Of a stretch of 64,000 bases of DNA, positions 1-64,000 are shown piece by piece. The DNA comes from a virus (Duplodnaviria; Caudoviricetes), in the IMG/VR virus record IMGVR_UViG_3300027759_000005, positions 1,843 to 65,842 of that record; one strand, given 5' to 3'. The notes under the pieces were generated by a model. That model had not been told where the DNA came from. It was given only the letters and a program-made list of their open reading frames with translations, and did no database searches. The position numbers and the translations under genes were made by a program. Position 1 is the stretch's first letter, and the number at the start of each line of letters is the position of its first letter.

Positions 1-12
1 AAATAAATTAGT

Positions 13-201
13 ATGTATTGTAAGTGTGGAAATAAATTACATCAAGTACGAATAGACTTAGGTTATAAGTCTTGCGTTAATTGTTCTACTATAAAAACTT
101 ATAGTTATGTGCCTATTATAGAGCATAAGACAGGTAATACAATTCAAATTGTTAGTCAAGAGTTAAGTGCAGTTGTTCATAAGTCATGGAGACGTAAATA
201 A
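13..201 (+). CDS. small Zn-finger-like phage protein
   Basis: CxC...CxxC cysteine pattern; 62 aa ORF. Confidence 0.6.
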   Translation: MYCKCGNKLHQVRIDLGYKSCVNCSTIKTYSYVPIIEHKTGNTIQIVSQELSAVVHKSWRRK

Positions 202-209
202 ATATAGAT

Positions 210-314
210 ATGGAAAGTGATTGTTGTGGTGCTTCTGAATGGTTAGAAGATACCGGTATTTGTGGTGCATGTGGTGAACATGCTGATTTTAATGAAGTTG
301 AAGATGAAGCGTAA
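210..314 (+). CDS. small Cys-rich peptide (MESDCCGA...CGACGEH, 34 aa), not in the ORF track
   Basis: Translated by eye; SxCCGA...CxxC pattern typical of small phage Zn-binding peptides. Confidence 0.6.
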   Translation: MESDCCGASEWLEDTGICGACGEHADFNEVEDEA

Positions 315-343
315 GACGCTTGCTATACACGCTTTGCGTGTGG

Positions 344-404
344 TATTAGATCTGGTGATGTACATTTGCATAGTGTGTACGAGAGTTCGATTCTCTTACT
401 AATA
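344..404 (+). ncRNA. tRNA-like structured element (degenerate)
   Basis: TATTAG/CTAATA acceptor-like stem, GTACA/TGTAC arm, GAGAG-TTCGATT-CTCTT T-arm; no proper D-arm or CCA. Confidence 0.35.
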
Positions 405-434
405 ACTAATATTAACCCTTTAATCCCTTTAAAA

Positions 435-1472
435 ATGGCAGCAGCTAGAAAAACAAAAGAAGTGGCGGCAGAAGCTACTGGAGTGGCCAGAGACTTCGTG
501 TTTATGGACAAGTCAATTAACATCTTAGACATTGGCTTAAAAACTGGTAAAAACATTGTACTTTATGGTCCTGGTGGTCATGGTAAATCAGAACTTACTA
601 TGGCTTATCTCGCAGAAAAAGGTATAGATCCTTATGTTATTACTATGGGTACAGGTATGACAACTGACAGATTGTTTGGCGGTTTAGATATACCTACATT
701 CGAAAAAACAGGTAAAATCGAGTATTTAGTTGAAAATTCTTTTATGAATAACGATTATGTTATTTTCGAAGAATTATTCGATGCTCCTGATTTTATTCTT
801 GAGCAATTAAAAGATATTTTATCTTCTAAAGTCTTCAGAAATGGTACGCAAGTATTCCCTATAAAAACTAAATTCATTATCTGTTGTACAAATAGAACTC
901 GTGAAGAATTTTCTAAAAACATGTCATTAAAAGCATTGATGGAACGTTTTCCACTTGAGTTAAATGTTGTATGGGATAATTATACTGAAGCTAGTTACAA
1001 TAAATTGTTAGAAACAAAATTTGGTCAAGGTAATGTAGATCCTATTATTCCGTTCTTACTTCAAGAATATCATAGAGGTGGCGTTACAATTTCACCAAGG
1101 GTTGCAGTAACTGCTTATACAGTATACGAAGAATGTGGTCCAGAATCTTTAAGTTTTATTGCAGAATTTGCAAAAAAACCTACATTAATCGCTGAAACCC
1201 TTAAAAAATACCAAAGTACTTTAAAATTCAGAAAATTATCTACTGATTTAGATATTGTTGTTAGTGAATTACAATCTAATAATTTAATAACATCTGAAGA
1301 ACGAGACGCATTTACTGCTGGTATTGGCAAACTTGCTAATGTTATTAGAGATATCAAAGGTTTAACCGTTACTGATGATCTTGCTACGACTCACGCTAAT
1401 TTAATTAAAAGCGCTACAGAATTATATACTACACTAAGCAAAAAGCAAGTAGTTTCTTCAATCATGGAATAA
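435..1472 (+). CDS. MoxR/RavA-type AAA+ ATPase (likely start ATG 435, MAAARK)
   Basis: Walker A GPGGHGKS, Walker B IFEE, CCTN sensor, ALMERF Arg finger; vWA gene directly downstream. Confidence 0.8.
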   Translation: MAAARKTKEVAAEATGVARDFVFMDKSINILDIGLKTGKNIVLYGPGGHGKSELTMAYLAEKGIDPYVITMGTGMTTDRLFGGLDIPTFEKTGKIEYLVENSFMNNDYVIFEELFDAPDFILEQLKDILSSKVFRNGTQVFPIKTKFIICCTNRTREEFSKNMSLKALMERFPLELNVVWDNYTEASYNKLLETKFGQGNVDPIIPFLLQEYHRGGVTISPRVAVTAYTVYEECGPESLSFIAEFAKKPTLIAETLKKYQSTLKFRKLSTDLDIVVSELQSNNLITSEERDAFTAGIGKLANVIRDIKGLTVTDDLATTHANLIKSATELYTTLSKKQVVSSIME

Positions 1473-1487
1473 TTATAAAAAAAAATT

Positions 1488-2906
1488 ATGAGCAGATATA
1501 GTAGTTCTTATTGGGGTGATGAAGATGATGATTATGGTTATGGTTATGGTTATGGCCACAATTATTATTCTAATAAAAATAAAGGTTGTACAAAATATAA
1601 TTCTTATTCTTGGAAACCTAGTAAATGGTCAAGTTATTCTTGGCTTGGTGGCGTAGATGAAGATGATGATTCTGATTTATTTGTTAAAGATCCAGTAACT
1701 TATTTAACTCCTACTAAAGCAGATATTAAGAAAAAGACTAGAGCAATATCAGATAAATCTATTGACACTATAAAAGAATTAGCTCGCGTTTGTTATTACA
1801 AAATGATAGACGAGAAAGATTATATTAGTGAAAAGTTTTCTGATTTTGAATCTTTATCAGATCAAGATCAAGTTGACTATGGTTCTAAAAAAGAATTGTA
1901 CGACAGTATATTTGATACTTATATTCCAGGTAATACTCCTCTTGAACAAGCAATAGCGATATACAAAAAAATAAGTAATGATAAAGAATATGCTGAATCA
2001 AGTGATGAAGAAAACTTAGATTTAAAATCAACTCTTAGTTTTGATAGACAAGTATATGCTAATCCAGAGATTAATAATCAATTGGAATTCAATGAGTTAA
2101 GTAAAGATAGAAAAATGGATATTCTAGATAGAGTATCTATTGTTGGTGATTTTGGCGAACAATTCAAAGTTGAAAAAGAAATTGATGAAAAAATAGTTTC
2201 TAATTCAGATCAGTATGCTAAAAAAATAATGAGAGATTATGCTCAGTTTAGCAATATAGAGTTGTATCAAAAAATGTTTCCAAACTTTGCTACTAAATTC
2301 TTAACAAAAGATTTAACTGTCAATGTTCCTGTAGATAAAAAAGAACAAAAACAGAAAATCATTATTTTACTTGATTACTCTGGTAGTATGGATGATTACG
2401 AGAAACAAATATGGGTTAATGCTATTTTAATTGACCGTTTAAGATACGTAATGCAAGGCGAAGCCGAAGTGTTCTTCAGTTATTTTGTCTATGACAAAGG
2501 TGATTTAAAATTCCATCATCTAAAAAATAGAGAGGATGTTATGGATTTTTGGACATGGTTTTCTAACGATCCAAATGGTGGTTGTACTGATATTGGTGGC
2601 ATAGTTAAATATGTTGCAAAGTGTGTTAAAAGTGGTAATCTTCATAATCTTGATATTGACTTATCTAAAGAATTACCTGAAATACTTATTATTAATGATG
2701 GTCAAGATAGTGTAGACTCTAAAGCTTTTCCTTATAAAGTTAATGCAATATCTTTAATGCAATTCAGTGATGAGTTAAAAGACTTATGTGTTGCTACTGG
2801 TGGTAAACAAATACAGGTTTCAATTGACGACTCTGTTGTTAGTTATTCAGGTGAAGGTAAAACTGTAGTTAACGATGGAAAAAATACTAAGAAAATACAA
2901 CGTTAA
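1488..2906 (+). CDS. vWA (MIDAS) domain protein, partner of the AAA ATPase
   Basis: LLDYSGSM MIDAS motif, GGCTD, IINDG; low-complexity Y/G/S N-terminus. Confidence 0.8.
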   Translation: MSRYSSSYWGDEDDDYGYGYGYGHNYYSNKNKGCTKYNSYSWKPSKWSSYSWLGGVDEDDDSDLFVKDPVTYLTPTKADIKKKTRAISDKSIDTIKELARVCYYKMIDEKDYISEKFSDFESLSDQDQVDYGSKKELYDSIFDTYIPGNTPLEQAIAIYKKISNDKEYAESSDEENLDLKSTLSFDRQVYANPEINNQLEFNELSKDRKMDILDRVSIVGDFGEQFKVEKEIDEKIVSNSDQYAKKIMRDYAQFSNIELYQKMFPNFATKFLTKDLTVNVPVDKKEQKQKIIILLDYSGSMDDYEKQIWVNAILIDRLRYVMQGEAEVFFSYFVYDKGDLKFHHLKNREDVMDFWTWFSNDPNGGCTDIGGIVKYVAKCVKSGNLHNLDIDLSKELPEILIINDGQDSVDSKAFPYKVNAISLMQFSDELKDLCVATGGKQIQVSIDDSVVSYSGEGKTVVNDGKNTKKIQR

Positions 2907-2912
2907 GATTTT

Positions 2913-2944
2913 AAAGGGCCCACTGTGAAAGGTGGGTCTTTTAT
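2913..2944 (+). terminator. probable intrinsic terminator
   Basis: GGCCCAC...GTGGGTC stem followed by T-run, directly after the vWA stop. Confidence 0.55.
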
Positions 2945-3173
2945 ATTTAAACTTATGAGAGACAGATATATACAAATGAGGAATAATAGAGTTGTAGATA
3001 TACAGTTAATCTATGAATACGCTGTTAGTAAAGGTTTTAGTTTAGACTTTCAATCATTTCATTTAGGTGCTCAATACTTACTTCTTCAAAACGTACTTGA
3101 TCAATTAGATGTAGAATTTGAACTAACATTACTATGTGACGTTAATGGTAACTTTATTAAAATAATAACTTAA
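2925..3173 (+). CDS. hypothetical protein (true start probably a downstream ATG)
   Basis: ORF track; packed in the + strand operon. Confidence 0.55.
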   Translation: MKGGSFIFKLMRDRYIQMRNNRVVDIQLIYEYAVSKGFSLDFQSFHLGAQYLLLQNVLDQLDVEFELTLLCDVNGNFIKIIT

Positions 3174-3184
3174 AAAAAAATATT

Positions 3185-3556
3185 ATGGGGTTAGACATGT
3201 ATTTACACCGTAAAGGTAAAGGTAAAGGTAAAAATAAAGAATATAAGGAAATTGGTTATTGGCGCAAAGCAAATGCTATACACGGGTGGATAGTCAAAAA
3301 TGTGCAAGGTGGTGTAGACGATTGCGGTCAATATGAATTTCCAGTAGAAAAAATGGTTGAACTATATTTTTTATGTAAAAGAGTTCTAAAAAACAAAAGA
3401 GAAGATTATTTAGAATTACCAACAACGCAAGGTTGTTTTTTTGGTAGTTATGAGTATGACATTTATTATTTAGAGTATGTTAATTATACTACTAAAGTAT
3501 TGAAAAAAGCATTAAAAAACCCTAAATACAAGTACATATATGGATCAAGTTGGTAA
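3185..3556 (+). CDS. conserved phage protein (MGLDMYL...YWRKANAIHGW family)
   Basis: Recognisable motif pattern widespread in phages; function unknown. Confidence 0.7.
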   Translation: MGLDMYLHRKGKGKGKNKEYKEIGYWRKANAIHGWIVKNVQGGVDDCGQYEFPVEKMVELYFLCKRVLKNKREDYLELPTTQGCFFGSYEYDIYYLEYVNYTTKVLKKALKNPKYKYIYGSSW

Positions 3557-3872
3557 TGATTTCAAAGAACAAGATTATATAGGTAAAGAATTTATTGGAC
3601 AAAAATTTGTAGATAGTAAAAGAATTTTATCTTATGATAACTCTTATATAAACTATATAGGTGAAGTAGGAATTATAGAAGGTTTTCACACAAGTCATTA
3701 TCCTAGTTATGTAAGAGTTAAATTTAAACAAGGTGTAATACATTTTCCATTAGAAGCAATACAAGATCAGTTTAAAGCAAATCTTGAAAAAGAAACTCCA
3801 GAATATCTTCAAAAACTATATATAGATGTATTTAAAATAACTAGAAAAATATGTATCAAGAAAAAGAGGTAA
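3540..3872 (+). CDS. hypothetical protein
   Basis: ORF overlapping both neighbours. Confidence 0.6.
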   Translation: MDQVGNDFKEQDYIGKEFIGQKFVDSKRILSYDNSYINYIGEVGIIEGFHTSHYPSYVRVKFKQGVIHFPLEAIQDQFKANLEKETPEYLQKLYIDVFKITRKICIKKKR

Positions 3873-4066
3873 AAGAATTAGCTTCAGACAAAGCATTTAG
3901 TAAGCTAATGTCATTAGATTTTCAAATAAAATCTTTACAACAAGACATTGAAAATAACCGTACAGGTGGTGTAACTCTTGAAGAACTAATAGGTGTATTA
4001 GATCACGAAGAAAGAGATAGAGAAGTTTGGAATTATATATTTACTTTAATAGAAAAAAATGGTTAA
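3851..4066 (+). CDS. hypothetical protein
   Basis: ORF track; coupled to upstream gene. Confidence 0.6.
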   Translation: MYQEKEVKELASDKAFSKLMSLDFQIKSLQQDIENNRTGGVTLEELIGVLDHEERDREVWNYIFTLIEKNG

Positions 4067-4168
4067 AAGTGGGTTTAATAGTAGTTAAGATTTTTTATTT
4101 TAGCTTTATAATTATTAGTATTATAAATACTTTTATAGTAATATATAAATTAATTAAAAAGAAATAAG

Positions 4169-4528
4169 ATGCCAGATATTTCAATGTGTAGAAATTTTAC
4201 CTGTCCTTCAAATAAGTATTGTTACAGGTTTACAGCAACTCCTAATGAATTTAGACAGTCTTATGCAGATTTTGCTCCTGAAGATGATGAAGTTAATTGT
4301 AATCATTTTTGGTCTAATGGTAAGGATTCTAAAAAATGTAAAAGAAAAGGTGTTAAACGTGAAGGTGAGATATGTAACTTAGATTATTGCACTTATCCAG
4401 AATGCATACAAGATTCTTATTGTCCAAAATGTCATAAAACAAACGGAGTACATAAGATGGGGTGTGAGACTAAAAAAATAATAATTAATATCATGGAAAA
4501 TGATGAAAAATTAGGATTATATGACTAA
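4169..4528 (+). CDS. Cys-rich phage protein (MPDISMC...CP...CYRF family)
   Basis: Multiple Cys clusters; N-terminal motif common in phage small proteins. Confidence 0.65.
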   Translation: MPDISMCRNFTCPSNKYCYRFTATPNEFRQSYADFAPEDDEVNCNHFWSNGKDSKKCKRKGVKREGEICNLDYCTYPECIQDSYCPKCHKTNGVHKMGCETKKIIINIMENDEKLGLYD

Positions 4529-4784
4529 AGAAGGAACTTTACAAACTTTGCCTAAATGGTTTGATGGTGAAGTTTACGAAATGGGTGGAGAAGTAACAAA
4601 TCCGTATACTGGATGTAGTTGTTGGCTTTCTCCTAAAGAACTAAGTATGTATGACTTTATTAAAGGCGCAGAAATGCTTTTAGAAGGTGGAACAAGGAGT
4701 GAATACCTCATTAATGCTTTTTATGAGGGTCTATGGTGGTTTAAAGATAATAATATAGAAGCGTATATGATATTATTAGATTAG
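4521..4784 (+). CDS. hypothetical protein
   Basis: ORF overlapping upstream stop. Confidence 0.65.
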   Translation: MTKEGTLQTLPKWFDGEVYEMGGEVTNPYTGCSCWLSPKELSMYDFIKGAEMLLEGGTRSEYLINAFYEGLWWFKDNNIEAYMILLD

Positions 4785-4947
4785 TTTATGTATAAAAACT
4801 TTTTTGCTAAATTAAAGTATATTTTATACTGTATTATAGTTATATTTTTAAGTTTATTATTAAAAATGTGGGAACTAAAAAGATTGTAGTATTTGTGTAT
4901 AAACTAGAACATAAGGCGAATATTACTAATAATATAAGTAATTGCCA

Positions 4948-4981
4948 CACGGACTTAATGGTTTATACAATAGATAATATT
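4948..4981 (+). promoter_or_regulatory. phage early-type promoter, copy 6 (CACGGACTTA-N13-TAGATAATATT)
   Basis: Same two boxes and 13-nt spacer as the five copies at 61.8-63.7 kb; 22 nt upstream of ATG 5004. Confidence 0.7.
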
Positions 4982-5003
4982 TAAAATAAATAATGGTAAA
5001 TAT

Positions 5004-5282
5004 ATGACTAAAAAAGAAATGGAACAACTTGCTGACATGGTAGTCAGTAAATTAGTAGAAAAACAAAAAGAATTAGATAAAGAATTTATACAAGACCTAG
5101 AAGCAAGTAATGTACCAATAGAGATACATAAGAAACCAGAAGAAAAGGAAAGGATAATATTAGAAATAACTAGATTAATAGTTATGCTCGATGCCCTTGA
5201 AAAAGCTGAAGAATACGAAAAAGCATCTGTTGTATCAAATAGAATATCTGACCTTAGAATTTTACTTGCTAACTTAGAATGA
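5004..5282 (+). CDS. hypothetical protein with UVR-like C-terminal motif (EEYEKA..V.NRI)
   Basis: ORF track; coiled-coil character. Confidence 0.6.
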   Translation: MTKKEMEQLADMVVSKLVEKQKELDKEFIQDLEASNVPIEIHKKPEEKERIILEITRLIVMLDALEKAEEYEKASVVSNRISDLRILLANLE

Positions 5283-5298
5283 AAATAGCCGTATAAAC

Positions 5299-5406
5299 AT
5301 GGGATTAAATAAAGAATTATTTAATGAAATTCAGAATGAAATAGAAAATGAAAATTCTGAAAAAGAACAAATGGAATATTACATAAATAATTATTTGGAA
5401 CTATGA
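5299..5406 (+). CDS. small acidic peptide (35 aa), not in the ORF track
   Basis: MGLNKELFNEIQNEIENE... translated by eye; fills the intergenic gap. Confidence 0.45.
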   Translation: MGLNKELFNEIQNEIENENSEKEQMEYYINNYLEL

Positions 5407-5446
5407 CAATAGGGTCTATAATAAAATAATAACAGGCTAATGTCAC
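5404..5446. promoter_or_regulatory. inverted-repeat site TGACAATAG-N24-CTAATGTCAC overlapping the HTH gene start
   Basis: Near-identical arms recur at 63382-63426. Confidence 0.55.
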
Positions 5447-6057
5447 ATAATAGAAATTTAAAGTATTTAACTGATAGACGCATTATATATAGGCGTTTCC
5501 CAATAAATGATAAACCTACTCATAGTTTTGAATGGGGTGATTATTATGAGAACGGTACATATGAGTGTTATGAGTTGTTTAGAAGTAAAGCAAAGATAAA
5601 TACTTATAAAAGTCTTAAGTGGCATTTCCTTGTTGTTTGGTATCTTAATCCAGATTTAAGTCAAGACAAATTAGAAAACTTATGTAGATTTATATGTGAC
5701 AGAAATAATGAGTTTGTTACATTTAATATTTCAGAACAACTTTTAAAAACTATTATATATGAAGTTAGCATGCACGATTTAGAAACTCCTCCTAAGAATA
5801 AACTACGTAAGATAATATTTAAAGATACTTGTCAGTTAACAACTGAAGAAAAACTAAAAATAGTTGGGCAAATTATCGGGCGTAAAAAACTTTCTGAGTC
5901 GGAGATCTACGACGCTATGCTATACACTCACGATGATGGTGATAAAATCACTGTTGAGAAACTAGCGAAATATCTTGATTGTTCTGTAAGAACAGTTTAC
6001 AGAAATATGGGTGAAGAACTTAAAAAAGAAAAAGAATTACTAAATCAAGAATTATGA
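5440..6057 (+). CDS. DNA-binding protein with C-terminal HTH (possible regulator or replication initiator)
   Basis: ITVEKLAKYLDCSVRTVYRNM is a classic HTH. Confidence 0.65.
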   Translation: MSHNRNLKYLTDRRIIYRRFPINDKPTHSFEWGDYYENGTYECYELFRSKAKINTYKSLKWHFLVVWYLNPDLSQDKLENLCRFICDRNNEFVTFNISEQLLKTIIYEVSMHDLETPPKNKLRKIIFKDTCQLTTEEKLKIVGQIIGRKKLSESEIYDAMLYTHDDGDKITVEKLAKYLDCSVRTVYRNMGEELKKEKELLNQEL

Positions 6058-6224
6058 CACCAAAAGAAAAAGCAAAAGAACTAATGTTAAAGTATTATAA
6101 GTTAATACCAATGGCTACTATTAGTTTTGCAAAACAATGCGCTATAGTAGCTATTGATGAATTAATAACTGAAACAGGTAGTAAATATTGGTATGATGTT
6201 AAACACGAAATGGATAACCTATGA
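6054..6224 (+). CDS. small phage protein (MTPKEKAKEL family, 56 aa), not in the ORF track
   Basis: ATGA overlaps at both ends (6054-6057 and 6221-6224); translated by eye. Confidence 0.7.
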   Translation: MTPKEKAKELMLKYYKLIPMATISFAKQCAIVAIDELITETGSKYWYDVKHEMDNL

Positions 6225-6661
6225 ATATATTTTATTTGGATAGAGATCCTGCTATAGCAGCTAAACAACACTACAATAAACATGTAATAAAAATGGTATT
6301 AGAAGCAGCTCAATTATTAAGTACCGCTCATCACATTGAAGGTAATCCCGAAGATGTTCCATACAAAAAGACGCATGTCAACCATCCTTCAGCAGTTTGG
6401 GTTAGATCATCAATACCTAATTATTTATGGTGTTATAATTATATGCTTGAACTTGGTAAAGAATATACACGGCGTTACGGCAGAGATCATTTGACAATAT
6501 CTAAGTGTAAATTAGTTTTAGCCAAAGTACCAAATAATATAACCAATACGGAATTTACAGATCCACCTCAATGTATGCCTGATGAATACAAAGATAAAGA
6601 CGCTGTTAAAGGTTATTGGAATTATTACATTAAAGGAAAATCACACTTAAAAGATAAATAA
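6221..6661 (+). CDS. pyrimidine-dimer DNA glycosylase-like (DenV/endonuclease V family)
   Basis: MNIFYLD...KHVIKMVLEAAQLLS...HPS..W...EY..RY motif set. Confidence 0.75.
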   Translation: MNIFYLDRDPAIAAKQHYNKHVIKMVLEAAQLLSTAHHIEGNPEDVPYKKTHVNHPSAVWVRSSIPNYLWCYNYMLELGKEYTRRYGRDHLTISKCKLVLAKVPNNITNTEFTDPPQCMPDEYKDKDAVKGYWNYYIKGKSHLKDK

Positions 6662-7443
6662 TGAAAAAATATAATTTAGAAAACTACGTCAAATATAAAG
6701 AAGACGTTAAAAAAGTTATATCTAGAACAGAAGATAAAAAACTTAGTGAACTAACACGAGATGAATTAATAGTTAGATTTTTGCCTTTAGTTGAGAATAT
6801 ATCTAGAAAATTTTCAACAGCAGATCAAGCATCTGGTATTATGGATATAACTGATATAATTCAAGAAGGTAGTATAGGTTTAATATTTGCTATTGATAAA
6901 ATAGAGTGGGACAAAATAAATGAATCTAACGATCAAGAACAAACATTGAAATCGTTTCTATCAAAAAGAATAAAAGGTTCAATTAGACGCGCGATAGATA
7001 TAAACAGAGGGTCTATACGTATTCCAGAGCATAAATTAAATGAAATAAGGAAAGATAGTGATACTGATCATAGATTATTAGCTTTATTCTTTAGTAGTAT
7101 GATCGATAGTTTAGATGAACAGTTTAACTCTGAGTATTCAGAAAACGAAGATCATAGTGAATCACACTACACTCAACTAGAAGATAAATCTGAAGAATAC
7201 AATATAGATATTTTAAATGCTTTTATATTAAGTTTATTTAGAAAACATTTAACTCATACTGAATCTGAAGTGTTAAGATTAAGTTATGGTTTAGACTGTG
7301 ATAAACATTCTGCTAATGCTATTGCTGAGGTTTTAGGTTTTAAAGGACCTAGTGCTTATGTAAGAGTTTCAGAATTAAAAAAGTTCGCGATAACTAAATT
7401 AATGTCTAAAGTAAATTATAAGCAACTACTTGAATATGTGTAA
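6661..7443 (+). CDS. phage-encoded sigma70-family RNA polymerase sigma factor
   Basis: Region 2 DIIQEGSIGLIFAIDK, RIKGSIRRAI, IRIPEH; region 4 VLRLSYGL...IAEVLG. Confidence 0.8.
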   Translation: MKKYNLENYVKYKEDVKKVISRTEDKKLSELTRDELIVRFLPLVENISRKFSTADQASGIMDITDIIQEGSIGLIFAIDKIEWDKINESNDQEQTLKSFLSKRIKGSIRRAIDINRGSIRIPEHKLNEIRKDSDTDHRLLALFFSSMIDSLDEQFNSEYSENEDHSESHYTQLEDKSEEYNIDILNAFILSLFRKHLTHTESEVLRLSYGLDCDKHSANAIAEVLGFKGPSAYVRVSELKKFAITKLMSKVNYKQLLEYV

Positions 7444-7534
7444 GTTAAATAAAATAAATATATAAAAAATGTCTAAATAATGTCTAAAATATGTAATTAT
7501 AATAATATAAACTTAAACCAATTAAATCAAATAT

Positions 7535-8095
7535 ATGGCAACAAAGACGATGACTTTATCTGAAAAATTATCTAGAATTCAAATAGAATTCAAAGCTAAT
7601 AAAAGCAGATATAATTCTTTTGGTAAGTATAACTTTAGATCAGCTGAAGATATACTTGAAGGATTAAAACCCTTTAATGAAAAATACGGTGTATTCTTTA
7701 CTGTTACTGAAGACTACATTTATTCACATGAGTTACCTGTTATAATTAGTAAAGCAGCTATTCATGATGTAGACACTGATCAAGTTGTAGAAGTAAAAGC
7801 AATTGTTGGTGTAGACTTACAACAGAAAGGTATGCAAACGCCTCAAGCTTTTGGTTCTGCTTCTTCTTATGGTAAGAAATATGCTCTTGGTAATTTATTA
7901 CTTATTGATGATACACAAGATGCCGACGCTTCAAATACGCATGGTAAAACTGAAGTAGCAAAAACAAAGTTAGATATTAAAGACGTTGCTTTTGAGAAAG
8001 CTAAGACGTTTGTAGAAACAGGTGGATCTATAAATACTATAAAAAATAAATACGAGTTAACTAAAGAAGCTGAAGCAATTTTATCAAAACTATAA
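7535..8095 (+). CDS. ERF-family ssDNA annealing protein
   Basis: KYNFRSAEDILE, Q.FGSASSYGKKYALGNLLLIDDT.DAD. Confidence 0.85.
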   Translation: MATKTMTLSEKLSRIQIEFKANKSRYNSFGKYNFRSAEDILEGLKPFNEKYGVFFTVTEDYIYSHELPVIISKAAIHDVDTDQVVEVKAIVGVDLQQKGMQTPQAFGSASSYGKKYALGNLLLIDDTQDADASNTHGKTEVAKTKLDIKDVAFEKAKTFVETGGSINTIKNKYELTKEAEAILSKL

Positions 8096-8096
8096 T

Positions 8097-8828
8097 ATGA
8101 AGAAAGAATTAATATTAGATAGACTAAAAAATGATGAAGATTATTATGGCGAATTTGGTAAACAGTTCTTAAGCAATTCAAACATTGCTACATTGTTAAC
8201 TAATCCTTTAGCTTTAAACGATCCGCAACAACCTAATATAAACTTTTTAGTTGGTGGTTACTTTCACACAGCTATATTAGAGCCAGATAAATTAAAAAAA
8301 TACAGAATTGTGCAATCATCTACGAGGAATACAAATGTTTATAAGGAAATGTCTGGTGGAGAAATGTGTCTATTACAACATGAAGTTGATCAATTAGAAG
8401 TAATGATAGACAAGATTCTAGCTAATGAAGTTTGTAGAGGTTTAATAAGAGGTGACAATGTAGATTACGAAGTTCCTGGTATTGCTGAAATAAACGGAGT
8501 TATGTGGAAAGGAAAAGCTGATATACTTAATCATTCAGAAAAACTGATAATAGATTTAAAGACAACATCTAATATATTAGATTTTAAATACTCTGCTAGA
8601 AAATATAATTACGATAGTCAAGCTTATATATATAAACATCTATTTGGCTACGATTTAGTTTTTATTGCAATAGATAAAAATACTAACCAAATAGGTATAT
8701 TTGACTGTTCAGAAGAATTTTTAGCAAAAGGTAAAGAGAAAGTAGAAAAAGCTGTAGAAGCTTATAATTTATTTTATAATAATCCAGACTTTGTACCTGA
8801 AAACTATTTTATCAATTTAACACTTTAA
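8097..8828 (+). CDS. PD-(D/E)XK exonuclease (RecE/Exo VIII-like)
   Basis: G.YFH.AILEP, KGKADIL, IIDLKTT, Y..QAYIY; adjacent to ERF. Confidence 0.8.
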   Translation: MKKELILDRLKNDEDYYGEFGKQFLSNSNIATLLTNPLALNDPQQPNINFLVGGYFHTAILEPDKLKKYRIVQSSTRNTNVYKEMSGGEMCLLQHEVDQLEVMIDKILANEVCRGLIRGDNVDYEVPGIAEINGVMWKGKADILNHSEKLIIDLKTTSNILDFKYSARKYNYDSQAYIYKHLFGYDLVFIAIDKNTNQIGIFDCSEEFLAKGKEKVEKAVEAYNLFYNNPDFVPENYFINLTL

Positions 8829-8834
8829 TTATTT

Positions 8835-8972
8835 ATGGCGAGACCAAAAAAAGTAAGATTACCTGAAACACAGGTATTGATAGAAGATTTAAAGACTATT
8901 AAAAACGTCAAGCAACAACTAAGTACTTACGAAAAACTAAAACAATTTTTTAAACAATTTAATTTATTCTAA
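8835..8972 (+). CDS. small basic protein (MARPKK..., 45 aa), not in the ORF track
   Basis: Translated by eye; fills the gap between exonuclease and SSB. Confidence 0.5.
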   Translation: MARPKKVRLPETQVLIEDLKTIKNVKQQLSTYEKLKQFFKQFNLF

Positions 8973-8973
8973 C

Positions 8974-9285
8974 ATGGCTTCAATCTTAAACGCGAGTATT
9001 AATCTTAATGAAATTCCAAAAAACAAAATTATAGATGGTAAAAAAGGTAAATATCTACCTATTACCATAACTATAAATGATGATGCTGATAATTTTGGAA
9101 ATCAAGGTCCTATAACAGTAGGACAAAGTAAAGAAGAAAGAGAATCTAAAGCACCAAAAGTTTACCTTGGAAATATTAAAGTGGTATGGACAAATGGTGA
9201 GAATGTTGGCGCGGCACCCAAAACTGATGGACAATCTGCTCCAGCAAAACGAGCGCCTGCTCCTGTAGATGATCTTCCATTCTAA
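8974..9285 (+). CDS. single-stranded DNA-binding protein
   Basis: Acidic C-terminal DDLPF tail; position in the replication module. Confidence 0.75.
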   Translation: MASILNASINLNEIPKNKIIDGKKGKYLPITITINDDADNFGNQGPITVGQSKEERESKAPKVYLGNIKVVWTNGENVGAAPKTDGQSAPAKRAPAPVDDLPF

Positions 9286-9345
9286 ATATAACGTACTTAT
9301 AGAACTTCCCGTAAGATCAGTCTTTAAGTCTTTTCTTAGTTAGTT

Positions 9346-9368
9346 AAACCCCATTAATTGGGGTTTTT
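9346..9368 (+). terminator. intrinsic terminator
   Basis: AAACCCCA-TTAAT-TGGGGTTT followed by T-run. Confidence 0.6.
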
Positions 9369-9401
9369 CTATCTATAATTAGTAATAATTAAATTAATTA
9401 A

Positions 9402-11123
9402 ATGCAAGTAAACACAACAGAGATTAATGGATTCTTAATTGATAAGTTTAATCAATATGGTTTAGAAGAAGGCAAAACTCAAGGCATATGTCCTTTGTGT
9501 TCTGCTGATAGAAAACCTAAGAATGAGAAAGCAAAATGTGCTTCTTATGATTGGGAACGTGGTCTTGGAACTTGCCATAATTGTAATAAATCTTTTCAGT
9601 TACATACATATCAAAGAAAAGGTGGAAATAACAAAGAATATATAAAACCACCAGTTAAAGAATATGTAGAAGAAATGCAACTAAGTGAACCTGTTATTAA
9701 ATGGTTTGCTACTCGTGGTATTTCTAAAGAAACTCTTTATGAATTACAGATTACAGAAGGTCAAGAGTTCATGCCACAAACTGGTAAACAAGAAAATGCT
9801 ATACACTTTAATTACTTTGTAGGCGATGAACTAGTTAACATTAAATACCGCGATGGTCATAAACATTTTAAACTATACAAAGGCGCTGAAAAAGTATTTT
9901 ACAATATAAACAACACTGTAGGTCACGATGATTGTGTAATAGTTGAAGGTGAAATGGATGTTTTGGCTTTACATGAAGCTGGTGTTACAAACGCTATTTC
10001 AGTTCCTAATGGCGCAACTTTAAATTCAAATAACTTAGATTATTTAGATAGTTGTATAGACTATTTAGACAATAAAACAAAGATAATAATTGCAGTAGAT
10101 TCTGATGCTCCTGGTCAAGCGTTACAAACTGAATTAGTTCGTAGATTAGGTTCAGAAGTATGTTATTTAGCGTCGTTTGAAGATTGTAAAGATGCAAATG
10201 AATATCTACTAAAATACGGTAAAGAAAAACTAGCTCAAAGAATATCTTTGGCTAGACCAGTACCGTTAGAAAATGTTAAGACATTTAAAGACATAGAAGA
10301 CGACGTTACAGACTTTGTTAAAAATGGTTTCAAACCTGGTTTCCAAGTTGGATTAGATAACTTTGATAGTATTTTTTCTACGTACACTGGTCAGTTCATT
10401 ACTGTTACAGGTATTCCTAGTTCTGGTAAATCTGATTTCGTAGATCAAATGGTTGTTGGTTATAATACTAACTATGGTTGGAAAGCAGCATTCGCATCTC
10501 CAGAGAATCAACCAACATACTTACATGCTCATAAGTTAATGCGTAAAACTTGGGGAGATATGCCATCGCCAGAAGATATAAATGGTGAAAAATGGAATCA
10601 AGTTGCAGGACATGTAAATGATAATTATTTCTTTATAGATATGGAACGTTATACATTAGAGTCTGTTCTTAGAAAAGGTGCTGAATTAGTTAAACGTAAA
10701 GGTATTAAATGTTTAGTTATAGATCCATTTAATAAAGTTAGAGCTCAAGACGCTTCTGGTGATGTTAATGTTTATACTTTAGAATATCTACAACAGATAG
10801 AGATATTTGCTAAAAAATATGACGTACTAGTTATAATTGTAGCGCATCCAACTAAAATGTATAAAGATTCTAAAGGTCAAATTGAAGAACCTACTATGTA
10901 CAATATTAAAGGTGGTGGTGAATGGTATGATGCTTCTTATCATGGTTTGTTAGTACATAGAAATTATGAAGAAAAAACAGTTAAATGTAAAGTACTTAAA
11001 GTGAAATTTCAAAACCTAGGTGAGAATGGTGCTGAAGCTCATTTTAAATGGGAACCACGATCTGGTTGCTTTATACCTCATGAACCAATAGATATATCTA
11101 ATGATAAAATGCCTTGGGAATAA
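9402..11123 (+). CDS. DNA primase-helicase (T7 gp4/Twinkle-like)
   Basis: Zn finger CPLC...CHNC, TOPRIM VEGEMD/DSD/KDANE, Walker A GIPSSGKS, VIDP, VAHP. Confidence 0.92.
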   Translation: MQVNTTEINGFLIDKFNQYGLEEGKTQGICPLCSADRKPKNEKAKCASYDWERGLGTCHNCNKSFQLHTYQRKGGNNKEYIKPPVKEYVEEMQLSEPVIKWFATRGISKETLYELQITEGQEFMPQTGKQENAIHFNYFVGDELVNIKYRDGHKHFKLYKGAEKVFYNINNTVGHDDCVIVEGEMDVLALHEAGVTNAISVPNGATLNSNNLDYLDSCIDYLDNKTKIIIAVDSDAPGQALQTELVRRLGSEVCYLASFEDCKDANEYLLKYGKEKLAQRISLARPVPLENVKTFKDIEDDVTDFVKNGFKPGFQVGLDNFDSIFSTYTGQFITVTGIPSSGKSDFVDQMVVGYNTNYGWKAAFASPENQPTYLHAHKLMRKTWGDMPSPEDINGEKWNQVAGHVNDNYFFIDMERYTLESVLRKGAELVKRKGIKCLVIDPFNKVRAQDASGDVNVYTLEYLQQIEIFAKKYDVLVIIVAHPTKMYKDSKGQIEEPTMYNIKGGGEWYDASYHGLLVHRNYEEKTVKCKVLKVKFQNLGENGAEAHFKWEPRSGCFIPHEPIDISNDKMPWE

Positions 11124-11368
11124 TGGGAAAGAAAAGTACTGTTGATATGGGTAATTATTTATATTCTGATAAAGAATTTCAAGCTTACAAATGGTGTGTA
11201 GATAATGGAATATATATAACTCCCAAACCAGAGTCAACAACTAAATGGAAATTAGAAATAACAATGAATAACAAATCAATTATTAGTCCAGATTCTTATC
11301 CTAAAGTAGAAATATGGAAACAAATGTATAAATATTATATTTACTATTATGACAAATATGCGAAGTAG
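11114..11368 (+). CDS. hypothetical protein (likely start 11123)
   Basis: ORF coupled to the primase stop. Confidence 0.6.
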   Translation: MGIMGKKSTVDMGNYLYSDKEFQAYKWCVDNGIYITPKPESTTKWKLEITMNNKSIISPDSYPKVEIWKQMYKYYIYYYDKYAK

Positions 11369-12002
11369 TTTTAAGAACGCAGATGAAGCTTATAAATATC
11401 TTTTAGATAAGTTGATATTAGAAGGTGTTGAATTTGACAATACAAAAGCTTTATTTAATATTGGTTTTGAAATAGAAAATCCATTAGATAATATAATAAC
11501 TGATCCTCAACGTAATTGGAATCCAATTTACGCTTTGCGAGAATGGAAATGGTATTTATCTGGAGATCCTAGTGCGGTTGAAATATCTAAGTTTGCTCCT
11601 ATATGGAAAAACATGATGGATGAGAACGGAGAAGTTAGATCTAATTACGGTTGGCAATGGAGTAGAAATGGTCAGTTAGGTAAAATAATAAGACTATTAA
11701 CTGAAAATCCAAAAACTAGAAAAGCCGCAATATCTATTTACGATGGAAAAGAAATTAAAACCTATGATAACGATACTCCATGTACTTATGCGGTTCAATT
11801 TACAATAGTTGATAATAAGTTAAACATGACTGTTTTAATGCGCTCTAATGACATCTGGTATGGTTTCTGTAACGATCAATTCTGTTTTTCAATGTTACAA
11901 AAAATGGTGTTTGATGAGTTAAAATTAATACATAAACATCTAGAAATTGGTAAATATTACCATTTTGCTCACAATTTGCATTTGTATAATGATAAACTAT
12001 AA
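11349..12002 (+). CDS. thymidylate synthase superfamily enzyme, dCMP hydroxymethylase/methylase-like
   Basis: Catalytic PC, MRSND..YGF.ND, H..HLY; Asp at the position of E. coli ThyA Asn177. Confidence 0.75.
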   Translation: MTNMRSSFKNADEAYKYLLDKLILEGVEFDNTKALFNIGFEIENPLDNIITDPQRNWNPIYALREWKWYLSGDPSAVEISKFAPIWKNMMDENGEVRSNYGWQWSRNGQLGKIIRLLTENPKTRKAAISIYDGKEIKTYDNDTPCTYAVQFTIVDNKLNMTVLMRSNDIWYGFCNDQFCFSMLQKMVFDELKLIHKHLEIGKYYHFAHNLHLYNDKL

Positions 12003-12006
12003 AAAA

Positions 12007-12819
12007 ATGAAGTATTATTTATATCACATTTTTGGTAAAAAGATTGGTGTTACATGTGATCTTAAAGATAGATTAACACGCCAACAAGGTTATGGCTGTG
12101 GAGAATATGAAGTTCTAGATTGTAGCGAAGATATAGATTATATATCTGCTAAAGAGTTAGAACTTCAACTTATCTATGGTTATAAGGTAGATAGACAATC
12201 TTATAAAGAATTAATAACTAAAAAACAAAAAAAGAAAAATTCTATGGTATTAAATGTAACAGAACAAACAACTACATTTCCATGTCCAGTAAACAAACTT
12301 AAAGGTAATTTAATGGATAACAAAGGTATGGTAATTGAAACCGCATTTGGTAAGTATGTTGTTAATGACGAGTTAATTGAGTGGATAACAAAAAATGCTA
12401 ACACTTCAATGTTCAATCCAGCAAGATCTTATATATATAATAAAGCATTGCATGAACAATTTAAAGACTATCATACAAGTCCAATTGAACCGGAAGTAGT
12501 TCCTAACGTGTATGATCTTATTAGACAGTGGGCAAATGAACGTGGTATATATAAGTCTGGTGATACTAAAACTCAGTTTGCTAAACTTCAAGAAGAAGCA
12601 GGTGAATTAGCTAGAGCAATACTTAAAAACAATCGTGAAGAGTTTATTGATGCTATTGGCGATATGATGGTTGTGTTAACTAATTTAGCAGCATTAGAAG
12701 GATTAAAAGTTGAAGATTGTGTTGTATCAGCTTATGACGTAATTAAGTCAAGACAAGGTCAGATGGTAAACGGTACATTTGTTAAAGAAGTTAATGATCA
12801 TATTAAAGCAACAATATAA
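12007..12819 (+). CDS. MazG-like NTP pyrophosphohydrolase with N-terminal GIY-YIG-like segment
   Basis: C-terminal KLQEEAGELA...DAIGD..VVL; N-terminal YYLYHI...KIGVT.DL..RL; ATG 12007 is the plausible start. Confidence 0.7.
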   Translation: MKYYLYHIFGKKIGVTCDLKDRLTRQQGYGCGEYEVLDCSEDIDYISAKELELQLIYGYKVDRQSYKELITKKQKKKNSMVLNVTEQTTTFPCPVNKLKGNLMDNKGMVIETAFGKYVVNDELIEWITKNANTSMFNPARSYIYNKALHEQFKDYHTSPIEPEVVPNVYDLIRQWANERGIYKSGDTKTQFAKLQEEAGELARAILKNNREEFIDAIGDMMVVLTNLAALEGLKVEDCVVSAYDVIKSRQGQMVNGTFVKEVNDHIKATI

Positions 12820-13248
12820 ATGGCTAAAAAGAAAATAGATTTTAGAGATCCTATTGTAGAAAGAGTTGTAGATAAATTTGTTTCTAGATCTGATGTTGGT
12901 TATGAAAAATACGGTAATACACTTCATGACGAACGAACTAAAAAAATGAAAGGTTTGTTTAAATACTTAAACGACGTTCAAGAAGAGTTAATGGATGCAA
13001 TATTATATATTCAAGCATGTAAAGAAGAAATCCAAGACTTAAGTGAAGAAGCTTTAATACAAGAGTTTAAAGAACCTGAAATTCCAGAACATAAAGGTCA
13101 TCATTATGCTTTCACAATAGATGAAGACAGAATGGATGTTATAGGTCAAAACGGTAATGACGGTTTGCATTATGAAGAAGATCAAGAAAAGTATTGGCAT
13201 GGTAATGCTACAATACAATATGACAAATTTACTTTTTCAATTAAATGA
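12820..13248 (+). CDS. conserved phage protein, possibly nucleotide pyrophosphatase-like
   Basis: RS.VG..KYG.TL...QEELMDAILY motif. Confidence 0.5.
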   Translation: MAKKKIDFRDPIVERVVDKFVSRSDVGYEKYGNTLHDERTKKMKGLFKYLNDVQEELMDAILYIQACKEEIQDLSEEALIQEFKEPEIPEHKGHHYAFTIDEDRMDVIGQNGNDGLHYEEDQEKYWHGNATIQYDKFTFSIK

Positions 13249-13691
13249 AAAGAATAACAAGAAAAAAAGGACCAGTTATTTCTAAAAAGGTGGTATATGA
13301 TGGTATCACCTTTGCTTCTGGTTTAGAAAAATATATGTATAAAGCTTTAAAAGAAGCTGGAATAGATTGTAGGTATGAAAGTGAGTCATTTGAACTATTA
13401 CCTTCTTTTACTTTTAAAAATGATTGCATAGAAAGACAATCAAATGGTAAAGGTGATTATATAAACAGAGGTAATAAAAAAGTTTTAAATTTAAAATACA
13501 CTCCTGATTTTATTGGTGAAGATTTTATAATAGAAACTAAAGGTAGAGCTAATGATTCATTTCCAATACGTTGGAAAATGTTTAAATACTTGATGACTTT
13601 AATGAATGACAAAAGAACATTATATAAACCTCAATCGCAAAAAGAGTGTGATATAACTATTGAATTAATATTAAAAAAAAGAAAAACATGA
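13245..13691 (+). CDS. T7 endonuclease I-like / PD-(D/E)XK resolvase
   Basis: FASGLE, YE, YTPDF, IIETKG. Confidence 0.8.
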   Translation: MKRITRKKGPVISKKVVYDGITFASGLEKYMYKALKEAGIDCRYESESFELLPSFTFKNDCIERQSNGKGDYINRGNKKVLNLKYTPDFIGEDFIIETKGRANDSFPIRWKMFKYLMTLMNDKRTLYKPQSQKECDITIELILKKRKT

Positions 13692-13831
13692 GTGAAGAAA
13701 AAGGTTGGGAATTGGGTATAGGTTTATATCCAGGTTTTTTATTTGGTTTTAGATTATATGAAGAACCAGAATTTAATACATATGTTCTTTATTTACCATT
13801 TATAAACATACTTTTAACATTAGATAATTAA
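13688..13831 (+). CDS. small hydrophobic protein (47 aa), not in the ORF track
   Basis: ATGA overlap with the endonuclease stop; ends just before the RNR start. Confidence 0.55.
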   Translation: MSEEKGWELGIGLYPGFLFGFRLYEEPEFNTYVLYLPFINILLTLDN

Positions 13832-13835
13832 ATAC

Positions 13836-15704
13836 ATGAGTTTAAGTTTAGATAAACAAATTTTAAGTGACATTACAGTTTATACCAAATACGCTAAATA
13901 CCTTCCTAATAAAGAGAGGCGTGAAACATGGGAAGAATTAGTAACTAGAAATATGGAGATGCATATCGCCAAATTTCCAAAAATGAAAGAATCAATTGAA
14001 CAAGTTTATAAGAATTTTGTTTTTAATAAAAAGGTTTTACCTTCAATGCGAAGCCTCCAGTTTGGTGGTAAAGCTATTGAGCTTAATAATGCTCGCATTT
14101 ATAACTGTGCTTTTTTACCTGTTGATAGTATTCACAGTTTTTCTGAGACTATGTTTTTATTGCTTGGAGGTACTGGTGTCGGTTATTCGGTACAACAACA
14201 TCAAATCGATAAACTTCCTGAAATCAGAAAACCAAATTACGATAGAAAGAAAAGATATGTAGTACAAGATAGTATTATTGGTTGGGCTGATGCTATTAAA
14301 ACTTTATTTAAGTCTTATACTGGAGGATTAACTTCTCATATTGAATTTGATTTATCAGATATAAGACCTAAAGGAGCATTATTAGTTACTGCTGGAGGAA
14401 AAGCTCCTGGTCCTGAACCATTAAGATTAGCATTAGTAAAAATAGAAGCGATACTACGTGAAAAAGAAGATAGATCAAAACTTACAGATATTGAGTGCCA
14501 TGACATACAATGCCATATTGCGGATGCAGTATTGGCTGGAGGTATTAGGCGTGCTGCCATGATTTCTTTATTTGATCTTGATAGTACTGAAATGTTAAAT
14601 TGTAAAGCTGGTAATTGGTGGGAGAATAATCCTCAAAGAGGTAGAGCTAATAATTCAGTTGTATTATTAAGACATAAGATTGATAAAAAGACTTTTGATA
14701 AAGTATGGGAAAGAATTGAAGCATCAGGATCTGGTGAACCTGGTATTTATTTAACAAATGATAAAGATTGGGGAACTAATCCTTGTTGTGAGATCGCCTT
14801 AAGACCTTATCAGTTTTGTAATCTTACTGAAATTAATATGAGTGATATTGAAAGTCAAGAAGATTTTAATGCGAGAGCATCTGCTGCTTCTTTTATAGGA
14901 ACATTGCAAGCATCGTATTCGGACTTTCATTACTTAAGAGATGTATGGACTAAAAACACAGAAAAAGATGCATTACTTGGAGTATCAATGACTGGTATTG
15001 CATCAGAGTCAAATTTAAAACTAAATTATGAAGAAGCTGCACAAGTGGTTAAAGATACAAATAATGTTATTTCTGCTGCATTGGGAATTAACAAAGCAGC
15101 GAGAACGACCGCTGTTAAACCAGCTGGGACTACTTCTCTGGTACTTGGTACTAGTAGTGGGATTCATGCTTGGCATAATGATTACTATATACGCAGGATG
15201 CGTCTTGGTAAGAACGAAGCTATTTATTCTTACTTAGCAATACATCATCCAGAATTGTTAGAAGATGAATATTTTAATCCAACATTGCAATCGGTTATTT
15301 CTGTTCCTCAGAAAGCTCCTATTGGCGCGATAACAAGACATGAGTCAACGTTAGATTTATTAGAAAGAGTTAAATTAATATCTAAGGACTGGGTTAAACA
15401 AGGTCACAATAAAGGTAATAATACTCATAATGTTTCATGCACTGTTTCTGTTCGCGATGATGAATGGAAAATCATAGGTGAATGGATGTGGGCAAACAAA
15501 GAATATTACAACGGTTTGTCTGTTCTACCTTATCATGGTGGAACATATAAGCAAACTCCATTTGAAGACTGTACTAAAGAAGTTTACGAAGAAATGATGT
15601 CTACTTTGAAAAATGTAGATTTATCAAGAATTGTAGAAATACAAGATAACACAAATTTTGGTGATTCAGCTGCTTGCGGTGGAGGTAATTGTGAAATAAC
15701 ATAG
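13836..15704 (+). CDS. nrdJ: ribonucleotide reductase, class II (B12-dependent, monomeric type)
   Basis: YNC, GTGVG, TNPCCEI, KPAGT, C-terminal ACGGGNCE; no beta-subunit gene nearby. Confidence 0.85.
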   Translation: MSLSLDKQILSDITVYTKYAKYLPNKERRETWEELVTRNMEMHIAKFPKMKESIEQVYKNFVFNKKVLPSMRSLQFGGKAIELNNARIYNCAFLPVDSIHSFSETMFLLLGGTGVGYSVQQHQIDKLPEIRKPNYDRKKRYVVQDSIIGWADAIKTLFKSYTGGLTSHIEFDLSDIRPKGALLVTAGGKAPGPEPLRLALVKIEAILREKEDRSKLTDIECHDIQCHIADAVLAGGIRRAAMISLFDLDSTEMLNCKAGNWWENNPQRGRANNSVVLLRHKIDKKTFDKVWERIEASGSGEPGIYLTNDKDWGTNPCCEIALRPYQFCNLTEINMSDIESQEDFNARASAASFIGTLQASYSDFHYLRDVWTKNTEKDALLGVSMTGIASESNLKLNYEEAAQVVKDTNNVISAALGINKAARTTAVKPAGTTSLVLGTSSGIHAWHNDYYIRRMRLGKNEAIYSYLAIHHPELLEDEYFNPTLQSVISVPQKAPIGAITRHESTLDLLERVKLISKDWVKQGHNKGNNTHNVSCTVSVRDDEWKIIGEWMWANKEYYNGLSVLPYHGGTYKQTPFEDCTKEVYEEMMSTLKNVDLSRIVEIQDNTNFGDSAACGGGNCEIT

Positions 15705-15706
15705 TT

Positions 15707-16270
15707 ATGATATATATTAAAGACGATTTCCTAAGTCAAGATTTAATAGATACATTAAATGATGACAAAAACGTTTTTCAGAAAGTTGATACACCCAGAA
15801 AATCTTTCTGGGTTAAACTTCCTTCTGATGATCTTTTAAATCTAATATGTGATAAAATATCTAATTTAGAGAATTGTTATATAAATCCAGTATTTGCTTT
15901 TATTAGAGAAGCTAAAGAAGGTCAAGATAATGATTGGAGAATTCATAACGATGCTATTATAGAAGGTCAACAACCTGACAGAGCCGCGGTATTATATATA
16001 TCAGAAGATAAACATGAAGGTTTAAATGGAACTGCTTTTTGGGAACATAAATTATATGGAGATAAATTTAAAGACATATCGCCTGAAAAATATAATAAAC
16101 TTTTAAATGAAGATGCGAATGATTTAGATAAATGGATTTTAAAATCTATAATAGGTCACAAACAAAATAGATTAATATCTTACCCATGTAATTACTTCCA
16201 CAGTAAATACCCAAATGAATTTGTAGATAGTAGAATTGTATTTGTAATATTTTATAAAATAGAAAAATGA
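15707..16270 (+). CDS. 2OG-Fe(II) oxygenase-like protein
   Basis: IHND (HxD), AVLY, GTAFW, NRL..Y...FHS, late Arg. Confidence 0.7.
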   Translation: MIYIKDDFLSQDLIDTLNDDKNVFQKVDTPRKSFWVKLPSDDLLNLICDKISNLENCYINPVFAFIREAKEGQDNDWRIHNDAIIEGQQPDRAAVLYISEDKHEGLNGTAFWEHKLYGDKFKDISPEKYNKLLNEDANDLDKWILKSIIGHKQNRLISYPCNYFHSKYPNEFVDSRIVFVIFYKIEK

Positions 16271-16476
16271 AAGAACAAAGTTTAATTGAAATGAAAAATA
16301 AAGTAGAAGCTTTAACAAGAGTTCTACAACATGTAATGAATGAACAGCAGCATTTAACTACTTTAGCAGCTGGTACATTAGAAACAATAAAGTTAATGCC
16401 TGGTTATGATGATGCTATCAAAGCGATGACCGATAAGGCTAAAGAAGAACTTGAAGCAAAAAAAGTAGAAGAATAG
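16267..16476 (+). CDS. hypothetical coiled-coil protein; last gene of the + arm
   Basis: ATGA overlap with upstream gene. Confidence 0.65.
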   Translation: MKEQSLIEMKNKVEALTRVLQHVMNEQQHLTTLAAGTLETIKLMPGYDDAIKAMTDKAKEELEAKKVEE

Positions 16477-16495
16477 AATATTAATTTAATGAAAT

Positions 16496-16533
16496 AAGAA
16501 AAGGGGATACACTTAATTGTGATCCCCTTTCTT
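16496..16533. terminator. bidirectional terminator between the converging arms
   Basis: AAGGGGAT...ATCCCCTT stem flanked by A-rich and T-rich runs. Confidence 0.75.
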
Positions 16534-16579
16534 TGTATAGGAACGTTGAGTATGGTGCTCATTTTATTGTGTTCCTGTT

Positions 16580-19500
16580 TTATGGCATTTTAAGTTCATT
16601 AGTTTTTAATTCACTTGTTTTAAGTTCTGGTATTTTTAAACTTCCAGAAGAACTCATTTCTACATTTTTGTTTTTACCTAATCCTAAATTCCATTCGTTA
16701 AAACCCATAAAGAAAGCTAATCTCTCCCATGCTTCAAAGTCTGAATTTAAAGCATTACTTAAATTTTGCGTTTTAACATACAATCTATCTACAGGTAAAT
16801 TAGTAGATGCTGATGTTAAAGAAGTTAGAGCTTCCAATGCATACACATTATCTGGACTAAAACCTTTATATAATATCTCATCTTTATTATATTCTACAGC
16901 TTTATAAGATTTAGCTAAAGCTCTAGCTTTGATACCTATAGATGGTGATAAATTAGCGGCTTCTAATAATACATCTCCCCATCCTTTTGGATCACCACTT
17001 TTTTCGTACCATTTAACTATAATATTCTTAACAGTAGCAAGAATAGCTCCTTGTAAACCAGAACCTCTAAGAAGTGTATCCATAGTTCCACTTAGAGCTC
17101 TAACTTTGGCAGAATCAAATCTAGCTTTTTTCTGTTCATCTTCATCATCCCAAAGTAAAGAGAATAAAGCATTTTGCATAAAGTTAAACATTATGTTTTG
17201 AACTGCTCCGTAATATAATATTTTAGCTATATTGTTTGGTACACTGCCTCTTCCTTTTATTAAATCAATTGCTGATCTTTTTATCAATCTAGAATACTGT
17301 AAAGGTGTATTTTGAAAAGCTAATATAAGTCTTCCTTTAACACTTGCTTGATTCATTGATATTTTAGAAACATCCGCAGACTGTTGAGAAGATTCAGAAA
17401 CTTGATAAAAATCTCGCATCGTAGCTTTTTTAGCTTCATCTTCTGTCATTCCAGATTTAAGGTACGTGTTTATTCTATTTCTATAAAAACCAGCGCCACC
17501 TAAAGCAATTGCAAAACTATCTGCTAATCTAGTTGGAGCATAACCTTGTTTTAATATCCAATAATTAACAGCTTTGAATTTATCTAGAATACTTTTATTT
17601 CTAGGATCATTCATTAATTGTGCTAATTCAGCTTCAGCAACATCATTCATTAAACCAGATCTTCTATCTCTAAGATAATCTGAATTCCATATAGTAAAAA
17701 AGTCTTTAGTGTACTGAGGTACATTTAATAACGCTGCTCCTGCTTTTAATATATTATTATCAGAAGTGTTTATAAAGTTAATAGCACCTAAAGTTTGAAG
17801 TAAAGCAGAACGCATATTAGCAAACATTGTTACTGCTGTTGCTCCGTTTAACCAATTTAATAAATTATCATTTGCTCCATCAACTCTATTACTACCAGTC
17901 TTCATTCTATCAAGAGTGTTTCTTAAAGCCGTAGCATATTTTCTACCATATACAGCTTCAATTTTACTCATGTTATCTTTAGAGAAAGCTTTTTCAACAT
18001 TTTTTGTCCAATGTTCTAAATATTTAGCTCTATTTGATTTTGATATAATATCGTTAATATCTCCAACTACAGAACCAAATCCCCAATTATGACCAGGTTT
18101 AGTCCAACCATTAGCTTGTTTAGAAAGTAAAGAAACGTCATCAGCAAATTTCCTTAATTTAGGATCTGTTCTTACTTTTTCAACTAAGTTAAATATATCT
18201 TTTTTATCTAAACCGGGTATTTCATAACCAGCTTTTTTCCATAAATAAACTCTAACTGCTTGATCATATAAATAACCACCGTAACCACAATCTTGTTTAA
18301 GTATTTTACTTACACCTTTATGTTTCTTGTTTATTAAATCTGTCCAATCCTTGTACATTGTTTGCCTTGCTTTCATCAGATTAAGCATTGCATCACTATA
18401 AGGTTTTAACAAAGTGTTTCTAAGAAACTCAAGTTGTTCTTCACCTCTAATGCCAGACGCTGAAGCAAGTGTGTATAGCAATCCTTCGAAGTCTTCGTCT
18501 TCAGGTGGTAGATAAATTTTATGTCTACCAACGTTTTTACCTAAATTTTTAGCAGTTTCAGGAGAGAACTTTTCTTCTGATTTTACACCTTTATTTTCTT
18601 CTATAATATCATTGATTGTTTTCTCAATATTATTATTCATTTCAACTATTTCTTGATATTTTTTAGATTTATAATCAAGAGCGTCTAATACCTGTTTTGT
18701 TAAAGGTCTATTAGCATTTTTCTTAACTGTAAACTCAAAGTCGTTATAACCTTCCGCTACCTTTTGAATTATAAAATAAGCAGTAGATTTGTCTGACATT
18801 TTAGATCTACTTGGTACTTTAAAAGTTACTTTAGTTCCATCGGCTATTTTAGCGTTTTTAATAGCATTATCAATGTCTCTTGCTACAACCCATTGTTCTG
18901 TGAATGGAAGACCTTCTAAGAAATTAGATAATTTACCATTTTCTTCTTCTGCTAAACTAAATTTTATAGGTTCCGCAGGTTTAGATTTTAATTTCTTTGT
19001 AGCAAACTCGCCAGTATTGTGATCTTCATACGTGTAATAAACTACTTCTGCTAATTTGAATACTTCGCTTTCTTTTATCGTATCTTCTACATCTTCATCA
19101 TATTCACCTCTATCTATTATATCTAATTTTTTTACTTTCTTTAAATAAGAAAACCAAAGATTGTCAAATCCAGTCATTTCCATATTTAAGTTTTCTAACT
19201 CTTTTAAACCTGTGACTTCTATGTTTCCTCCTGAAATAGATTCTATATTTTCAGTTGATAAAGTTTTTAACTTTGAAGGTAATTTAATTGCATTAGTTAC
19301 TACACCTGCAATAGAAACTGTATTTGCATTTTGCAGATTTGATAATACAATTTCTTCTGTTTCTTGGTCGTTAAAATATAATTCTAAATTTCTACCAGAA
19401 ATATCAACAGGTTCATAAAAAATATTAGTACCAGCTTCTGTGTCAACTGGATCACTATCATAGAAATCTAAAGAAATATTATAATCTATTTTTGATGGTA

Positions 19501-22500
19501 GATTTAAGAAATCTCCTTGATTTGTTTTAAACTCAATATTAAGGTTTTTAGCGTTTTCTAGTTTTTTGGCTTCAAAACTAAGTAATCCCCTAATCGTTAA
19601 ATTATATGCTTTTGTTAATTCGTTTAATTTAATATCTTCATAAGGATCACTAACAGTTTCTAAAAATTCCAGATCAGAATTTGGATTAAAACCTAATTGA
19701 ATATTCACGTCAGAAGTAAATTCAGTCAATTGATTTAAAACATCTAAATCAAAATCACTTAAAACTTCACTTATTCCATCTTCATTAATATTAAATCCGT
19801 TTTTATAAATTTCTAGTGGATCAGCGCCTGAAGCTCGTTGTTTTTCCATTAACACTCTTCTTAATTGACGACTAGCATATTTTGATTTTATATATATATC
19901 ATTTTCAAAATGTATATTTATATCTTTTGATAAAATAAACCCTTTTAATATGTCTTCATCGTTAATTTTTCTTATATCTTCTTCTGTATTTCTATATAAT
20001 ATTTTAGCTGTCTCTAATTGATTTAAAACTAAATCTTTATTACTAGAAGGTAGTTCATTTGCAGCAAATTCTATTTTATTAAAATCTTGTTTCCACAAAT
20101 TTTGATTATCTCTAGTACCAGCCATTTCAACAATGTTCTTATCATTATATCTTACTGCTAATACCGGTATTTTACTATTTTTATTTGCTATTATATAGAA
20201 ATCACCATCAGATAATTGACTAGCCGCCATTTGCATAGAAGCACCAGTACACCAACTAGAACCTTTATATCCAGATTTTACACTGTAAGACGCTAATTTA
20301 TTAAGTGTTTTAATTTCTTTTTCGTCTGTACCTCTATTGAACTTATATAAACTATTATCTTCATCTACGTCTTGAATAAAATTACTATCAAAACTAATTG
20401 GCTTTTCATTCATTTTTTTAGCCAAATACAAAGCTCCAATTCCTACACTTTTATTATTTGAATAGTTTTTCCATATTTCTTTTAAAGTGTCAAGATCAGT
20501 ATAATCTTGTATTGGTTGTATAGTTGTTTTGTATTCTGATTTTTTTATAGACTTCCTAGTTATGTTTTCGTTTCCATCTGGATAATATCTATTACTAAGA
20601 ACATCTTTTAAAAATAAATATTTAAAAAACAAACTATAATCATGTGAATCAAATTCATTTGTAGTATCAGCTAATTGTTGTAAAGCTTTCTCTTGTTGAA
20701 GTTGTATTTTCTCTAATTCCTTTTGTCTAAACTTTTCATCGTTTTTCATTTTAGTCCAATAAGGAAGATGAACTTCTTCTTCTGGAATGTTTATAGATCT
20801 ATTTAACATAGTATCTATATAACCTTCTTTATACTCTTTAATTACCCATTCATTTTCACTGTAATCATCATATAAAGAATCAAACAAGTCAGAATATCTT
20901 TTTTCAATCTCTTTGTTTAATTCACTAGCAGATTTTAAAGTATGAAGTTTTTTAGTATTTACATCATCATCTTGAATATCAGATTGTTGTAAAGCTTTTA
21001 TTATCCAACCTTCATAGTCTTCAAGTTCGTCAGTGTTTATTCTAGATAAAAAATCTTTAAACTTACTTTGTGGTTCAGGTGCTGGTTCTTCTATTTCAGC
21101 AAGACTAAACTTTATAAAGTCAGAAGGATTACTAAATAACTCTTCGTATTTTGAAGAATACATAGGATTATCTCCTATCATGTTCGAAGGATTAGCAGTA
21201 ATATAATCTGGTTTTGGTCTAACAGGAATTTCTTCAACTAAACTAAACTTAACTATATCACTCTTACCTTTAGCCATATCATTAAGAACTTTTGCTCTAA
21301 TAATATCATCTTTAAGTTCGTTATATAAGTTTACATTTCTTTCAGCTACTCTTTCTAAAAAGTCTGGTTGTCTTAATAATCTTCTAGCTTCTTGTAAAAC
21401 CATTACATCACCAAAAAGTTCCATCAAAGCGGTTCTTCTATCAAAATAAGTTGTTGGTCTTAACTTACCACCATCTTTCTCACTAACTTCAGGTTCTTCT
21501 AATTGTTTTAGTTCTTCAGCAGCATTTTCACCACCGTATATTTTTATAATACGAGTAGCATCGTCAACACCATAAAAAGACTGTAAGAATTTTACTCTTG
21601 ATATATCTTTTATTTTTCTAAAATCACCTTTTTCATCTTGTTCTTTAAGTCTAGGAGGTAATTTTTTAGAAGCATAACTAGATTCTCCAGTAATAGGATC
21701 TACAGGGTGATTAATCACATCATATAATAATTTCCATTTATCATACATGAAAGATTCTATTTCTGGTCCATTTTTAAAAGTCATTCTTCTAGCCATTGTT
21801 TTTGACAATGTAGATAATCTCTCTTTAAAATTTCTATATTCTAATGTTTCTATATTTGGAGATCGTAATATCTCACGTCCAACCTCATCAGAAATGATTT
21901 TAGCAGGCGTATCTGGCATAGAAAGAGCTTCAAAGGTGTTTACCATCATTCCGGTTGAAAGATCATAAGATTTGAAAGATTTCAAAGCTTTTAATTCTTC
22001 CTTTTCTTCAAACGTTAAGTCTTTTTTTGCTTGTAATTGTAAACCTCTATCTAGATCTCTTATTTGTCTATTAAGATCTGCTATTTTAACTGGATCGGTT
22101 TCTGTTTTAAGTTTTCTATTAGCGGCTACTGTTGGATCAGATGCTTCTGTAACGAAGAATCCTCCAAAAGGAACTGTCTCTATATCTATTTGTTTACCGT
22201 CTTCATCCACAAATTTAAAAGTTGGATCACTAAGTAATACTGCTAATCCTCTTTGTTCGTCCGCAAAGTCTTGTTCAGCATCAAATACACTGTCTGAATC
22301 ATCTAAAAATGTACTTTCTTCCCCTGATTCACCAGCAAAATCGTCTTGAATTCTTTTTTCTTTAAAACCTTCACCTTGAATGTCTTCTGCAAATATTTGA
22401 GATGTTACGTTACCTGTTTTAAGGGCATCTTTCATCTTATTTGCTAATTGAGAATTTATATAAGCGTTTAAATCTGTATTTTCTTTTACAATGCCTTTTT

Positions 22501-25500
22501 TACCTTGATAACCTTTTTCGTCTTGAGTTTCGACTTTATCTTTAAACTCTTTACTATTAGGATCTAATCCTTTTGCTTCAAGTTCTTTTTTGTATTCTTC
22601 TCTCTTTTGAAAGAATTCTTTATTAAAATTACGAATAAGAGGGATCATCGCTAATTGCGTTTCGCTAACAAAGTCCATTTCGCTAAAGTCTGGTAAATTT
22701 GCATAACCAAGTCCTTTTGCTTTACCTTTTATTATATAGTCGTATTCATTTAATATATCGTACATTACTCTATTAATAACTGGATTTTCATCTTTGGAAT
22801 TACTTCCAGTACTCCAAGCTTCTTTATTGTATGTTTTATTTACGTCTCTTTTAATATCTTCTGAAGATTTTCTTTCGCTCAAAGAAAATTTAGCCACTGT
22901 AGTAAAGTTAGATCCTTCTTTTGGTTTACTAACTTCTTTAGTCTCTTTATTTTCTTTTTGTATGTTTATTTTAGCGCCTTCATTACTCATTTTAGTTAGA
23001 GCTTTACCCCAGTTACCTGTTTCAACGCTATGATTATAATCTTTTAAGAAATTATAAACATCTCTACCAGAATTAAATTTTATATCTTTTATACCTAAAT
23101 ATTGTAAAACTCTTCTTATTGTGTCTCCAAGTTTAGTAAAAGTACTTTCTTCGTATTTTATATGTCCTCTTCTTAAAGCATCAGAATAAGTTGTTAAAGC
23201 TTCTTCCCACATAACACCATCTATTTTATTGAGCATGTCATTGTGTGCTGCTTTTAACGCTGCTATTTTAGATGGATCACCATCCGCTTGTCTTAATTTT
23301 ATTTCGTATGAAGCTATTTCTTTTGCTTTTAATTCTACACTTTTATCAATGTATTGCTTTAATCTTTGCATAAACATTCCAGAAACTGGACTATCTTTCG
23401 ATCCTTTCTTTTGTAAAGCATCATGCATTTTCATTAACTCATTTGTTAATGCAGTACCAATTAGTTTTTGCGCTTCAGGATTATCTTTTAAAGTATTTTG
23501 CAATACTCCATGTAGAAACTCATGTTGTATAACACCAGCGTCCCTAGTTTTTGATTCATTAACTACAATTACTTGAGATTTATCGGAGATAGAATCTGCA
23601 TCTTTAGAATATTTTTTTAATGTTTTAGAATTTAACGCAAAACCAGGATTAACTAAATAATCATTAGCATCTTTCTCTGGCATATTCAATTCATTCATCA
23701 AGTAATCTTTAGTTTCCTCTGTACTTGAGAAAGTTTTCATTTCGATTCCTTTAGCCACTCCTTTTTTTATAGCATCAGCAATAGCTTTATTTTTAACCTT
23801 TAATTCACTTTCATATTGTATATCAACGATCTTCTGTCTTATTTCGTCTATTTTATCATCTATTTCACCATGAAAAGCTTTATCTACAGATTTCTTTTCA
23901 TTTTCTAGCTTAGTAATTTTATCTAACTCTCTCATAACAGGCATTGCTGCTTCTGGAGTTATAGTTTTACGTAGTTTATTTATGTTATCAGCATATATAT
24001 CTACATCTTTCTTTAAGTTGTCTGCTTGTTCTACTGTAAAAACTTTTTGATTAACTAAACCATCTATAATTTTAGTGAACTCTTTTTTATTTTTAGCAAG
24101 TGTACTTAACGATGTTAAATTATCTATGTTTTCATCTGGAGAATGAAAGTCAGGTAGTTTCATTTTAGATATAAGACCTGAAGATAAAAAAGATAAAATA
24201 GAGGTATTTACGAAATCATCGCCAGACATAACTTCGTTCATTATCTTTTTACCAGCTTCAAGATTTGTTATTTTATTTGCGCCAATCTCACCTACTTGCT
24301 GTATGTTTTCTTGAATAACTTCTTTACCACCTTCCTCAGCGAAACCTATCATGTTTTTAGGAGCGTTTTTAACAATATCATCTAAATATTGCATGAAACC
24401 TTTTTCACCTTGTTTAGTATATTGGTCTATAGCTTTTTTTATTATATTCTTAGGTCCAAATAAGTTCTCAGCAACTTGAGTTTGAGGGTTTATTATACCA
24501 GTAACACTATATAATACAGCTAATCTTTGAGCAGCTGAAGAAGCTAATTTAAAAGCTTCTCCATCTGTTATACCATTTTCTCTAGCTGCTTTTAAAGTTT
24601 CTTCATATCCTTGAGTATAACCTAAAGCACCTTGTGCTATCATAGAATAACCTTCTGCTCTTTGCAGTGGTATCATCTTTAAAGCATTTGATGTATCATT
24701 TAAAAAAGAACTAAATTTTGTGGCTCTTTGAGCTCCACTTAATGCTAATCTTGTTTCTGTAGCTATTGCTCCAAATTGACCAACGCCACGTGTTAAAGCG
24801 GCTTGAATGATCATATCACCCATTACATTAGCAGTTTGAGTCGCCGCACCTTGACCGCTAAAAGCCCAATCTGACGGTGCATATTTAGAGTCACTTAATA
24901 TTTTTTCATAAGTGCTTTTACCTAATAAATCCGTAACTCTTATCTTAGCATCTTTATCATATACTTGACCTCTAGAATCAACTATATAATCGGTACCATT
25001 GTATTTTACTAATTTACCTGAAGCATAGGCAAAACCTCTATTGTCTGGTCTAGATAATTGAGTTTGTTCTGCGTTTAATCTTATGCCTTCAGCAACATCA
25101 GTCATTCCTAATTTTTCATAAACTACTGGACTTACTTGATCCAATCTGTCTATCATACCATACCAACCAGCTCTACCAATTTTACCAGGTGTGTCCCAAG
25201 ACCAAAAATCAGAAGAACCTTTCTTAGATTCTTCATATAATTTAGCATTCTCGGCATCTCTATCTTTTAATTTTTGAGCAACACTTGGAAAATTATTTTC
25301 AATGTATTTTGCTGTTTTATTTTGATCAAATAAAGATCTATTTATTATTTGTTTTTCTTTTATATTACCAGATACTAATTCTATCTCTTGATTTAAGTCT
25401 TGTTTGGTATAATCACGTCTTTGCATGTTATCCATGTACAAGTTTAACATACGTTTTTTAGCTAGTTCATCTGCTAACTTATAATCGTAACCGGTCATAA

Positions 25501-26227
25501 AGTTAGATCCTTGTCCACTAAATAAACCTCTTTCTTTCTTGTCTAAATAATCTTGCTTGTATCCGTTTTTATTTAAGAAACCATCGAAGTCTTCGGTGTT
25601 TACACCTAAACCTTCTAATTCTGTTCTACTATAATTTTCATCAATAAAATTATCTTCTTGATTTTGTTTTTTAGAAGAATAATATAAATAAGGATGATCA
25701 AGATCAGAATCTGTTTCTTGTATCTTACTCTTAAGTCTTGCTATTTCATTTAAACTATCTACATGTTCTGTAGAGTTAGGTTTTAAATCATATATTTCTT
25801 CTGGTTTTGATACTTTGACTTTCTTTTGTTCTGGTAAAGAACCTAATCTTTGTTTGTAATCTCCTTTACCTAAAAGTGCTTTTAATTCTTGATAGTCTTT
25901 GTTAAAATTTGTTTGAGCACCATATAAATCATTAATATCTGCGTTGGATCTACGATAAGTAGAAGGAGGAGGAGCATCTCCTCTCTTCTGCATTATTTCT
26001 AAATCGTCTTCGTTTGCTAGTCTATATTTTTGTGAACCCGAAGAACCACTTGCCTGCTTGGATTCCGTATTTTGTGCTTTCTTTTTCGGCATCACGCCCG
26101 CACTCTTCGCAACGCCTTTTAACTTTTTTGCATTTGGATTCTCCATTAAAAAGTTAATTCTTTCAAAATCTGAATAATTAGACAAATCTACTTGTGATCC
26201 ATCCGGTAATGAATATACTTCTTCCAT
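16580..26227 (-). CDS. giant internal virion/ejection polyvalent protein (3215 aa)
   Basis: Last gene of the structural operon; HExxH (QHEFLH) zincin motif; four KFSL junction motifs; SWC-containing and LRR-like insert. Confidence 0.7.
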   Translation of the reverse strand: MEEVYSLPDGSQVDLSNYSDFERINFLMENPNAKKLKGVAKSAGVMPKKKAQNTESKQASGSSGSQKYRLANEDDLEIMQKRGDAPPPSTYRRSNADINDLYGAQTNFNKDYQELKALLGKGDYKQRLGSLPEQKKVKVSKPEEIYDLKPNSTEHVDSLNEIARLKSKIQETDSDLDHPYLYYSSKKQNQEDNFIDENYSRTELEGLGVNTEDFDGFLNKNGYKQDYLDKKERGLFSGQGSNFMTGYDYKLADELAKKRMLNLYMDNMQRRDYTKQDLNQEIELVSGNIKEKQIINRSLFDQNKTAKYIENNFPSVAQKLKDRDAENAKLYEESKKGSSDFWSWDTPGKIGRAGWYGMIDRLDQVSPVVYEKLGMTDVAEGIRLNAEQTQLSRPDNRGFAYASGKLVKYNGTDYIVDSRGQVYDKDAKIRVTDLLGKSTYEKILSDSKYAPSDWAFSGQGAATQTANVMGDMIIQAALTRGVGQFGAIATETRLALSGAQRATKFSSFLNDTSNALKMIPLQRAEGYSMIAQGALGYTQGYEETLKAARENGITDGEAFKLASSAAQRLAVLYSVTGIINPQTQVAENLFGPKNIIKKAIDQYTKQGEKGFMQYLDDIVKNAPKNMIGFAEEGGKEVIQENIQQVGEIGANKITNLEAGKKIMNEVMSGDDFVNTSILSFLSSGLISKMKLPDFHSPDENIDNLTSLSTLAKNKKEFTKIIDGLVNQKVFTVEQADNLKKDVDIYADNINKLRKTITPEAAMPVMRELDKITKLENEKKSVDKAFHGEIDDKIDEIRQKIVDIQYESELKVKNKAIADAIKKGVAKGIEMKTFSSTEETKDYLMNELNMPEKDANDYLVNPGFALNSKTLKKYSKDADSISDKSQVIVVNESKTRDAGVIQHEFLHGVLQNTLKDNPEAQKLIGTALTNELMKMHDALQKKGSKDSPVSGMFMQRLKQYIDKSVELKAKEIASYEIKLRQADGDPSKIAALKAAHNDMLNKIDGVMWEEALTTYSDALRRGHIKYEESTFTKLGDTIRRVLQYLGIKDIKFNSGRDVYNFLKDYNHSVETGNWGKALTKMSNEGAKINIQKENKETKEVSKPKEGSNFTTVAKFSLSERKSSEDIKRDVNKTYNKEAWSTGSNSKDENPVINRVMYDILNEYDYIIKGKAKGLGYANLPDFSEMDFVSETQLAMIPLIRNFNKEFFQKREEYKKELEAKGLDPNSKEFKDKVETQDEKGYQGKKGIVKENTDLNAYINSQLANKMKDALKTGNVTSQIFAEDIQGEGFKEKRIQDDFAGESGEESTFLDDSDSVFDAEQDFADEQRGLAVLLSDPTFKFVDEDGKQIDIETVPFGGFFVTEASDPTVAANRKLKTETDPVKIADLNRQIRDLDRGLQLQAKKDLTFEEKEELKALKSFKSYDLSTGMMVNTFEALSMPDTPAKIISDEVGREILRSPNIETLEYRNFKERLSTLSKTMARRMTFKNGPEIESFMYDKWKLLYDVINHPVDPITGESSYASKKLPPRLKEQDEKGDFRKIKDISRVKFLQSFYGVDDATRIIKIYGGENAAEELKQLEEPEVSEKDGGKLRPTTYFDRRTALMELFGDVMVLQEARRLLRQPDFLERVAERNVNLYNELKDDIIRAKVLNDMAKGKSDIVKFSLVEEIPVRPKPDYITANPSNMIGDNPMYSSKYEELFSNPSDFIKFSLAEIEEPAPEPQSKFKDFLSRINTDELEDYEGWIIKALQQSDIQDDDVNTKKLHTLKSASELNKEIEKRYSDLFDSLYDDYSENEWVIKEYKEGYIDTMLNRSINIPEEEVHLPYWTKMKNDEKFRQKELEKIQLQQEKALQQLADTTNEFDSHDYSLFFKYLFLKDVLSNRYYPDGNENITRKSIKKSEYKTTIQPIQDYTDLDTLKEIWKNYSNNKSVGIGALYLAKKMNEKPISFDSNFIQDVDEDNSLYKFNRGTDEKEIKTLNKLASYSVKSGYKGSSWCTGASMQMAASQLSDGDFYIIANKNSKIPVLAVRYNDKNIVEMAGTRDNQNLWKQDFNKIEFAANELPSSNKDLVLNQLETAKILYRNTEEDIRKINDEDILKGFILSKDINIHFENDIYIKSKYASRQLRRVLMEKQRASGADPLEIYKNGFNINEDGISEVLSDFDLDVLNQLTEFTSDVNIQLGFNPNSDLEFLETVSDPYEDIKLNELTKAYNLTIRGLLSFEAKKLENAKNLNIEFKTNQGDFLNLPSKIDYNISLDFYDSDPVDTEAGTNIFYEPVDISGRNLELYFNDQETEEIVLSNLQNANTVSIAGVVTNAIKLPSKLKTLSTENIESISGGNIEVTGLKELENLNMEMTGFDNLWFSYLKKVKKLDIIDRGEYDEDVEDTIKESEVFKLAEVVYYTYEDHNTGEFATKKLKSKPAEPIKFSLAEEENGKLSNFLEGLPFTEQWVVARDIDNAIKNAKIADGTKVTFKVPSRSKMSDKSTAYFIIQKVAEGYNDFEFTVKKNANRPLTKQVLDALDYKSKKYQEIVEMNNNIEKTINDIIEENKGVKSEEKFSPETAKNLGKNVGRHKIYLPPEDEDFEGLLYTLASASGIRGEEQLEFLRNTLLKPYSDAMLNLMKARQTMYKDWTDLINKKHKGVSKILKQDCGYGGYLYDQAVRVYLWKKAGYEIPGLDKKDIFNLVEKVRTDPKLRKFADDVSLLSKQANGWTKPGHNWGFGSVVGDINDIISKSNRAKYLEHWTKNVEKAFSKDNMSKIEAVYGRKYATALRNTLDRMKTGSNRVDGANDNLLNWLNGATAVTMFANMRSALLQTLGAINFINTSDNNILKAGAALLNVPQYTKDFFTIWNSDYLRDRRSGLMNDVAEAELAQLMNDPRNKSILDKFKAVNYWILKQGYAPTRLADSFAIALGGAGFYRNRINTYLKSGMTEDEAKKATMRDFYQVSESSQQSADVSKISMNQASVKGRLILAFQNTPLQYSRLIKRSAIDLIKGRGSVPNNIAKILYYGAVQNIMFNFMQNALFSLLWDDEDEQKKARFDSAKVRALSGTMDTLLRGSGLQGAILATVKNIIVKWYEKSGDPKGWGDVLLEAANLSPSIGIKARALAKSYKAVEYNKDEILYKGFSPDNVYALEALTSLTSASTNLPVDRLYVKTQNLSNALNSDFEAWERLAFFMGFNEWNLGLGKNKNVEMSSSGSLKIPELKTSELKTNELKMP

Positions 26228-26237
26228 GTGTTATTAT

Positions 26238-28028
26238 TTAATTTGATCTTTGGTATCTTGCTTTATATTGTTCTAATGATTCTCCGTTTGCTCTAGGATT
26301 TTTTTCTGTCCAAACTCTTAGATCTTCTAATCTAGCTTCTGTTAGTTTACCTTGCAACTTCTTTTTCTCTCCTTCTCCAGCTGTTTGGTCTAAAGCAAAT
26401 CTAACTCTGTCATAGGCTTTGTTAAAATTATATCCAGTAACTGGTTTATAAGCTCCTTCGCCTTTTTTCATGTATATTTTACTATTACCAAACGCTTTTG
26501 AGAATAACTTATCAGGATTTGTTGTTAATTCACCTTTTTTATAAGCTTCTGCAATAGTCAAACCTGTATTGTATTTTCCTTTTACATAAGGTAGTTCTAA
26601 ATATTTTTTATATAGATCTTCCTTTGTAATGTATTTATCAGATTCTCCAGCTAAATTATTAATTTGTGTAACTAATTCTCTTCTATCTCTAAAATCTACT
26701 TGTCCAGGAGTATAATTTTTATTTTTATTAGCGCCAGATCCTTTTATTATATTATCATAATACTCTGATTGATAAGGCGTTTCATCTTGTTTATCTTGAT
26801 CACTGTTAGTAGAACTAGAATCACTAGGTTTTTCTTTCATACTAATATTAGGACTAGGATTCCAATAGATAGTTCCATTCTTAGTAGTTGTTCTTTCTAG
26901 ATTTTTAGTGACAGAATTCATTGCGTCATCAGTCATCAAGGTTTTTAGTATTTGTAATTTTTCTTCGTCACTTTTATTAGCAAAAGTTTTATCATATTGA
27001 CCAAGACCTTGTTTCAAAGTGTAATCGAAAAAAGCTCTCATTTTAGCAGGTTTTGTAGCATATGTAGATAATAAACCTTTAGCACTAATCTCTGCTTTTT
27101 CTTGTATACCTTTTCTTATTGCATCTATTTGTATTCTCTGACCTTCACGTATTTGATATATATCTTTAGTTTTACCATCAGAACTACCTCTACTATCTAA
27201 GTCAAAAGTTTCATATGTTTGTTGTAAAAATCCAGGTAGAACATTACCTCCTTTTTCGTCAAAATATGTTTTCTTAGCATCGTTTATAAACGCATCATTA
27301 TTCTCTACTGGTATCAATAAACCATTGTTTGATTCCTCATCTGATTTATTAAACTCTTTAGAATCTATTACAACACTAAATTCTTTTCCAGTTTCATTAT
27401 GATGTCCAGAAACTGTTAATAATAGTCCATCTCCATTTGCGTTTTTCTTTACATCTATTCTAGAATCTTTCACAAATGCAGAATTACCACCTAATACTTC
27501 TAAAGCAGCTGTATTGTTTAGTATTTCTTCAGGAGTTCCTCCGTTAACCACATTTCCACCTATTTCTCCTAGTTTATTAGAAGGTGTTTTAAGTCTATAA
27601 GTAGCTACTTGACCAGCTAAATTTTTAGCAAATACACCAGAAGTCTCTAATAATAAATCTGCATTTCTTATTGACTTTAAATATTCTGCTCTTTTACCAG
27701 GATCACTTTCGTTTTCTAAAAGTAATCTATTGTCTGCGGCAGTAACTATATCACCTTGTATGATACTTTGTATTTGCTTATCCGCTTCACCATTAACTTC
27801 AGTTTGCTTAGATTGCCAAGTAGATAATTTATCATTATAATAAAGATCTAACTTGTTCTTTCTTTCTCTTAGTTTTTGTAAAGTTAATTCTTGTTGTTTT
27901 TCTTCAGCTCTTCTTCTTTCTCCTAAACCAATTAACGCTTGTGAAACAGTGTTAGCAGCTTGTGATATATATGCAGCGGTATTATCATTACCACTTCTTA
28001 TTATAGGAGGATTTTCATAATATCCCAT
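26238..28028 (-). CDS. internal virion/ejection protein
   Basis: Position between pilot and giant protein; N-terminal helical charged region. Confidence 0.55.
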   Translation of the reverse strand: MGYYENPPIIRSGNDNTAAYISQAANTVSQALIGLGERRRAEEKQQELTLQKLRERKNKLDLYYNDKLSTWQSKQTEVNGEADKQIQSIIQGDIVTAADNRLLLENESDPGKRAEYLKSIRNADLLLETSGVFAKNLAGQVATYRLKTPSNKLGEIGGNVVNGGTPEEILNNTAALEVLGGNSAFVKDSRIDVKKNANGDGLLLTVSGHHNETGKEFSVVIDSKEFNKSDEESNNGLLIPVENNDAFINDAKKTYFDEKGGNVLPGFLQQTYETFDLDSRGSSDGKTKDIYQIREGQRIQIDAIRKGIQEKAEISAKGLLSTYATKPAKMRAFFDYTLKQGLGQYDKTFANKSDEEKLQILKTLMTDDAMNSVTKNLERTTTKNGTIYWNPSPNISMKEKPSDSSSTNSDQDKQDETPYQSEYYDNIIKGSGANKNKNYTPGQVDFRDRRELVTQINNLAGESDKYITKEDLYKKYLELPYVKGKYNTGLTIAEAYKKGELTTNPDKLFSKAFGNSKIYMKKGEGAYKPVTGYNFNKAYDRVRFALDQTAGEGEKKKLQGKLTEARLEDLRVWTEKNPRANGESLEQYKARYQRSN

Positions 28029-28031
28029 GTC

Positions 28032-28970
28032 TTATAATTGTTTAAATTCAACATCGATTAAAGAGTAATCTACTAAATCAAAACCATCTTCATGTCTTAT
28101 AACAGCTTCATCAGGAATTTCATCTGACATAACTCCTTGCCAAAGTCCTTTACCAAATCTCTCATCTATATATTCAAAAGAATAAATATTTATTCCTTTT
28201 TCAGAAATACCTATTTTGTTTATATTTTTCTTTAATCTTCTATCGGATAAAGCTCCAATCGCACCACCAGCAATACTACCTACAGCTCCAATACCAGCGC
28301 CAATAGCATTACTTTGCGCATTTTTAGCACTAGCAGCATTTGCTTGAAATTGAGCTTGTTGTCCTGCTAATCTGTTTAATTTTGCAATATCTCTAGACTC
28401 TTGTTCTCCATACTTGAATTTAATACCTTCTGCTTCAGCTGTCTGCAATCTTACTCCCTCTTGATATTTAGCATTTTGTATTCTTCTTTGTTCTTCTATT
28501 TTAGCACTTTGAAGTTCTGCTTGTCCTTGAGCTCTTAATTTTTCGTTATCAGCTTCTTGTTTTTCAATGCTAGCAGCAACACCTTTCTTACTATCTAAAG
28601 CGGCTTGCGCTAAAGCAGTTGCACCACCGGCACTTGCGCCTGTAGCTCTTAACGTGTCTAAAGTGTTCGCCAATGCTTTATCTGACTCTTCAGCCTGCAT
28701 TTTAGCAGCTTGTGTTGATACACCTAAACTAGCATAAGGATTAGTCATTCCACCAGATAAATCTTTAGCGGTATCACTAAGATCACGCATGTTTGCATAA
28801 GGATTTGGTATAGCTTGTCTATTAGCTTCTAAATCATCTATTTGCCATTGTTTCCATTCTGCTTCATTAGCAAAACCTTGTGCCGCTTGTTTTGCTTGAT
28901 TAGCTGCTATTGCAGATCCAGCAACTGACACTCCAACGCCAACTGCTGCTATAGTTGATACTACTGCCAT
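28032..28970 (-). CDS. ejection/DNA pilot-like protein with C-terminal peptidase S74 (intramolecular chaperone) domain
   Basis: Ala/Gly-rich hydrophobic ends, Q/A coiled coil, SDRRLKKNI...GVM...VDYS. Confidence 0.7.
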   Translation of the reverse strand: MAVVSTIAAVGVGVSVAGSAIAANQAKQAAQGFANEAEWKQWQIDDLEANRQAIPNPYANMRDLSDTAKDLSGGMTNPYASLGVSTQAAKMQAEESDKALANTLDTLRATGASAGGATALAQAALDSKKGVAASIEKQEADNEKLRAQGQAELQSAKIEEQRRIQNAKYQEGVRLQTAEAEGIKFKYGEQESRDIAKLNRLAGQQAQFQANAASAKNAQSNAIGAGIGAVGSIAGGAIGALSDRRLKKNINKIGISEKGINIYSFEYIDERFGKGLWQGVMSDEIPDEAVIRHEDGFDLVDYSLIDVEFKQL

Positions 28971-28973
28971 AAT

Positions 28974-29384
28974 TTATATTTTTTTTGAAATTTCGTGTGA
29001 AGGATTTTTGTCAACTGTAAAACCTAATTCTTCATGTATATTAAGTAGACTTTTATTTTGAGTAACACTAAGTATAACTCCTGCTCCAGTGTTTTTAGCT
29101 ACTTGTTCTAAAGAACTTATTAATAGTGCTACAGCTTCTTTTTTATTTTTTTCTCTATAGTTTTTATCAGATATTATCCACTCCATCCAAGCTACTTTAG
29201 AATTTGTTAGATATAGAAAACCAGCTACAATAGGCGCGTTATCACACTCAACTATTAAACCACCAATTCCATTCATTGGCAACATTTCTTTTGTAGGATG
29301 TATTTTCCATTCTTCCCATGATAACCACCAATTCACTAATGTATCCCAATCTGATTCTTTTAATTCTCTTACTTTTAATTCCAT
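28974..29384 (-). CDS. GNAT-fold acetyltransferase-like virion-module protein
   Basis: Sequence pattern ...YREK...LI..LE..AK..G...LGF; typical position before ejection genes. Confidence 0.55.
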   Translation of the reverse strand: MELKVRELKESDWDTLVNWWLSWEEWKIHPTKEMLPMNGIGGLIVECDNAPIVAGFLYLTNSKVAWMEWIISDKNYREKNKKEAVALLISSLEQVAKNTGAGVILSVTQNKSLLNIHEELGFTVDKNPSHEISKKI

Positions 29385-29394
29385 TTAATTTAAT

Positions 29395-31005
29395 TTAGTA
29401 TGATGATTCAATATATTCAGCAGAAACTGCGTATAATTCTGATTTATCATTGTTATTATGATCACATTGAAATGTTGCGTTTGCAAAAAATCCTTTTACA
29501 CCAGAGATATATGGTTGACCCCATATTATTTCGTTTTCACCAGGTAAAGAAGTGTTTAATATATTTGCAAAATATTTATTTTCTTTCTTTTTAAATCTAT
29601 TTTCAAACAATTGATCTTCTAATCCAGATAAAGTTGAAGCAGAAATATATTGTCTAACAGGAACTGATATGTCTGTTTCTGTAGAGAAATCAGGTAAAAA
29701 CCAATTCTGTGTTCCTTCGTAATTAATAGTTAAGAAAGATTTAGATTCTGAAACATTAGGGTTAAAAACAATAGAAACTTTTGATGGATATTGAACTCCA
29801 TAAAAATTAGATTTGTTTACTGAAGTTGAATAGTGTTTCCATATAGAACCGTTTTTAAATGTATATAAACAGTTTCTTAAACTAACACCGTCATTTGGTA
29901 TAAAACTATGAAAACTTGTCCATCCAGAACTATCTTCATCAAAACTTACTGTTGCACTATTATCTTCATCTATGACTAATATATTAGAAACTGTTTTAGT
30001 AGGTTGTATACAAACTACATATTGTTTGTTATGTATATCCCATATTCCATAAACATAACCATTCTGTAAATTAATATCTGAAAGTTTATCTCTAAAATAA
30101 TCAAACATTCCATAATCAGATATTTCAGTTATACCATCCTGAGATAATCTTAAAACAACGTTTTGATAAGTGTCTACAAAATATTTTCTATAACCATATA
30201 CTGCAAAACTTTCAGGATGTTTTCCTATACCATAATTACCAGCGTAGGTTTGAACTTGTCCTATTACCTCTAAACCAGAAGTTGTCATAGGCATACCATC
30301 AGCAGAGTAAACAGCACTTTTATCTATTAAAGCTCTACTTACTTTTAATTCTTGAAATACAGTTAAATTCGTATCTTCAGCATATAGTCTTTGTATAGAA
30401 CCATTTGCCGGATCTAATGTTCTTGTTATATCTTCTGCTACAGAGAATTGATTAGTATTGTTAATGCCAGTTCTAGAATTAAATACACCAGAATATATTA
30501 ATCTATTTATTAAATTTTCTCTTTGATTATTTTCTTCTACAACATAAGCTTTTACACCTAAATCAACACTTGTATTATTATAACCTCCTCTTATTCTTGA
30601 TTCTTCTATGTACCAATCTTGTGACGAACCTCCAGTAGCTGTTATGTATTGACTTGGTAAAAAATCATAATCAATTATTTCACCTAAATATATAGTTGTT
30701 CCTGATGGTACACTAACAGTTAGATTATTATATAGTGTAAAATACGTATAAGTGGCATCTGATGTAACATATGTAACTATGTTTTCATAATTAACTCCAG
30801 TCAAAGTCCAACTTATACGTTGACCTGGACCATACAAAGTAGGATCTGGCGCAGATGCTAAAGTAACTTTTAAATAGTTATCACCAATTGAACCAGTTCC
30901 TGAAGTTGTTATTCCAGCGGCAACAGTAGGACCAACTTTCGTTATACTGTCTATTTTTTTTAACCAAAATGAATTATAATATTTTATTTCTATAGTTGCT
31001 GCCAT
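29395..31005 (-). CDS. tail stabilisation/muzzle protein, C-terminal part
   Basis: LIYSG.FNS.TG.N..NQF, LDP..GSIQ.L, DTNL, YGIG.HPESFA, RLS.DGIT.IS (crAss-like muzzle motifs). Confidence 0.7.
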   Translation of the reverse strand: MAATIEIKYYNSFWLKKIDSITKVGPTVAAGITTSGTGSIGDNYLKVTLASAPDPTLYGPGQRISWTLTGVNYENIVTYVTSDATYTYFTLYNNLTVSVPSGTTIYLGEIIDYDFLPSQYITATGGSSQDWYIEESRIRGGYNNTSVDLGVKAYVVEENNQRENLINRLIYSGVFNSRTGINNTNQFSVAEDITRTLDPANGSIQRLYAEDTNLTVFQELKVSRALIDKSAVYSADGMPMTTSGLEVIGQVQTYAGNYGIGKHPESFAVYGYRKYFVDTYQNVVLRLSQDGITEISDYGMFDYFRDKLSDINLQNGYVYGIWDIHNKQYVVCIQPTKTVSNILVIDEDNSATVSFDEDSSGWTSFHSFIPNDGVSLRNCLYTFKNGSIWKHYSTSVNKSNFYGVQYPSKVSIVFNPNVSESKSFLTINYEGTQNWFLPDFSTETDISVPVRQYISASTLSGLEDQLFENRFKKKENKYFANILNTSLPGENEIIWGQPYISGVKGFFANATFQCDHNNNDKSELYAVSAEYIESSY

Positions 31006-31038
31006 ATTTATTTATCACTTGTTTTTTTATATTATTAC

Positions 31039-34000
31039 TTAACACGCAGCAAATGTAGCGGTTCCACCATCTGAATAACTTAAAGAGTCAACATGTACAC
31101 ATGGATATGTACCACTAAAAGCCGCACTACCAACGGTTACACCAGGATTTAAAGTACCTCCAATTACAGAATAACCACTTCCCGAATCTGCTAAAGCGTT
31201 CCATATTATTGGTGTTGCGCCTGTATTTTCTAACTTCCAACCTGTTAATAGTGGAGACAGATATTTAGGCGATCCAACGTTACAAGTACTAGCACTTGAT
31301 GTTCTATTTGGTAAGTCGTAGGTTGTATTTTCACTAATAAAATCTACGCTTATAGATCTTCCAGAAGGTAATACTCTTATAGTTCCAACTACATGTAGAT
31401 TTTGGGCAGGTGAAGCATCATCAGTGCCTTGATTATTTTGTATATTAAAGTCTCCTTGAAAATTTTCTGCTGATGCCCAACTTAACCATCCTTGATAAAA
31501 ATAAGGAGATTCACCCATAGTAGTTGTACTTAAATAAGGCGCAGCATAAACATCACTTAAAGACTCATAATCAACAACTCTTACAGACGTGTTTGCTACG
31601 TCTATTGTTTCTCCTGGGAAAAACTCTCTCCAGAAATTAAAAGAACCAGATATAGTATTTCTACGGAATATATTAGGATGTATTCCATCACTCACTAATG
31701 AATCCCACTCTTCGCAACTATTTTCACCAATAGCTCTTATAACTGTTAACTGAGTATCAGCATATAAAGAACCTGCACCAGGAGAGTTTGTACCGTAATT
31801 ATAAGTATCTGTTAGTCTAATATCTAATGTATAAGCGACGTTATTTGGTATTGTTACATCCAACAAACTAATTATACCCGTATTTTCATTTATACTAAAG
31901 TATGTAGCATAATCACTAGGAGTAGAAGTATTCAATAAAGTCCATCTTAATTGTTGTTGATTAAAACTAGGATTACCCGTTATAGCAGGAGCACCATTAG
32001 TACCAACGCATTGATATACCGAACCCAATACAGGTGGATTTGCTAAAATAACATCATATAATGGAGGTACAGGTACAGGAAGAGTTGGATCACTTATAAC
32101 AGGAGTTGAATTACTTAAACTACCTGTTTTAGTTATAATACTATTACCATTAGTTACGTCGAATAATCTAAATGTAAATATATAACTTTCTCTACTTCCA
32201 GCGTCAGTTAAGAAATTAAAGGCATTTTTTATTCTAATAGCGTAAGTATAAGTCGTTTGATTAACTAACTCAAAATTGCTAGTTCTATCAGTGCCTGTTA
32301 AATCTTTAACGGTCATTGTTATACTGTTAACTGTAGTCATCAATGCTCCTGAAGCATTAACTGGTTGAAAGTTATTTGTTATAAATCTAGAATTCATTGC
32401 TCCAGGTGTTGTACCAACGCCATTAGGATCTTGAAATTCATTATGTGTATATACAAAAGAATTAAAATCAACAGCTGAATTATAAACCTTTAATACTGCC
32501 TCGTTTAAATCTGATATAAGACCTGCGGTCGATGTTTCCCAAAATAATTCAAGAGATGAAGTAACTGGAGATGTTTCATAAACACTCAAGAAAGGATTCA
32601 TCGTATAATCAGTATCTGGGGTGCCTGCAGTTGTTGTACTTCCTATAACACCTATCTCATTAACCGTAGATATTCTAGCGATTATAGGTGTAGTACTTAA
32701 TTGATATAAGTTATTAGAAGCAGTTCCATATAGATTATTAGGATCATTTGTAGGCAAGAAATTTAAGTCATTTGCTGAAGATATAGTAGAAACTACATCT
32801 GGTTTTCTTGCTGGAAAATATTGTCTATTAAACGTTATAGTTGAATCTAAAGCATTTTCTACTCTACCGAATAGTTGAACGCTACTTCTATATTGTTTTT
32901 GATCTGGACCAACTTCTGTTAAATCTCTAGGTATTTTATTTATATTATCGTTTATTAAAACAGTGTGTGCTGTTTTATTTTCTTCGTCACTTGGGAATAT
33001 AGTTGGATTTGCCGCTGCGGTTGGCCAAGTACCTGGACTTGTTGTAGTTTGATACATTGGATAACCATTTAACAAACCTGGTAAATATACATTATAATAG
33101 TCTTGTTGTTGTTGTCTAACTACTATTTTATATGAATACCAACCTAATGGATTGATCTTATAAGAATATTTTATATCAGGACTAGATCCTGTTAAGTTAT
33201 AACTTTCACTTATATCTCCATTAGTAGTAACAAATATGCCAGTTACAGTTGGAAAACCAAAAGTAGCAACGCTGATTATTTCTACATAGTCTTTATATTT
33301 TCCTCTTAAATAATTTCCAGGTTGTGGATAATTTCTTTGAGCTGGTGAAGCAACTAAGTTACAAGAAAGAGTATTTCCTATAACCGTTGAAGTACCAGAT
33401 ACTTGAAAACCATTTGTATTCCCTTGCACACCATCAACTATAGCATACAAACCTGGAGTACCAGCTCCTTCATTTATATTTGAGACTATAGGTGAATTAA
33501 GTATTAAAGCCAATGTATTACCTCTCCAATCTTTTACAACTAAATCGTCAGCATCAGCAAAATAAGGAGAGTATATAGTTGAACCAACAAAAGTAGTACC
33601 ACCAGAAGAAACAGTTAAATCATTAGACGATAATATAACGGAAGATTGTCTTCCAAATTTATCTGCTAATATAAAACCTGCTTGGTAATTTCTATTTTGT
33701 TTAAGTGTATGGTTTGGGTATTCTACCCAAGAACTATATGGTGGTTGTTTTTTTATTACCGCTAAATTATAATCTAAATTAGCAGGAGGAGTACTTTGAT
33801 TTATATAATTACCATATATAACTCTATTTCCAGATACCTCTTGAGCTCTAGCTCTAATTGGTACTTTATCATAAACTCTAACTGTTTGAGCTTCTGGTAA
33901 AGTTTTATATGGTTTTTGAGATTTATAAGTATAATAATAATCTGAAGTATTACCAGCGATTAAAGATATTTGATTCAAAGATACTGTTTCTATTACTTGA

Positions 34001-35187
34001 GTTGCATTTGAATCAGATTCTTTATATAATATATCTAAACTAGCGATTTTATATGAGTTAGTGATATTGTTTCCTGTGTCAGGTAATTGTATATGTAAAA
34101 CTATATTATTTATATAATTTTCAAACCAAGTAACAACAGTACTTCTATAAGCATCTTGTTCGTCTCCATTTAAGAAATAACCATTTTGATTTGGTATAAA
34201 CATAACCTGTGTAAATGGTGCCATTAGAGAATACTCACCATCATCAAATTTATATCTATAACTAAACCTTACGAATTTATCTTTTAAGAAATTAGGATCT
34301 CCAGACCAGTTTGGATTATCTGCTTGGTTGGACATTGTTGTACCATAAAACGTCAAACTACTACCAGATGGTATACTAACTGCTGGCGATCTTTGAGGTA
34401 TTGATATTGTTATAGTAGTACCAGAAATCCTAGTTATAACCGCATAGTCTATTACATCTAAATTATTTGTTGGAGTAACAGATGGGTATAATAATTGCAT
34501 ACCCAAACTTAATTTAGCAGCATCTGTGCTAGATAAATTAAAGGACATTGATTGTGGATTTCCTGTAGGACTAGTTGGTATTACGCCTACCGATGTCGTT
34601 GTTACAGGTATAACAGAATAAACACTCATTGGTGTTACAGGAGAATATTTCGCTACTGATATTTGTGATTCTTCTGTGTAATAACCATTATTGTTAATGG
34701 CTGTTTCTATATTTATTTTTCTAGGTTGATTTCTATTATCTGTCCAAAATAATAGATTCTCTAAAACATTAGCGCCTATAATTCTAAAAGGTTGGTTTGT
34801 TGCTAAATTTAAAAAACTACCAGAAACTAAAGTTGTTAATGTACCAGAAGAACTATTAGGTACATACATTGTTATTCTCATATCAACTGTAGCGCTCAAA
34901 CTTGGTGGAGCATATAAGTCATTTTCAGGTGCAGTATAATCTGTCCACCATTGAAAAACTCTATTGTTTTGATTATCAGCAACTTTACCAATACAAACTA
35001 AATTTGAATTAGTTGTATCAACCATAAATTCATTACCAAGAGAACCTTCTAAAGCTCCAACATCTTTATCTTCTGCTTTACCAACAGATATATTTAAAGC
35101 GTCTCTATACTGTCCGTTTGGAATAAGTCTATCGTCTAGATCTTTATTCATTTTAGATTGTAAGAAACTATTTTTTACTTCAGCCAT
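31039..35187 (-). CDS. tail stabilisation/muzzle (nozzle) protein, N-terminal part
   Basis: KMNKDLDDRL.P.GQYRDALN, LLFWTDN.NQPRKIN, FVRFSYRYK..DGEYS, GNRVIYGNY. Confidence 0.75.
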   Translation of the reverse strand: MAEVKNSFLQSKMNKDLDDRLIPNGQYRDALNISVGKAEDKDVGALEGSLGNEFMVDTTNSNLVCIGKVADNQNNRVFQWWTDYTAPENDLYAPPSLSATVDMRITMYVPNSSSGTLTTLVSGSFLNLATNQPFRIIGANVLENLLFWTDNRNQPRKINIETAINNNGYYTEESQISVAKYSPVTPMSVYSVIPVTTTSVGVIPTSPTGNPQSMSFNLSSTDAAKLSLGMQLLYPSVTPTNNLDVIDYAVITRISGTTITISIPQRSPAVSIPSGSSLTFYGTTMSNQADNPNWSGDPNFLKDKFVRFSYRYKFDDGEYSLMAPFTQVMFIPNQNGYFLNGDEQDAYRSTVVTWFENYINNIVLHIQLPDTGNNITNSYKIASLDILYKESDSNATQVIETVSLNQISLIAGNTSDYYYTYKSQKPYKTLPEAQTVRVYDKVPIRARAQEVSGNRVIYGNYINQSTPPANLDYNLAVIKKQPPYSSWVEYPNHTLKQNRNYQAGFILADKFGRQSSVILSSNDLTVSSGGTTFVGSTIYSPYFADADDLVVKDWRGNTLALILNSPIVSNINEGAGTPGLYAIVDGVQGNTNGFQVSGTSTVIGNTLSCNLVASPAQRNYPQPGNYLRGKYKDYVEIISVATFGFPTVTGIFVTTNGDISESYNLTGSSPDIKYSYKINPLGWYSYKIVVRQQQQDYYNVYLPGLLNGYPMYQTTTSPGTWPTAAANPTIFPSDEENKTAHTVLINDNINKIPRDLTEVGPDQKQYRSSVQLFGRVENALDSTITFNRQYFPARKPDVVSTISSANDLNFLPTNDPNNLYGTASNNLYQLSTTPIIARISTVNEIGVIGSTTTAGTPDTDYTMNPFLSVYETSPVTSSLELFWETSTAGLISDLNEAVLKVYNSAVDFNSFVYTHNEFQDPNGVGTTPGAMNSRFITNNFQPVNASGALMTTVNSITMTVKDLTGTDRTSNFELVNQTTYTYAIRIKNAFNFLTDAGSRESYIFTFRLFDVTNGNSIITKTGSLSNSTPVISDPTLPVPVPPLYDVILANPPVLGSVYQCVGTNGAPAITGNPSFNQQQLRWTLLNTSTPSDYATYFSINENTGIISLLDVTIPNNVAYTLDIRLTDTYNYGTNSPGAGSLYADTQLTVIRAIGENSCEEWDSLVSDGIHPNIFRRNTISGSFNFWREFFPGETIDVANTSVRVVDYESLSDVYAAPYLSTTTMGESPYFYQGWLSWASAENFQGDFNIQNNQGTDDASPAQNLHVVGTIRVLPSGRSISVDFISENTTYDLPNRTSSASTCNVGSPKYLSPLLTGWKLENTGATPIIWNALADSGSGYSVIGGTLNPGVTVGSAAFSGTYPCVHVDSLSYSDGGTATFAAC

Positions 35188-35192
35188 TTTAT

Positions 35193-36419
35193 TTAGTGTT
35201 TAATCCATTTAGATTTTCCTCTTAATACTTGAGTAATTTCTTCTAATTTAATATTAGATAATCTTATTTTTGTATTTCTTAGTTTAGCGTTTTTTTCTTG
35301 TTTTAATCTAGCAACAAGATACTCTGGTTGATTAGCGCGGGTAGATATTATAGCATGTAGTATATAAGCATACATTGCTTCTTCTGCCATCTTAGGTACT
35401 CTAGAGTCTAAATCATAAGCTAATCCATCTGATATATACTCTAAAACAATTAATCTACCTATTAAATTACTACTAAAAGATATTTTATTCTCTCTATCAT
35501 TCATAGTAAAATAACCATTCATGTTAGAATACTGCGGATCTAAACCATATCTTCTACCATACCAAGCGTTTTGAACCCACATATCTCCATTATACCAATC
35601 ACCATCGAACTGATCATAACTATACATCCAAACTTCATCATTGTTCTTTTTCCATCTTAGTTCTGTTAATGAATCACCTTCAATATTAGAACCAAAATTA
35701 TCTTGAATTGGAATACCATCATTATCTTGTATAGGATTATCGTAAGGATTTATTGTTAAATTGTTTGTTGGATATATTATATGTTTTACACCATGATGAT
35801 CTATCCAAGACATACGTACATAATTAACATAATCTTGTGGTAAAACAATACTTAGACTGTGAGGAATATTAAGTTCTACTGATTTAATACTTTTTAAAGT
35901 ATCATAACTAAACTCTTGCATACTTCTTTTAGCGTGGAATATAACATCAGTTCTTTTAACTGAGTTTATAAGTTTTCCATTTCCAACGTATCCAACCATA
36001 AAGTTATTAACTATATCGTTTAAGGATATATAAGCATAAGAACCATAATTATCTTCTACTGTATCTCCATAAGCTTTTTCCGAAAAAGTAGTACCATAAT
36101 TACCTCCGTCTAGAGTTTTTAATTGTACAACTACATAAGTACCAGTAGGTAAAGCAGATGGAAATGTTATTAAGTTGTTTACAACTGTATAAGAAGAAAC
36201 AACTTCTGAAAAAGTACCCGGAAGTCCAGTTGTACTAGTGTATATTTTAAAATTATTTAAAGCGTAGTTGTCGTTTGATGGATTATAACTACCAAAAACT
36301 AAATCAGTATTGAAAGTTGTTAAGAATTGAGTTTGTCCAGCTTGAGATATAAAACCTTGTGCTCCTTCGTAATACTGTCTATTTGTTTCGGTTATTAAAC
36401 CGTTATTTGGTGTTGGCAT
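35193..36419 (-). CDS. tail ring/adaptor protein
   Basis: LPQDYVNYVR, IVLEYISDG, LR..KIRLSN; position after MCP. Confidence 0.65.
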   Translation of the reverse strand: MPTPNNGLITETNRQYYEGAQGFISQAGQTQFLTTFNTDLVFGSYNPSNDNYALNNFKIYTSTTGLPGTFSEVVSSYTVVNNLITFPSALPTGTYVVVQLKTLDGGNYGTTFSEKAYGDTVEDNYGSYAYISLNDIVNNFMVGYVGNGKLINSVKRTDVIFHAKRSMQEFSYDTLKSIKSVELNIPHSLSIVLPQDYVNYVRMSWIDHHGVKHIIYPTNNLTINPYDNPIQDNDGIPIQDNFGSNIEGDSLTELRWKKNNDEVWMYSYDQFDGDWYNGDMWVQNAWYGRRYGLDPQYSNMNGYFTMNDRENKISFSSNLIGRLIVLEYISDGLAYDLDSRVPKMAEEAMYAYILHAIISTRANQPEYLVARLKQEKNAKLRNTKIRLSNIKLEEITQVLRGKSKWIKH

Positions 36420-36425
36420 AGTTTA

Positions 36426-37139
36426 TTAGCTTTTTGAATTAATGTTTTCACTTTGTATTTGCTGAGCAGCCGCTTGTACTATTTGAGGATCTTTTATGAT
36501 AACACCAGAATACAATAATATTCTAATTATTATATTAGTTTGTTCTGTAGGATGTAGATCAAAATTTACAGATCCAGAAGGATTGTATACATAGGTATAG
36601 TTTGGTGCAGATGACGTAAAATTCCATACTGGATCGTATGGTTTTCTAATATAAGTACATTTTATATCACTAACAATGGTTGAAGGATATACATTTATTT
36701 TAAAGTTTTTATATGTATACACTGGCCAATATAACGAGGGTTTTGTTATAGGTGATAAGTTTAACTCAAGTAGTTCATTTGGTTGAACGTATTGTACTTC
36801 TTTTTCGTCTTTATATACAACAGTTCCTAACTTATAAAGTTCGGGTTGAGGTGATGAACTAGGTATATTTAATTGAAAATATCCAGAACCATAAGTACAT
36901 GGTGCTTCTTCTTGAAATATAGCTATTTTTTCTTCTAAATTTTTAACACGGTCAGCATATTCTGTGTCGTTACCTTGAACACGCAAATGTTGATTTAGAT
37001 CTTCAAAGTATTCATTAAAGATTTCAAGTTGAACTTGAGTCGCCGTTTTATTAAATTCATCAGGTGTTAAATAACCTCTTTGTTCTTTATTAAGAATTAA
37101 TAAAACAGTTCTATAAACTGTATTTACATTTACTGCCAT
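36426..37139 (-). CDS. head-tail adaptor/ring protein
   Basis: LNKEQRGYLTPDEFN...Q, YIRKP..P.W motifs; position. Confidence 0.65.
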   Translation of the reverse strand: MAVNVNTVYRTVLLILNKEQRGYLTPDEFNKTATQVQLEIFNEYFEDLNQHLRVQGNDTEYADRVKNLEEKIAIFQEEAPCTYGSGYFQLNIPSSSPQPELYKLGTVVYKDEKEVQYVQPNELLELNLSPITKPSLYWPVYTYKNFKINVYPSTIVSDIKCTYIRKPYDPVWNFTSSAPNYTYVYNPSGSVNFDLHPTEQTNIIIRILLYSGVIIKDPQIVQAAAQQIQSENINSKS

Positions 37140-37216
37140 ATGTTATTTTTATTATAATAATTAGGCAGTTATTGCAGTTTTAAATACAATAACCGCCTAC
37201 TTATTAGTATTACATG

Positions 37217-38092
37217 TTATTTAAGTTTTTTCTCTATAGACTTGAAGATTAACATACCTTCATCTGTCTTGAAGAACGCCGCCATAGCTGAATATGGATT
37301 CTCATCAAATGGCACTGTCATTAATTTTCTATCATTTTCACCCCACATGAAAGTTCTTTGGTCATGTGATAATTTTATGATATTTCTTTCAGTAGCTATG
37401 ATAGCAATGTTTCTTAATTGAACATTTTCATCATTTGCTAATTCTAAGAATAAAGAAGGATTTCTTTTAGCTAATAATAATAAATCTCTTTTTATTTCCT
37501 TAGAACTCATATTATTAACTCTAGAACCAACTTCTACTCTAACTATCGCTTCAGCTTCATCAATGTCCATAGAAAAAGCAGCATTCATTGCTTCTACTTC
37601 TAATTCCATTTGATCTAACTCATCTTCTGCTTCAACCATAGGATCAAATTCAATATATTTTTTATTTAAACCTGGATGATATAATGATAATAGTTTTTGT
37701 AGATTTTGTTTTTCTTTTGGAACGTTTAATATTCCATCTTCAAATATAATGTGACCTAAAGTTGATTGTCCTTTTTGTTGACTAACTAAAGGTGAATTTT
37801 GATTTGTTGCGTATCTTAACTCCTCTTGTTCTCCTGTTTCTTTGTTAAACCATAATAATGGGTATCTAAGAGAATGTCTACTTTGAAGAGTATATGTTAT
37901 AGGAGATGTACCATCAGCTATAATATATGTTCTGTCTTTTATTTCCCAAGTAGGTTTTACTGGTTTTGATACGTTAATTTTTTTATTTATTACTTCAGTA
38001 GGTTCATTGACTTCTATTTCATTAACCATATCAATTTGATCTACTGTTGTTTCTAATTCTTTTGCTTTTGTATTTTGTTTTTGAATTGCCAT
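37217..38092 (-). CDS. conserved hypothetical protein downstream of MCP
   Basis: Long ORF in the structural operon. Confidence 0.7.
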   Translation of the reverse strand: MAIQKQNTKAKELETTVDQIDMVNEIEVNEPTEVINKKINVSKPVKPTWEIKDRTYIIADGTSPITYTLQSRHSLRYPLLWFNKETGEQEELRYATNQNSPLVSQQKGQSTLGHIIFEDGILNVPKEKQNLQKLLSLYHPGLNKKYIEFDPMVEAEDELDQMELEVEAMNAAFSMDIDEAEAIVRVEVGSRVNNMSSKEIKRDLLLLAKRNPSLFLELANDENVQLRNIAIIATERNIIKLSHDQRTFMWGENDRKLMTVPFDENPYSAMAAFFKTDEGMLIFKSIEKKLK

Positions 38093-38117
38093 AATATAAT
38101 ATAATTTAATAATTTTT

Positions 38118-38165
38118 AAAAAAGGTAATAATTACCCCTACCAAAACCGCAGGGGTAATACTACC
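38118..38165 (-). terminator. terminator after MCP
   Basis: TTACCCCT...AGGGGTAA stem; A-run on + strand reads as U-tail on - strand. Confidence 0.6.
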
Positions 38166-38172
38166 AGGTTTG

Positions 38173-39636
38173 TTATGCTGTAGCTGTGAACAATACGAAG
38201 TTGTTAGCAGCTTGAGTCACTAAACATCTTTCTGATAAGAAGTGAACTTGCATTGCATCTAAATCAGATGTGTAAGCTCCTCCAACAGATCCAGTGATCC
38301 AGTTTTTCATACGTCTGTCATCAGCTTGGTTAGCTCTATAACGAACGTGTAAGAATGGACGACGGATGTTAGTTCCTAATTGTTGATCGTAAACTGTAGT
38401 AGTACCAGCTGGAATAAGAACTCCATCAATACTAGATACATTCATACCACCACGAGTAGAAGCATCGTTTAAGTATTTCCAGTCAGTTTTGTAGAAATCG
38501 TAAGAACCTCTTCTGAAACCAGAGAAACCTAAGTTTAATGCCATTTGCTCAGAGTTTTCAAATAATCCGTAAGCAACACCACCAGCAGCACCAGCAGATA
38601 AAGAAGCTAACATATCATCGAAATCTAATGAAGTAGCTCTGTTCAAGAAGAACATGTTTTCTTCAATAGCTCCTTGAGTATCTAAGTTTTTCAAGATTGA
38701 ATCAAAGTCAGATAAACCAGATGCAGCAGTAAAGTTGTTAACTACATTTCCTCTTTCTTTGATAGCAGAGAAAAGACCTTGAGTACCTTTAATTTTAGCA
38801 GCTGTTAATGTTGCGTTAGTAGCTATTTCACCTTCAATAGACACCATCTCTAAGTAATCTTCAAAACGTAAACGAGTTTCAGATTCTGCTTTTAAATACC
38901 ATAGGTATCCACTAGCACCATTTTCAGTAGCAACTTCAACCCAACCAATTTGAGCTGTATCAGATCCAGAAATTTGGTATCTTTCTTTGATAATAACAGG
39001 AGAGTTACTATATTGAGTAAATGATGGAGTTACAGAGTTTAATGTATCATCTGTAGTACCTTTTTTAAACTCAGAACCATAAACAAAGATTTTAATATCT
39101 CCAGAACCTACAGCTGTAATAGGGAATTGTACTGTACCTGTTGTTAAGTCTGATTGAGTATAAGGTTGAACTGTAAGAACAGCAGGGTTTGTAGAGCCAC
39201 CAGTTCCTGTAGTAGCGTTAGCAGTAGAAGCGGTAACATATACTTTAAGTTCTTTTCCTGTAGTAGGACTCATAACTACTAAAGTTTGTCCAACAGAAAT
39301 AACGTTATTAACGAAGTTAACACCAGTACCACCAGTAGCAAAAGATAAAGTATTAGCAGCTGTTACAGATACGTTAGTGTAAGCAATGTGTAAACGGTTT
39401 TGTTCAGACCATACGATTTGGTCAGAAGACATAGGCATTTCAGCACCTACCATACGTAAGAAACCAGATAAAGTTCTGTTTCCGTAACGCTCTACTTCTG
39501 CTTCGTAGATCTCTGGTAAATATTGTTGCGCGAAATCATTACCACTTCCGTTGGTAAAGTTTAAATAGTTTGTGTCTAAAGCTTGTTGCTTTTGAGACGG
39601 TTTAATAGTTCCAAATTCTGGAAATACATTTGCCAT
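38173..39636 (-). CDS. major capsid protein
   Basis: QQYLPEIYE.EVERYGNRT, WSEQ.RLH, LGFSGFRRGSYDFYK; follows scaffold; strongly biased codons. Confidence 0.85.
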   Translation of the reverse strand: MANVFPEFGTIKPSQKQQALDTNYLNFTNGSGNDFAQQYLPEIYEAEVERYGNRTLSGFLRMVGAEMPMSSDQIVWSEQNRLHIAYTNVSVTAANTLSFATGGTGVNFVNNVISVGQTLVVMSPTTGKELKVYVTASTANATTGTGGSTNPAVLTVQPYTQSDLTTGTVQFPITAVGSGDIKIFVYGSEFKKGTTDDTLNSVTPSFTQYSNSPVIIKERYQISGSDTAQIGWVEVATENGASGYLWYLKAESETRLRFEDYLEMVSIEGEIATNATLTAAKIKGTQGLFSAIKERGNVVNNFTAASGLSDFDSILKNLDTQGAIEENMFFLNRATSLDFDDMLASLSAGAAGGVAYGLFENSEQMALNLGFSGFRRGSYDFYKTDWKYLNDASTRGGMNVSSIDGVLIPAGTTTVYDQQLGTNIRRPFLHVRYRANQADDRRMKNWITGSVGGAYTSDLDAMQVHFLSERCLVTQAANNFVLFTATA

Positions 39637-39647
39637 AATTGTAATTT

Positions 39648-40826
39648 TTAATTGTTAAATTTTTTTGTTTGAATTCTTAGTTTAGAAGAATCAAATCCAC
39701 TTATTGATTTAACTTTAAAACCATTAACAAAAACTTCTCCAGGAGCTTGTCTTGGTTGACCTAATGTTGGGTTTTTAGAGTTGTTAATAACCTCTTTAAC
39801 TGCATCTGCTTTACCTTGTTCGTAAAAATGTTGTGCAATTTTATCGGCATTCATAGCGGAGTAAAGAGCTTTATGGTAACTCACTTGATCAGTAACATTT
39901 CCATCTTTGTCTAGGAACTTCCCAACAAAATTACTGATGTCAGATTGTTTTTCAGCAACTTGATCTGGATTTTGAACGCCGTATCTAAATCTCTTATCTC
40001 CAATATTGTATTCAAAACCTTTGAAATCTTTGTTAAACAAGTTTTTAGTTTGCGTTTTAAATCGCTCGTGTTGCACTTTTGTTTGCTCTTCGTTCTTCTT
40101 GTATCTGTTGAAAAAGTCATAAGCTTCTTGGTATTGTTTATCTACATTTGAATTCAACTTGATTTCGTCGTAGTATTGTTCTTTAACTTTTTCCAAGTAC
40201 TTTTTGGCTTTTACAACTTCTTCTTTAAAAGCGAGTTTCTTTTTTCTAATATCTCGCTCTTCATCTAAATCCTCGTCGTAAGAAAAATTGTCTTCTAATA
40301 AAAAATCAATTTCACTTACATCCAAGTGTGGTTTAGTATTTTTATAATATTCTCTTAATAAAGTATTTTCATCTACATTAGAATAATCAGTATTTAATCT
40401 GATATAATCTTCTATTGTACCGCCAGTTTCCTCCATAAAAGTAACTAATTTCTCAATATTTTGTGGTAGAGGTTTTCCAGCGTTTATATGTTCTTCTACT
40501 TGTTTTTCAATATTTTCAGACTGTTGTTTTATTTCGTCTTCTGTAATTTCTTGAATAACATTTTCAAAGGACCCTTGGTCTCCTTCTCCCATTTCTTGCA
40601 GTTCCACTTGGGGTTGTTCTGCGCGTAACACGCTTTCCTCTGTGCTTGACTCTTGAACGGCATCTTCTGGTGTGTTTGGGATTATTACTTTTTGAATTTC
40701 TTGTTCTTGTACTTTTGGTTCATCTAATATCTCTACCTTAACCACATCATTTACTTTATTTAGATTTCTAGGTTTTTTAGGTTTAGACATTTTAAATTCA
40801 CCTTCTTGTTTAATTGCTTGTTCCAT
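39648..40826 (-). CDS. capsid scaffold protein
   Basis: Acidic, coiled-coil protein between portal and MCP; HFYEQGKADA. Confidence 0.7.
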   Translation of the reverse strand: MEQAIKQEGEFKMSKPKKPRNLNKVNDVVKVEILDEPKVQEQEIQKVIIPNTPEDAVQESSTEESVLRAEQPQVELQEMGEGDQGSFENVIQEITEDEIKQQSENIEKQVEEHINAGKPLPQNIEKLVTFMEETGGTIEDYIRLNTDYSNVDENTLLREYYKNTKPHLDVSEIDFLLEDNFSYDEDLDEERDIRKKKLAFKEEVVKAKKYLEKVKEQYYDEIKLNSNVDKQYQEAYDFFNRYKKNEEQTKVQHERFKTQTKNLFNKDFKGFEYNIGDKRFRYGVQNPDQVAEKQSDISNFVGKFLDKDGNVTDQVSYHKALYSAMNADKIAQHFYEQGKADAVKEVINNSKNPTLGQPRQAPGEVFVNGFKVKSISGFDSSKLRIQTKKFNN

Positions 40827-40857
40827 GATATAATATAATTTAATAGTTATTTTTTAT

Positions 40858-43251
40858 TTACATACCCATACCTTCTAATCCAGTAAACTCACTAGATTCA
40901 AAATTTAAAGGTAATGCATTATTTTTTCTTTGATTTACTATTTCAGATTGTTGAGACGCTTGTATTCTTGTTCTTTCGTCTTTTCTATCCTCTGCTTCTT
41001 TCAAATTTTGTGATTGAGTTTGAGCTTTTAATTGCGTTAATTGCATATCATACTCAAATTGTTGTTGCATTATTTGTTGTTTTAATTGAGCTTCAATTTG
41101 TAATCTCTGTGATTGAAGTTGAGATTTTGCAGTTTCTATATTTATAGTTTCTTGCGTTAAAGCTTGTTGTTTTTGAACTTCAAATAAAGCAGCTTTCTCA
41201 GCAGTTTGTTGATTTGCTTGAGCTTGAGCTTGAATATTTGCCATTTGAGCTTCTTGAGCAGCTTTTTGTCTTTTCGCTTTTCTTAATTTAAGTAATTGAT
41301 TAGCAAGTTTTAAATTTTTAACCTGTCTAATATCAATCGCATCATCTAGATCTATTGACCCACTTTGTAAACAAACTTGTATATTTTGTTCTAACATTGC
41401 TTTTTCTTCTTCGTCTGGTTCTAATTCTAAATATATACCAAAGTTATAAAGATTTAATGTTTTTAACTCTCTTAAAGTAGCGGTATTGTAAGTTGTTATA
41501 CTTTCTTCAAGAACTTTTGCTGTTAATGGATAATCTAAACAATCTGCAATTCTAAGAGATATGTTTTCGCATGTTTTAAGAGTTAGAAAACTACTTGCTT
41601 GTAATATATGTCTAGTAGCAGTATTTGATGCGTTAGCGGCCATCTTTTGCAATCCTACTAATGTATCTCTTTCAGGACTACTACCATCTCTTGCTTCGTT
41701 TAATCCAGTAACATCTCTTATTAACTGTAAATAGTATTGATAAGTTTCTATAAGAGCTTGTATTTTTGCCTGACCAGAAGAACTATTTAATTCTTGAATA
41801 GGTACTTTTCCTTGGTTTAAACCACCGTCTTGTGACATTGATCTACCAACTATACTACCAGTTTGGAAATACATGTTTAGTGCTTCTGCTGGATTATAAT
41901 TAGTACCGTTACCAAGATCAACTTCTGCTAAACCATCAACATCAACGAATACTCCATCAGGTACTATTCTAGACATAACCTGTTGAAGTTTTAAATGTGT
42001 TAATTGAATCATATCCGCAAAACCAGTGATTCTATTAACTATTGAGTCTATTCTTCCTTTGTACATTCTAGGTGCACATATTACATAGTTCATTTGAACT
42101 TTAGTAGTATCTGCATAAGGTCTAGTCATGTTTTCAGATAATTTCCATTCTAACATAGTGTTAGTTCCAAGTACTTTAGCGCCTGTATATAAAACCTCTA
42201 TAGTTCTTGATACTCTATCAAAATTATCACTTGGAGGAGGATTGAATTCGTCTGTTTTTTCAATTACTTTTTCAAGTCCGTTTTCTCCATATTTTATTTT
42301 AAATACTTGGTTCATGTATGTCTTATATTCAAAATATAATATCTGAACTGTATTTTCATCATAATTACCCCAACCAGTTATATATTGTCTATTACCTGGC
42401 ATTTGTTGTATCTTATATAGTTCTTCCTCTGATATATGAGGGAATTGCATTTTTAATTCAGGAATAGTTACTGCTCTAACTTCTCCAACATAATATACGT
42501 CTTCAAAATTGGGATCTTCAGTATATGAATATACTAAGTAAGCAGGATCTACATATTTAGTTCTTATTCCTTCACTTAAGTTAAACTCTGTTTTAACACA
42601 AGCTATTCCTAACACGGTTAAATCATAGTTTAATCTTCTTCTAACTAAATCCCATTTATTACCATCCAATACGTTGTTTATCGCTTCTTCTTCAGCAATC
42701 TCTATAGATTGTTTGTAAGAAAGTTGCATGTGTAAATCTAATTCCTCTTTGTTTTGTGGTAATTGATCTGCTGTAAGTGGAGAAGAAGAAAAGTCAAGTC
42801 CTGTTAATGATTTTGCTTTATTTAAAAGATCTTGTGAATACATATCTCTTAATATAGACTTAGCGTATTCAGTTCTACTTTTTACTGATTCAGGATCTTG
42901 AGCGTATGCTTTTATATCATATGTTTTTTGAGACATGCCATTTACAACAATGTCTACAAACTTAGATATTACAGGTACAGGTTTCCAATCTAAATTAAGA
43001 TAAGATAAATCACCATTAGTAGCTAACTCATCTTTGTATTTTTGTACAGACTGTTCTCCTCTAGCATACAATCTTAACTGATGATATTGATTCCAACTAG
43101 TTAAATATCTATTTTGAGTAGTTCTACCTTGTTCAAACCACTCTTGTTCTATAGCGCGAGAAACCTGTAAACCATACTCTTCAGAAGCTTTAACCGCGTC
43201 TGGTACCACCTGACTTGGGAATGCACTGTTTGTATTTGTGTATATATTCAT
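40858..43251 (-). CDS. portal protein
   Basis: Follows TerL; W.PVP.I.KFVDIVVNG, IRDVTGLNEARDG, Q-rich C-terminal barrel. Confidence 0.85.
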   Translation of the reverse strand: MNIYTNTNSAFPSQVVPDAVKASEEYGLQVSRAIEQEWFEQGRTTQNRYLTSWNQYHQLRLYARGEQSVQKYKDELATNGDLSYLNLDWKPVPVISKFVDIVVNGMSQKTYDIKAYAQDPESVKSRTEYAKSILRDMYSQDLLNKAKSLTGLDFSSSPLTADQLPQNKEELDLHMQLSYKQSIEIAEEEAINNVLDGNKWDLVRRRLNYDLTVLGIACVKTEFNLSEGIRTKYVDPAYLVYSYTEDPNFEDVYYVGEVRAVTIPELKMQFPHISEEELYKIQQMPGNRQYITGWGNYDENTVQILYFEYKTYMNQVFKIKYGENGLEKVIEKTDEFNPPPSDNFDRVSRTIEVLYTGAKVLGTNTMLEWKLSENMTRPYADTTKVQMNYVICAPRMYKGRIDSIVNRITGFADMIQLTHLKLQQVMSRIVPDGVFVDVDGLAEVDLGNGTNYNPAEALNMYFQTGSIVGRSMSQDGGLNQGKVPIQELNSSSGQAKIQALIETYQYYLQLIRDVTGLNEARDGSSPERDTLVGLQKMAANASNTATRHILQASSFLTLKTCENISLRIADCLDYPLTAKVLEESITTYNTATLRELKTLNLYNFGIYLELEPDEEEKAMLEQNIQVCLQSGSIDLDDAIDIRQVKNLKLANQLLKLRKAKRQKAAQEAQMANIQAQAQANQQTAEKAALFEVQKQQALTQETINIETAKSQLQSQRLQIEAQLKQQIMQQQFEYDMQLTQLKAQTQSQNLKEAEDRKDERTRIQASQQSEIVNQRKNNALPLNFESSEFTGLEGMGM

Positions 43252-45474
43252 CTATTTATTTATTTTTGATAAAGAACCTGTATTATCGTATTTTTTAATT
43301 CCTAAATTATAAACCTGTCTAATTATTGGTGCTGAAGGAACATACCTATATTTATTGCAAGCCATTATAGCTAAACCAGAACTAATAGAAGCATCGTACT
43401 TTGTTCTATCGTTTATGTTAAATCTAGCCCAATCATTAAGTGTTCTATTGAAATACATATTACCATAACCGTATTCAGTTATTCCAATGTTTTCTTCAAT
43501 ATAAGACTCTATTGCAGCGGCGTGCGCTTGTTTTATATCTTCACTTGAGTTTGGTATTCCACCAATATCTTTTTCTGTAATTGATAATTGAGCCCAGTGT
43601 TTATCTGGACGATTCATAGAAAAACCTCTATAACCTCTTCTCTTGAAATGAAACAATAGTCTTGGTTTATTGTTCTCTGCTAATATTGGCATACCGTAAA
43701 AAATACATGCCATTAAAACTTCTTCAAAAAATATTTCTGCAGTTTGAGGTCTAGCTATATATTCTAAAAAAAACATATTAACTGGTATATCTTCCATAGA
43801 ATACTTAGTTAAACCACTCAAAGATCCATTAGATCCTTTACCATCAACTGTTCCTGATATATCATAAGGGTCACATCCAAAAGCACCTAAATGTTCATTT
43901 CCAGGACATTTAATGCCGTTTTTGATTATAATATTATTTTGAAGGTGAACTGGTGGAATCCAAGTAACTAAAAATCTACCATCCTTGTTTGGATAGAATA
44001 TAACCTTAGTGTCTTTTATACCATTCTCCCACTGAAAACTACCTCTAGTTATAACACTAGTATTTCTTAAATCTTCGTTATAATCTATTTGTTCGTATAT
44101 TTTAGTAAGATTAAATAGGGATTGTTTTGCTTCGTCTCTAAAAGCATGTTGTTCTGTTCTTGGGAATTGACGATAGTATTCATTTAAACCATCTTGATCG
44201 TTTTTTAAACCATCAACCTCATTCTGCCAATGTTCTATAACTCCATATTCAATCCAGTTTCCATCAACACCTTTTACAGGTTTTTCCGGAGTGTCGAATA
44301 CAGGTAAACCATAAGTATCAATGAATCCTTCGTACGACCATTCCATAGGTATGAACAAACTATATAATCCTGAGCTAGTCTGTCCATTGCGGTTTCTCTT
44401 TGTGATGTCTGAGTCATAGTAAAGTTTTTTAAAGTTATCTCCTCCTTTATCTAAAGCGTTAGAAGTTGATCCCATCATACATTTACCAATAACTCTACTA
44501 CCTAACCTTAGAGTTGTTTTTGTAACACGCCAGTTATTTAATATGTTATCTGGTTTTTCCCATTTACCACTTTCATCATGTACTAATAGTTTTAATTTTT
44601 CACCATCATAACTATTATCACCTGTGTTTTTCCAGTCAATCGTAGTATCAAGACCTTCCATCTGTTCAATGGTTTCGTTAGTATCTAGTTTTCTTCTAGT
44701 TAATTTAGAAGCTGGAACTCTATAAGCTAACTCTGTTTTAGGTCTATCCATACCGTCTTGGATAGGTTTGAAAAAGAAAGGGTAATTTATCGAGATTGGA
44801 ACAACCTTATCTGTAAACATTTTTTTAGCATCAGCTCCTGATTTTGATAATATACCAAATCTAGAATCGCTTGATATCGTTGCTAGGTTTACTAATTCAG
44901 CAGATGACATAAATGAAAAACCGGAACGTCTATTTTTTAAATAACACATTCCGTAACATCTTGAATCCGCTTTACATGCTTCCCAAAATATAAAGAATAA
45001 TCTGTTTGATTCTCTAAAATCTGGTGCTCCAACGTCAATCTTGCTCCATTGAAGATACATGTAATGAGTTCCTGTTATATAAGTAGGTTTACCATTATTA
45101 TAAAAAAACAAACCTTCTTCTCTATATTTAAACTCATTGTCAATATAATCGTACCATCTATCTTTAAAAGAATCTGGTTGTTTATTCCAGTCAAAAGTAC
45201 TTTTTATTTTACTTATTTCTTTTGGGTACTCCATTTGCTCCCAGTATTGCTCTTCTTTCTTATCAGATCTAGAATAAGCATTTTCTACTAGTGGTAAAGC
45301 TATTTTTACATTTTGGATTTCAAGTATTTCACCAATCTTTCCAGTTTTACTAATAACAACCACATCATGGTCTTTATTATACCCATATGTCCATTTCTTT
45401 AGTCTATTGTTTTGCTTGATAACACTAGATTTTATGTAATCTGGTACTATCTTATAAAGTGTTTGTTCGTACAT
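43252..45474 (-). CDS. terL: terminase large subunit
   Basis: KNRRSGFS Walker A, LLVHDESGK Walker B, GST, nuclease GCDPYD, EN N, C-terminal D. Confidence 0.9.
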   Translation of the reverse strand: MYEQTLYKIVPDYIKSSVIKQNNRLKKWTYGYNKDHDVVVISKTGKIGEILEIQNVKIALPLVENAYSRSDKKEEQYWEQMEYPKEISKIKSTFDWNKQPDSFKDRWYDYIDNEFKYREEGLFFYNNGKPTYITGTHYMYLQWSKIDVGAPDFRESNRLFFIFWEACKADSRCYGMCYLKNRRSGFSFMSSAELVNLATISSDSRFGILSKSGADAKKMFTDKVVPISINYPFFFKPIQDGMDRPKTELAYRVPASKLTRRKLDTNETIEQMEGLDTTIDWKNTGDNSYDGEKLKLLVHDESGKWEKPDNILNNWRVTKTTLRLGSRVIGKCMMGSTSNALDKGGDNFKKLYYDSDITKRNRNGQTSSGLYSLFIPMEWSYEGFIDTYGLPVFDTPEKPVKGVDGNWIEYGVIEHWQNEVDGLKNDQDGLNEYYRQFPRTEQHAFRDEAKQSLFNLTKIYEQIDYNEDLRNTSVITRGSFQWENGIKDTKVIFYPNKDGRFLVTWIPPVHLQNNIIIKNGIKCPGNEHLGAFGCDPYDISGTVDGKGSNGSLSGLTKYSMEDIPVNMFFLEYIARPQTAEIFFEEVLMACIFYGMPILAENNKPRLLFHFKRRGYRGFSMNRPDKHWAQLSITEKDIGGIPNSSEDIKQAHAAAIESYIEENIGITEYGYGNMYFNRTLNDWARFNINDRTKYDASISSGLAIMACNKYRYVPSAPIIRQVYNLGIKKYDNTGSLSKINK

Positions 45475-45767
45475 TACTTAGATCTCCCTTCTGCAAAACC
45501 TTTAAACACTTTTACTTCTACTTCCTTACTGTCATCATTTAACATCTTTTCTTCGTCATGTATTCTGTTTAGAATCTCAAAAGCGTCAAATATAGCCAAT
45601 TTTTTAGTAGCAGCAGCGTTTTTTAATTTATCTGCTGATAAATCATCATCACCATTATCTAGAATAGCTTCTTCAGCTACTTTTATTAATTCCAATACTG
45701 CTTTGTGTCCAGCTTGGATTATATTCTGTTTCGTCTCCTTTACGTTCATATTTAATTGCAATATCAT
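45474..45767 (-). CDS. probable terminase small subunit
   Basis: Small helical ORF directly upstream of and coupled to terL. Confidence 0.5.
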   Translation of the reverse strand: MILQLNMNVKETKQNIIQAGHKAVLELIKVAEEAILDNGDDDLSADKLKNAAATKKLAIFDAFEILNRIHDEEKMLNDDSKEVEVKVFKGFAEGRSK

Positions 45768-46299
45768 TAGATTTCATACAGTAAAGTCTTTGACCTTCTA
45801 TTATAAAGTCAAATTCTCCATAAGGAGTGTATCCAACAAGGTCTCCCTCGTTTATTTCTAGCGCTTCTAATGAACTATTTCCGTATTTTAATATACCAAT
45901 AAGTTCTTTCTCTTTATTGAGCGTTAGATAGTCAGTATTTTTTAATGGTTTTACAAAACATCTGTCTCCAAATGCTTTCCATTTATTATCTCTGTTGTAA
46001 AGATATATTTGATCAGGATCACAAAAGTATAAATCATCCATAAAAAATGATCTACTGTTTTTTTGATTACCTCTTATATCATAAAATCTTCTAAATACAT
46101 TATGGTGTATTAAAACAATATCACCTACCTTTATATCTGTATTATAAGCTAATGGTATTTCCATTACTACAGCCATATTATTAACAGATTTAAAACTTTC
46201 TATTTTTGTATTTATTATAAGATCTTTATCACATATTTTAATTTTATTATTGTACCTTTCACCTAAAGGTTTAACAATAAAAGAAAAAACACTTCTCAT
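45673..46299 (-). CDS. GroES-like co-chaperonin fold protein (tandem)
   Basis: Two copies of a VKP...I..GD.V motif; I.GQRLY.M...DI ending. Confidence 0.55.
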   Translation of the reverse strand: MRSVFSFIVKPLGERYNNKIKICDKDLIINTKIESFKSVNNMAVVMEIPLAYNTDIKVGDIVLIHHNVFRRFYDIRGNQKNSRSFFMDDLYFCDPDQIYLYNRDNKWKAFGDRCFVKPLKNTDYLTLNKEKELIGILKYGNSSLEALEINEGDLVGYTPYGEFDFIIEGQRLYCMKSNDIAIKYERKGDETEYNPSWTQSSIGINKSS

Positions 46300-46523
46300 T
46301 AGTATTCTAAATCAAATTCAAGAGCAATTGCCATAGTAGGATAAAATTCTTTCCAAGGCATAACTTCATTGCCTTTTTTAATATAAATTACGCAAGACCT
46401 ATCTATGTTTTTTAGTATATGGGAGATTTCATGTCCCCCATACACTTGTTGTCCAACTGAATAATGCATTGCTTCATTTTTATAATCAGTACCTATACTA
46501 ATTTTTCTAATAATAATGTCCAT
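46299..46523 (-). CDS. conserved hypothetical protein
   Basis: IRKISIG.DYK..AMHY.VGQ; coupled ORF. Confidence 0.65.
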   Translation of the reverse strand: MDIIIRKISIGTDYKNEAMHYSVGQQVYGGHEISHILKNIDRSCVIYIKKGNEVMPWKEFYPTMAIALEFDLEY

Positions 46524-46801
46524 TATTTTACAATTTCTAATTCTTTTACAGTTTCTGGTTCTTTCACTGTTTCTATTTTAGTGTAAGATCCATCTTCTAT
46601 ATTAATATTTATATCTCCATACTCTTCAAACAATACGTTTTTAAAATCTTCTATCGTTTTGTTTACATCTGCAATTTGATGTAATAGACTATGTTTTTGT
46701 GATTCTAATACCCCAATATTATGTAACAATTCAGTTAATTTGTTTCTTTGTTCTAAAATAGTCTCTAACTGTTCTTGTTTGATTTTGTTTTGTGTTTCCA
46801 T
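46523..46801 (-). CDS. coiled-coil hypothetical protein
   Basis: ...EEYG.INI..EDGSY ending; coupled ORF. Confidence 0.65.
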   Translation of the reverse strand: METQNKIKQEQLETILEQRNKLTELLHNIGVLESQKHSLLHQIADVNKTIEDFKNVLFEEYGDININIEDGSYTKIETVKEPETVKELEIVK

Positions 46802-46830
46802 TTTTATTTAATTTAATTGTTATTGTTTTA

Positions 46831-47193
46831 TTAAGACAATGTAAGTAAGTATTTCATTTTAGCTGCTTCACCAGATAATGCTTGAGCCATATTACAAATA
46901 TCACCAAATTTATTTTTATCTCCGTATGCCTCTAAATCATTAGAAAATTTTAATACATCATCAACTACTTTCATTGAGTCTGCTTTTGGACTAATTGCTT
47001 CTATCTTTAACGATTGAATTCTTTTTCCAGTATAACCCATTATTTTTTCTATAACTTCATCTTTAAAGTCTTGTAAGAATTCATAGAATGCTCCAGTTGC
47101 TTTGTGTTCTGCAAAACTTCTAGTTTCCCAATGAATCATATGTATTTGTTCGTGAAAGAACGCTAATTTACCTGCTATTTCTTCTGTTGTCAT
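46831..47193 (-). CDS. ferritin/Dps-like four-helix protein
   Basis: HW.T.SFAEHKA...YE...D...E...G, KYLLTL. Confidence 0.7.
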   Translation of the reverse strand: MTTEEIAGKLAFFHEQIHMIHWETRSFAEHKATGAFYEFLQDFKDEVIEKIMGYTGKRIQSLKIEAISPKADSMKVVDDVLKFSNDLEAYGDKNKFGDICNMAQALSGEAAKMKYLLTLS

Positions 47194-47208
47194 TTTATAT
47201 TATTTTAT

Positions 47209-47919
47209 TTATTCAAAAAGAAAAGATCCAGTAGATCCATCTCCCCAAGGATCATCTAACTCGTAAGAACAAGAAGGGCCAGTGGTAACATTATGCCCAT
47301 TGCCAGATAAATCTACTTTTAAAGCATTCAAACTCTCTCCTTGACCTACTAAAAATATAGTACGGACATTTGGCGTGAAATTCTCTGATGGATTATTAAA
47401 ATTAACATTAGTATTATAATTAGCTATATTAATCCATTCAAAATTTGTCATTTCTCCCTGTAAAACCCTTCCAGTATTATTTGAACCAATATATAAAGGT
47501 TTGCCTTCATTGCTAACGGGGTCGAAATTAAAATTATAATAGGAAACCCATTGACCATTGAAAGCAAACCATATTCTGTCTGCCACTCTTTGGATACAAT
47601 AAAAGTTCCATCTTTGAGATAATACTCCAGGCACAGCTATGCTTATAATTTCTGTACTGTCTATCCTATATTTAAATATCATATTTGGCGCACTATATTC
47701 TAAGTAGGCAGAGTGAATGTTACCATTTTCCCCAAATGTGAAAAATACTTGAGGACTTCCACTACCTTGCTCTATTGCTCCGCCCCACCATCTTAAGGTA
47801 TAATCACCTTCTAATATTAAGTCATTGCTACTAGCTATAGATGCTGTTAAAGGAATAGGTCCAGATTGTTGATAAGTTGCATTTGGCCATCCAATAGCCA
47901 TTCCATTCCCAAATCCCAT
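47209..47919 (-). CDS. virion protein with LamG/ConA-like domain
   Basis: W......R....W..FNG, LYIG, DLSGNGH. Confidence 0.55.
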   Translation of the reverse strand: MGFGNGMAIGWPNATYQQSGPIPLTASIASSNDLILEGDYTLRWWGGAIEQGSGSPQVFFTFGENGNIHSAYLEYSAPNMIFKYRIDSTEIISIAVPGVLSQRWNFYCIQRVADRIWFAFNGQWVSYYNFNFDPVSNEGKPLYIGSNNTGRVLQGEMTNFEWINIANYNTNVNFNNPSENFTPNVRTIFLVGQGESLNALKVDLSGNGHNVTTGPSCSYELDDPWGDGSTGSFLFE

Positions 47920-48224
47920 TAGTATAAAGCTATAATATCAGCACAAGTAGTATCTAACCCGTCATCATTGTTTTCATATACATAATCAACAATTACTGGA
48001 AAAAATGTACCATCAGGAATATTTTTAAACACAGTTTGTTCATTAGTGGTATTAACATCATAATTCCCCCCAACTACTCTACAGACTAATGTACCTCCTG
48101 TACCAATATATAAAGCTGCACTGTTCAACTTTTGCAAGTTTTCTGGTAAACTACTAATATTGCCTGTAGGAACTATTCCTAGTGCTCTTGTTCCAAAATC
48201 TGGTTGATTACCGTATTGTCCCAT
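47919..48224 (-). CDS. small virion structural protein
   Basis: LYIGTGG.L, F..IPDGTFFPV.V, T.A.DIIALY motif common in phage virion proteins. Confidence 0.6.
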   Translation of the reverse strand: MGQYGNQPDFGTRALGIVPTGNISSLPENLQKLNSAALYIGTGGTLVCRVVGGNYDVNTTNEQTVFKNIPDGTFFPVIVDYVYENNDDGLDTTCADIIALY

Positions 48225-48227
48225 AAT

Positions 48228-48476
48228 TTATTTTTTAAATATTTTGTTATATATAGTATTTTTATTTTTTGTACTAAGTCTAAACTCTAGTACAGTATCA
48301 CCTGGAAACTTGTAGTTTTTACCAGGTTTCATTACTTTTTTATTACCTTTATTATCAATACCTAAAACGGGGAATTCTACGTCTTCCATAGTAATATCCC
48401 CGCTTGGTATCACATTATAAGGTCTATCTTTGTCAGGACTATCTTTTTTATAACCTTCTGTTGATAGATTTTTCAT
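48228..48476 (-). CDS. conserved phage protein (IPS..ITM..V.FPV.GID..G....M.PG..Y.FPG..V.E)
   Basis: Recognisable conserved pattern; function unknown. Confidence 0.65.
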   Translation of the reverse strand: MKNLSTEGYKKDSPDKDRPYNVIPSGDITMEDVEFPVLGIDNKGNKKVMKPGKNYKFPGDTVLEFRLSTKNKNTIYNKIFKK

Positions 48477-48477
48477 T

Positions 48478-49569
48478 TTAACACTTCTTCATTTTAGCTG
48501 GAGTCTTTGATTTAGATTTCAACTGTTTGTTAGGTGATTTTTTATTTTGACTTTTTAATTGAGGGGTAGCTGAAGCGACAGCGGTTGTATTTCCCTGTCT
48601 TTTTGCTTTTATTGCTGCAATTGCAGCTTGTCTTTTAGCTTCAAGTTCAGCTTTTTTAGATGCCATTGTTTCTAAAGTAGCTTTGTCTTTTGTTGCTTTT
48701 GCTTCAGATTTTTGTTTTTGAGATTCAGATCTTTTTGTTAGAATTTCTTTTTGTTTTGCATCTCTTTCATCCATTTTACTAGTAATAGCATTCATAAGAC
48801 TTTGTCTTTTAGCTTCTCCTCCTTCTCCTTGCCATTTAGCAATATATGGATTAATTTCATGATTAGCATAACGATCATCATTCATTATTCTTTTTTCTTG
48901 ATCTGTTAAAGGTCTATGTTGATAGTTATTTTTACCTAAAGCTATTCTATTTGGGTTGTTAGGATCTTTAGAAGCATTTTGATCAACTTTGTAATTTAAG
49001 TCTTTTATTCTTCTTTCTTCTGGATCAAAAGATAATCCATAAGAACCGTTACCCATATAATTTGCACTTCCTTCGCTATGTTCAGCATACCATTCATCTT
49101 TATCTGCTGGTTTTAGTTTAGGAGTAGTAGGCGGAGGTATCATAGATGGTTTATCTTTTCCAGCAGTTGAAACATTTACAGTTTCTGTAAAAGTTTTATC
49201 TTTAAATTTATCTTCTATTCCTGGATTGTTTTTAACTGCGGCTAACCATTTTTTATATTCTGGAGTACCTGGTTTTACAAGTTCTGTTACTTTTTGACCA
49301 GGTATTGTATAAGTAGCTGATCCACTAGCGTTTCTAATATCTTTAGAATCTCCCAAAGGTTTATTAGTTAAGTCTTTTTGTAAATTTTGATTCGCAATTT
49401 TATTAGCTTCAGCTAAAGCTTCTTCTTTTGTTTTATTACCTGTAACCTTATTAACTTCAACAGTTCTTATTCGTTTTGTTCCTCCTGTTAATTTTTGTAA
49501 AAGTACGGAAGGTAGTCCATGTCCTGTTTGTTGAAAAGGGGATCTACCAGGTTTCATATTAAATGCCAT
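48478..49569 (-). CDS. basic putative internal virion protein (start MAFNMKPGRSPFQQ)
   Basis: ATG 49569 gives the shared MAF.MK N-terminus; ends TPAKMKKC. Confidence 0.65.
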   Translation of the reverse strand: MAFNMKPGRSPFQQTGHGLPSVLLQKLTGGTKRIRTVEVNKVTGNKTKEEALAEANKIANQNLQKDLTNKPLGDSKDIRNASGSATYTIPGQKVTELVKPGTPEYKKWLAAVKNNPGIEDKFKDKTFTETVNVSTAGKDKPSMIPPPTTPKLKPADKDEWYAEHSEGSANYMGNGSYGLSFDPEERRIKDLNYKVDQNASKDPNNPNRIALGKNNYQHRPLTDQEKRIMNDDRYANHEINPYIAKWQGEGGEAKRQSLMNAITSKMDERDAKQKEILTKRSESQKQKSEAKATKDKATLETMASKKAELEAKRQAAIAAIKAKRQGNTTAVASATPQLKSQNKKSPNKQLKSKSKTPAKMKKC

Positions 49570-49579
49570 ATTCTTTTTT

Positions 49580-49954
49580 TTATTTTGTTTTTGTATAAAT
49601 GACTGTACCATTACCACTTCCGGTAATAATTCTTTTTAGTGTTTTCTTATCAATAAATGTAAAAATACTTTCAGTGATCCAATTATTTTCTACAAAAACT
49701 TCTTTAACGTATAATGAATTTTCATTTATCTTAAATTCAATTAACGTTAATGGTTCTCCTGTAGATCCACAAATATCTTGTATCTGAACTTTTCCATTAA
49801 CATCTTTCCAAAAAAATAACTGTGTAGATTCTTCTTCAGATTGCCAATAACCAATTAAATCATCTACGTTTATTTTTTGTTTAAAGTTTAATCCTTGAGA
49901 AAAAACATTTAAACTAAATAATGAAATTAAAACAATAAATAAAAAATTTTTCAT
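49580..49954 (-). CDS. secreted protein with signal peptide (moron-like)
   Basis: MKNFLFIVLISLFSLNVFSQ signal; LIG.W lipocalin-like start. Confidence 0.6.
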   Translation of the reverse strand: MKNFLFIVLISLFSLNVFSQGLNFKQKINVDDLIGYWQSEEESTQLFFWKDVNGKVQIQDICGSTGEPLTLIEFKINENSLYVKEVFVENNWITESIFTFIDKKTLKRIITGSGNGTVIYTKTK

Positions 49955-50004
49955 GATTAAATAATATTAAAGTTATATATTAATATTATTACATGATATA
50001 TATA

Positions 50005-50334
50005 TTATTTATGTTTTTTATTCTGTTTTGCATAGGCTTCTTTTTCCCAAGGAAGATTTTTATCACCTTCTTTCATTTGAGACCTAGCATATTCTTTACC
50101 TTGCCAAAGAACATGTGTGTCAGTATAATCTAAATCACCTCTTTTCATTTGGTCAACATGAACCTTTTCGTGTTCAATTGTTTTATTTTTTTCTAATTCT
50201 AACGGAGAAACATTTTTATTTACTAAAATGGTTCCGTTATTCTGAGCCATACCAAGTATGTTATTATCCATATCTACTTGATAGATTGGAGTGTTATCAC
50301 AACTGTATGGAGCACCTTTCATTTTAAATGCCAT
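50005..50334 (-). CDS. small zincin-like metalloprotease
   Basis: HEKVH (HExxH) plus downstream PWEKEAY glutamate; starts MAFKMKG. Confidence 0.65.
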   Translation of the reverse strand: MAFKMKGAPYSCDNTPIYQVDMDNNILGMAQNNGTILVNKNVSPLELEKNKTIEHEKVHVDQMKRGDLDYTDTHVLWQGKEYARSQMKEGDKNLPWEKEAYAKQNKKHK

Positions 50335-50355
50335 TTTGTAAATTTTAAATTATTA

Positions 50356-50387
50356 AATTCCCCTACAAATTTAATCATAGGGGAATT
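50356..50387 (-). terminator. stem-loop/terminator
   Basis: AATTCCCCTA...TAGGGGAATT inverted repeat after the 50399 gene. Confidence 0.55.
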
Positions 50388-50398
50388 ATAAATAATAA

Positions 50399-50746
50399 TT
50401 ATGCGTAAAGTGCAGAAGTTACTACAACAGGAGCTGTTACAGTAGAAATAGTGGATAAAGGCATTGATACAGGAACAAATACTCCACCTGGTTTAGCATT
50501 CATCGCAGCATAGATTGCATTAGCAACAGTTGGAAGAGTTCCAGAACTAGCTGTAGATGTGTGAGTTAATGTAAGAGTTTTTTGTCCAGCACCAAGTCTG
50601 TTGTCAAAATAGATAACAGTAGTAGTTGCTGATGTTTGTTTCACATCAAATACTAAATCTACAGGAACATTAATAGGTCCACCATTAGGTACTGTAGCAG
50701 TTGCATAACCCGTAGCGCTTGACGGGATAGTAAGAAAATTTGCCAT
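50399..50746 (-). CDS. probable virion (decoration-like) protein
   Basis: T/A/V-rich, MCP-like codon bias, followed by a terminator. Confidence 0.55.
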   Translation of the reverse strand: MANFLTIPSSATGYATATVPNGGPINVPVDLVFDVKQTSATTTVIYFDNRLGAGQKTLTLTHTSTASSGTLPTVANAIYAAMNAKPGGVFVPVSMPLSTISTVTAPVVVTSALYA

Positions 50747-50798
50747 TTTTTTTTGTTTTTTTGTTTTTAGTTGTTTATATATATAAAGAATGTTATAA

Positions 50799-51200
50799 TT
50801 AACATTTTTTCATTTTAGGAGCAGGAGATTTTTTCTGTTTCATCGCTGCTTGTGCGTTTTCAGCATAATGCTTTCTAGCGTTTGGTTTTAGTTTTTGATT
50901 ACTAGCTTGTTTAACATCGTAAGCTGTTTTTTTAGAAACTTTCATTTTCATCGGTCCTTCTACTTTAGACATTTCAGTTTTAGTTTTTACTTGAGGACGA
51001 GGTGTTCCAACTTGTTTTGGCGCTGGATTAGGTTTAGTTTGTTTTTTCATTTTTTGTTTGTCTATATAAGCTTTAACTTGTTTGTCTACATTTTCTCTAA
51101 ACTTAGTACCAGGTAATCCAATCATATCGCTATTACCAGCGGAATAATCTCTTACTGAATTTTTATTTTTTTGAGTTAATGGTGATTTTAATGTTCTCAT
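50799..51200 (-). CDS. basic putative internal virion protein
   Basis: LKSPLTQK, GPMKMK, SPAPKMKKC. Confidence 0.6.
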   Translation of the reverse strand: MRTLKSPLTQKNKNSVRDYSAGNSDMIGLPGTKFRENVDKQVKAYIDKQKMKKQTKPNPAPKQVGTPRPQVKTKTEMSKVEGPMKMKVSKKTAYDVKQASNQKLKPNARKHYAENAQAAMKQKKSPAPKMKKC

Positions 51201-51217
51201 TTTTATATTTTTTGTTA

Positions 51218-51676
51218 TTATTCGTCTTCAACATCTAAACGTCCAAGTAATTTTAATTTTTCGTTATAAGAATCTTCGTAAGATTTAATTTCGCCTTTTA
51301 CTTTTTGCTTTCTTTTTTCAACTCTATCAATTCTATTGTTTAGTCTCTGTTGCTTTTTAGATGTATCTGTTCCATTATAAAAATCACCATATTCTAAAGC
51401 TCCTTCTTTTGTTCTTAATTTTTCTTCTCTCTTCTCTAGACGTTTTTCTCTCTTTTTATTCATCTTGTTTTTTTCACCAGGAGTAATAGTACTTATCGCT
51501 GATCCAATAGATTGTCCAAAAGACGCGATACCTGCCGCGATACCAGAATCATCATAAACTGCTTCTGGATTGTATCCACCTTGTGAATATGCTCCATTTT
51601 CATCTCCTTGTGCAACTATACTTCTTTGCAATTTAAAAGGAGAACTAGAGTTTCTTTTAACTAGATTTAAAGACAT
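51218..51676 (-). CDS. basic putative internal virion protein
   Basis: SSPFKLQ N-terminal motif; charged coiled coil. Confidence 0.6.
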   Translation of the reverse strand: MSLNLVKRNSSSPFKLQRSIVAQGDENGAYSQGGYNPEAVYDDSGIAAGIASFGQSIGSAISTITPGEKNKMNKKREKRLEKREEKLRTKEGALEYGDFYNGTDTSKKQQRLNNRIDRVEKRKQKVKGEIKSYEDSYNEKLKLLGRLDVEDE

Positions 51677-51680
51677 GATA

Positions 51681-51899
51681 TTAAAATTTACCTTTTGCTT
51701 TTTTAGTTATTGGACCTGGAGAACACGTCGGGTCATCAAATCTTAATTTTATTCCGTTTTTACCAGAACTAGATCCTTTTCCTTTTGGATAACCAGTTGT
51801 ATCAAATGGTCCGTCCCAAAGAGCATTAGCTCCTACTCCTGACATTTTAGCTTCCTTATCAAAAGAAGTCATTGGGTGTTTTATTTCTTTTATATTCAT
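51681..51899 (-). CDS. hypothetical protein (G..A.WDGP...GKGSSSG)
   Basis: ORF in the late operon. Confidence 0.6.
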   Translation of the reverse strand: MNIKEIKHPMTSFDKEAKMSGVGANALWDGPFDTTGYPKGKGSSSGKNGIKLRFDDPTCSPGPITKKAKGKF

Positions 51900-51904
51900 A
51901 GTTA

Positions 51905-52597
51905 TTAATTTGAAAGACCGTAATAAGGTGCTAGTGAATCTGTTTGTACTCCATTTGGATTAGGTAACGGTGACATAGCACTGTCAACATCCGGTATCAT
52001 TGGAGAGTTTGTACTTTGATCATTTAATGGGTTCATTTGTTGACCAGTCATAGGATCTACATCTACTTGTGCAAGTGGAGTATTTGAATATGAACTATTA
52101 AAAATTCTTTGAACATTATCCATATTTGAAAAACCTCTAGGATTAATAGGCGCCATTGGTCTAGGACCAGTTGTATTATCGTAACTCATACCGTTTCTAT
52201 TATTTATTGTATTTCTTATGTATCTTGGATTTCCTCTAACAACACTTGATTGTGGTTGTGATGTTTGATTTGGTCTTGGAGTAGTTGTAAAACCACTTGG
52301 ATTTTGTAAGTTTCTAACAGCTTGATTCATACTTGCTTGGTTTGCTACTCCTGCAACAGAACTAAAAGCACTATTCATAAAACCAGTAGTAGGTTGATAT
52401 GATTGATTAGCACTTGTATTAACAACTTGAGATGGAAAAGCTTGATTAGCAGCTGTTTGAGCAGCGTTTAATGTATTACTCATTACAGTTCCATTAGACT
52501 GATTAGGTTGAGCAGCGTTGGCAGCTCCCATAGCAGTCGTTAACAAACCACTTGCCATAGTTTGTTTAAATGGTGTATTTTTTTTATTAAAACTCAT
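51905..52597 (-). CDS. low-complexity N/Q/P/M-rich putative internal protein
   Basis: MSFNKKNTPFKQ start; TPLAQ. Confidence 0.6.
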   Translation of the reverse strand: MSFNKKNTPFKQTMASGLLTTAMGAANAAQPNQSNGTVMSNTLNAAQTAANQAFPSQVVNTSANQSYQPTTGFMNSAFSSVAGVANQASMNQAVRNLQNPSGFTTTPRPNQTSQPQSSVVRGNPRYIRNTINNRNGMSYDNTTGPRPMAPINPRGFSNMDNVQRIFNSSYSNTPLAQVDVDPMTGQQMNPLNDQSTNSPMIPDVDSAMSPLPNPNGVQTDSLAPYYGLSN

Positions 52598-53042
52598 TGT
52601 TTCTTGTTTTATCTTTGTTAGTGTTTTCTATAGCAGTGATCATAACGGTATCAGTATACGTTTTTCCACTCATTATAGAATTTCTATGACTAGTAGGTAT
52701 ATCTTCTATCCCTAACATTATACGGTACATTTTACTTATTAGTTGTTTACACTTAAATGAAACTTTATATATGTTATATTTTTGAGTTGTATGGTTTCTT
52801 TCTCTCCATACCGTTATCCACCCATTTTTTAATAAATCGTTCCAGCGTCTATTGTTCCAACTATATGTATAAGTACCTGTTTTAAAGTCTTGTTTAGTGA
52901 AGAATTCCATGCAATCTAGATAAATAAGAAGTTCTAAATCTGCATCTGATAAATCATTGTTTTTACAAGCCCATTTTCTTATTATTCTATAATGTTTTAG
53001 TAAACCTAAATCTTTTATATCTCTTGGTTCTAAACGTGTCAT
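52587..53042 (-). CDS. winged-helix-like conserved protein
   Basis: LSDADLELLIYL...L..GWI.V...Y.VS.K pattern. Confidence 0.5.
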   Translation of the reverse strand: MTRLEPRDIKDLGLLKHYRIIRKWACKNNDLSDADLELLIYLDCMEFFTKQDFKTGTYTYSWNNRRWNDLLKNGWITVWRERNHTTQKYNIYKVSFKCKQLISKMYRIMLGIEDIPTSHRNSIMSGKTYTDTVMITAIENTNKDKTRNNEF

Positions 53043-53299
53043 AAAACAACAACTACATCACCTAATTTTATAACATGGTATGTTTGCTTGTCTTTTTCTA
53101 TTTTATGTCCAGCGTGTCTATCATAAAATATGAAATCACCTTCTTTTATACCAACAATCTCTTCTCCTACTTTAATAACTTTTGCTTCGACATATCTTAT
53201 GTCCTCTCTTTGATTTTCAGCTAATAGAAGTCCTCCTTTTGTTTCTTTTACTCCTTCTTTTATCTTTTCTATAATCAAGAATTTACCTATTGCTCTCAT
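53039..53299 (-). CDS. groES: co-chaperonin GroES
   Basis: ETKGGLLL mobile loop, VIKVGE, IKEGD.I.Y; adjacent to groEL. Confidence 0.85.
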   Translation of the reverse strand: MRAIGKFLIIEKIKEGVKETKGGLLLAENQREDIRYVEAKVIKVGEEIVGIKEGDFIFYDRHAGHKIEKDKQTYHVIKLGDVVVVL

Positions 53300-54843
53300 T
53301 ATGCTCTTAAATTATTAATTACACAATCAGTTGACAATATTGTTGTGGCTACAGAAGCAGCGTTTCTTAAAGCACTTTTTGTAACTAACAAAGGATCAAT
53401 AATACCCGCTTCAATCATATTCACGGTTTCACCTGTTATTACATTGAGACCATACCCAACTTTTGATATTGTTTCTATTGAAGCATGCTCAATACCCGCG
53501 TTATCTAATATAGTTTTAAATGGTGCTCTTATTGAATCTAAAAGTATCTCTTCTCCCGTAGAAAAAGAATCTATATTATGAGAAGCGTTTAATAAAGCAA
53601 TTCCTCCACCTGGAACAATTCCTTCTTTAATAGCTGCTTTTGTAGCACAAATAGCATCTTCTATTCTATCGGCTTTTTCTTTTAGTTCTATTTCTGAATT
53701 AGCACCAACTTTTACTAAAGCTATTTTTGCTGTTAATCTTGCTAATCTTTTTTCTAGTTTTATAACTGCATTAGCGTCTTTTGTTTTTGATAAAGAATTA
53801 TTAATATCATCTATAATAACTTTTACCTCATCTTTTGTTTCTCCTACATGTAGGATTGTTTCTTCATGATTTGTAATCGACTTAATACATGTTCCAAGCA
53901 TTTCTGGTTGAATTAAATCTAAATCATCACCTAGATCTTCATTTATTAATGTTGCTCCAGTTAACAAAGCCAAATCATCAAAAATCTCTTTTCTATTTAC
54001 TCCATAAACAGGAGCGTCAATAACATTTACTTTTATATTACCTTTAGATTTATTCATTGCTAAAGTAGCTAATGGAACTTGTTCCATATCAGCTATAATA
54101 AGTAAAGATTTATTGTGTTTTATAATATACTCTAATACTGATTGAATTTGTCTTATATTTTCTATAGGCGATTCAACTAGTAAGACTAAAGGATTATCTA
54201 GTTCTGCTGTTTTATTTTTTTGATTAGTAATAAAATGTGAGTTCTTTAAACCCATGCTACATTGAACTCCCTCTACTACTTGCAGACTACATTCTGCATC
54301 TTGAGTGGTTTCCATCATAACAATACCAGTATTACCAACTGATCTAAAAGCGTCACCAACTAGTTTTCCTAGTTCTGAATCGTTGTTTGTAGAAATTGCA
54401 GCTATTTGATCTAGCATTTTGTCATCTACTACAATAGAGTTTTCCTCTAAGTATTTTACAACTTTTTCAACAGCTTTGTTAATACCTTCTTTAATACTTC
54501 TAGCGTTAGGATTTTCTACTGCATAAGCATTTTTTAAAATAGCATGAGCTAATACCGTTGCTGTAGTGGTGCCATCACCAGCTTCTCTAACTGTTTTTCT
54601 TGCCGCTTCCTTTAATAATGTTGCTCCCATATTTTCTACAGGATCTAGTAAAATGATTGAATCAGCTACTGAAACACCGTCTTTTGTGATAACAGGTTTA
54701 CCAAAAGAATCTTCAAGTAATACACATTTACCACTTGCCCCTAGAGTAGAACTTACTGCTTTAGATAATTTTTCAATTCCAGCAAACACTTTGTCGCTTG
54801 CGTCTTTTCCGAAGTTTAAATTTTTAACTATTCCGTCTGACAT
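53299..54843 (-). CDS. groEL: chaperonin GroEL
   Basis: TKDGVSVA, AGDGTTTATVLA, EGIVPGGG, GIIDP. Confidence 0.95.
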   Translation of the reverse strand: MSDGIVKNLNFGKDASDKVFAGIEKLSKAVSSTLGASGKCVLLEDSFGKPVITKDGVSVADSIILLDPVENMGATLLKEAARKTVREAGDGTTTATVLAHAILKNAYAVENPNARSIKEGINKAVEKVVKYLEENSIVVDDKMLDQIAAISTNNDSELGKLVGDAFRSVGNTGIVMMETTQDAECSLQVVEGVQCSMGLKNSHFITNQKNKTAELDNPLVLLVESPIENIRQIQSVLEYIIKHNKSLLIIADMEQVPLATLAMNKSKGNIKVNVIDAPVYGVNRKEIFDDLALLTGATLINEDLGDDLDLIQPEMLGTCIKSITNHEETILHVGETKDEVKVIIDDINNSLSKTKDANAVIKLEKRLARLTAKIALVKVGANSEIELKEKADRIEDAICATKAAIKEGIVPGGGIALLNASHNIDSFSTGEEILLDSIRAPFKTILDNAGIEHASIETISKVGYGLNVITGETVNMIEAGIIDPLLVTKSALRNAASVATTILSTDCVINNLRA

Positions 54844-54897
54844 GATTTAATTTAATTAGATTGATATATGTATTATATCACTTGTTTTTATGTTTTT

Positions 54898-55032
54898 TTA
54901 CCTTCCTTGACCTCTATAACTTTTTTTATATAGTTTTGAAGATTTTAAACTTGATGTTTTTGTTTTAGCATGAACACCAGGTCTTGATATGCTTTTTACA
55001 GTGCGTTCAATAGTCGTCGTCTGTTTCGCCAT
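54898..55032 (-). CDS. small basic protein ending KKSYRGQGR (likely start 55032)
   Basis: C-terminal YRGQG[RK] motif seen in small phage proteins. Confidence 0.55.
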   Translation of the reverse strand: MAKQTTTIERTVKSISRPGVHAKTKTSSLKSSKLYKKSYRGQGR

Positions 55033-55484
55033 AATAAATATATAATTAGTATTAATATTAACCAGCAGATTATCCACCAATAATTTGCTTTTTTATCTAT
55101 TTTTTTTGTTTTACCAATTACACTTTCTCTCACAGACGATTTAGACACTCCTACGGAATCCGTACGTTTAATATTAGACTCTGTCTTGTTATTTCTATAC
55201 GTAGTATTAACTTTATTTTTTTTTATCTTTAAAGACACGTTTTTATAAATCTTTCCATCTATAACCATCTCTTTAGTAGAATCTAAAGGTTCAATACAAA
55301 TTTCATCTGTATTTGTTTCTATGGTTATATTTGTTGAATCAACTACATTTTTTGTCTCTAAAGTTTTTACTTCAGCTTTTACTTCTACAACGCTATCTTT
55401 TTTTATTTCTATTTTGCTTACATCAACTTTACGGGAAGCGCAGGATGTTAAGACTATTAATAATAATAGTATAAGTTTTTTCAT
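54996..55484 (-). CDS. lipoprotein, probable unimolecular spanin
   Basis: Lipobox LTSC after signal peptide plus C-terminal TM helix; in the lysis cluster. Confidence 0.6.
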   Translation of the reverse strand: MKKLILLLLIVLTSCASRKVDVSKIEIKKDSVVEVKAEVKTLETKNVVDSTNITIETNTDEICIEPLDSTKEMVIDGKIYKNVSLKIKKNKVNTTYRNNKTESNIKRTDSVGVSKSSVRESVIGKTKKIDKKANYWWIICWLILILIIYLLWRNRRRLLNAL

Positions 55485-55486
55485 TA

Positions 55487-55870
55487 TTATTCAATTGTTA
55501 TAGTTATATCTTTTGCCGCTTGCATTTTTTTAAATAATTTATCAAATGCTTTTCTAGACTGTCCAATAAAGTTTTTACTTCTTACTTGACCAACCAATAT
55601 GCAACCTTCCGTGTCGTGATTAGTATTTCCGCTATGAATACGCACTCCCTCAAAATTTGGTACATTTAATAATAAAGGCATTAATTTTTTAAATCTATTA
55701 GACTGATTTATTATAACCTTATAGGCTCCTTTAGGTATCGCTGTTTCGGATTTTATTTTTACTTCTCTTTCAATATCCTCTAACGTATAACATTCAAATA
55801 CTCCGTCTATATATAGTTCACCTATAGTCGAAATATCAGTCCTGTGTATTCTTTTTACTGTTATCTTCAT
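55487..55870 (-). CDS. DUF5675-like putative endolysin
   Basis: CYTLE, TAIP.G.Y, IH.GN...DTEGCILVG. Confidence 0.7.
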   Translation of the reverse strand: MKITVKRIHRTDISTIGELYIDGVFECYTLEDIEREVKIKSETAIPKGAYKVIINQSNRFKKLMPLLLNVPNFEGVRIHSGNTNHDTEGCILVGQVRSKNFIGQSRKAFDKLFKKMQAAKDITITIE

Positions 55871-56033
55871 CTTTTTTATTTATTCTTATTTGTACCCAAT
55901 CCCATATTTTCATTGATGTATATATTATTGATATTAACAATAACATAACTTTTAATTTTGCTTCCAAATTTGTAAAACTCATCATGAGTGTTAAAGTATT
56001 TAATAAATAAACACGTAAACTAGGTTGATCCAT
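55836..56033 (-). CDS. holin-like membrane protein
   Basis: Hydrophobic helices plus basic tail; next to the endolysin candidate. Confidence 0.5.
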   Translation of the reverse strand: MDQPSLRVYLLNTLTLMMSFTNLEAKLKVMLLLISIIYTSMKIWDWVQIRINKKDEDNSKKNTQD

Positions 56034-56215
56034 TATCTTTTTAATTTATTAACAATGTCCGTAAATCCTTGAATTCCTATATATGCCGTAGCTATCATCA
56101 CCCAGTCCGATGATGTTAAATAACCTGAGAATAAACCCGCGCAAGCCACTCCAAATACAAGCAGCTTTCTACTTATCCATTTGTTTAATAATATATCTAA
56201 CTGCTCTTTGCTCAT
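56033..56215 (-). CDS. holin-like membrane protein
   Basis: SRKLLVF...W...A..YIG.QG..D two-TM pattern. Confidence 0.55.
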   Translation of the reverse strand: MSKEQLDILLNKWISRKLLVFGVACAGLFSGYLTSSDWVMIATAYIGIQGFTDIVNKLKR

Positions 56216-56218
56216 GAT

Positions 56219-56650
56219 TTATACTATAGAAGTTATTATTCCATTAACAACCGTTATTGTTTTACCATCATTTGATGTAAAAGAATTACTTGCCGCCGTT
56301 TGCAAAGCTACCGTTCCGCTAGCATTTGGTAAATTCCAAGTTCTAGAGACTAAAGCGCTACTATTAAGATAAGAAGCAAATCCACCTTGATTGTATTGGA
56401 AAGATGTTCCTTCAACTGTACCATCATCATACAATTTAGCTCCTCCATCTGTATATATACTATAAGGACCAAGATCCACATCTTGAATTGCACCTATATA
56501 TGGTACATTTCCTGCTGAATTATTTATTAAATTTACTAAATCGGAAACTAAAAATGATTTTGTAGGATTACCTGTTTCATTTATTTTTGTTCCAAGTAAT
56601 AGGTCTGTTGTTTCAATAGTAGCTTCTGGATAACTGTATAATATTGCCAT
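56219..56650 (-). CDS. short tail-fibre-related protein
   Basis: Shares MAI.YSYP N-terminus and RT..LP.ASGT.AL motif with the long fibre. Confidence 0.6.
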   Translation of the reverse strand: MAILYSYPEATIETTDLLLGTKINETGNPTKSFLVSDLVNLINNSAGNVPYIGAIQDVDLGPYSIYTDGGAKLYDDGTVEGTSFQYNQGGFASYLNSSALVSRTWNLPNASGTVALQTAASNSFTSNDGKTITVVNGIITSIV

Positions 56651-56663
56651 AATTTATTTTTGT

Positions 56664-56825
56664 TTATTGTTTGTTATAAAATGTTCTTGTTTCAAAATCA
56701 AAATAAGGATTTTCCATTTCTTCAGTTAATAGTTCATCAATTAATATTTCATTTTCTAAAACATCAATTTCTATTGCAGTTGCACAAATTAACTTACCTG
56801 TATATTTATCTATTATTGATTTCAT
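56664..56825 (-). CDS. small acidic protein (53 aa), possible fibre assembly chaperone; not in the ORF track
   Basis: [16 protein letters not shown]...PYFDFETRTFY; TAATG coupling to the fibre stop. Confidence 0.55.
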   Translation of the reverse strand: MKSIIDKYTGKLICATAIEIDVLENEILIDELLTEEMENPYFDFETRTFYNKQ

Positions 56826-59800
56826 TAGTTATTTATATTTGCCATTAAAAATGTTGAACTTTCACCTGTACTACCCATTTGAATAGTAAAAAATAAGTAT
56901 AATGTATTAGCAGTATTATAACTAGTATTAGAATAAGCTGCTGTATTTGAAATAACATCAGAAATAACAGAAGTAGCAAATGGATAACCATATAAAGTAT
57001 TACTTGCTAAAACAAAATTCCTTTGCATTAAAGCAAAAGAGTTAGCTGCTAAAAATGTAAATAAACCAATCTGTGTAGCCCCTGTTAAAGTATTTGAAGT
57101 ATTTATTTTAATACGCATACTAACATTATTTGCTGTTGCTGATTTATTTACTTGAAATAATAATCTTAATATATCATTAGTATTAAATGTACTTCCATTA
57201 ATAGTTGCTGTAGCTACAATAGTTTCTGCTACAGTTCCTGTAACAGTTGTTTGAGTAGTATTTATATATTTATAAGGAGTAAAACTTAAAGCATTTTGTT
57301 TACCGTTAAATGTACTCCAATCTGTAGAACTTAAAGCTCCTCTGTTTGTTGCAGATGCTGTTGGTACATTTAAAGTGATTACAGGAGTTGTTGTTCCTGT
57401 AGCAACTGAACTTGATAAATCAGTACCACTTGTTCCTAAAGTTAAAGCGGCTACTGATGTAACTGTTCCATTACCTTTTGCATTAAACGTACTCCAATCA
57501 GTTGAACTTAATGCTCCTCTATTTGTGGCACTTGCAGTAGGTAAATTAAATGTATGTGTTGTACCTGTGGAACTAATTCCAAAGTCTGTCCCACTTGTTC
57601 CTGTTGCTAATGTTTGTGCCGCTCCCGTTAAACTATTAATAGCAGTAATACCTGTACCAGCCATTATACCACTCTGTTGTGTAATAGTAAGTATAGTAGA
57701 TTGTATAGCAGGATGTGGATATGGACTTGTTTGAACAGTTTGAGAATATATAGACATATTAGCATCAGGACTTGCCCAATATAGTTCTATTATATCTCCT
57801 GCCACTAATTGAATAACATAATTCCAAGCGGCCATCATATATGCAGGGGAATTACCTTGTAAAGATAAATTACCTGCACTATATGGAACATCAGTTCCAT
57901 TTTTTCTTAACCAAAAGTTTGCAATATCAACACCTGCATCACTCTTATCTAATTGAGAAGAAAACTGTAAATTGTAAATACCTGTATTAGCACATACAAT
58001 TTGAGAAGTCATTGTCCCTGTATATGTAGCAGATGTCCTATTTTGTGATACCGATACCACATAAGTACCTATTCCTCCTGTACCACTTGTAAATGCAGAT
58101 ATGAAAGTCCCTGCAGTTATACTGCCACCTGTTAATACCATTCCCACTTTTAATGTTCCTGACGTAACACCTGTAACAGTTAATATAGTTCCCGCTCCTG
58201 CACCACCATTATTTATAGTTCCTGTAAAAACAGCAGTTTCTGTTTGTAAAGAAAACCCATTTGCTAAATCAGTAGTATCAAATTTTATTGCTCTTGGAGT
58301 ATTTGCAGTTGGATTATCTTGTGTAGTAGAATCTGATATTGCTAAATAGTACCCTGTAGGTGTAGCAGCTGTATTTGTTCCCCATTTTAATCCTGTTGCA
58401 GTTGTACTATCTGCTATAAGAATTTGAGTATCAAGTCCTACAGGTAGTCTTGTATTTGTTGAATTAAATGTATATAAATCACCTTTAGTGGTAAGTGGAG
58501 ATGTGCTTGTAGAAGAAAGTGTTCCTCCTGATAAAGTAAGTCCACTACCAATAGTTATTTCTTCCATTACACCTGTACCTGCGGTACTTCTACCAATAAG
58601 TTTATTTGTAGACATTGATGTGGAAATAACCGGGGTTGTTCCTCCTGTTGAGGTAATAGGACTTGTTGCAGTAACAGAAGTTACTGTCCCAACACTCCAA
58701 GTTCTATCAGCACTTAAATCATAAGCAGTTCCATTTATAGTAAGCGTTCTACTTGTTGGTACACCACCTAATCCACTTAATGTATATGTAGGGACATTTA
58801 AAACCCCTGCTGTTAAAGTAGAAGATCCTGATGAACCTGTTGTTGTTAACGATGTGAATGTAGCAGCGGGCGGTGTTGGTATATTTAAAGTACTACCTAT
58901 AAATGTCGCTGACCCTGATCCAGTTGTTGTAAGCGTTATTGCGTTTTGTTTTGCGTTCCAAGTACTTGAACTAGCTATTCTTGAATCAGCTAACGTTCCT
59001 GTCCAACCCATTGTTAATGATACTCCTTGTAATAATGCTGTTGAAGGAGTTCCTCCTAATGATATAGTTACATTGGTATCATTAGCACTTGTAAGGGCAG
59101 CGGGTGTTATTGATGGTATTTGCGATGTTAATGCCAAAGTCCCTGATGCATCTGGAAATTGAATTGTTCTTGCCGCTGTTGTAACTAAATCTGATTTTAA
59201 TTCAACATACCCAGTACTTCCATATGTATTTAACAATAATCCATCAGTAGCTGATAATTGGGTCTGGAAAAGTTTTCCACTAACTAGATCATCTATAGCG
59301 GAATAGAAATTATTGTAACCAATTCCTGTTTGATATATTTCACCCGCCGTTATTAATCCAACATTAGTATATTGTTGATTAAGAGTAAGTCCCTGAGAAA
59401 AACTACTACCAATAACAATTTGAGTTAGTGAGGTATTCCCAGCTGTTAGTACTTGATCAAGCGTTGGTGTTGAACCTCCTCCATAAACAGGTATGTTAAG
59501 CACATTGCTAATTAACGTGGCAGGACCAGATGAACCTGTAGTTGTTAACGTTATTTGTGAAGGTATATTACTTGTTAAAGCAATTGTTCCAGAAGCATCT
59601 GGTAATTGATATGTTCTACTAGAATTCAATAATGAAGTAGAAAAATTACCTAATATAGAGTTTGATTTATATAAACTAAACAAACCCTGTTCTGCTTTTA
59701 TTATAGAATTTGCATTTACATTTTTAAATACAAACGCATTGTTAGAAGCTGTTATTGGTAAATATGATAAATTTGATTGATCAAACAATCCAATACTACC

Positions 59801-60013
59801 AACTTCTGCACCTAGTAACGAAGTATTACCATTATGTAATACTGTATCTAGATTATTATACGATAAGTTAACAATGAACAAACCTATATCTAATATATTG
59901 AAATTTTTAGTTTCATTTATAGGTTTACCAGCATATAGTTTTGTTGACGTACCTACCAATATATCAGATGATAGTATCCCATCGTTCTGTGGATAACTAT
60001 ATACTATTGCCAT
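56825..60013 (-). CDS. long tail fibre/spike protein
   Basis: T/G/S-rich; internal repeats ([20 protein letters not shown] x2, LTTTGSSG), LTTKGDL motif. Confidence 0.75.
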
Positions 60014-60014
60014 T

Positions 60015-60182
60015 TTACTTTCCTTTTACTTTTTTAAGGTTTGGATTTGATTTTTTTGCTTTTGCCGATGCGTTTCTTGTACTATTAGCTAATATTGCTC
60101 CTGCGCTTTCTTTAGAAATACCTTGTTTTTTGGCTATACTATTTTGGGCTGCTTTAAAACCCATACCTTTTTTTTCTTTCAT
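60015..60182 (-). CDS. small basic protein (55 aa), not in the ORF track
   Basis: [20 protein letters not shown]...[22 protein letters not shown]; translated by eye. Confidence 0.65.
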
Positions 60183-60325
60183 TATTTCTTGGTTTTAGCT
60201 TTAATCTTTTTCTCCTCTTTAAGCATTGCTTTTGTAGGTTTTTTTCCGCTACCTCTATTTTCTCTTATATTATCCCATAGTCCGCGTCTAGACACAGATC
60301 CATCTTTTCTTTTTAACAATTCCAT
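60182..60325 (-). CDS. small basic protein (47 aa), not in the ORF track
   Basis: MELLKRKDGS.SRRGLWDNIR...GSGKKPTK.ML; TAATG coupling. Confidence 0.65.
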   Translation of the reverse strand: MELLKRKDGSVSRRGLWDNIRENRGSGKKPTKAMLKEEKKIKAKTKK

Positions 60326-60678
60326 TTATCTAAAGCTAATTTTTTTCTTGTTGGTTCTCCGTTTGGTTTAGTCATAGGACCTGGCATACCAGACATCCTA
60401 GCACAAAAAGATTTACGTCTTTTAGCATCTTTACTACCTGGTTTTAATTCAGATGGTTTTTTAGTTACAGCTGTTTGTAGTTTACTACCTGGATGTTGTG
60501 CTCTGTAACTAGCAACTCCTTTAGCATTTAACCCACCTTTTGGGTCTTTACCTTCTTTACGTGTCCAAGCAGCAGTTTTATGTAACGGACTGTGATCGCA
60601 ACCACAACCTTCTCCAATAGTATAACCATTGTTCTTGCTTACACCTAATCCTTGAGGACCTATACCTTTACTGTGCAT
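60313..60678 (-). CDS. DUF6321-like basic phage protein
   Basis: AAWTRKEGK.PKGGLN.KG..SY....PGS.L, RRKSFCARM, KWNC. Confidence 0.7.
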   Translation of the reverse strand: MHSKGIGPQGLGVSKNNGYTIGEGCGCDHSPLHKTAAWTRKEGKDPKGGLNAKGVASYRAQHPGSKLQTAVTKKPSELKPGSKDAKRRKSFCARMSGMPGPMTKPNGEPTRKKLALDKWNC

Positions 60679-60679
60679 G

Positions 60680-61468
60680 TTATTTTACTTTATAATGTTT
60701 ACCACTCTCTTTCTTAGTTCCTTCACCTTCATTACCTCTATTCTGTTTTACGCTCTCCCATCTACCATCTTCATGATCCCAATCTTTACCGTTACCTCTA
60801 GGATCTTTACGGTGCATTCTTTGAGCATGTGCTTTTTTCTTTCTTCTGTCATCTGTTTTAGCATAAGCCAAATCTCTAGCGGCTTTAGCTTTAGCAGCTT
60901 TAGGTGATAGTTTTTGCTTTTGTAAAGGGGACTTCTTTTGGTTTATAGGCGTGTTCAAAGCGGTATTTGTATCAGATACATTATCAATTGTTTTTAATGC
61001 TTTTGATAATTTAGAAACTTTTAAATAATCCGATCCAATTTTTGCCCCCTTTATAAGTTTGCCAAATTTTCCAACAACAGGTAAAGCCCCTAAAGGTTCT
61101 ATTATATCATCAGCATTAAATTGATTATCACTCCAAGCTTTCTTTACATCCCCATAAGATGACACGCCAGTAGGATCTAGTACCTGCACTGCTGACTTAA
61201 CAATAGGATGTCTATCCATCCAACTACCAATGCTTTCAGTATCACTATATATTGCTTTTCTTTTTTCACCAGTAGGGTCTAGTTTCTTTATATTAGCATT
61301 GCTTTTAGCCAAAGACTTTTGCACTTTACTATTAAAACCTTTATCAGAAGCTTTTAGCGATTCTGAGAATGATTTTTTTTGATTTAACGGTGAATCACCG
61401 ACATTTAGATTATCGTATACGTACCTAGTTTGTTCTAAAGGTGATTGAGATTTTAATTTAAAAGCCAT
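60680..61468 (-). CDS. basic protein with MAFKLK start and C-terminal HNH-like motif; first gene of the late arm
   Basis: SPLEQ/SPLNQ/TPINQ/SPLQK repeats; KDWDH.DG......NRG. Confidence 0.6.
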   Translation of the reverse strand: MAFKLKSQSPLEQTRYVYDNLNVGDSPLNQKKSFSESLKASDKGFNSKVQKSLAKSNANIKKLDPTGEKRKAIYSDTESIGSWMDRHPIVKSAVQVLDPTGVSSYGDVKKAWSDNQFNADDIIEPLGALPVVGKFGKLIKGAKIGSDYLKVSKLSKALKTIDNVSDTNTALNTPINQKKSPLQKQKLSPKAAKAKAARDLAYAKTDDRRKKKAHAQRMHRKDPRGNGKDWDHEDGRWESVKQNRGNEGEGTKKESGKHYKVK

Positions 61469-61785
61469 TATTAATTCTATTTAATGTCATACCTTTCTAA
61501 TCACATAAAAAAGCGGAAATTTACTCAAATGCATTGTCAAAAAATACTATAAAAAAAATTTTTTTATGGGTACCTTTTTAGGAGGACGTGGGAAATAAGA
61601 GTGTGAGATATATAGAAGCTGGGGGTTACTACCTAATTTCTAAGTTGTTTTTTCAAAAGGAAAACGCATTTTAAATTTGCGGGTTCCCCGACTTTTATTA
61701 CTTTCCGTAATCGTAATGAGTCGAATCAATTGATTGCGGAAATAGTATTTAGCTTTTGCCTTACAGCAGAGTATGTATAGCATTC

Positions 61786-61819
61786 CACGGAGTTACTACT
61801 TTTAATATCAGATAATATA
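61786..61819 (+). promoter_or_regulatory. early-type promoter, copy 1 (CACGGAGTTA-N13-CAGATAATATA)
   Basis: Repeated motif with fixed spacing, upstream of ORF 61864. Confidence 0.75.
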
Positions 61820-61863
61820 ACTGAAGGTTAACAGTAACCTTTATAACCTAATAATTATATACT

Positions 61864-62127
61864 ATGCAAAACAAAGCAGCGGTTGCAGCAGCAACACCAG
61901 TACAATTGACTACAAAAAGATTCGTAATCAGAAAGAGTTTGATCGGCACTAACACGATCATCACCTTCGTCAACAGCAAGCAACAGACTTGCGTGTACGA
62001 TCACGACAAGGTGTACAATCAACTTAAAGCTAAGTTCGATCTTATGCCATGCTTCGAGAAATACGGATCATATACTAATACTAATAATCTGCCAGCATTC
62101 GTGCGAGCATTGCCTGAGTTAGTATAA
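61864..62127 (+). CDS. unknown early protein, paralogue 1 of 3
   Basis: 72-aa core TTKRFVIRKSLIG...LPELV shared with ORFs 62595 and 63029. Confidence 0.85.
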   Translation: MQNKAAVAAATPVQLTTKRFVIRKSLIGTNTIITFVNSKQQTCVYDHDKVYNQLKAKFDLMPCFEKYGSYTNTNNLPAFVRALPELV

Positions 62128-62184
62128 TCAATCGACCTAAGCAAGTCGTTAAACTGCTTTATTATTAACTTAATCTATATCATC

Positions 62185-62358
62185 ATGAAATCATACAAAG
62201 TAATCATATTAAGATCATCTCAAATCGTTCAAGTATCTCTATTCTTAGCTACAATGGCTCTAATAGCAATACAAATAATAATGGTAATCGCATGTGTATT
62301 CAACATCGACCTTGGTATTCAACACAAGCCAGAGTTATCGTTCGGAATCTACGGTTAA
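62185..62358 (+). CDS. small membrane protein (57 aa), not in the ORF track
   Basis: MKSYKVIILRSSQIVQVSLFLATMALIAIQIIMVIACVF...; one TM segment. Confidence 0.6.
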   Translation: MKSYKVIILRSSQIVQVSLFLATMALIAIQIIMVIACVFNIDLGIQHKPELSFGIYG

Positions 62359-62373
62359 TCTAAATCTAATATC

Positions 62374-62475
62374 ATGAAATACATAATCACTCTATTCAAT
62401 CAGATCAAACCAATAATCATACTCGGTTTGTTAGTATACGCCAATATTGTATTGCTTGGTATGCTACATAAATAA
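62374..62475 (+). CDS. small membrane peptide (33 aa), not in the ORF track
   Basis: MKYIITLFNQIKPIIILGLLVYANIVLLGMLHK; same ATCATG start context as 62185; stop abuts terminator. Confidence 0.55.
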   Translation: MKYIITLFNQIKPIIILGLLVYANIVLLGMLHK

Positions 62476-62495
62476 GACCTTCGGGTCTTTTTTTT
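62474..62495 (+). terminator. cUUCGg intrinsic terminator, cassette 1
   Basis: AAGACC-TTCG-GGTCTT followed by T-run. Confidence 0.85.
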
Positions 62496-62516
62496 GACTC
62501 AATTATGTATAGCATT

Positions 62517-62550
62517 CACGGACTTACAAGTTTCTATGACAGATAATATA
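62517..62550 (+). promoter_or_regulatory. early-type promoter, copy 2
   Basis: CACGGACTTA-N13-CAGATAATATA. Confidence 0.75.
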
Positions 62551-62594
62551 TTCGAAGATTAATAATAATCTTTATAACCTTAATATTTATTACT

Positions 62595-62831
62595 ATGCAA
62601 AAAACAGAAATTACCACGAAAAGATTTGTTATTAGAAAAAGTCTAATTGGAACTAATACAGTAATTAGTTTTATCAACAACAAGAATGTATTAATTACTT
62701 ATGACCATGACAAAGTATACAATGCACTTAAGAGTAGGTTTGACTTGATGCCTTGTTTCGCTAAATATGGTAGTTATACTAATACTAATAATCTACCAGT
62801 ATTTGTTAGAAACTTACCAGAATTAGTATAA
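62595..62831 (+). CDS. unknown early protein, paralogue 2 of 3
   Basis: About 79% identical to paralogue 1 over the 72-aa core (counted by eye). Confidence 0.85.
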   Translation: MQKTEITTKRFVIRKSLIGTNTVISFINNKNVLITYDHDKVYNALKSRFDLMPCFAKYGSYTNTNNLPVFVRNLPELV

Positions 62832-62843
62832 TAATAGTTAATT

Positions 62844-62866
62844 AAAGGCCACTTCGGTGGTCTTTT
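62844..62866 (+). terminator. cUUCGg intrinsic terminator, cassette 2
   Basis: AAAGGCCAC-TTCG-GTGGTCTTTT. Confidence 0.8.
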
Positions 62867-62950
62867 CTTCTACTTAATTGTGGAATTGGCAGGCAGATCC
62901 GTGCGTAGTCGTTAAGTAAAGCATTTATAGCTATTTCGTGTATAGCACTT

Positions 62951-62984
62951 CACGGACTTACGACATTTTATAACAGATAAAATA
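62951..62984 (+). promoter_or_regulatory. early-type promoter, copy 3
   Basis: CACGGACTTA-N13-CAGATAAAATA. Confidence 0.75.
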
Positions 62985-63028
62985 TACGAAGTTTGATATT
63001 AAACTTCATAACCTTAAATTTTATAACT

Positions 63029-63301
63029 ATGCCAGTAAAAAAAGGCGCAGGAGCACCTGCAACAGTAACCAAAAACTCGCTAACTACTAAACGCTTCGTT
63101 ATTCGCAAGTCGCTTATTGGTACAAACACGGTAATTACTTTCGAGAACGCCAAAAAAGTACTTTGTACTTACGACCACGATTTAGTATACAACGCTTTCA
63201 AGGCGAGATTCGACCTTATGCCTTGCTTCGAAAAGTATGGTAGTTATACTAATAGTAATAATTTACCCGCTTTTGTACGAGCGTTACCAGAATTAGTATA
63301 A
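63029..63301 (+). CDS. unknown early protein, paralogue 3 of 3 (true start ATG 63029, MPVKK)
   Basis: About 83% identical to paralogue 1 over the core; ACTATG start context as in the other cassettes. Confidence 0.85.
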   Translation: MPVKKGAGAPATVTKNSLTTKRFVIRKSLIGTNTVITFENAKKVLCTYDHDLVYNAFKARFDLMPCFEKYGSYTNSNNLPAFVRALPELV

Positions 63302-63311
63302 ATTGACTAAG

Positions 63312-63337
63312 AAGTCGCCTTCGGGCGGCTTTTTTTT
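63312..63337 (+). terminator. cUUCGg intrinsic terminator, cassette 3
   Basis: AAGTCGCC-TTCG-GGCGGCTT followed by T-run. Confidence 0.85.
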
Positions 63338-63379
63338 ACAATTTTTACCCCTAAGCACGAACTTCAACACCAAAAAAAC

Positions 63380-63427
63380 TGTGACAATAGCCCCTTACTC
63401 TATTATACTTAATACCCTAATGTCACA
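63380..63427. promoter_or_regulatory. inverted-repeat site TGTGACAATAG-N26-CTAATGTCACA
   Basis: Second copy of the site at 5404-5446. Confidence 0.55.
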
Positions 63428-63492
63428 CTTTTGACTAATTGGTTGCTTGGTGTGCCATTATCGCTTTATTTTAGCGTTTCTGCTATACACTT

Positions 63493-63526
63493 CACGGACT
63501 TATTATAATTTTCTACAGATAATATA
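63493..63526 (+). promoter_or_regulatory. early-type promoter, copy 4 (no ORF downstream)
   Basis: CACGGACTTA-N13-CAGATAATATA. Confidence 0.7.
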
Positions 63527-63680
63527 TGCGAAATCAACCGATAAACCTGTTATATTGTGAGTTATTTCATTAGAGGTGCAGAGAGACGCAGTAATATACC
63601 CCTCAGTACTATTTATTCTAATAAACATTTTAACACCTTAGAAGTCATAGATTTCATTTATAGTACAACTATAATAACCA

Positions 63681-63714
63681 TACGGACTTAATAATAATAT
63701 AGTCAGATAATATA
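63681..63714 (+). promoter_or_regulatory. early-type promoter, copy 5
   Basis: TACGGACTTA-N13-CAGATAATATA upstream of ORF 63756. Confidence 0.7.
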
Positions 63715-63755
63715 ACCGAAGATAATTAATAATTAACCCTTAATACCAATTAACT

Positions 63756-63962
63756 ATGCAAGCAACAATCAAAAGTTTCAAACGAAGAGGTTCTACAATA
63801 TTCCTTAACGGAATAGAATACACTGGTTTTTTAATAGGTAGTTTACCAAACAAATTTGCCTATATCTACGATGCAGAAAATGACCGTGAAGGCGTTTCAT
63901 CATGGTTTAACCACAAAGGTTGGACGTTTATTAGAAAATCAGACTTAAAAAGTGGCTGGTAA
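63756..63962 (+). CDS. hypothetical early protein
   Basis: ACTATG start context after promoter copy 5. Confidence 0.7.
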   Translation: MQATIKSFKRRGSTIFLNGIEYTGFLIGSLPNKFAYIYDAENDREGVSSWFNHKGWTFIRKSDLKSGW

Positions 63963-64000
63963 TGAGTTGTTTTAATAGTGATACTATCGATGGTTTCAAG

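Follow-up and report, generated by a model that had tools for sequence, protein, structure and literature searches.

We asked why a compact lytic phage should open its early gene block with a series of small promoter units, three of which encode variants of a single protein, and what this protein might do. The phage is a freshwater, Bacteroidota-type virus of 65.7 kb, podovirus-like and lytic, and its terminase relatives belong to phages of Flavobacterium, Cellulophaga and Tenacibaculum. We analysed one continuous stretch of 64,000 nucleotides of its genome, referred to below as the window. Conflict between Bacteroidota phages and their hosts is poorly charted, and our literature search returned nothing on the early genes of this phage group.

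Organization of the promoter array

The array stands at the head of the rightward early/replication block, where the coding strand switches. A leftward ORF of 262 aa ends at 61468, and no notable ORF was found from there to the first box (Table 1). The same strand-switch position was observed in 11 of the 13 related loci that were inspected; in these 11, the family gene ranks first, second or third among the rightward ORFs. Five promoter units make up the array, and three of them encode paralogues of one small basic protein (61864-63301), whose core we call domain X. The order within a unit is terminator, 9-bp box, promoter, 5' stem-loop, AU-rich leader and gene, and relatives with as little as about 45% protein identity still showed this grammar.

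The initial annotation had described three cassettes of one shared grammar (box, promoter motif, hairpin, ORF and cUUCGg terminator), ending at 63337. At the level of sequence, the three units do look like autonomous transcription units, and the first holds, as had been noted, two extra small hydrophobic ORFs (57 and 33 aa) ahead of its terminator. However, the array continues past 63337 with a fourth unit without an ORF and a fifth unit carrying a 68-aa gene, which gave tblastn matches in 14 of 43 related loci. In the third cassette, the box begins at 62939. A homologue of the 57-aa ORF was found in one of the 43 related loci (L005), and this ORF is absent from a strain variant (joint 62183>62373, run X3), while the 33-aa ORF had homologues in none of the 43.

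Table 1. Features of the array, in window coordinates.
Feature	Coordinates	Strand	Remarks
Non-coding strand-switch region, ~300 bp	61469..61773	.	between leftward structural and rightward genes; abuts cassette 1
Box 1, TGTATAGCA	61774..61782	+	
Promoter-like motif 1, ACGGAGTTA-N13-CAGATAATATA	61787..61819	+	exact match
5' leader hairpin 1, 9-bp stem	61822..61843	+	-8.0 kcal/mol, z -2.9; covariation
Paralogue 1, 87 aa	61864..62127	+	Ala-rich N-terminal tail
Accessory hydrophobic ORF, 57 aa	62185..62358	+	inside cassette 1
Accessory hydrophobic ORF, 33 aa	62374..62475	+	inside cassette 1
Terminator 1, AAGACC-UUCG-GGUCUU (62474-62489) + 8-U run	62474..62497	+	-7.5 kcal/mol, z -2.6
Box 2, TGTATAGCA	62506..62514	+	
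Promoter-like motif 2	62518..62550	+	exact match
5' leader hairpin 2	62554..62573	+	-5.0 kcal/mol, z -3.4; covariation
Paralogue 2, 78 aa	62595..62831	+	short N-terminal tail
Terminator 2, 9-bp stem, UUCG loop	62844..62865	+	-11.8 kcal/mol, z -6.4
Box 3, TGTATAGCA	62939..62947	+	
Promoter-like motif 3	62952..62984	+	exact match
5' leader hairpin 3	62988..63007	+	-6.8 kcal/mol, z -5.6; covariation
Paralogue 3, 90 aa	63029..63301	+	long Ala/Pro/Val-rich N-terminal tail; YDHDL variant
Terminator 3, UUCG-loop stem then U run	63309..63334	+	-15.2 kcal/mol, z -5.3
Unit 4: inverted box TGCTATACA + promoter-like motif	63481..63526	+	no ORF behind
Non-coding stretch behind promoter 4	63527..63650	+	sequence block kept in 3 related loci
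Promoter-like motif 5	63682..63714	+	exact match
Gene of unit 5, 68 aa	63756..63962	+	kept downstream of array in relatives

The promoter-like motif ACGGAnTTA-N13-CAGATAAnATA was found exactly at 61787, 62518, 62952, 63494 and 63682 and with two mismatches at 4949; these six matches in the window compare with 0.12 expected, and six were reached in none of 100 shuffles. The box TGTATAGCA occurred 10 times in the window, both strands counted, instead of the expected 0.79. Six of the 10 boxes are far from any promoter motif, mostly within coding regions, and in relatives the box or its reverse complement stands before the promoter motif. The motif is unlike the canonical -35/-10 pair (one of the 15 sigma-70-like sites in the scan overlapped it), and it does not fit the Bacteroidota -33/-7 consensus, a pattern for which the window showed no enrichment (11 occurrences versus 11.2 +/- 3.7 in shuffles).

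A phage-encoded sigma factor is located at 6661-7443 (phrog_351, E 5.7e-18; TIGR02937, 47.5 bits for a cutoff of 42.9). Because it sits downstream in the same block, the array promoters cannot depend on it, and genes placed first in this block would be read by a polymerase present at entry. A candidate reader is a 3215-aa ORF that contains one DFDLD at residue 2158, the catalytic motif of the crAss-like virion RNA polymerase being DFDxD; this ORF gave no sequence match to a polymerase in PHROG, Pfam or PDB. Separately, a crAss muzzle C-terminal domain was detected in an ORF near the 3215-aa ORF (E 3.7e-10).

The pairing of the 5' hairpins was compared in 16 cassettes from the phage and its relatives, where 90.9% of cells were paired versus 82.0 +/- 1.8 in shuffles (0 of 500 as high), while the covariation score was 0.318 versus 0.199 (0 of 500). 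The hairpins have stems of 8-9 bp and loops of 4 nt; their position downstream of the conserved -10-like block and the G-U pairs in their stems both point to RNA. N4-type promoters for an injected RNAP have as their main determinant a short DNA hairpin, with a stem of 5-7 bp and a loop of 3 nt, upstream of the start. Stem-loops at the 5' end of transcripts, such as that of the ompA leader, stabilise mRNA. The array hairpins resemble these stabilisers in that a stable hairpin is found within a few nucleotides of where transcripts are expected to begin, as placed from the -10-like TAATAT block, that the structure and not the sequence is conserved, and that the G-U pairs work only in the RNA of the + strand.

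Terminator 3 was recognised by folding, the terminator scan having not listed 63309-63334. The non-coding stretch of unit 4 showed no supported structure and no Rfam family, and Rfam and ARAGORN gave no match in the region or in the window. The compact grammar of terminator, box, promoter and 5' stabiliser hairpin, being conserved, could aid promoter mapping and annotation in Bacteroidota phages.

The domain X family and the age of its copies

The three paralogues are 74-80% identical, copies 2 and 3 being 74% and 75% identical to copy 1, respectively. The length of paralogue 3 was counted from an ATG, whereas the ORF lister starts at an upstream TTG (62993). The alignment of the three copies has 55 invariant columns, among which all the motifs listed by the initial annotation were found (TTKRFVIRKSLIGTNT, YDHD, FDLMPCF.KYGSYTN and LPELV). 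Domain X has a core of about 72 aa and a pI of about 9.6, with a range of 9.05-9.83 in all 10 members computed, and its family blocks (KRFVIRKSLIG, Y-(D/N)HD, (P)C(F/W)-KY-SYT and P-F-R) are carried by the array copies. In one 157-aa member, P0145, a tandem pair of X domains occurs within a single chain.

At 90% identity, our searches recovered at least 7978 metagenome clusters (of 8000 candidates scored, 7978 matched at E <= 0.01), and at 50% identity, 303 clusters matched the profile at E <= 0.001, while no member was found among 50,697 deposited phage records. Neither a cultured Flavobacterium phage nor the closest relative on deposit (TerL 65% identical) has the family, which is therefore accessory. 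The three copies had no match above noise in Pfam, PHROGs, NCBIfam or PADLOC, the ESM Atlas gave no usable match for domain X, and full-text literature searches returned no paper with the motif strings of the family. The AlphaFold2 model of paralogue 2 (mean pLDDT 83.9) gave a best E of 0.66 with Foldseek against PDB, a best Z of 3.0 in the wide VIA-align search and a best E of 0.58 in BFVD, and a PDB profile search gave E >= 0.27, so that the fold offers no structural pointer to the mechanism. Several of the weak top VIA-align rows, at Z 2.1-3.0, were PD-(D/E)xK nucleases (D212, Hjc, NhoI and the N-terminal domain of Eco15I), whose fold has an alpha-beta-beta-beta-alpha-beta core with a catalytic D...(D/E)xK. 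The view that the family is undescribed thus holds for Pfam, PHROG, NCBIfam, PADLOC and structural matches, and domain X is best described as a non-enzymatic-looking protein of a new family.

The copy number ranged from one to four among the 43 related loci, with at least two copies in 25 and at least three in 10; these counts are minima, as contig ends truncate many of the loci. The expectation that compact lytic phages rarely keep triplicates thus fails in this lineage. A chimera of strain variants collapsed to tandem copies, which the initial annotation had named as a possible refutation, might be suspected from the metagenomic origin of the contig and from the way in which short-read contigs break at the repeated promoters, precisely on the cassette borders. 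However, relatives from other samples carry two to four copies in the same place, three or four of them in the same order in the 10 independently assembled loci, and one 1540-nt contig from a different study (run X3) spans 62517-63640 and thus bridges copies 2 and 3. Moreover, the cores differ at 27-32% of nucleotides, with saturated synonymous sites, far above strain variation. We therefore reject the chimera and consider the probability of an assembly artefact to be practically nil.

The tree showed that the first-position copies of six loci form one clade (99/94), in which paralogue 1 groups with the first copies of five related loci, and that the second-position copies of seven loci form another (95/94), while copy 2 of the window falls outside the latter. 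Paralogue 3 groups with last-position copies of relatives, and in other lineages the copies group separately within the lineage. Among the copies pS was 0.71-0.93 and dN about 0.18, and omega was 0.08 for copies 2 and 3. With synonymous sites saturated at this dN, the copies must have diverged long ago and under purifying selection; taken with the copy counts, the groupings in the tree and the confined variability described next, this indicates that the multi-copy state is selected. In 120 close homologues, an entropy of more than 1.4 bits was confined to N-terminal positions 1, 2 and 5, to positions 27, 29 and 31-33, and to position 56, which upholds the earlier view that variation concentrates in the N-terminal tail and in one loop. 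Old divergence, purifying selection and a focused variable loop fit the proposal of allele-specific targets better than that of pure dosage.

Domain X in bacterial proteins and the possible role of the array

New in this analysis is that domain X is shared with rare Flavobacteriaceae proteins encoded near nucleases, a regulator or restriction genes, in three of 401 Flavobacteriaceae genomes. P0249 and its relative in Robertkochia sediminum consist of HEPN_Swt1 followed by X (31.7 and 33.5 bits for a cutoff of 27.5), and their genes lie divergently beside a WYL+WCX regulator. The three phage copies have no HEPN_Swt1 domain in Pfam, and only the C-terminal X module is common to them and the bacterial proteins. 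No signal-making enzyme was recognised next to the HEPN-X gene, five of the six other neighbouring ORFs scanned having no Pfam family and the sixth being a GH25 muramidase. One genome encodes an X-like protein of 136 aa (hhalign 94%, E 1.4e-7) whose operon also includes a PtuB-like HNH protein (PDC-M62B, E 7e-16) and a gene of the UDG superfamily, and in another the X-like protein has as neighbours a GIY-YIG nuclease and the C-terminal domain of a type I restriction HsdR. For both 136-aa bacterial relatives, the match is no better than E about 1e-7. By eye, a D..D..QLK stretch stands directly before their X-like part, in a region that the phage proteins do not have.

Few cellular fusions were seen. 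Among the 150 representatives listed, about 10 reach at least 140 aa, a pattern scan of genome contigs gave one locus, the search for longer X proteins gave only three fused forms, and a single N-terminal domain passed a Pfam cutoff. In P0233, X follows a Cys/His motif that is HNH-like by eye; P0233 and P0271 had no PDB relatives. The N-terminus of P0223 (372 aa) was at one point taken as UDG-like by eye, an assignment that we dropped, as searches of Pfam, NCBIfam, PADLOC and PDB gave nothing in its favour and BLAST with the UDG-superfamily gene of locus L052 reached only E 0.12; the AlphaFold2 model of P0223 has a mean pLDDT of 37.

We tentatively favour the reading that X is an abundant early binder, acting in counter-defence or in host takeover, and regard this as plausible though somewhat short of probable. 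The polymerase present at entry, whether host RNAP or an injected enzyme, would fire all the array promoters together, while the stem-loop, placed at the 5' terminus or close to it, would stabilise the mRNAs and the strong terminators would insulate the units. Within minutes the cell could be flooded with three X variants, whose differences lie chiefly in a single surface loop and the disordered N-terminal tail, and X would act as a stoichiometric binder in the phage-host conflict, its paralogue set widening the target range. Since X is the C-terminal module of rare bacterial effectors of defence type (Swt1-type HEPN RNase, HNH-like), phage X likely binds the same partner, and free X might then serve as a decoy, competitor or sponge for the partner or ligand of the bacterial modules and so blunt defence. 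Fusion or linkage of the domain to defence-type nucleases in a few Flavobacteriaceae gives indirect support to an anti-defence role, and small early proteins in several copies, with a variable loop and a module shared with host nuclease effectors, have the profile expected of counter-defence genes. In a more specific form, which we regard as rather unlikely, X would be the sensor or ligand module of undescribed Bacteroidota defence effectors (HEPN-X, HNH-X and the X-like protein of the PtuB-like/UDG operon), captured by the phage as a high-dose sponge or decoy in three specificity variants. Made within seconds of entry, free X would then take up the ligand that activates these effectors or block their docking site.

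A possible, if unlikely, alternative is that X is a takeover factor aimed at the transcription machinery or the nucleoid, which would bind host RNAP, sigma or DNA, shut off host transcription and hand RNAP to the phage sigma, much like T4 AsiA, T4 Alc or T7 Gp2 in function. The sigma factor downstream would make early silencing or re-aiming of host RNAP a logical need, X is basic, small and first by position, and P0202 and P0264 have, N-terminal to X, a weak stretch resembling the C-terminal, RNAP-binding domain of GreA/GreB (18.2 and 19.2 bits). However, these GreA-like matches are below the cutoff of 26.9, the family is absent from related phages, the HEPN RNase fusion and the nuclease operons are left unexplained, and if the target were RNAP, which is conserved and essential, neither a hypervariable loop nor three kept variants would be called for. 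The paralogues might instead be distinct required subunits of one hetero-oligomer, a view that can be combined with either functional reading and that agrees with the tandem chain of P0145, the position-specific clades and the purifying selection on each copy; we judge it improbable when the copy number varies from one to four, copy 2 of the window lies outside the second-position clade and duplications arose independently elsewhere. Quite improbable, finally, is a DNA-binding regulator of the array itself, working as an autorepressor or an early-to-middle switch through the 9-bp box. Every X cassette has this over-represented box, whose distance is the same whichever way it points, as expected of a degenerate palindrome TGYWWWRCA, and X is basic, whereas no known DNA-binding fold was detected, six of the 10 boxes are distant from promoter motifs, a regulator would rarely need three strongly expressed paralogues, and the bacterial fusions are again unexplained.

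Whichever reading holds, a large nameless family without a detectable fold relative comes first in the early block of phages that are common in freshwater metagenomes. For the early-binder reading, phage X and the bacterial HEPN-X and X-operon loci form a concrete testable pair. If the sensor module has been captured, the array would represent a modular, paralogue-based counter-defence system kept across a very abundant lineage of freshwater phages.

Comparison with known systems

T4 Dmd counters the RNase toxins RnlA and LsoA, and Tad1, Tad2 and Acb2 are sponge proteins; such factors are small, immediate, stoichiometric and dosage-sensitive. As an early binder, X would be analogous to them in being small, early and stoichiometric, while no sequence or structural similarity was found between X and these proteins (Foldseek PDB none at E <= 0.001; VIA-align best Z 3.0). 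Unlike X, Dmd, Tad1, Tad2 and Acb2 are mostly not known to have a domain in common with host effectors.

In architecture, the array recalls the PeSL (promoter-early stem-loop) cassettes of T4-type phages, compact units that pair a strong early promoter with a terminator stem-loop and enclose small genes of a variable early region, many of them without an assigned function (PMC2839356). Recombination of these cassettes is described there as giving insertions, deletions, swaps and mini-circles in hyperplastic regions, with early promoters of sigma-70 type (PMC2839356). The array similarly repeats its promoter-like motif five times in 2 kb with three predicted UUCG-loop terminators, and some indels between strains or relatives fall at or between its cassettes. 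The PeSL-like shuffling proposed in the initial annotation gained weak support from strain variants without the small ORFs and from a GC3 that differs between copies (0.22-0.51); the joints 62159>62506 (run X2), 62183>62373 (X3) and 62819>62116 (X1) each come from a single contig with sides of only 29-48 nt. Unlike the PeSL cassettes, the array belongs to a podovirus-like phage of Bacteroidota rather than to a T4-like myovirus, has another promoter sequence, adds an upstream box and a 5' leader hairpin, and holds conserved paralogues of one family where PeSL cassettes hold unrelated ORFans.

For the Cellulophaga crAss-like phage phi14:2, tripartite middle promoters read by host RNAP are reported, as are early transcripts, made by the injected RNAP, that had no common motif (bioRxiv 10.1101/2020.03.07.982082). 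The three-block promoters of phi14:2 are middle promoters, unlike the presumably early ones of the array. Both Bacteroidota phages have an extended three-block promoter motif in which two of the blocks resemble -35 and -10.

Organisation and authenticity of the array

Three units of the same grammar were present as proposed in the initial annotation, and their ORFs (copies 1, 2 and 3) contained every conserved block listed there, with 55 invariant columns across the three proteins. Each ORF was preceded by the box TGTATAGCA, the promoter-like motif ACGGAnTTA-N13-CAGATAAnATA, an 8-9-bp hairpin and an ATAACCT...ACTATG leader, and each of the three transcription units ended with a UUCG-loop stem followed by U's. 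The promoter-like motif was found six times in the window (0.12 expected), and five of these copies were located within 61787-63714, so that the array consists of five units; the 1.8 kb of the genome that the window leaves out has a seventh copy. A conserved 68-aa gene is driven by unit 5, while unit 4 has no ORF; the predicted transcribed stretch of unit 4 holds a block (about 63580-63650), kept in three related loci, which gave no supported secondary structure and no Rfam match and which may serve as a DNA element or encode a small RNA. Counting both TGTATAGCA and its complement, the 9-mer occurred 10 times in the window (0.79 expected), at four promoter boxes and at six sites away from the cassettes. 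In the direction of local transcription, all six of the latter read TGCTATACA, with C as the next base in five, and most were in coding regions.

The hairpin was aligned in 16 cassettes from the array phage and nine related loci and compared with 500 shuffles. Pairing was found in 90.9% of cells versus 82.0 +/- 1.8 in the shuffles, none of which was as high, and the covariation score was 0.318 versus 0.199 in the shuffles (0/500) and 0.07-0.10 when the partners were slid. One pair was AU in six sequences, UA in six, GC in one and CG in one, and by the count of doubly changed pairs the alignment was unexceptional (59/500 shuffles). G-U pairs were common, which fits a plus-strand RNA. The hairpin is real and under selection as a structure. 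It starts 4-5 nt past the TAATAT block, which should place it at the transcript's 5' end or close to it; we infer that it acts there as an mRNA stabiliser.

Scanning IMG/VR yielded 43 related loci, in which a profile search found at least two copies in 25 and four in one, these counts being lower bounds because many loci stop at contig ends. The family gene was the first to third rightward ORF past a strand switch in 11 of the 13 loci inspected, the two exceptions being the most distant loci, and the grammar of terminator, box, GATAAT-type block and leader could be recognised in front of family genes even in relatives sharing about 45-50% protein identity. Other metagenome contigs ended precisely at the repeated promoters, as expected of short-read graphs. 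That the triplication is an assembly chimera, the refutation considered in the initial annotation, has a negligible probability: independent loci are multi-copy, with at least three copies in 10 of the 43, and a 1540-nt contig from another study's run covers both copy 2 and copy 3. The array is a real, well-conserved feature.

Coordinates of the features (window positions unless a locus is named)
Feature	Position	Strand	Remarks
Copy 1	61864-62127		87 aa
Small ORFs of cassette 1	62185-62358, 62374-62475		57 aa, 33 aa
Copy 2	62595-62831		78 aa
Copy 3	63029-63301		90 aa
Unit 4	63481-63650		
Box copies away from cassettes	321, 3274, 5918, 9797, 18472, 57702		
T-arm-like stretch	326-398		adjoins a box copy
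Sigma-70-family sigma factor, phage-encoded	6661-7443	+	
3215-aa ORF	16580-26227	-	no family match; single DFDLD at residue 2158
ORF with crAss muzzle C-terminal domain	29395-31005	-	E 3.7e-10
GroEL-type chaperonin	53299-54843	-	
tRNA-like element	L050 1306-1432		in the genome but not in the window
Candidate bacterial defence locus	L047 5398-6243 and neighbours		HEPN_Swt1-X, divergent WYL+WCX regulator
Candidate bacterial defence locus	L052 20-2424		PtuB-like HNH, unknown 212-aa protein, X-like 136-aa protein, UDG-superfamily gene

The phage and the reading of its promoters

The virus record (65,842 bp, of which the window covers bases 1843-65842) has a terminal repeat exact over 127 bp, which indicates that the assembly, of about 65.7 kb, is circularly closed. 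The array is 2 kb short of the arbitrary contig end, and the rightward block that it opens (from 61.8 kb, over the end, to 16.3 kb) encodes the sigma factor, an Erf-type annealing protein, an exonuclease, a primase-helicase, thymidylate synthase, MazG and ribonucleotide reductase. The leftward block (16.6-61.5 kb) encodes the large terminase, portal, virion proteins, the chaperonin, the ORF with the muzzle domain and the 3215-aa ORF. The large terminase was 65% identical to that of the uncultured spring-water podovirus MW202828.1 and 44% identical to that of Flavobacterium phage vB_FspP_elemo, a relative in which a cpn10 is annotated. The 87 terminase-matching records included phages of Flavobacterium (68), Cellulophaga (15), Tenacibaculum (2) and Maribacter (1), and DNA of the array region was present in freshwater metagenome runs from several studies. 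The tRNA-like element scored 31.8 bits (Rfam gathering score 29), had two insertions (24 nt and 53 nt) and was not called by ARAGORN; a second T-arm-like stretch is at window 326-398.

The promoter-like motif of the array differs from the Bacteroidota -33 TTTG / -7 TAnnTTTG type, a pattern that showed no enrichment in the window. For the Cellulophaga crAss-like phage phi14:2, one study describes tripartite -35/-10-like middle promoters read by the host RNAP, and no common motif for the early transcripts made by an injected polymerase (10.1101/2020.03.07.982082). The DFDLD of the 3215-aa ORF is the kind of motif that marks crAss-like virion RNA polymerases, with which this ORF had no detectable sequence similarity, and the phage may inject its own polymerase.

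Protein family and selection among copies

The three copies, called an unknown protein in the initial annotation, indeed had no family in Pfam, PHROG, NCBIfam or PADLOC. Neither tblastn against 50,697 deposited phage records nor a profile search of the two nearest deposited genomes found a family member. Metagenome homologues numbered at least 7978 (of 8000 scored candidates, E <= 0.01), many on 59-78-kb contigs and those named all "hypothetical"; at 50% identity, 303 clusters matched at E <= 0.001. The family is undescribed and abundant. All 10 members computed were basic (pI 9.05-9.83). The AlphaFold2 model (mean pLDDT 83.9, pTM 0.63) has four strands, three short helices, a strand and a helix; searches with it gave no significant structural neighbour, and the weak top rows included several restriction-endonuclease-fold nucleases at noise level (Z 2.1-3.0 only).

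Over the 72-codon core, the copies had 68-73% DNA identity, saturated synonymous differences (proportions of 0.92, 0.93 and 0.71 among pairs) and a dN of 0.18, with an omega of 0.08 for copies 2 versus 3. The values of copy 1 against each other copy (0.92-0.93) exceed 0.75, the value expected at saturation. Most core positions were invariant among the 120 closest homologues, and entropy above 1.4 bits was restricted to positions 1, 2 and 5 of the N-terminus, to positions 27, 29 and 31-33 and to position 56, in agreement with the earlier placing of the variation in the N-tail and residues 21-29; positions 27-33 form a variable loop of alternating pattern x-N-x-K-x-x-x. The copies are under purifying selection and have one focused variable loop.

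In a tree of 70 copies, with a short alignment and many unresolved forks, the first-position copies of six loci, including the array phage, formed one clade (99/94) and the second-position copies of seven loci another (95/94). Copy 2 of the window was outside the latter and grouped weakly (86/89) with last-position copies, and other lineages had their own within-lineage groupings. The GC3 of the core was 0.51, 0.22 and 0.38 for copies 1, 2 and 3 (genome GC 0.31), with differences not consistent by position in relatives. This spread could come from an exchange of cassettes among phages that differ in GC content or from selection against recombination between neighbouring copies.

Domain X in bacteria, possible function and comparison with PeSLs

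About 10 of the 150 family-cluster representatives listed were at least 140 aa long. In P0249, a Swt1-type HEPN domain (31.7 bits, above cutoff) precedes domain X, the core of about 72 aa common to the three copies. The full-length relative of P0249 is annotated on a 334-kb contig of Robertkochia sediminum (Flavobacteriaceae), where its gene is divergent to an adjoining WYL+WCX regulator; regulators of this type are frequent partners of defence systems. In P0233, X is C-terminal to a Cys/His motif that by eye resembles HNH; stretches with a sub-threshold likeness to GreA-C were seen in P0202 and P0264, and P0145 has two tandem X domains. A profile search of 401 Flavobacteriaceae genomes, a small sample, gave a match in three. 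The matches other than the Robertkochia genome were 136-aa proteins whose C-terminal half aligns modestly to X (hhalign 94%, E 1.4e-7). One belongs to a run of four genes that includes a PtuB-like HNH protein (PADLOC PDC-M62B, E 7e-16) and a UDG-superfamily gene, and the other adjoins a type I restriction HsdR C-terminal domain and a GIY-YIG nuclease. The loci L047 and L052 seem undescribed as systems. By sequence comparison, domain X is common to the phage proteins and to defence-type bacterial proteins, and the bacterial loci are a concrete candidate for a host-side counterpart of phage X.

Expression of the array would be early, judging from its position at the head of its block and from the phage sigma factor encoded downstream of its promoters, and high, judging from its three promoters, stabiliser hairpins and insulating terminators. 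Our leading but tentative reading is that X is a putative stoichiometric binder hindering host defence, which would mimic the X module found in host effectors, compete with it, or sequester its ligand. A role as a takeover factor for RNAP or the nucleoid seems rather unlikely. It is more doubtful still that the three copies are obligate subunits of a hetero-oligomer, an arrangement compatible with the other readings, and an autoregulator acting on the box is improbable.

Strain variants were found on single contigs with short sides: one lacks the 57-aa ORF (joint 62183>62373, run X3), and another lacks terminator 1 along with both small ORFs (joint 62159>62506, run X2). A further single contig, also with short sides, joins 62819 back to 62116 (run X1). 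The small ORFs were absent from nearly all relatives. T4-type PeSLs are described (PMC2839356) as cassettes with an early promoter and a terminator, in which recombination shuffles small genes. For the PeSL-like shuffling proposed in the initial annotation, the strain joints and the absence of the small ORFs are hints of cassette-level change. The architecture of the array is PeSL-like on paper, and because the phage lineage and promoter differ from the T4 type and recombination is only hinted at, the likeness is best seen as one of analogy rather than membership.
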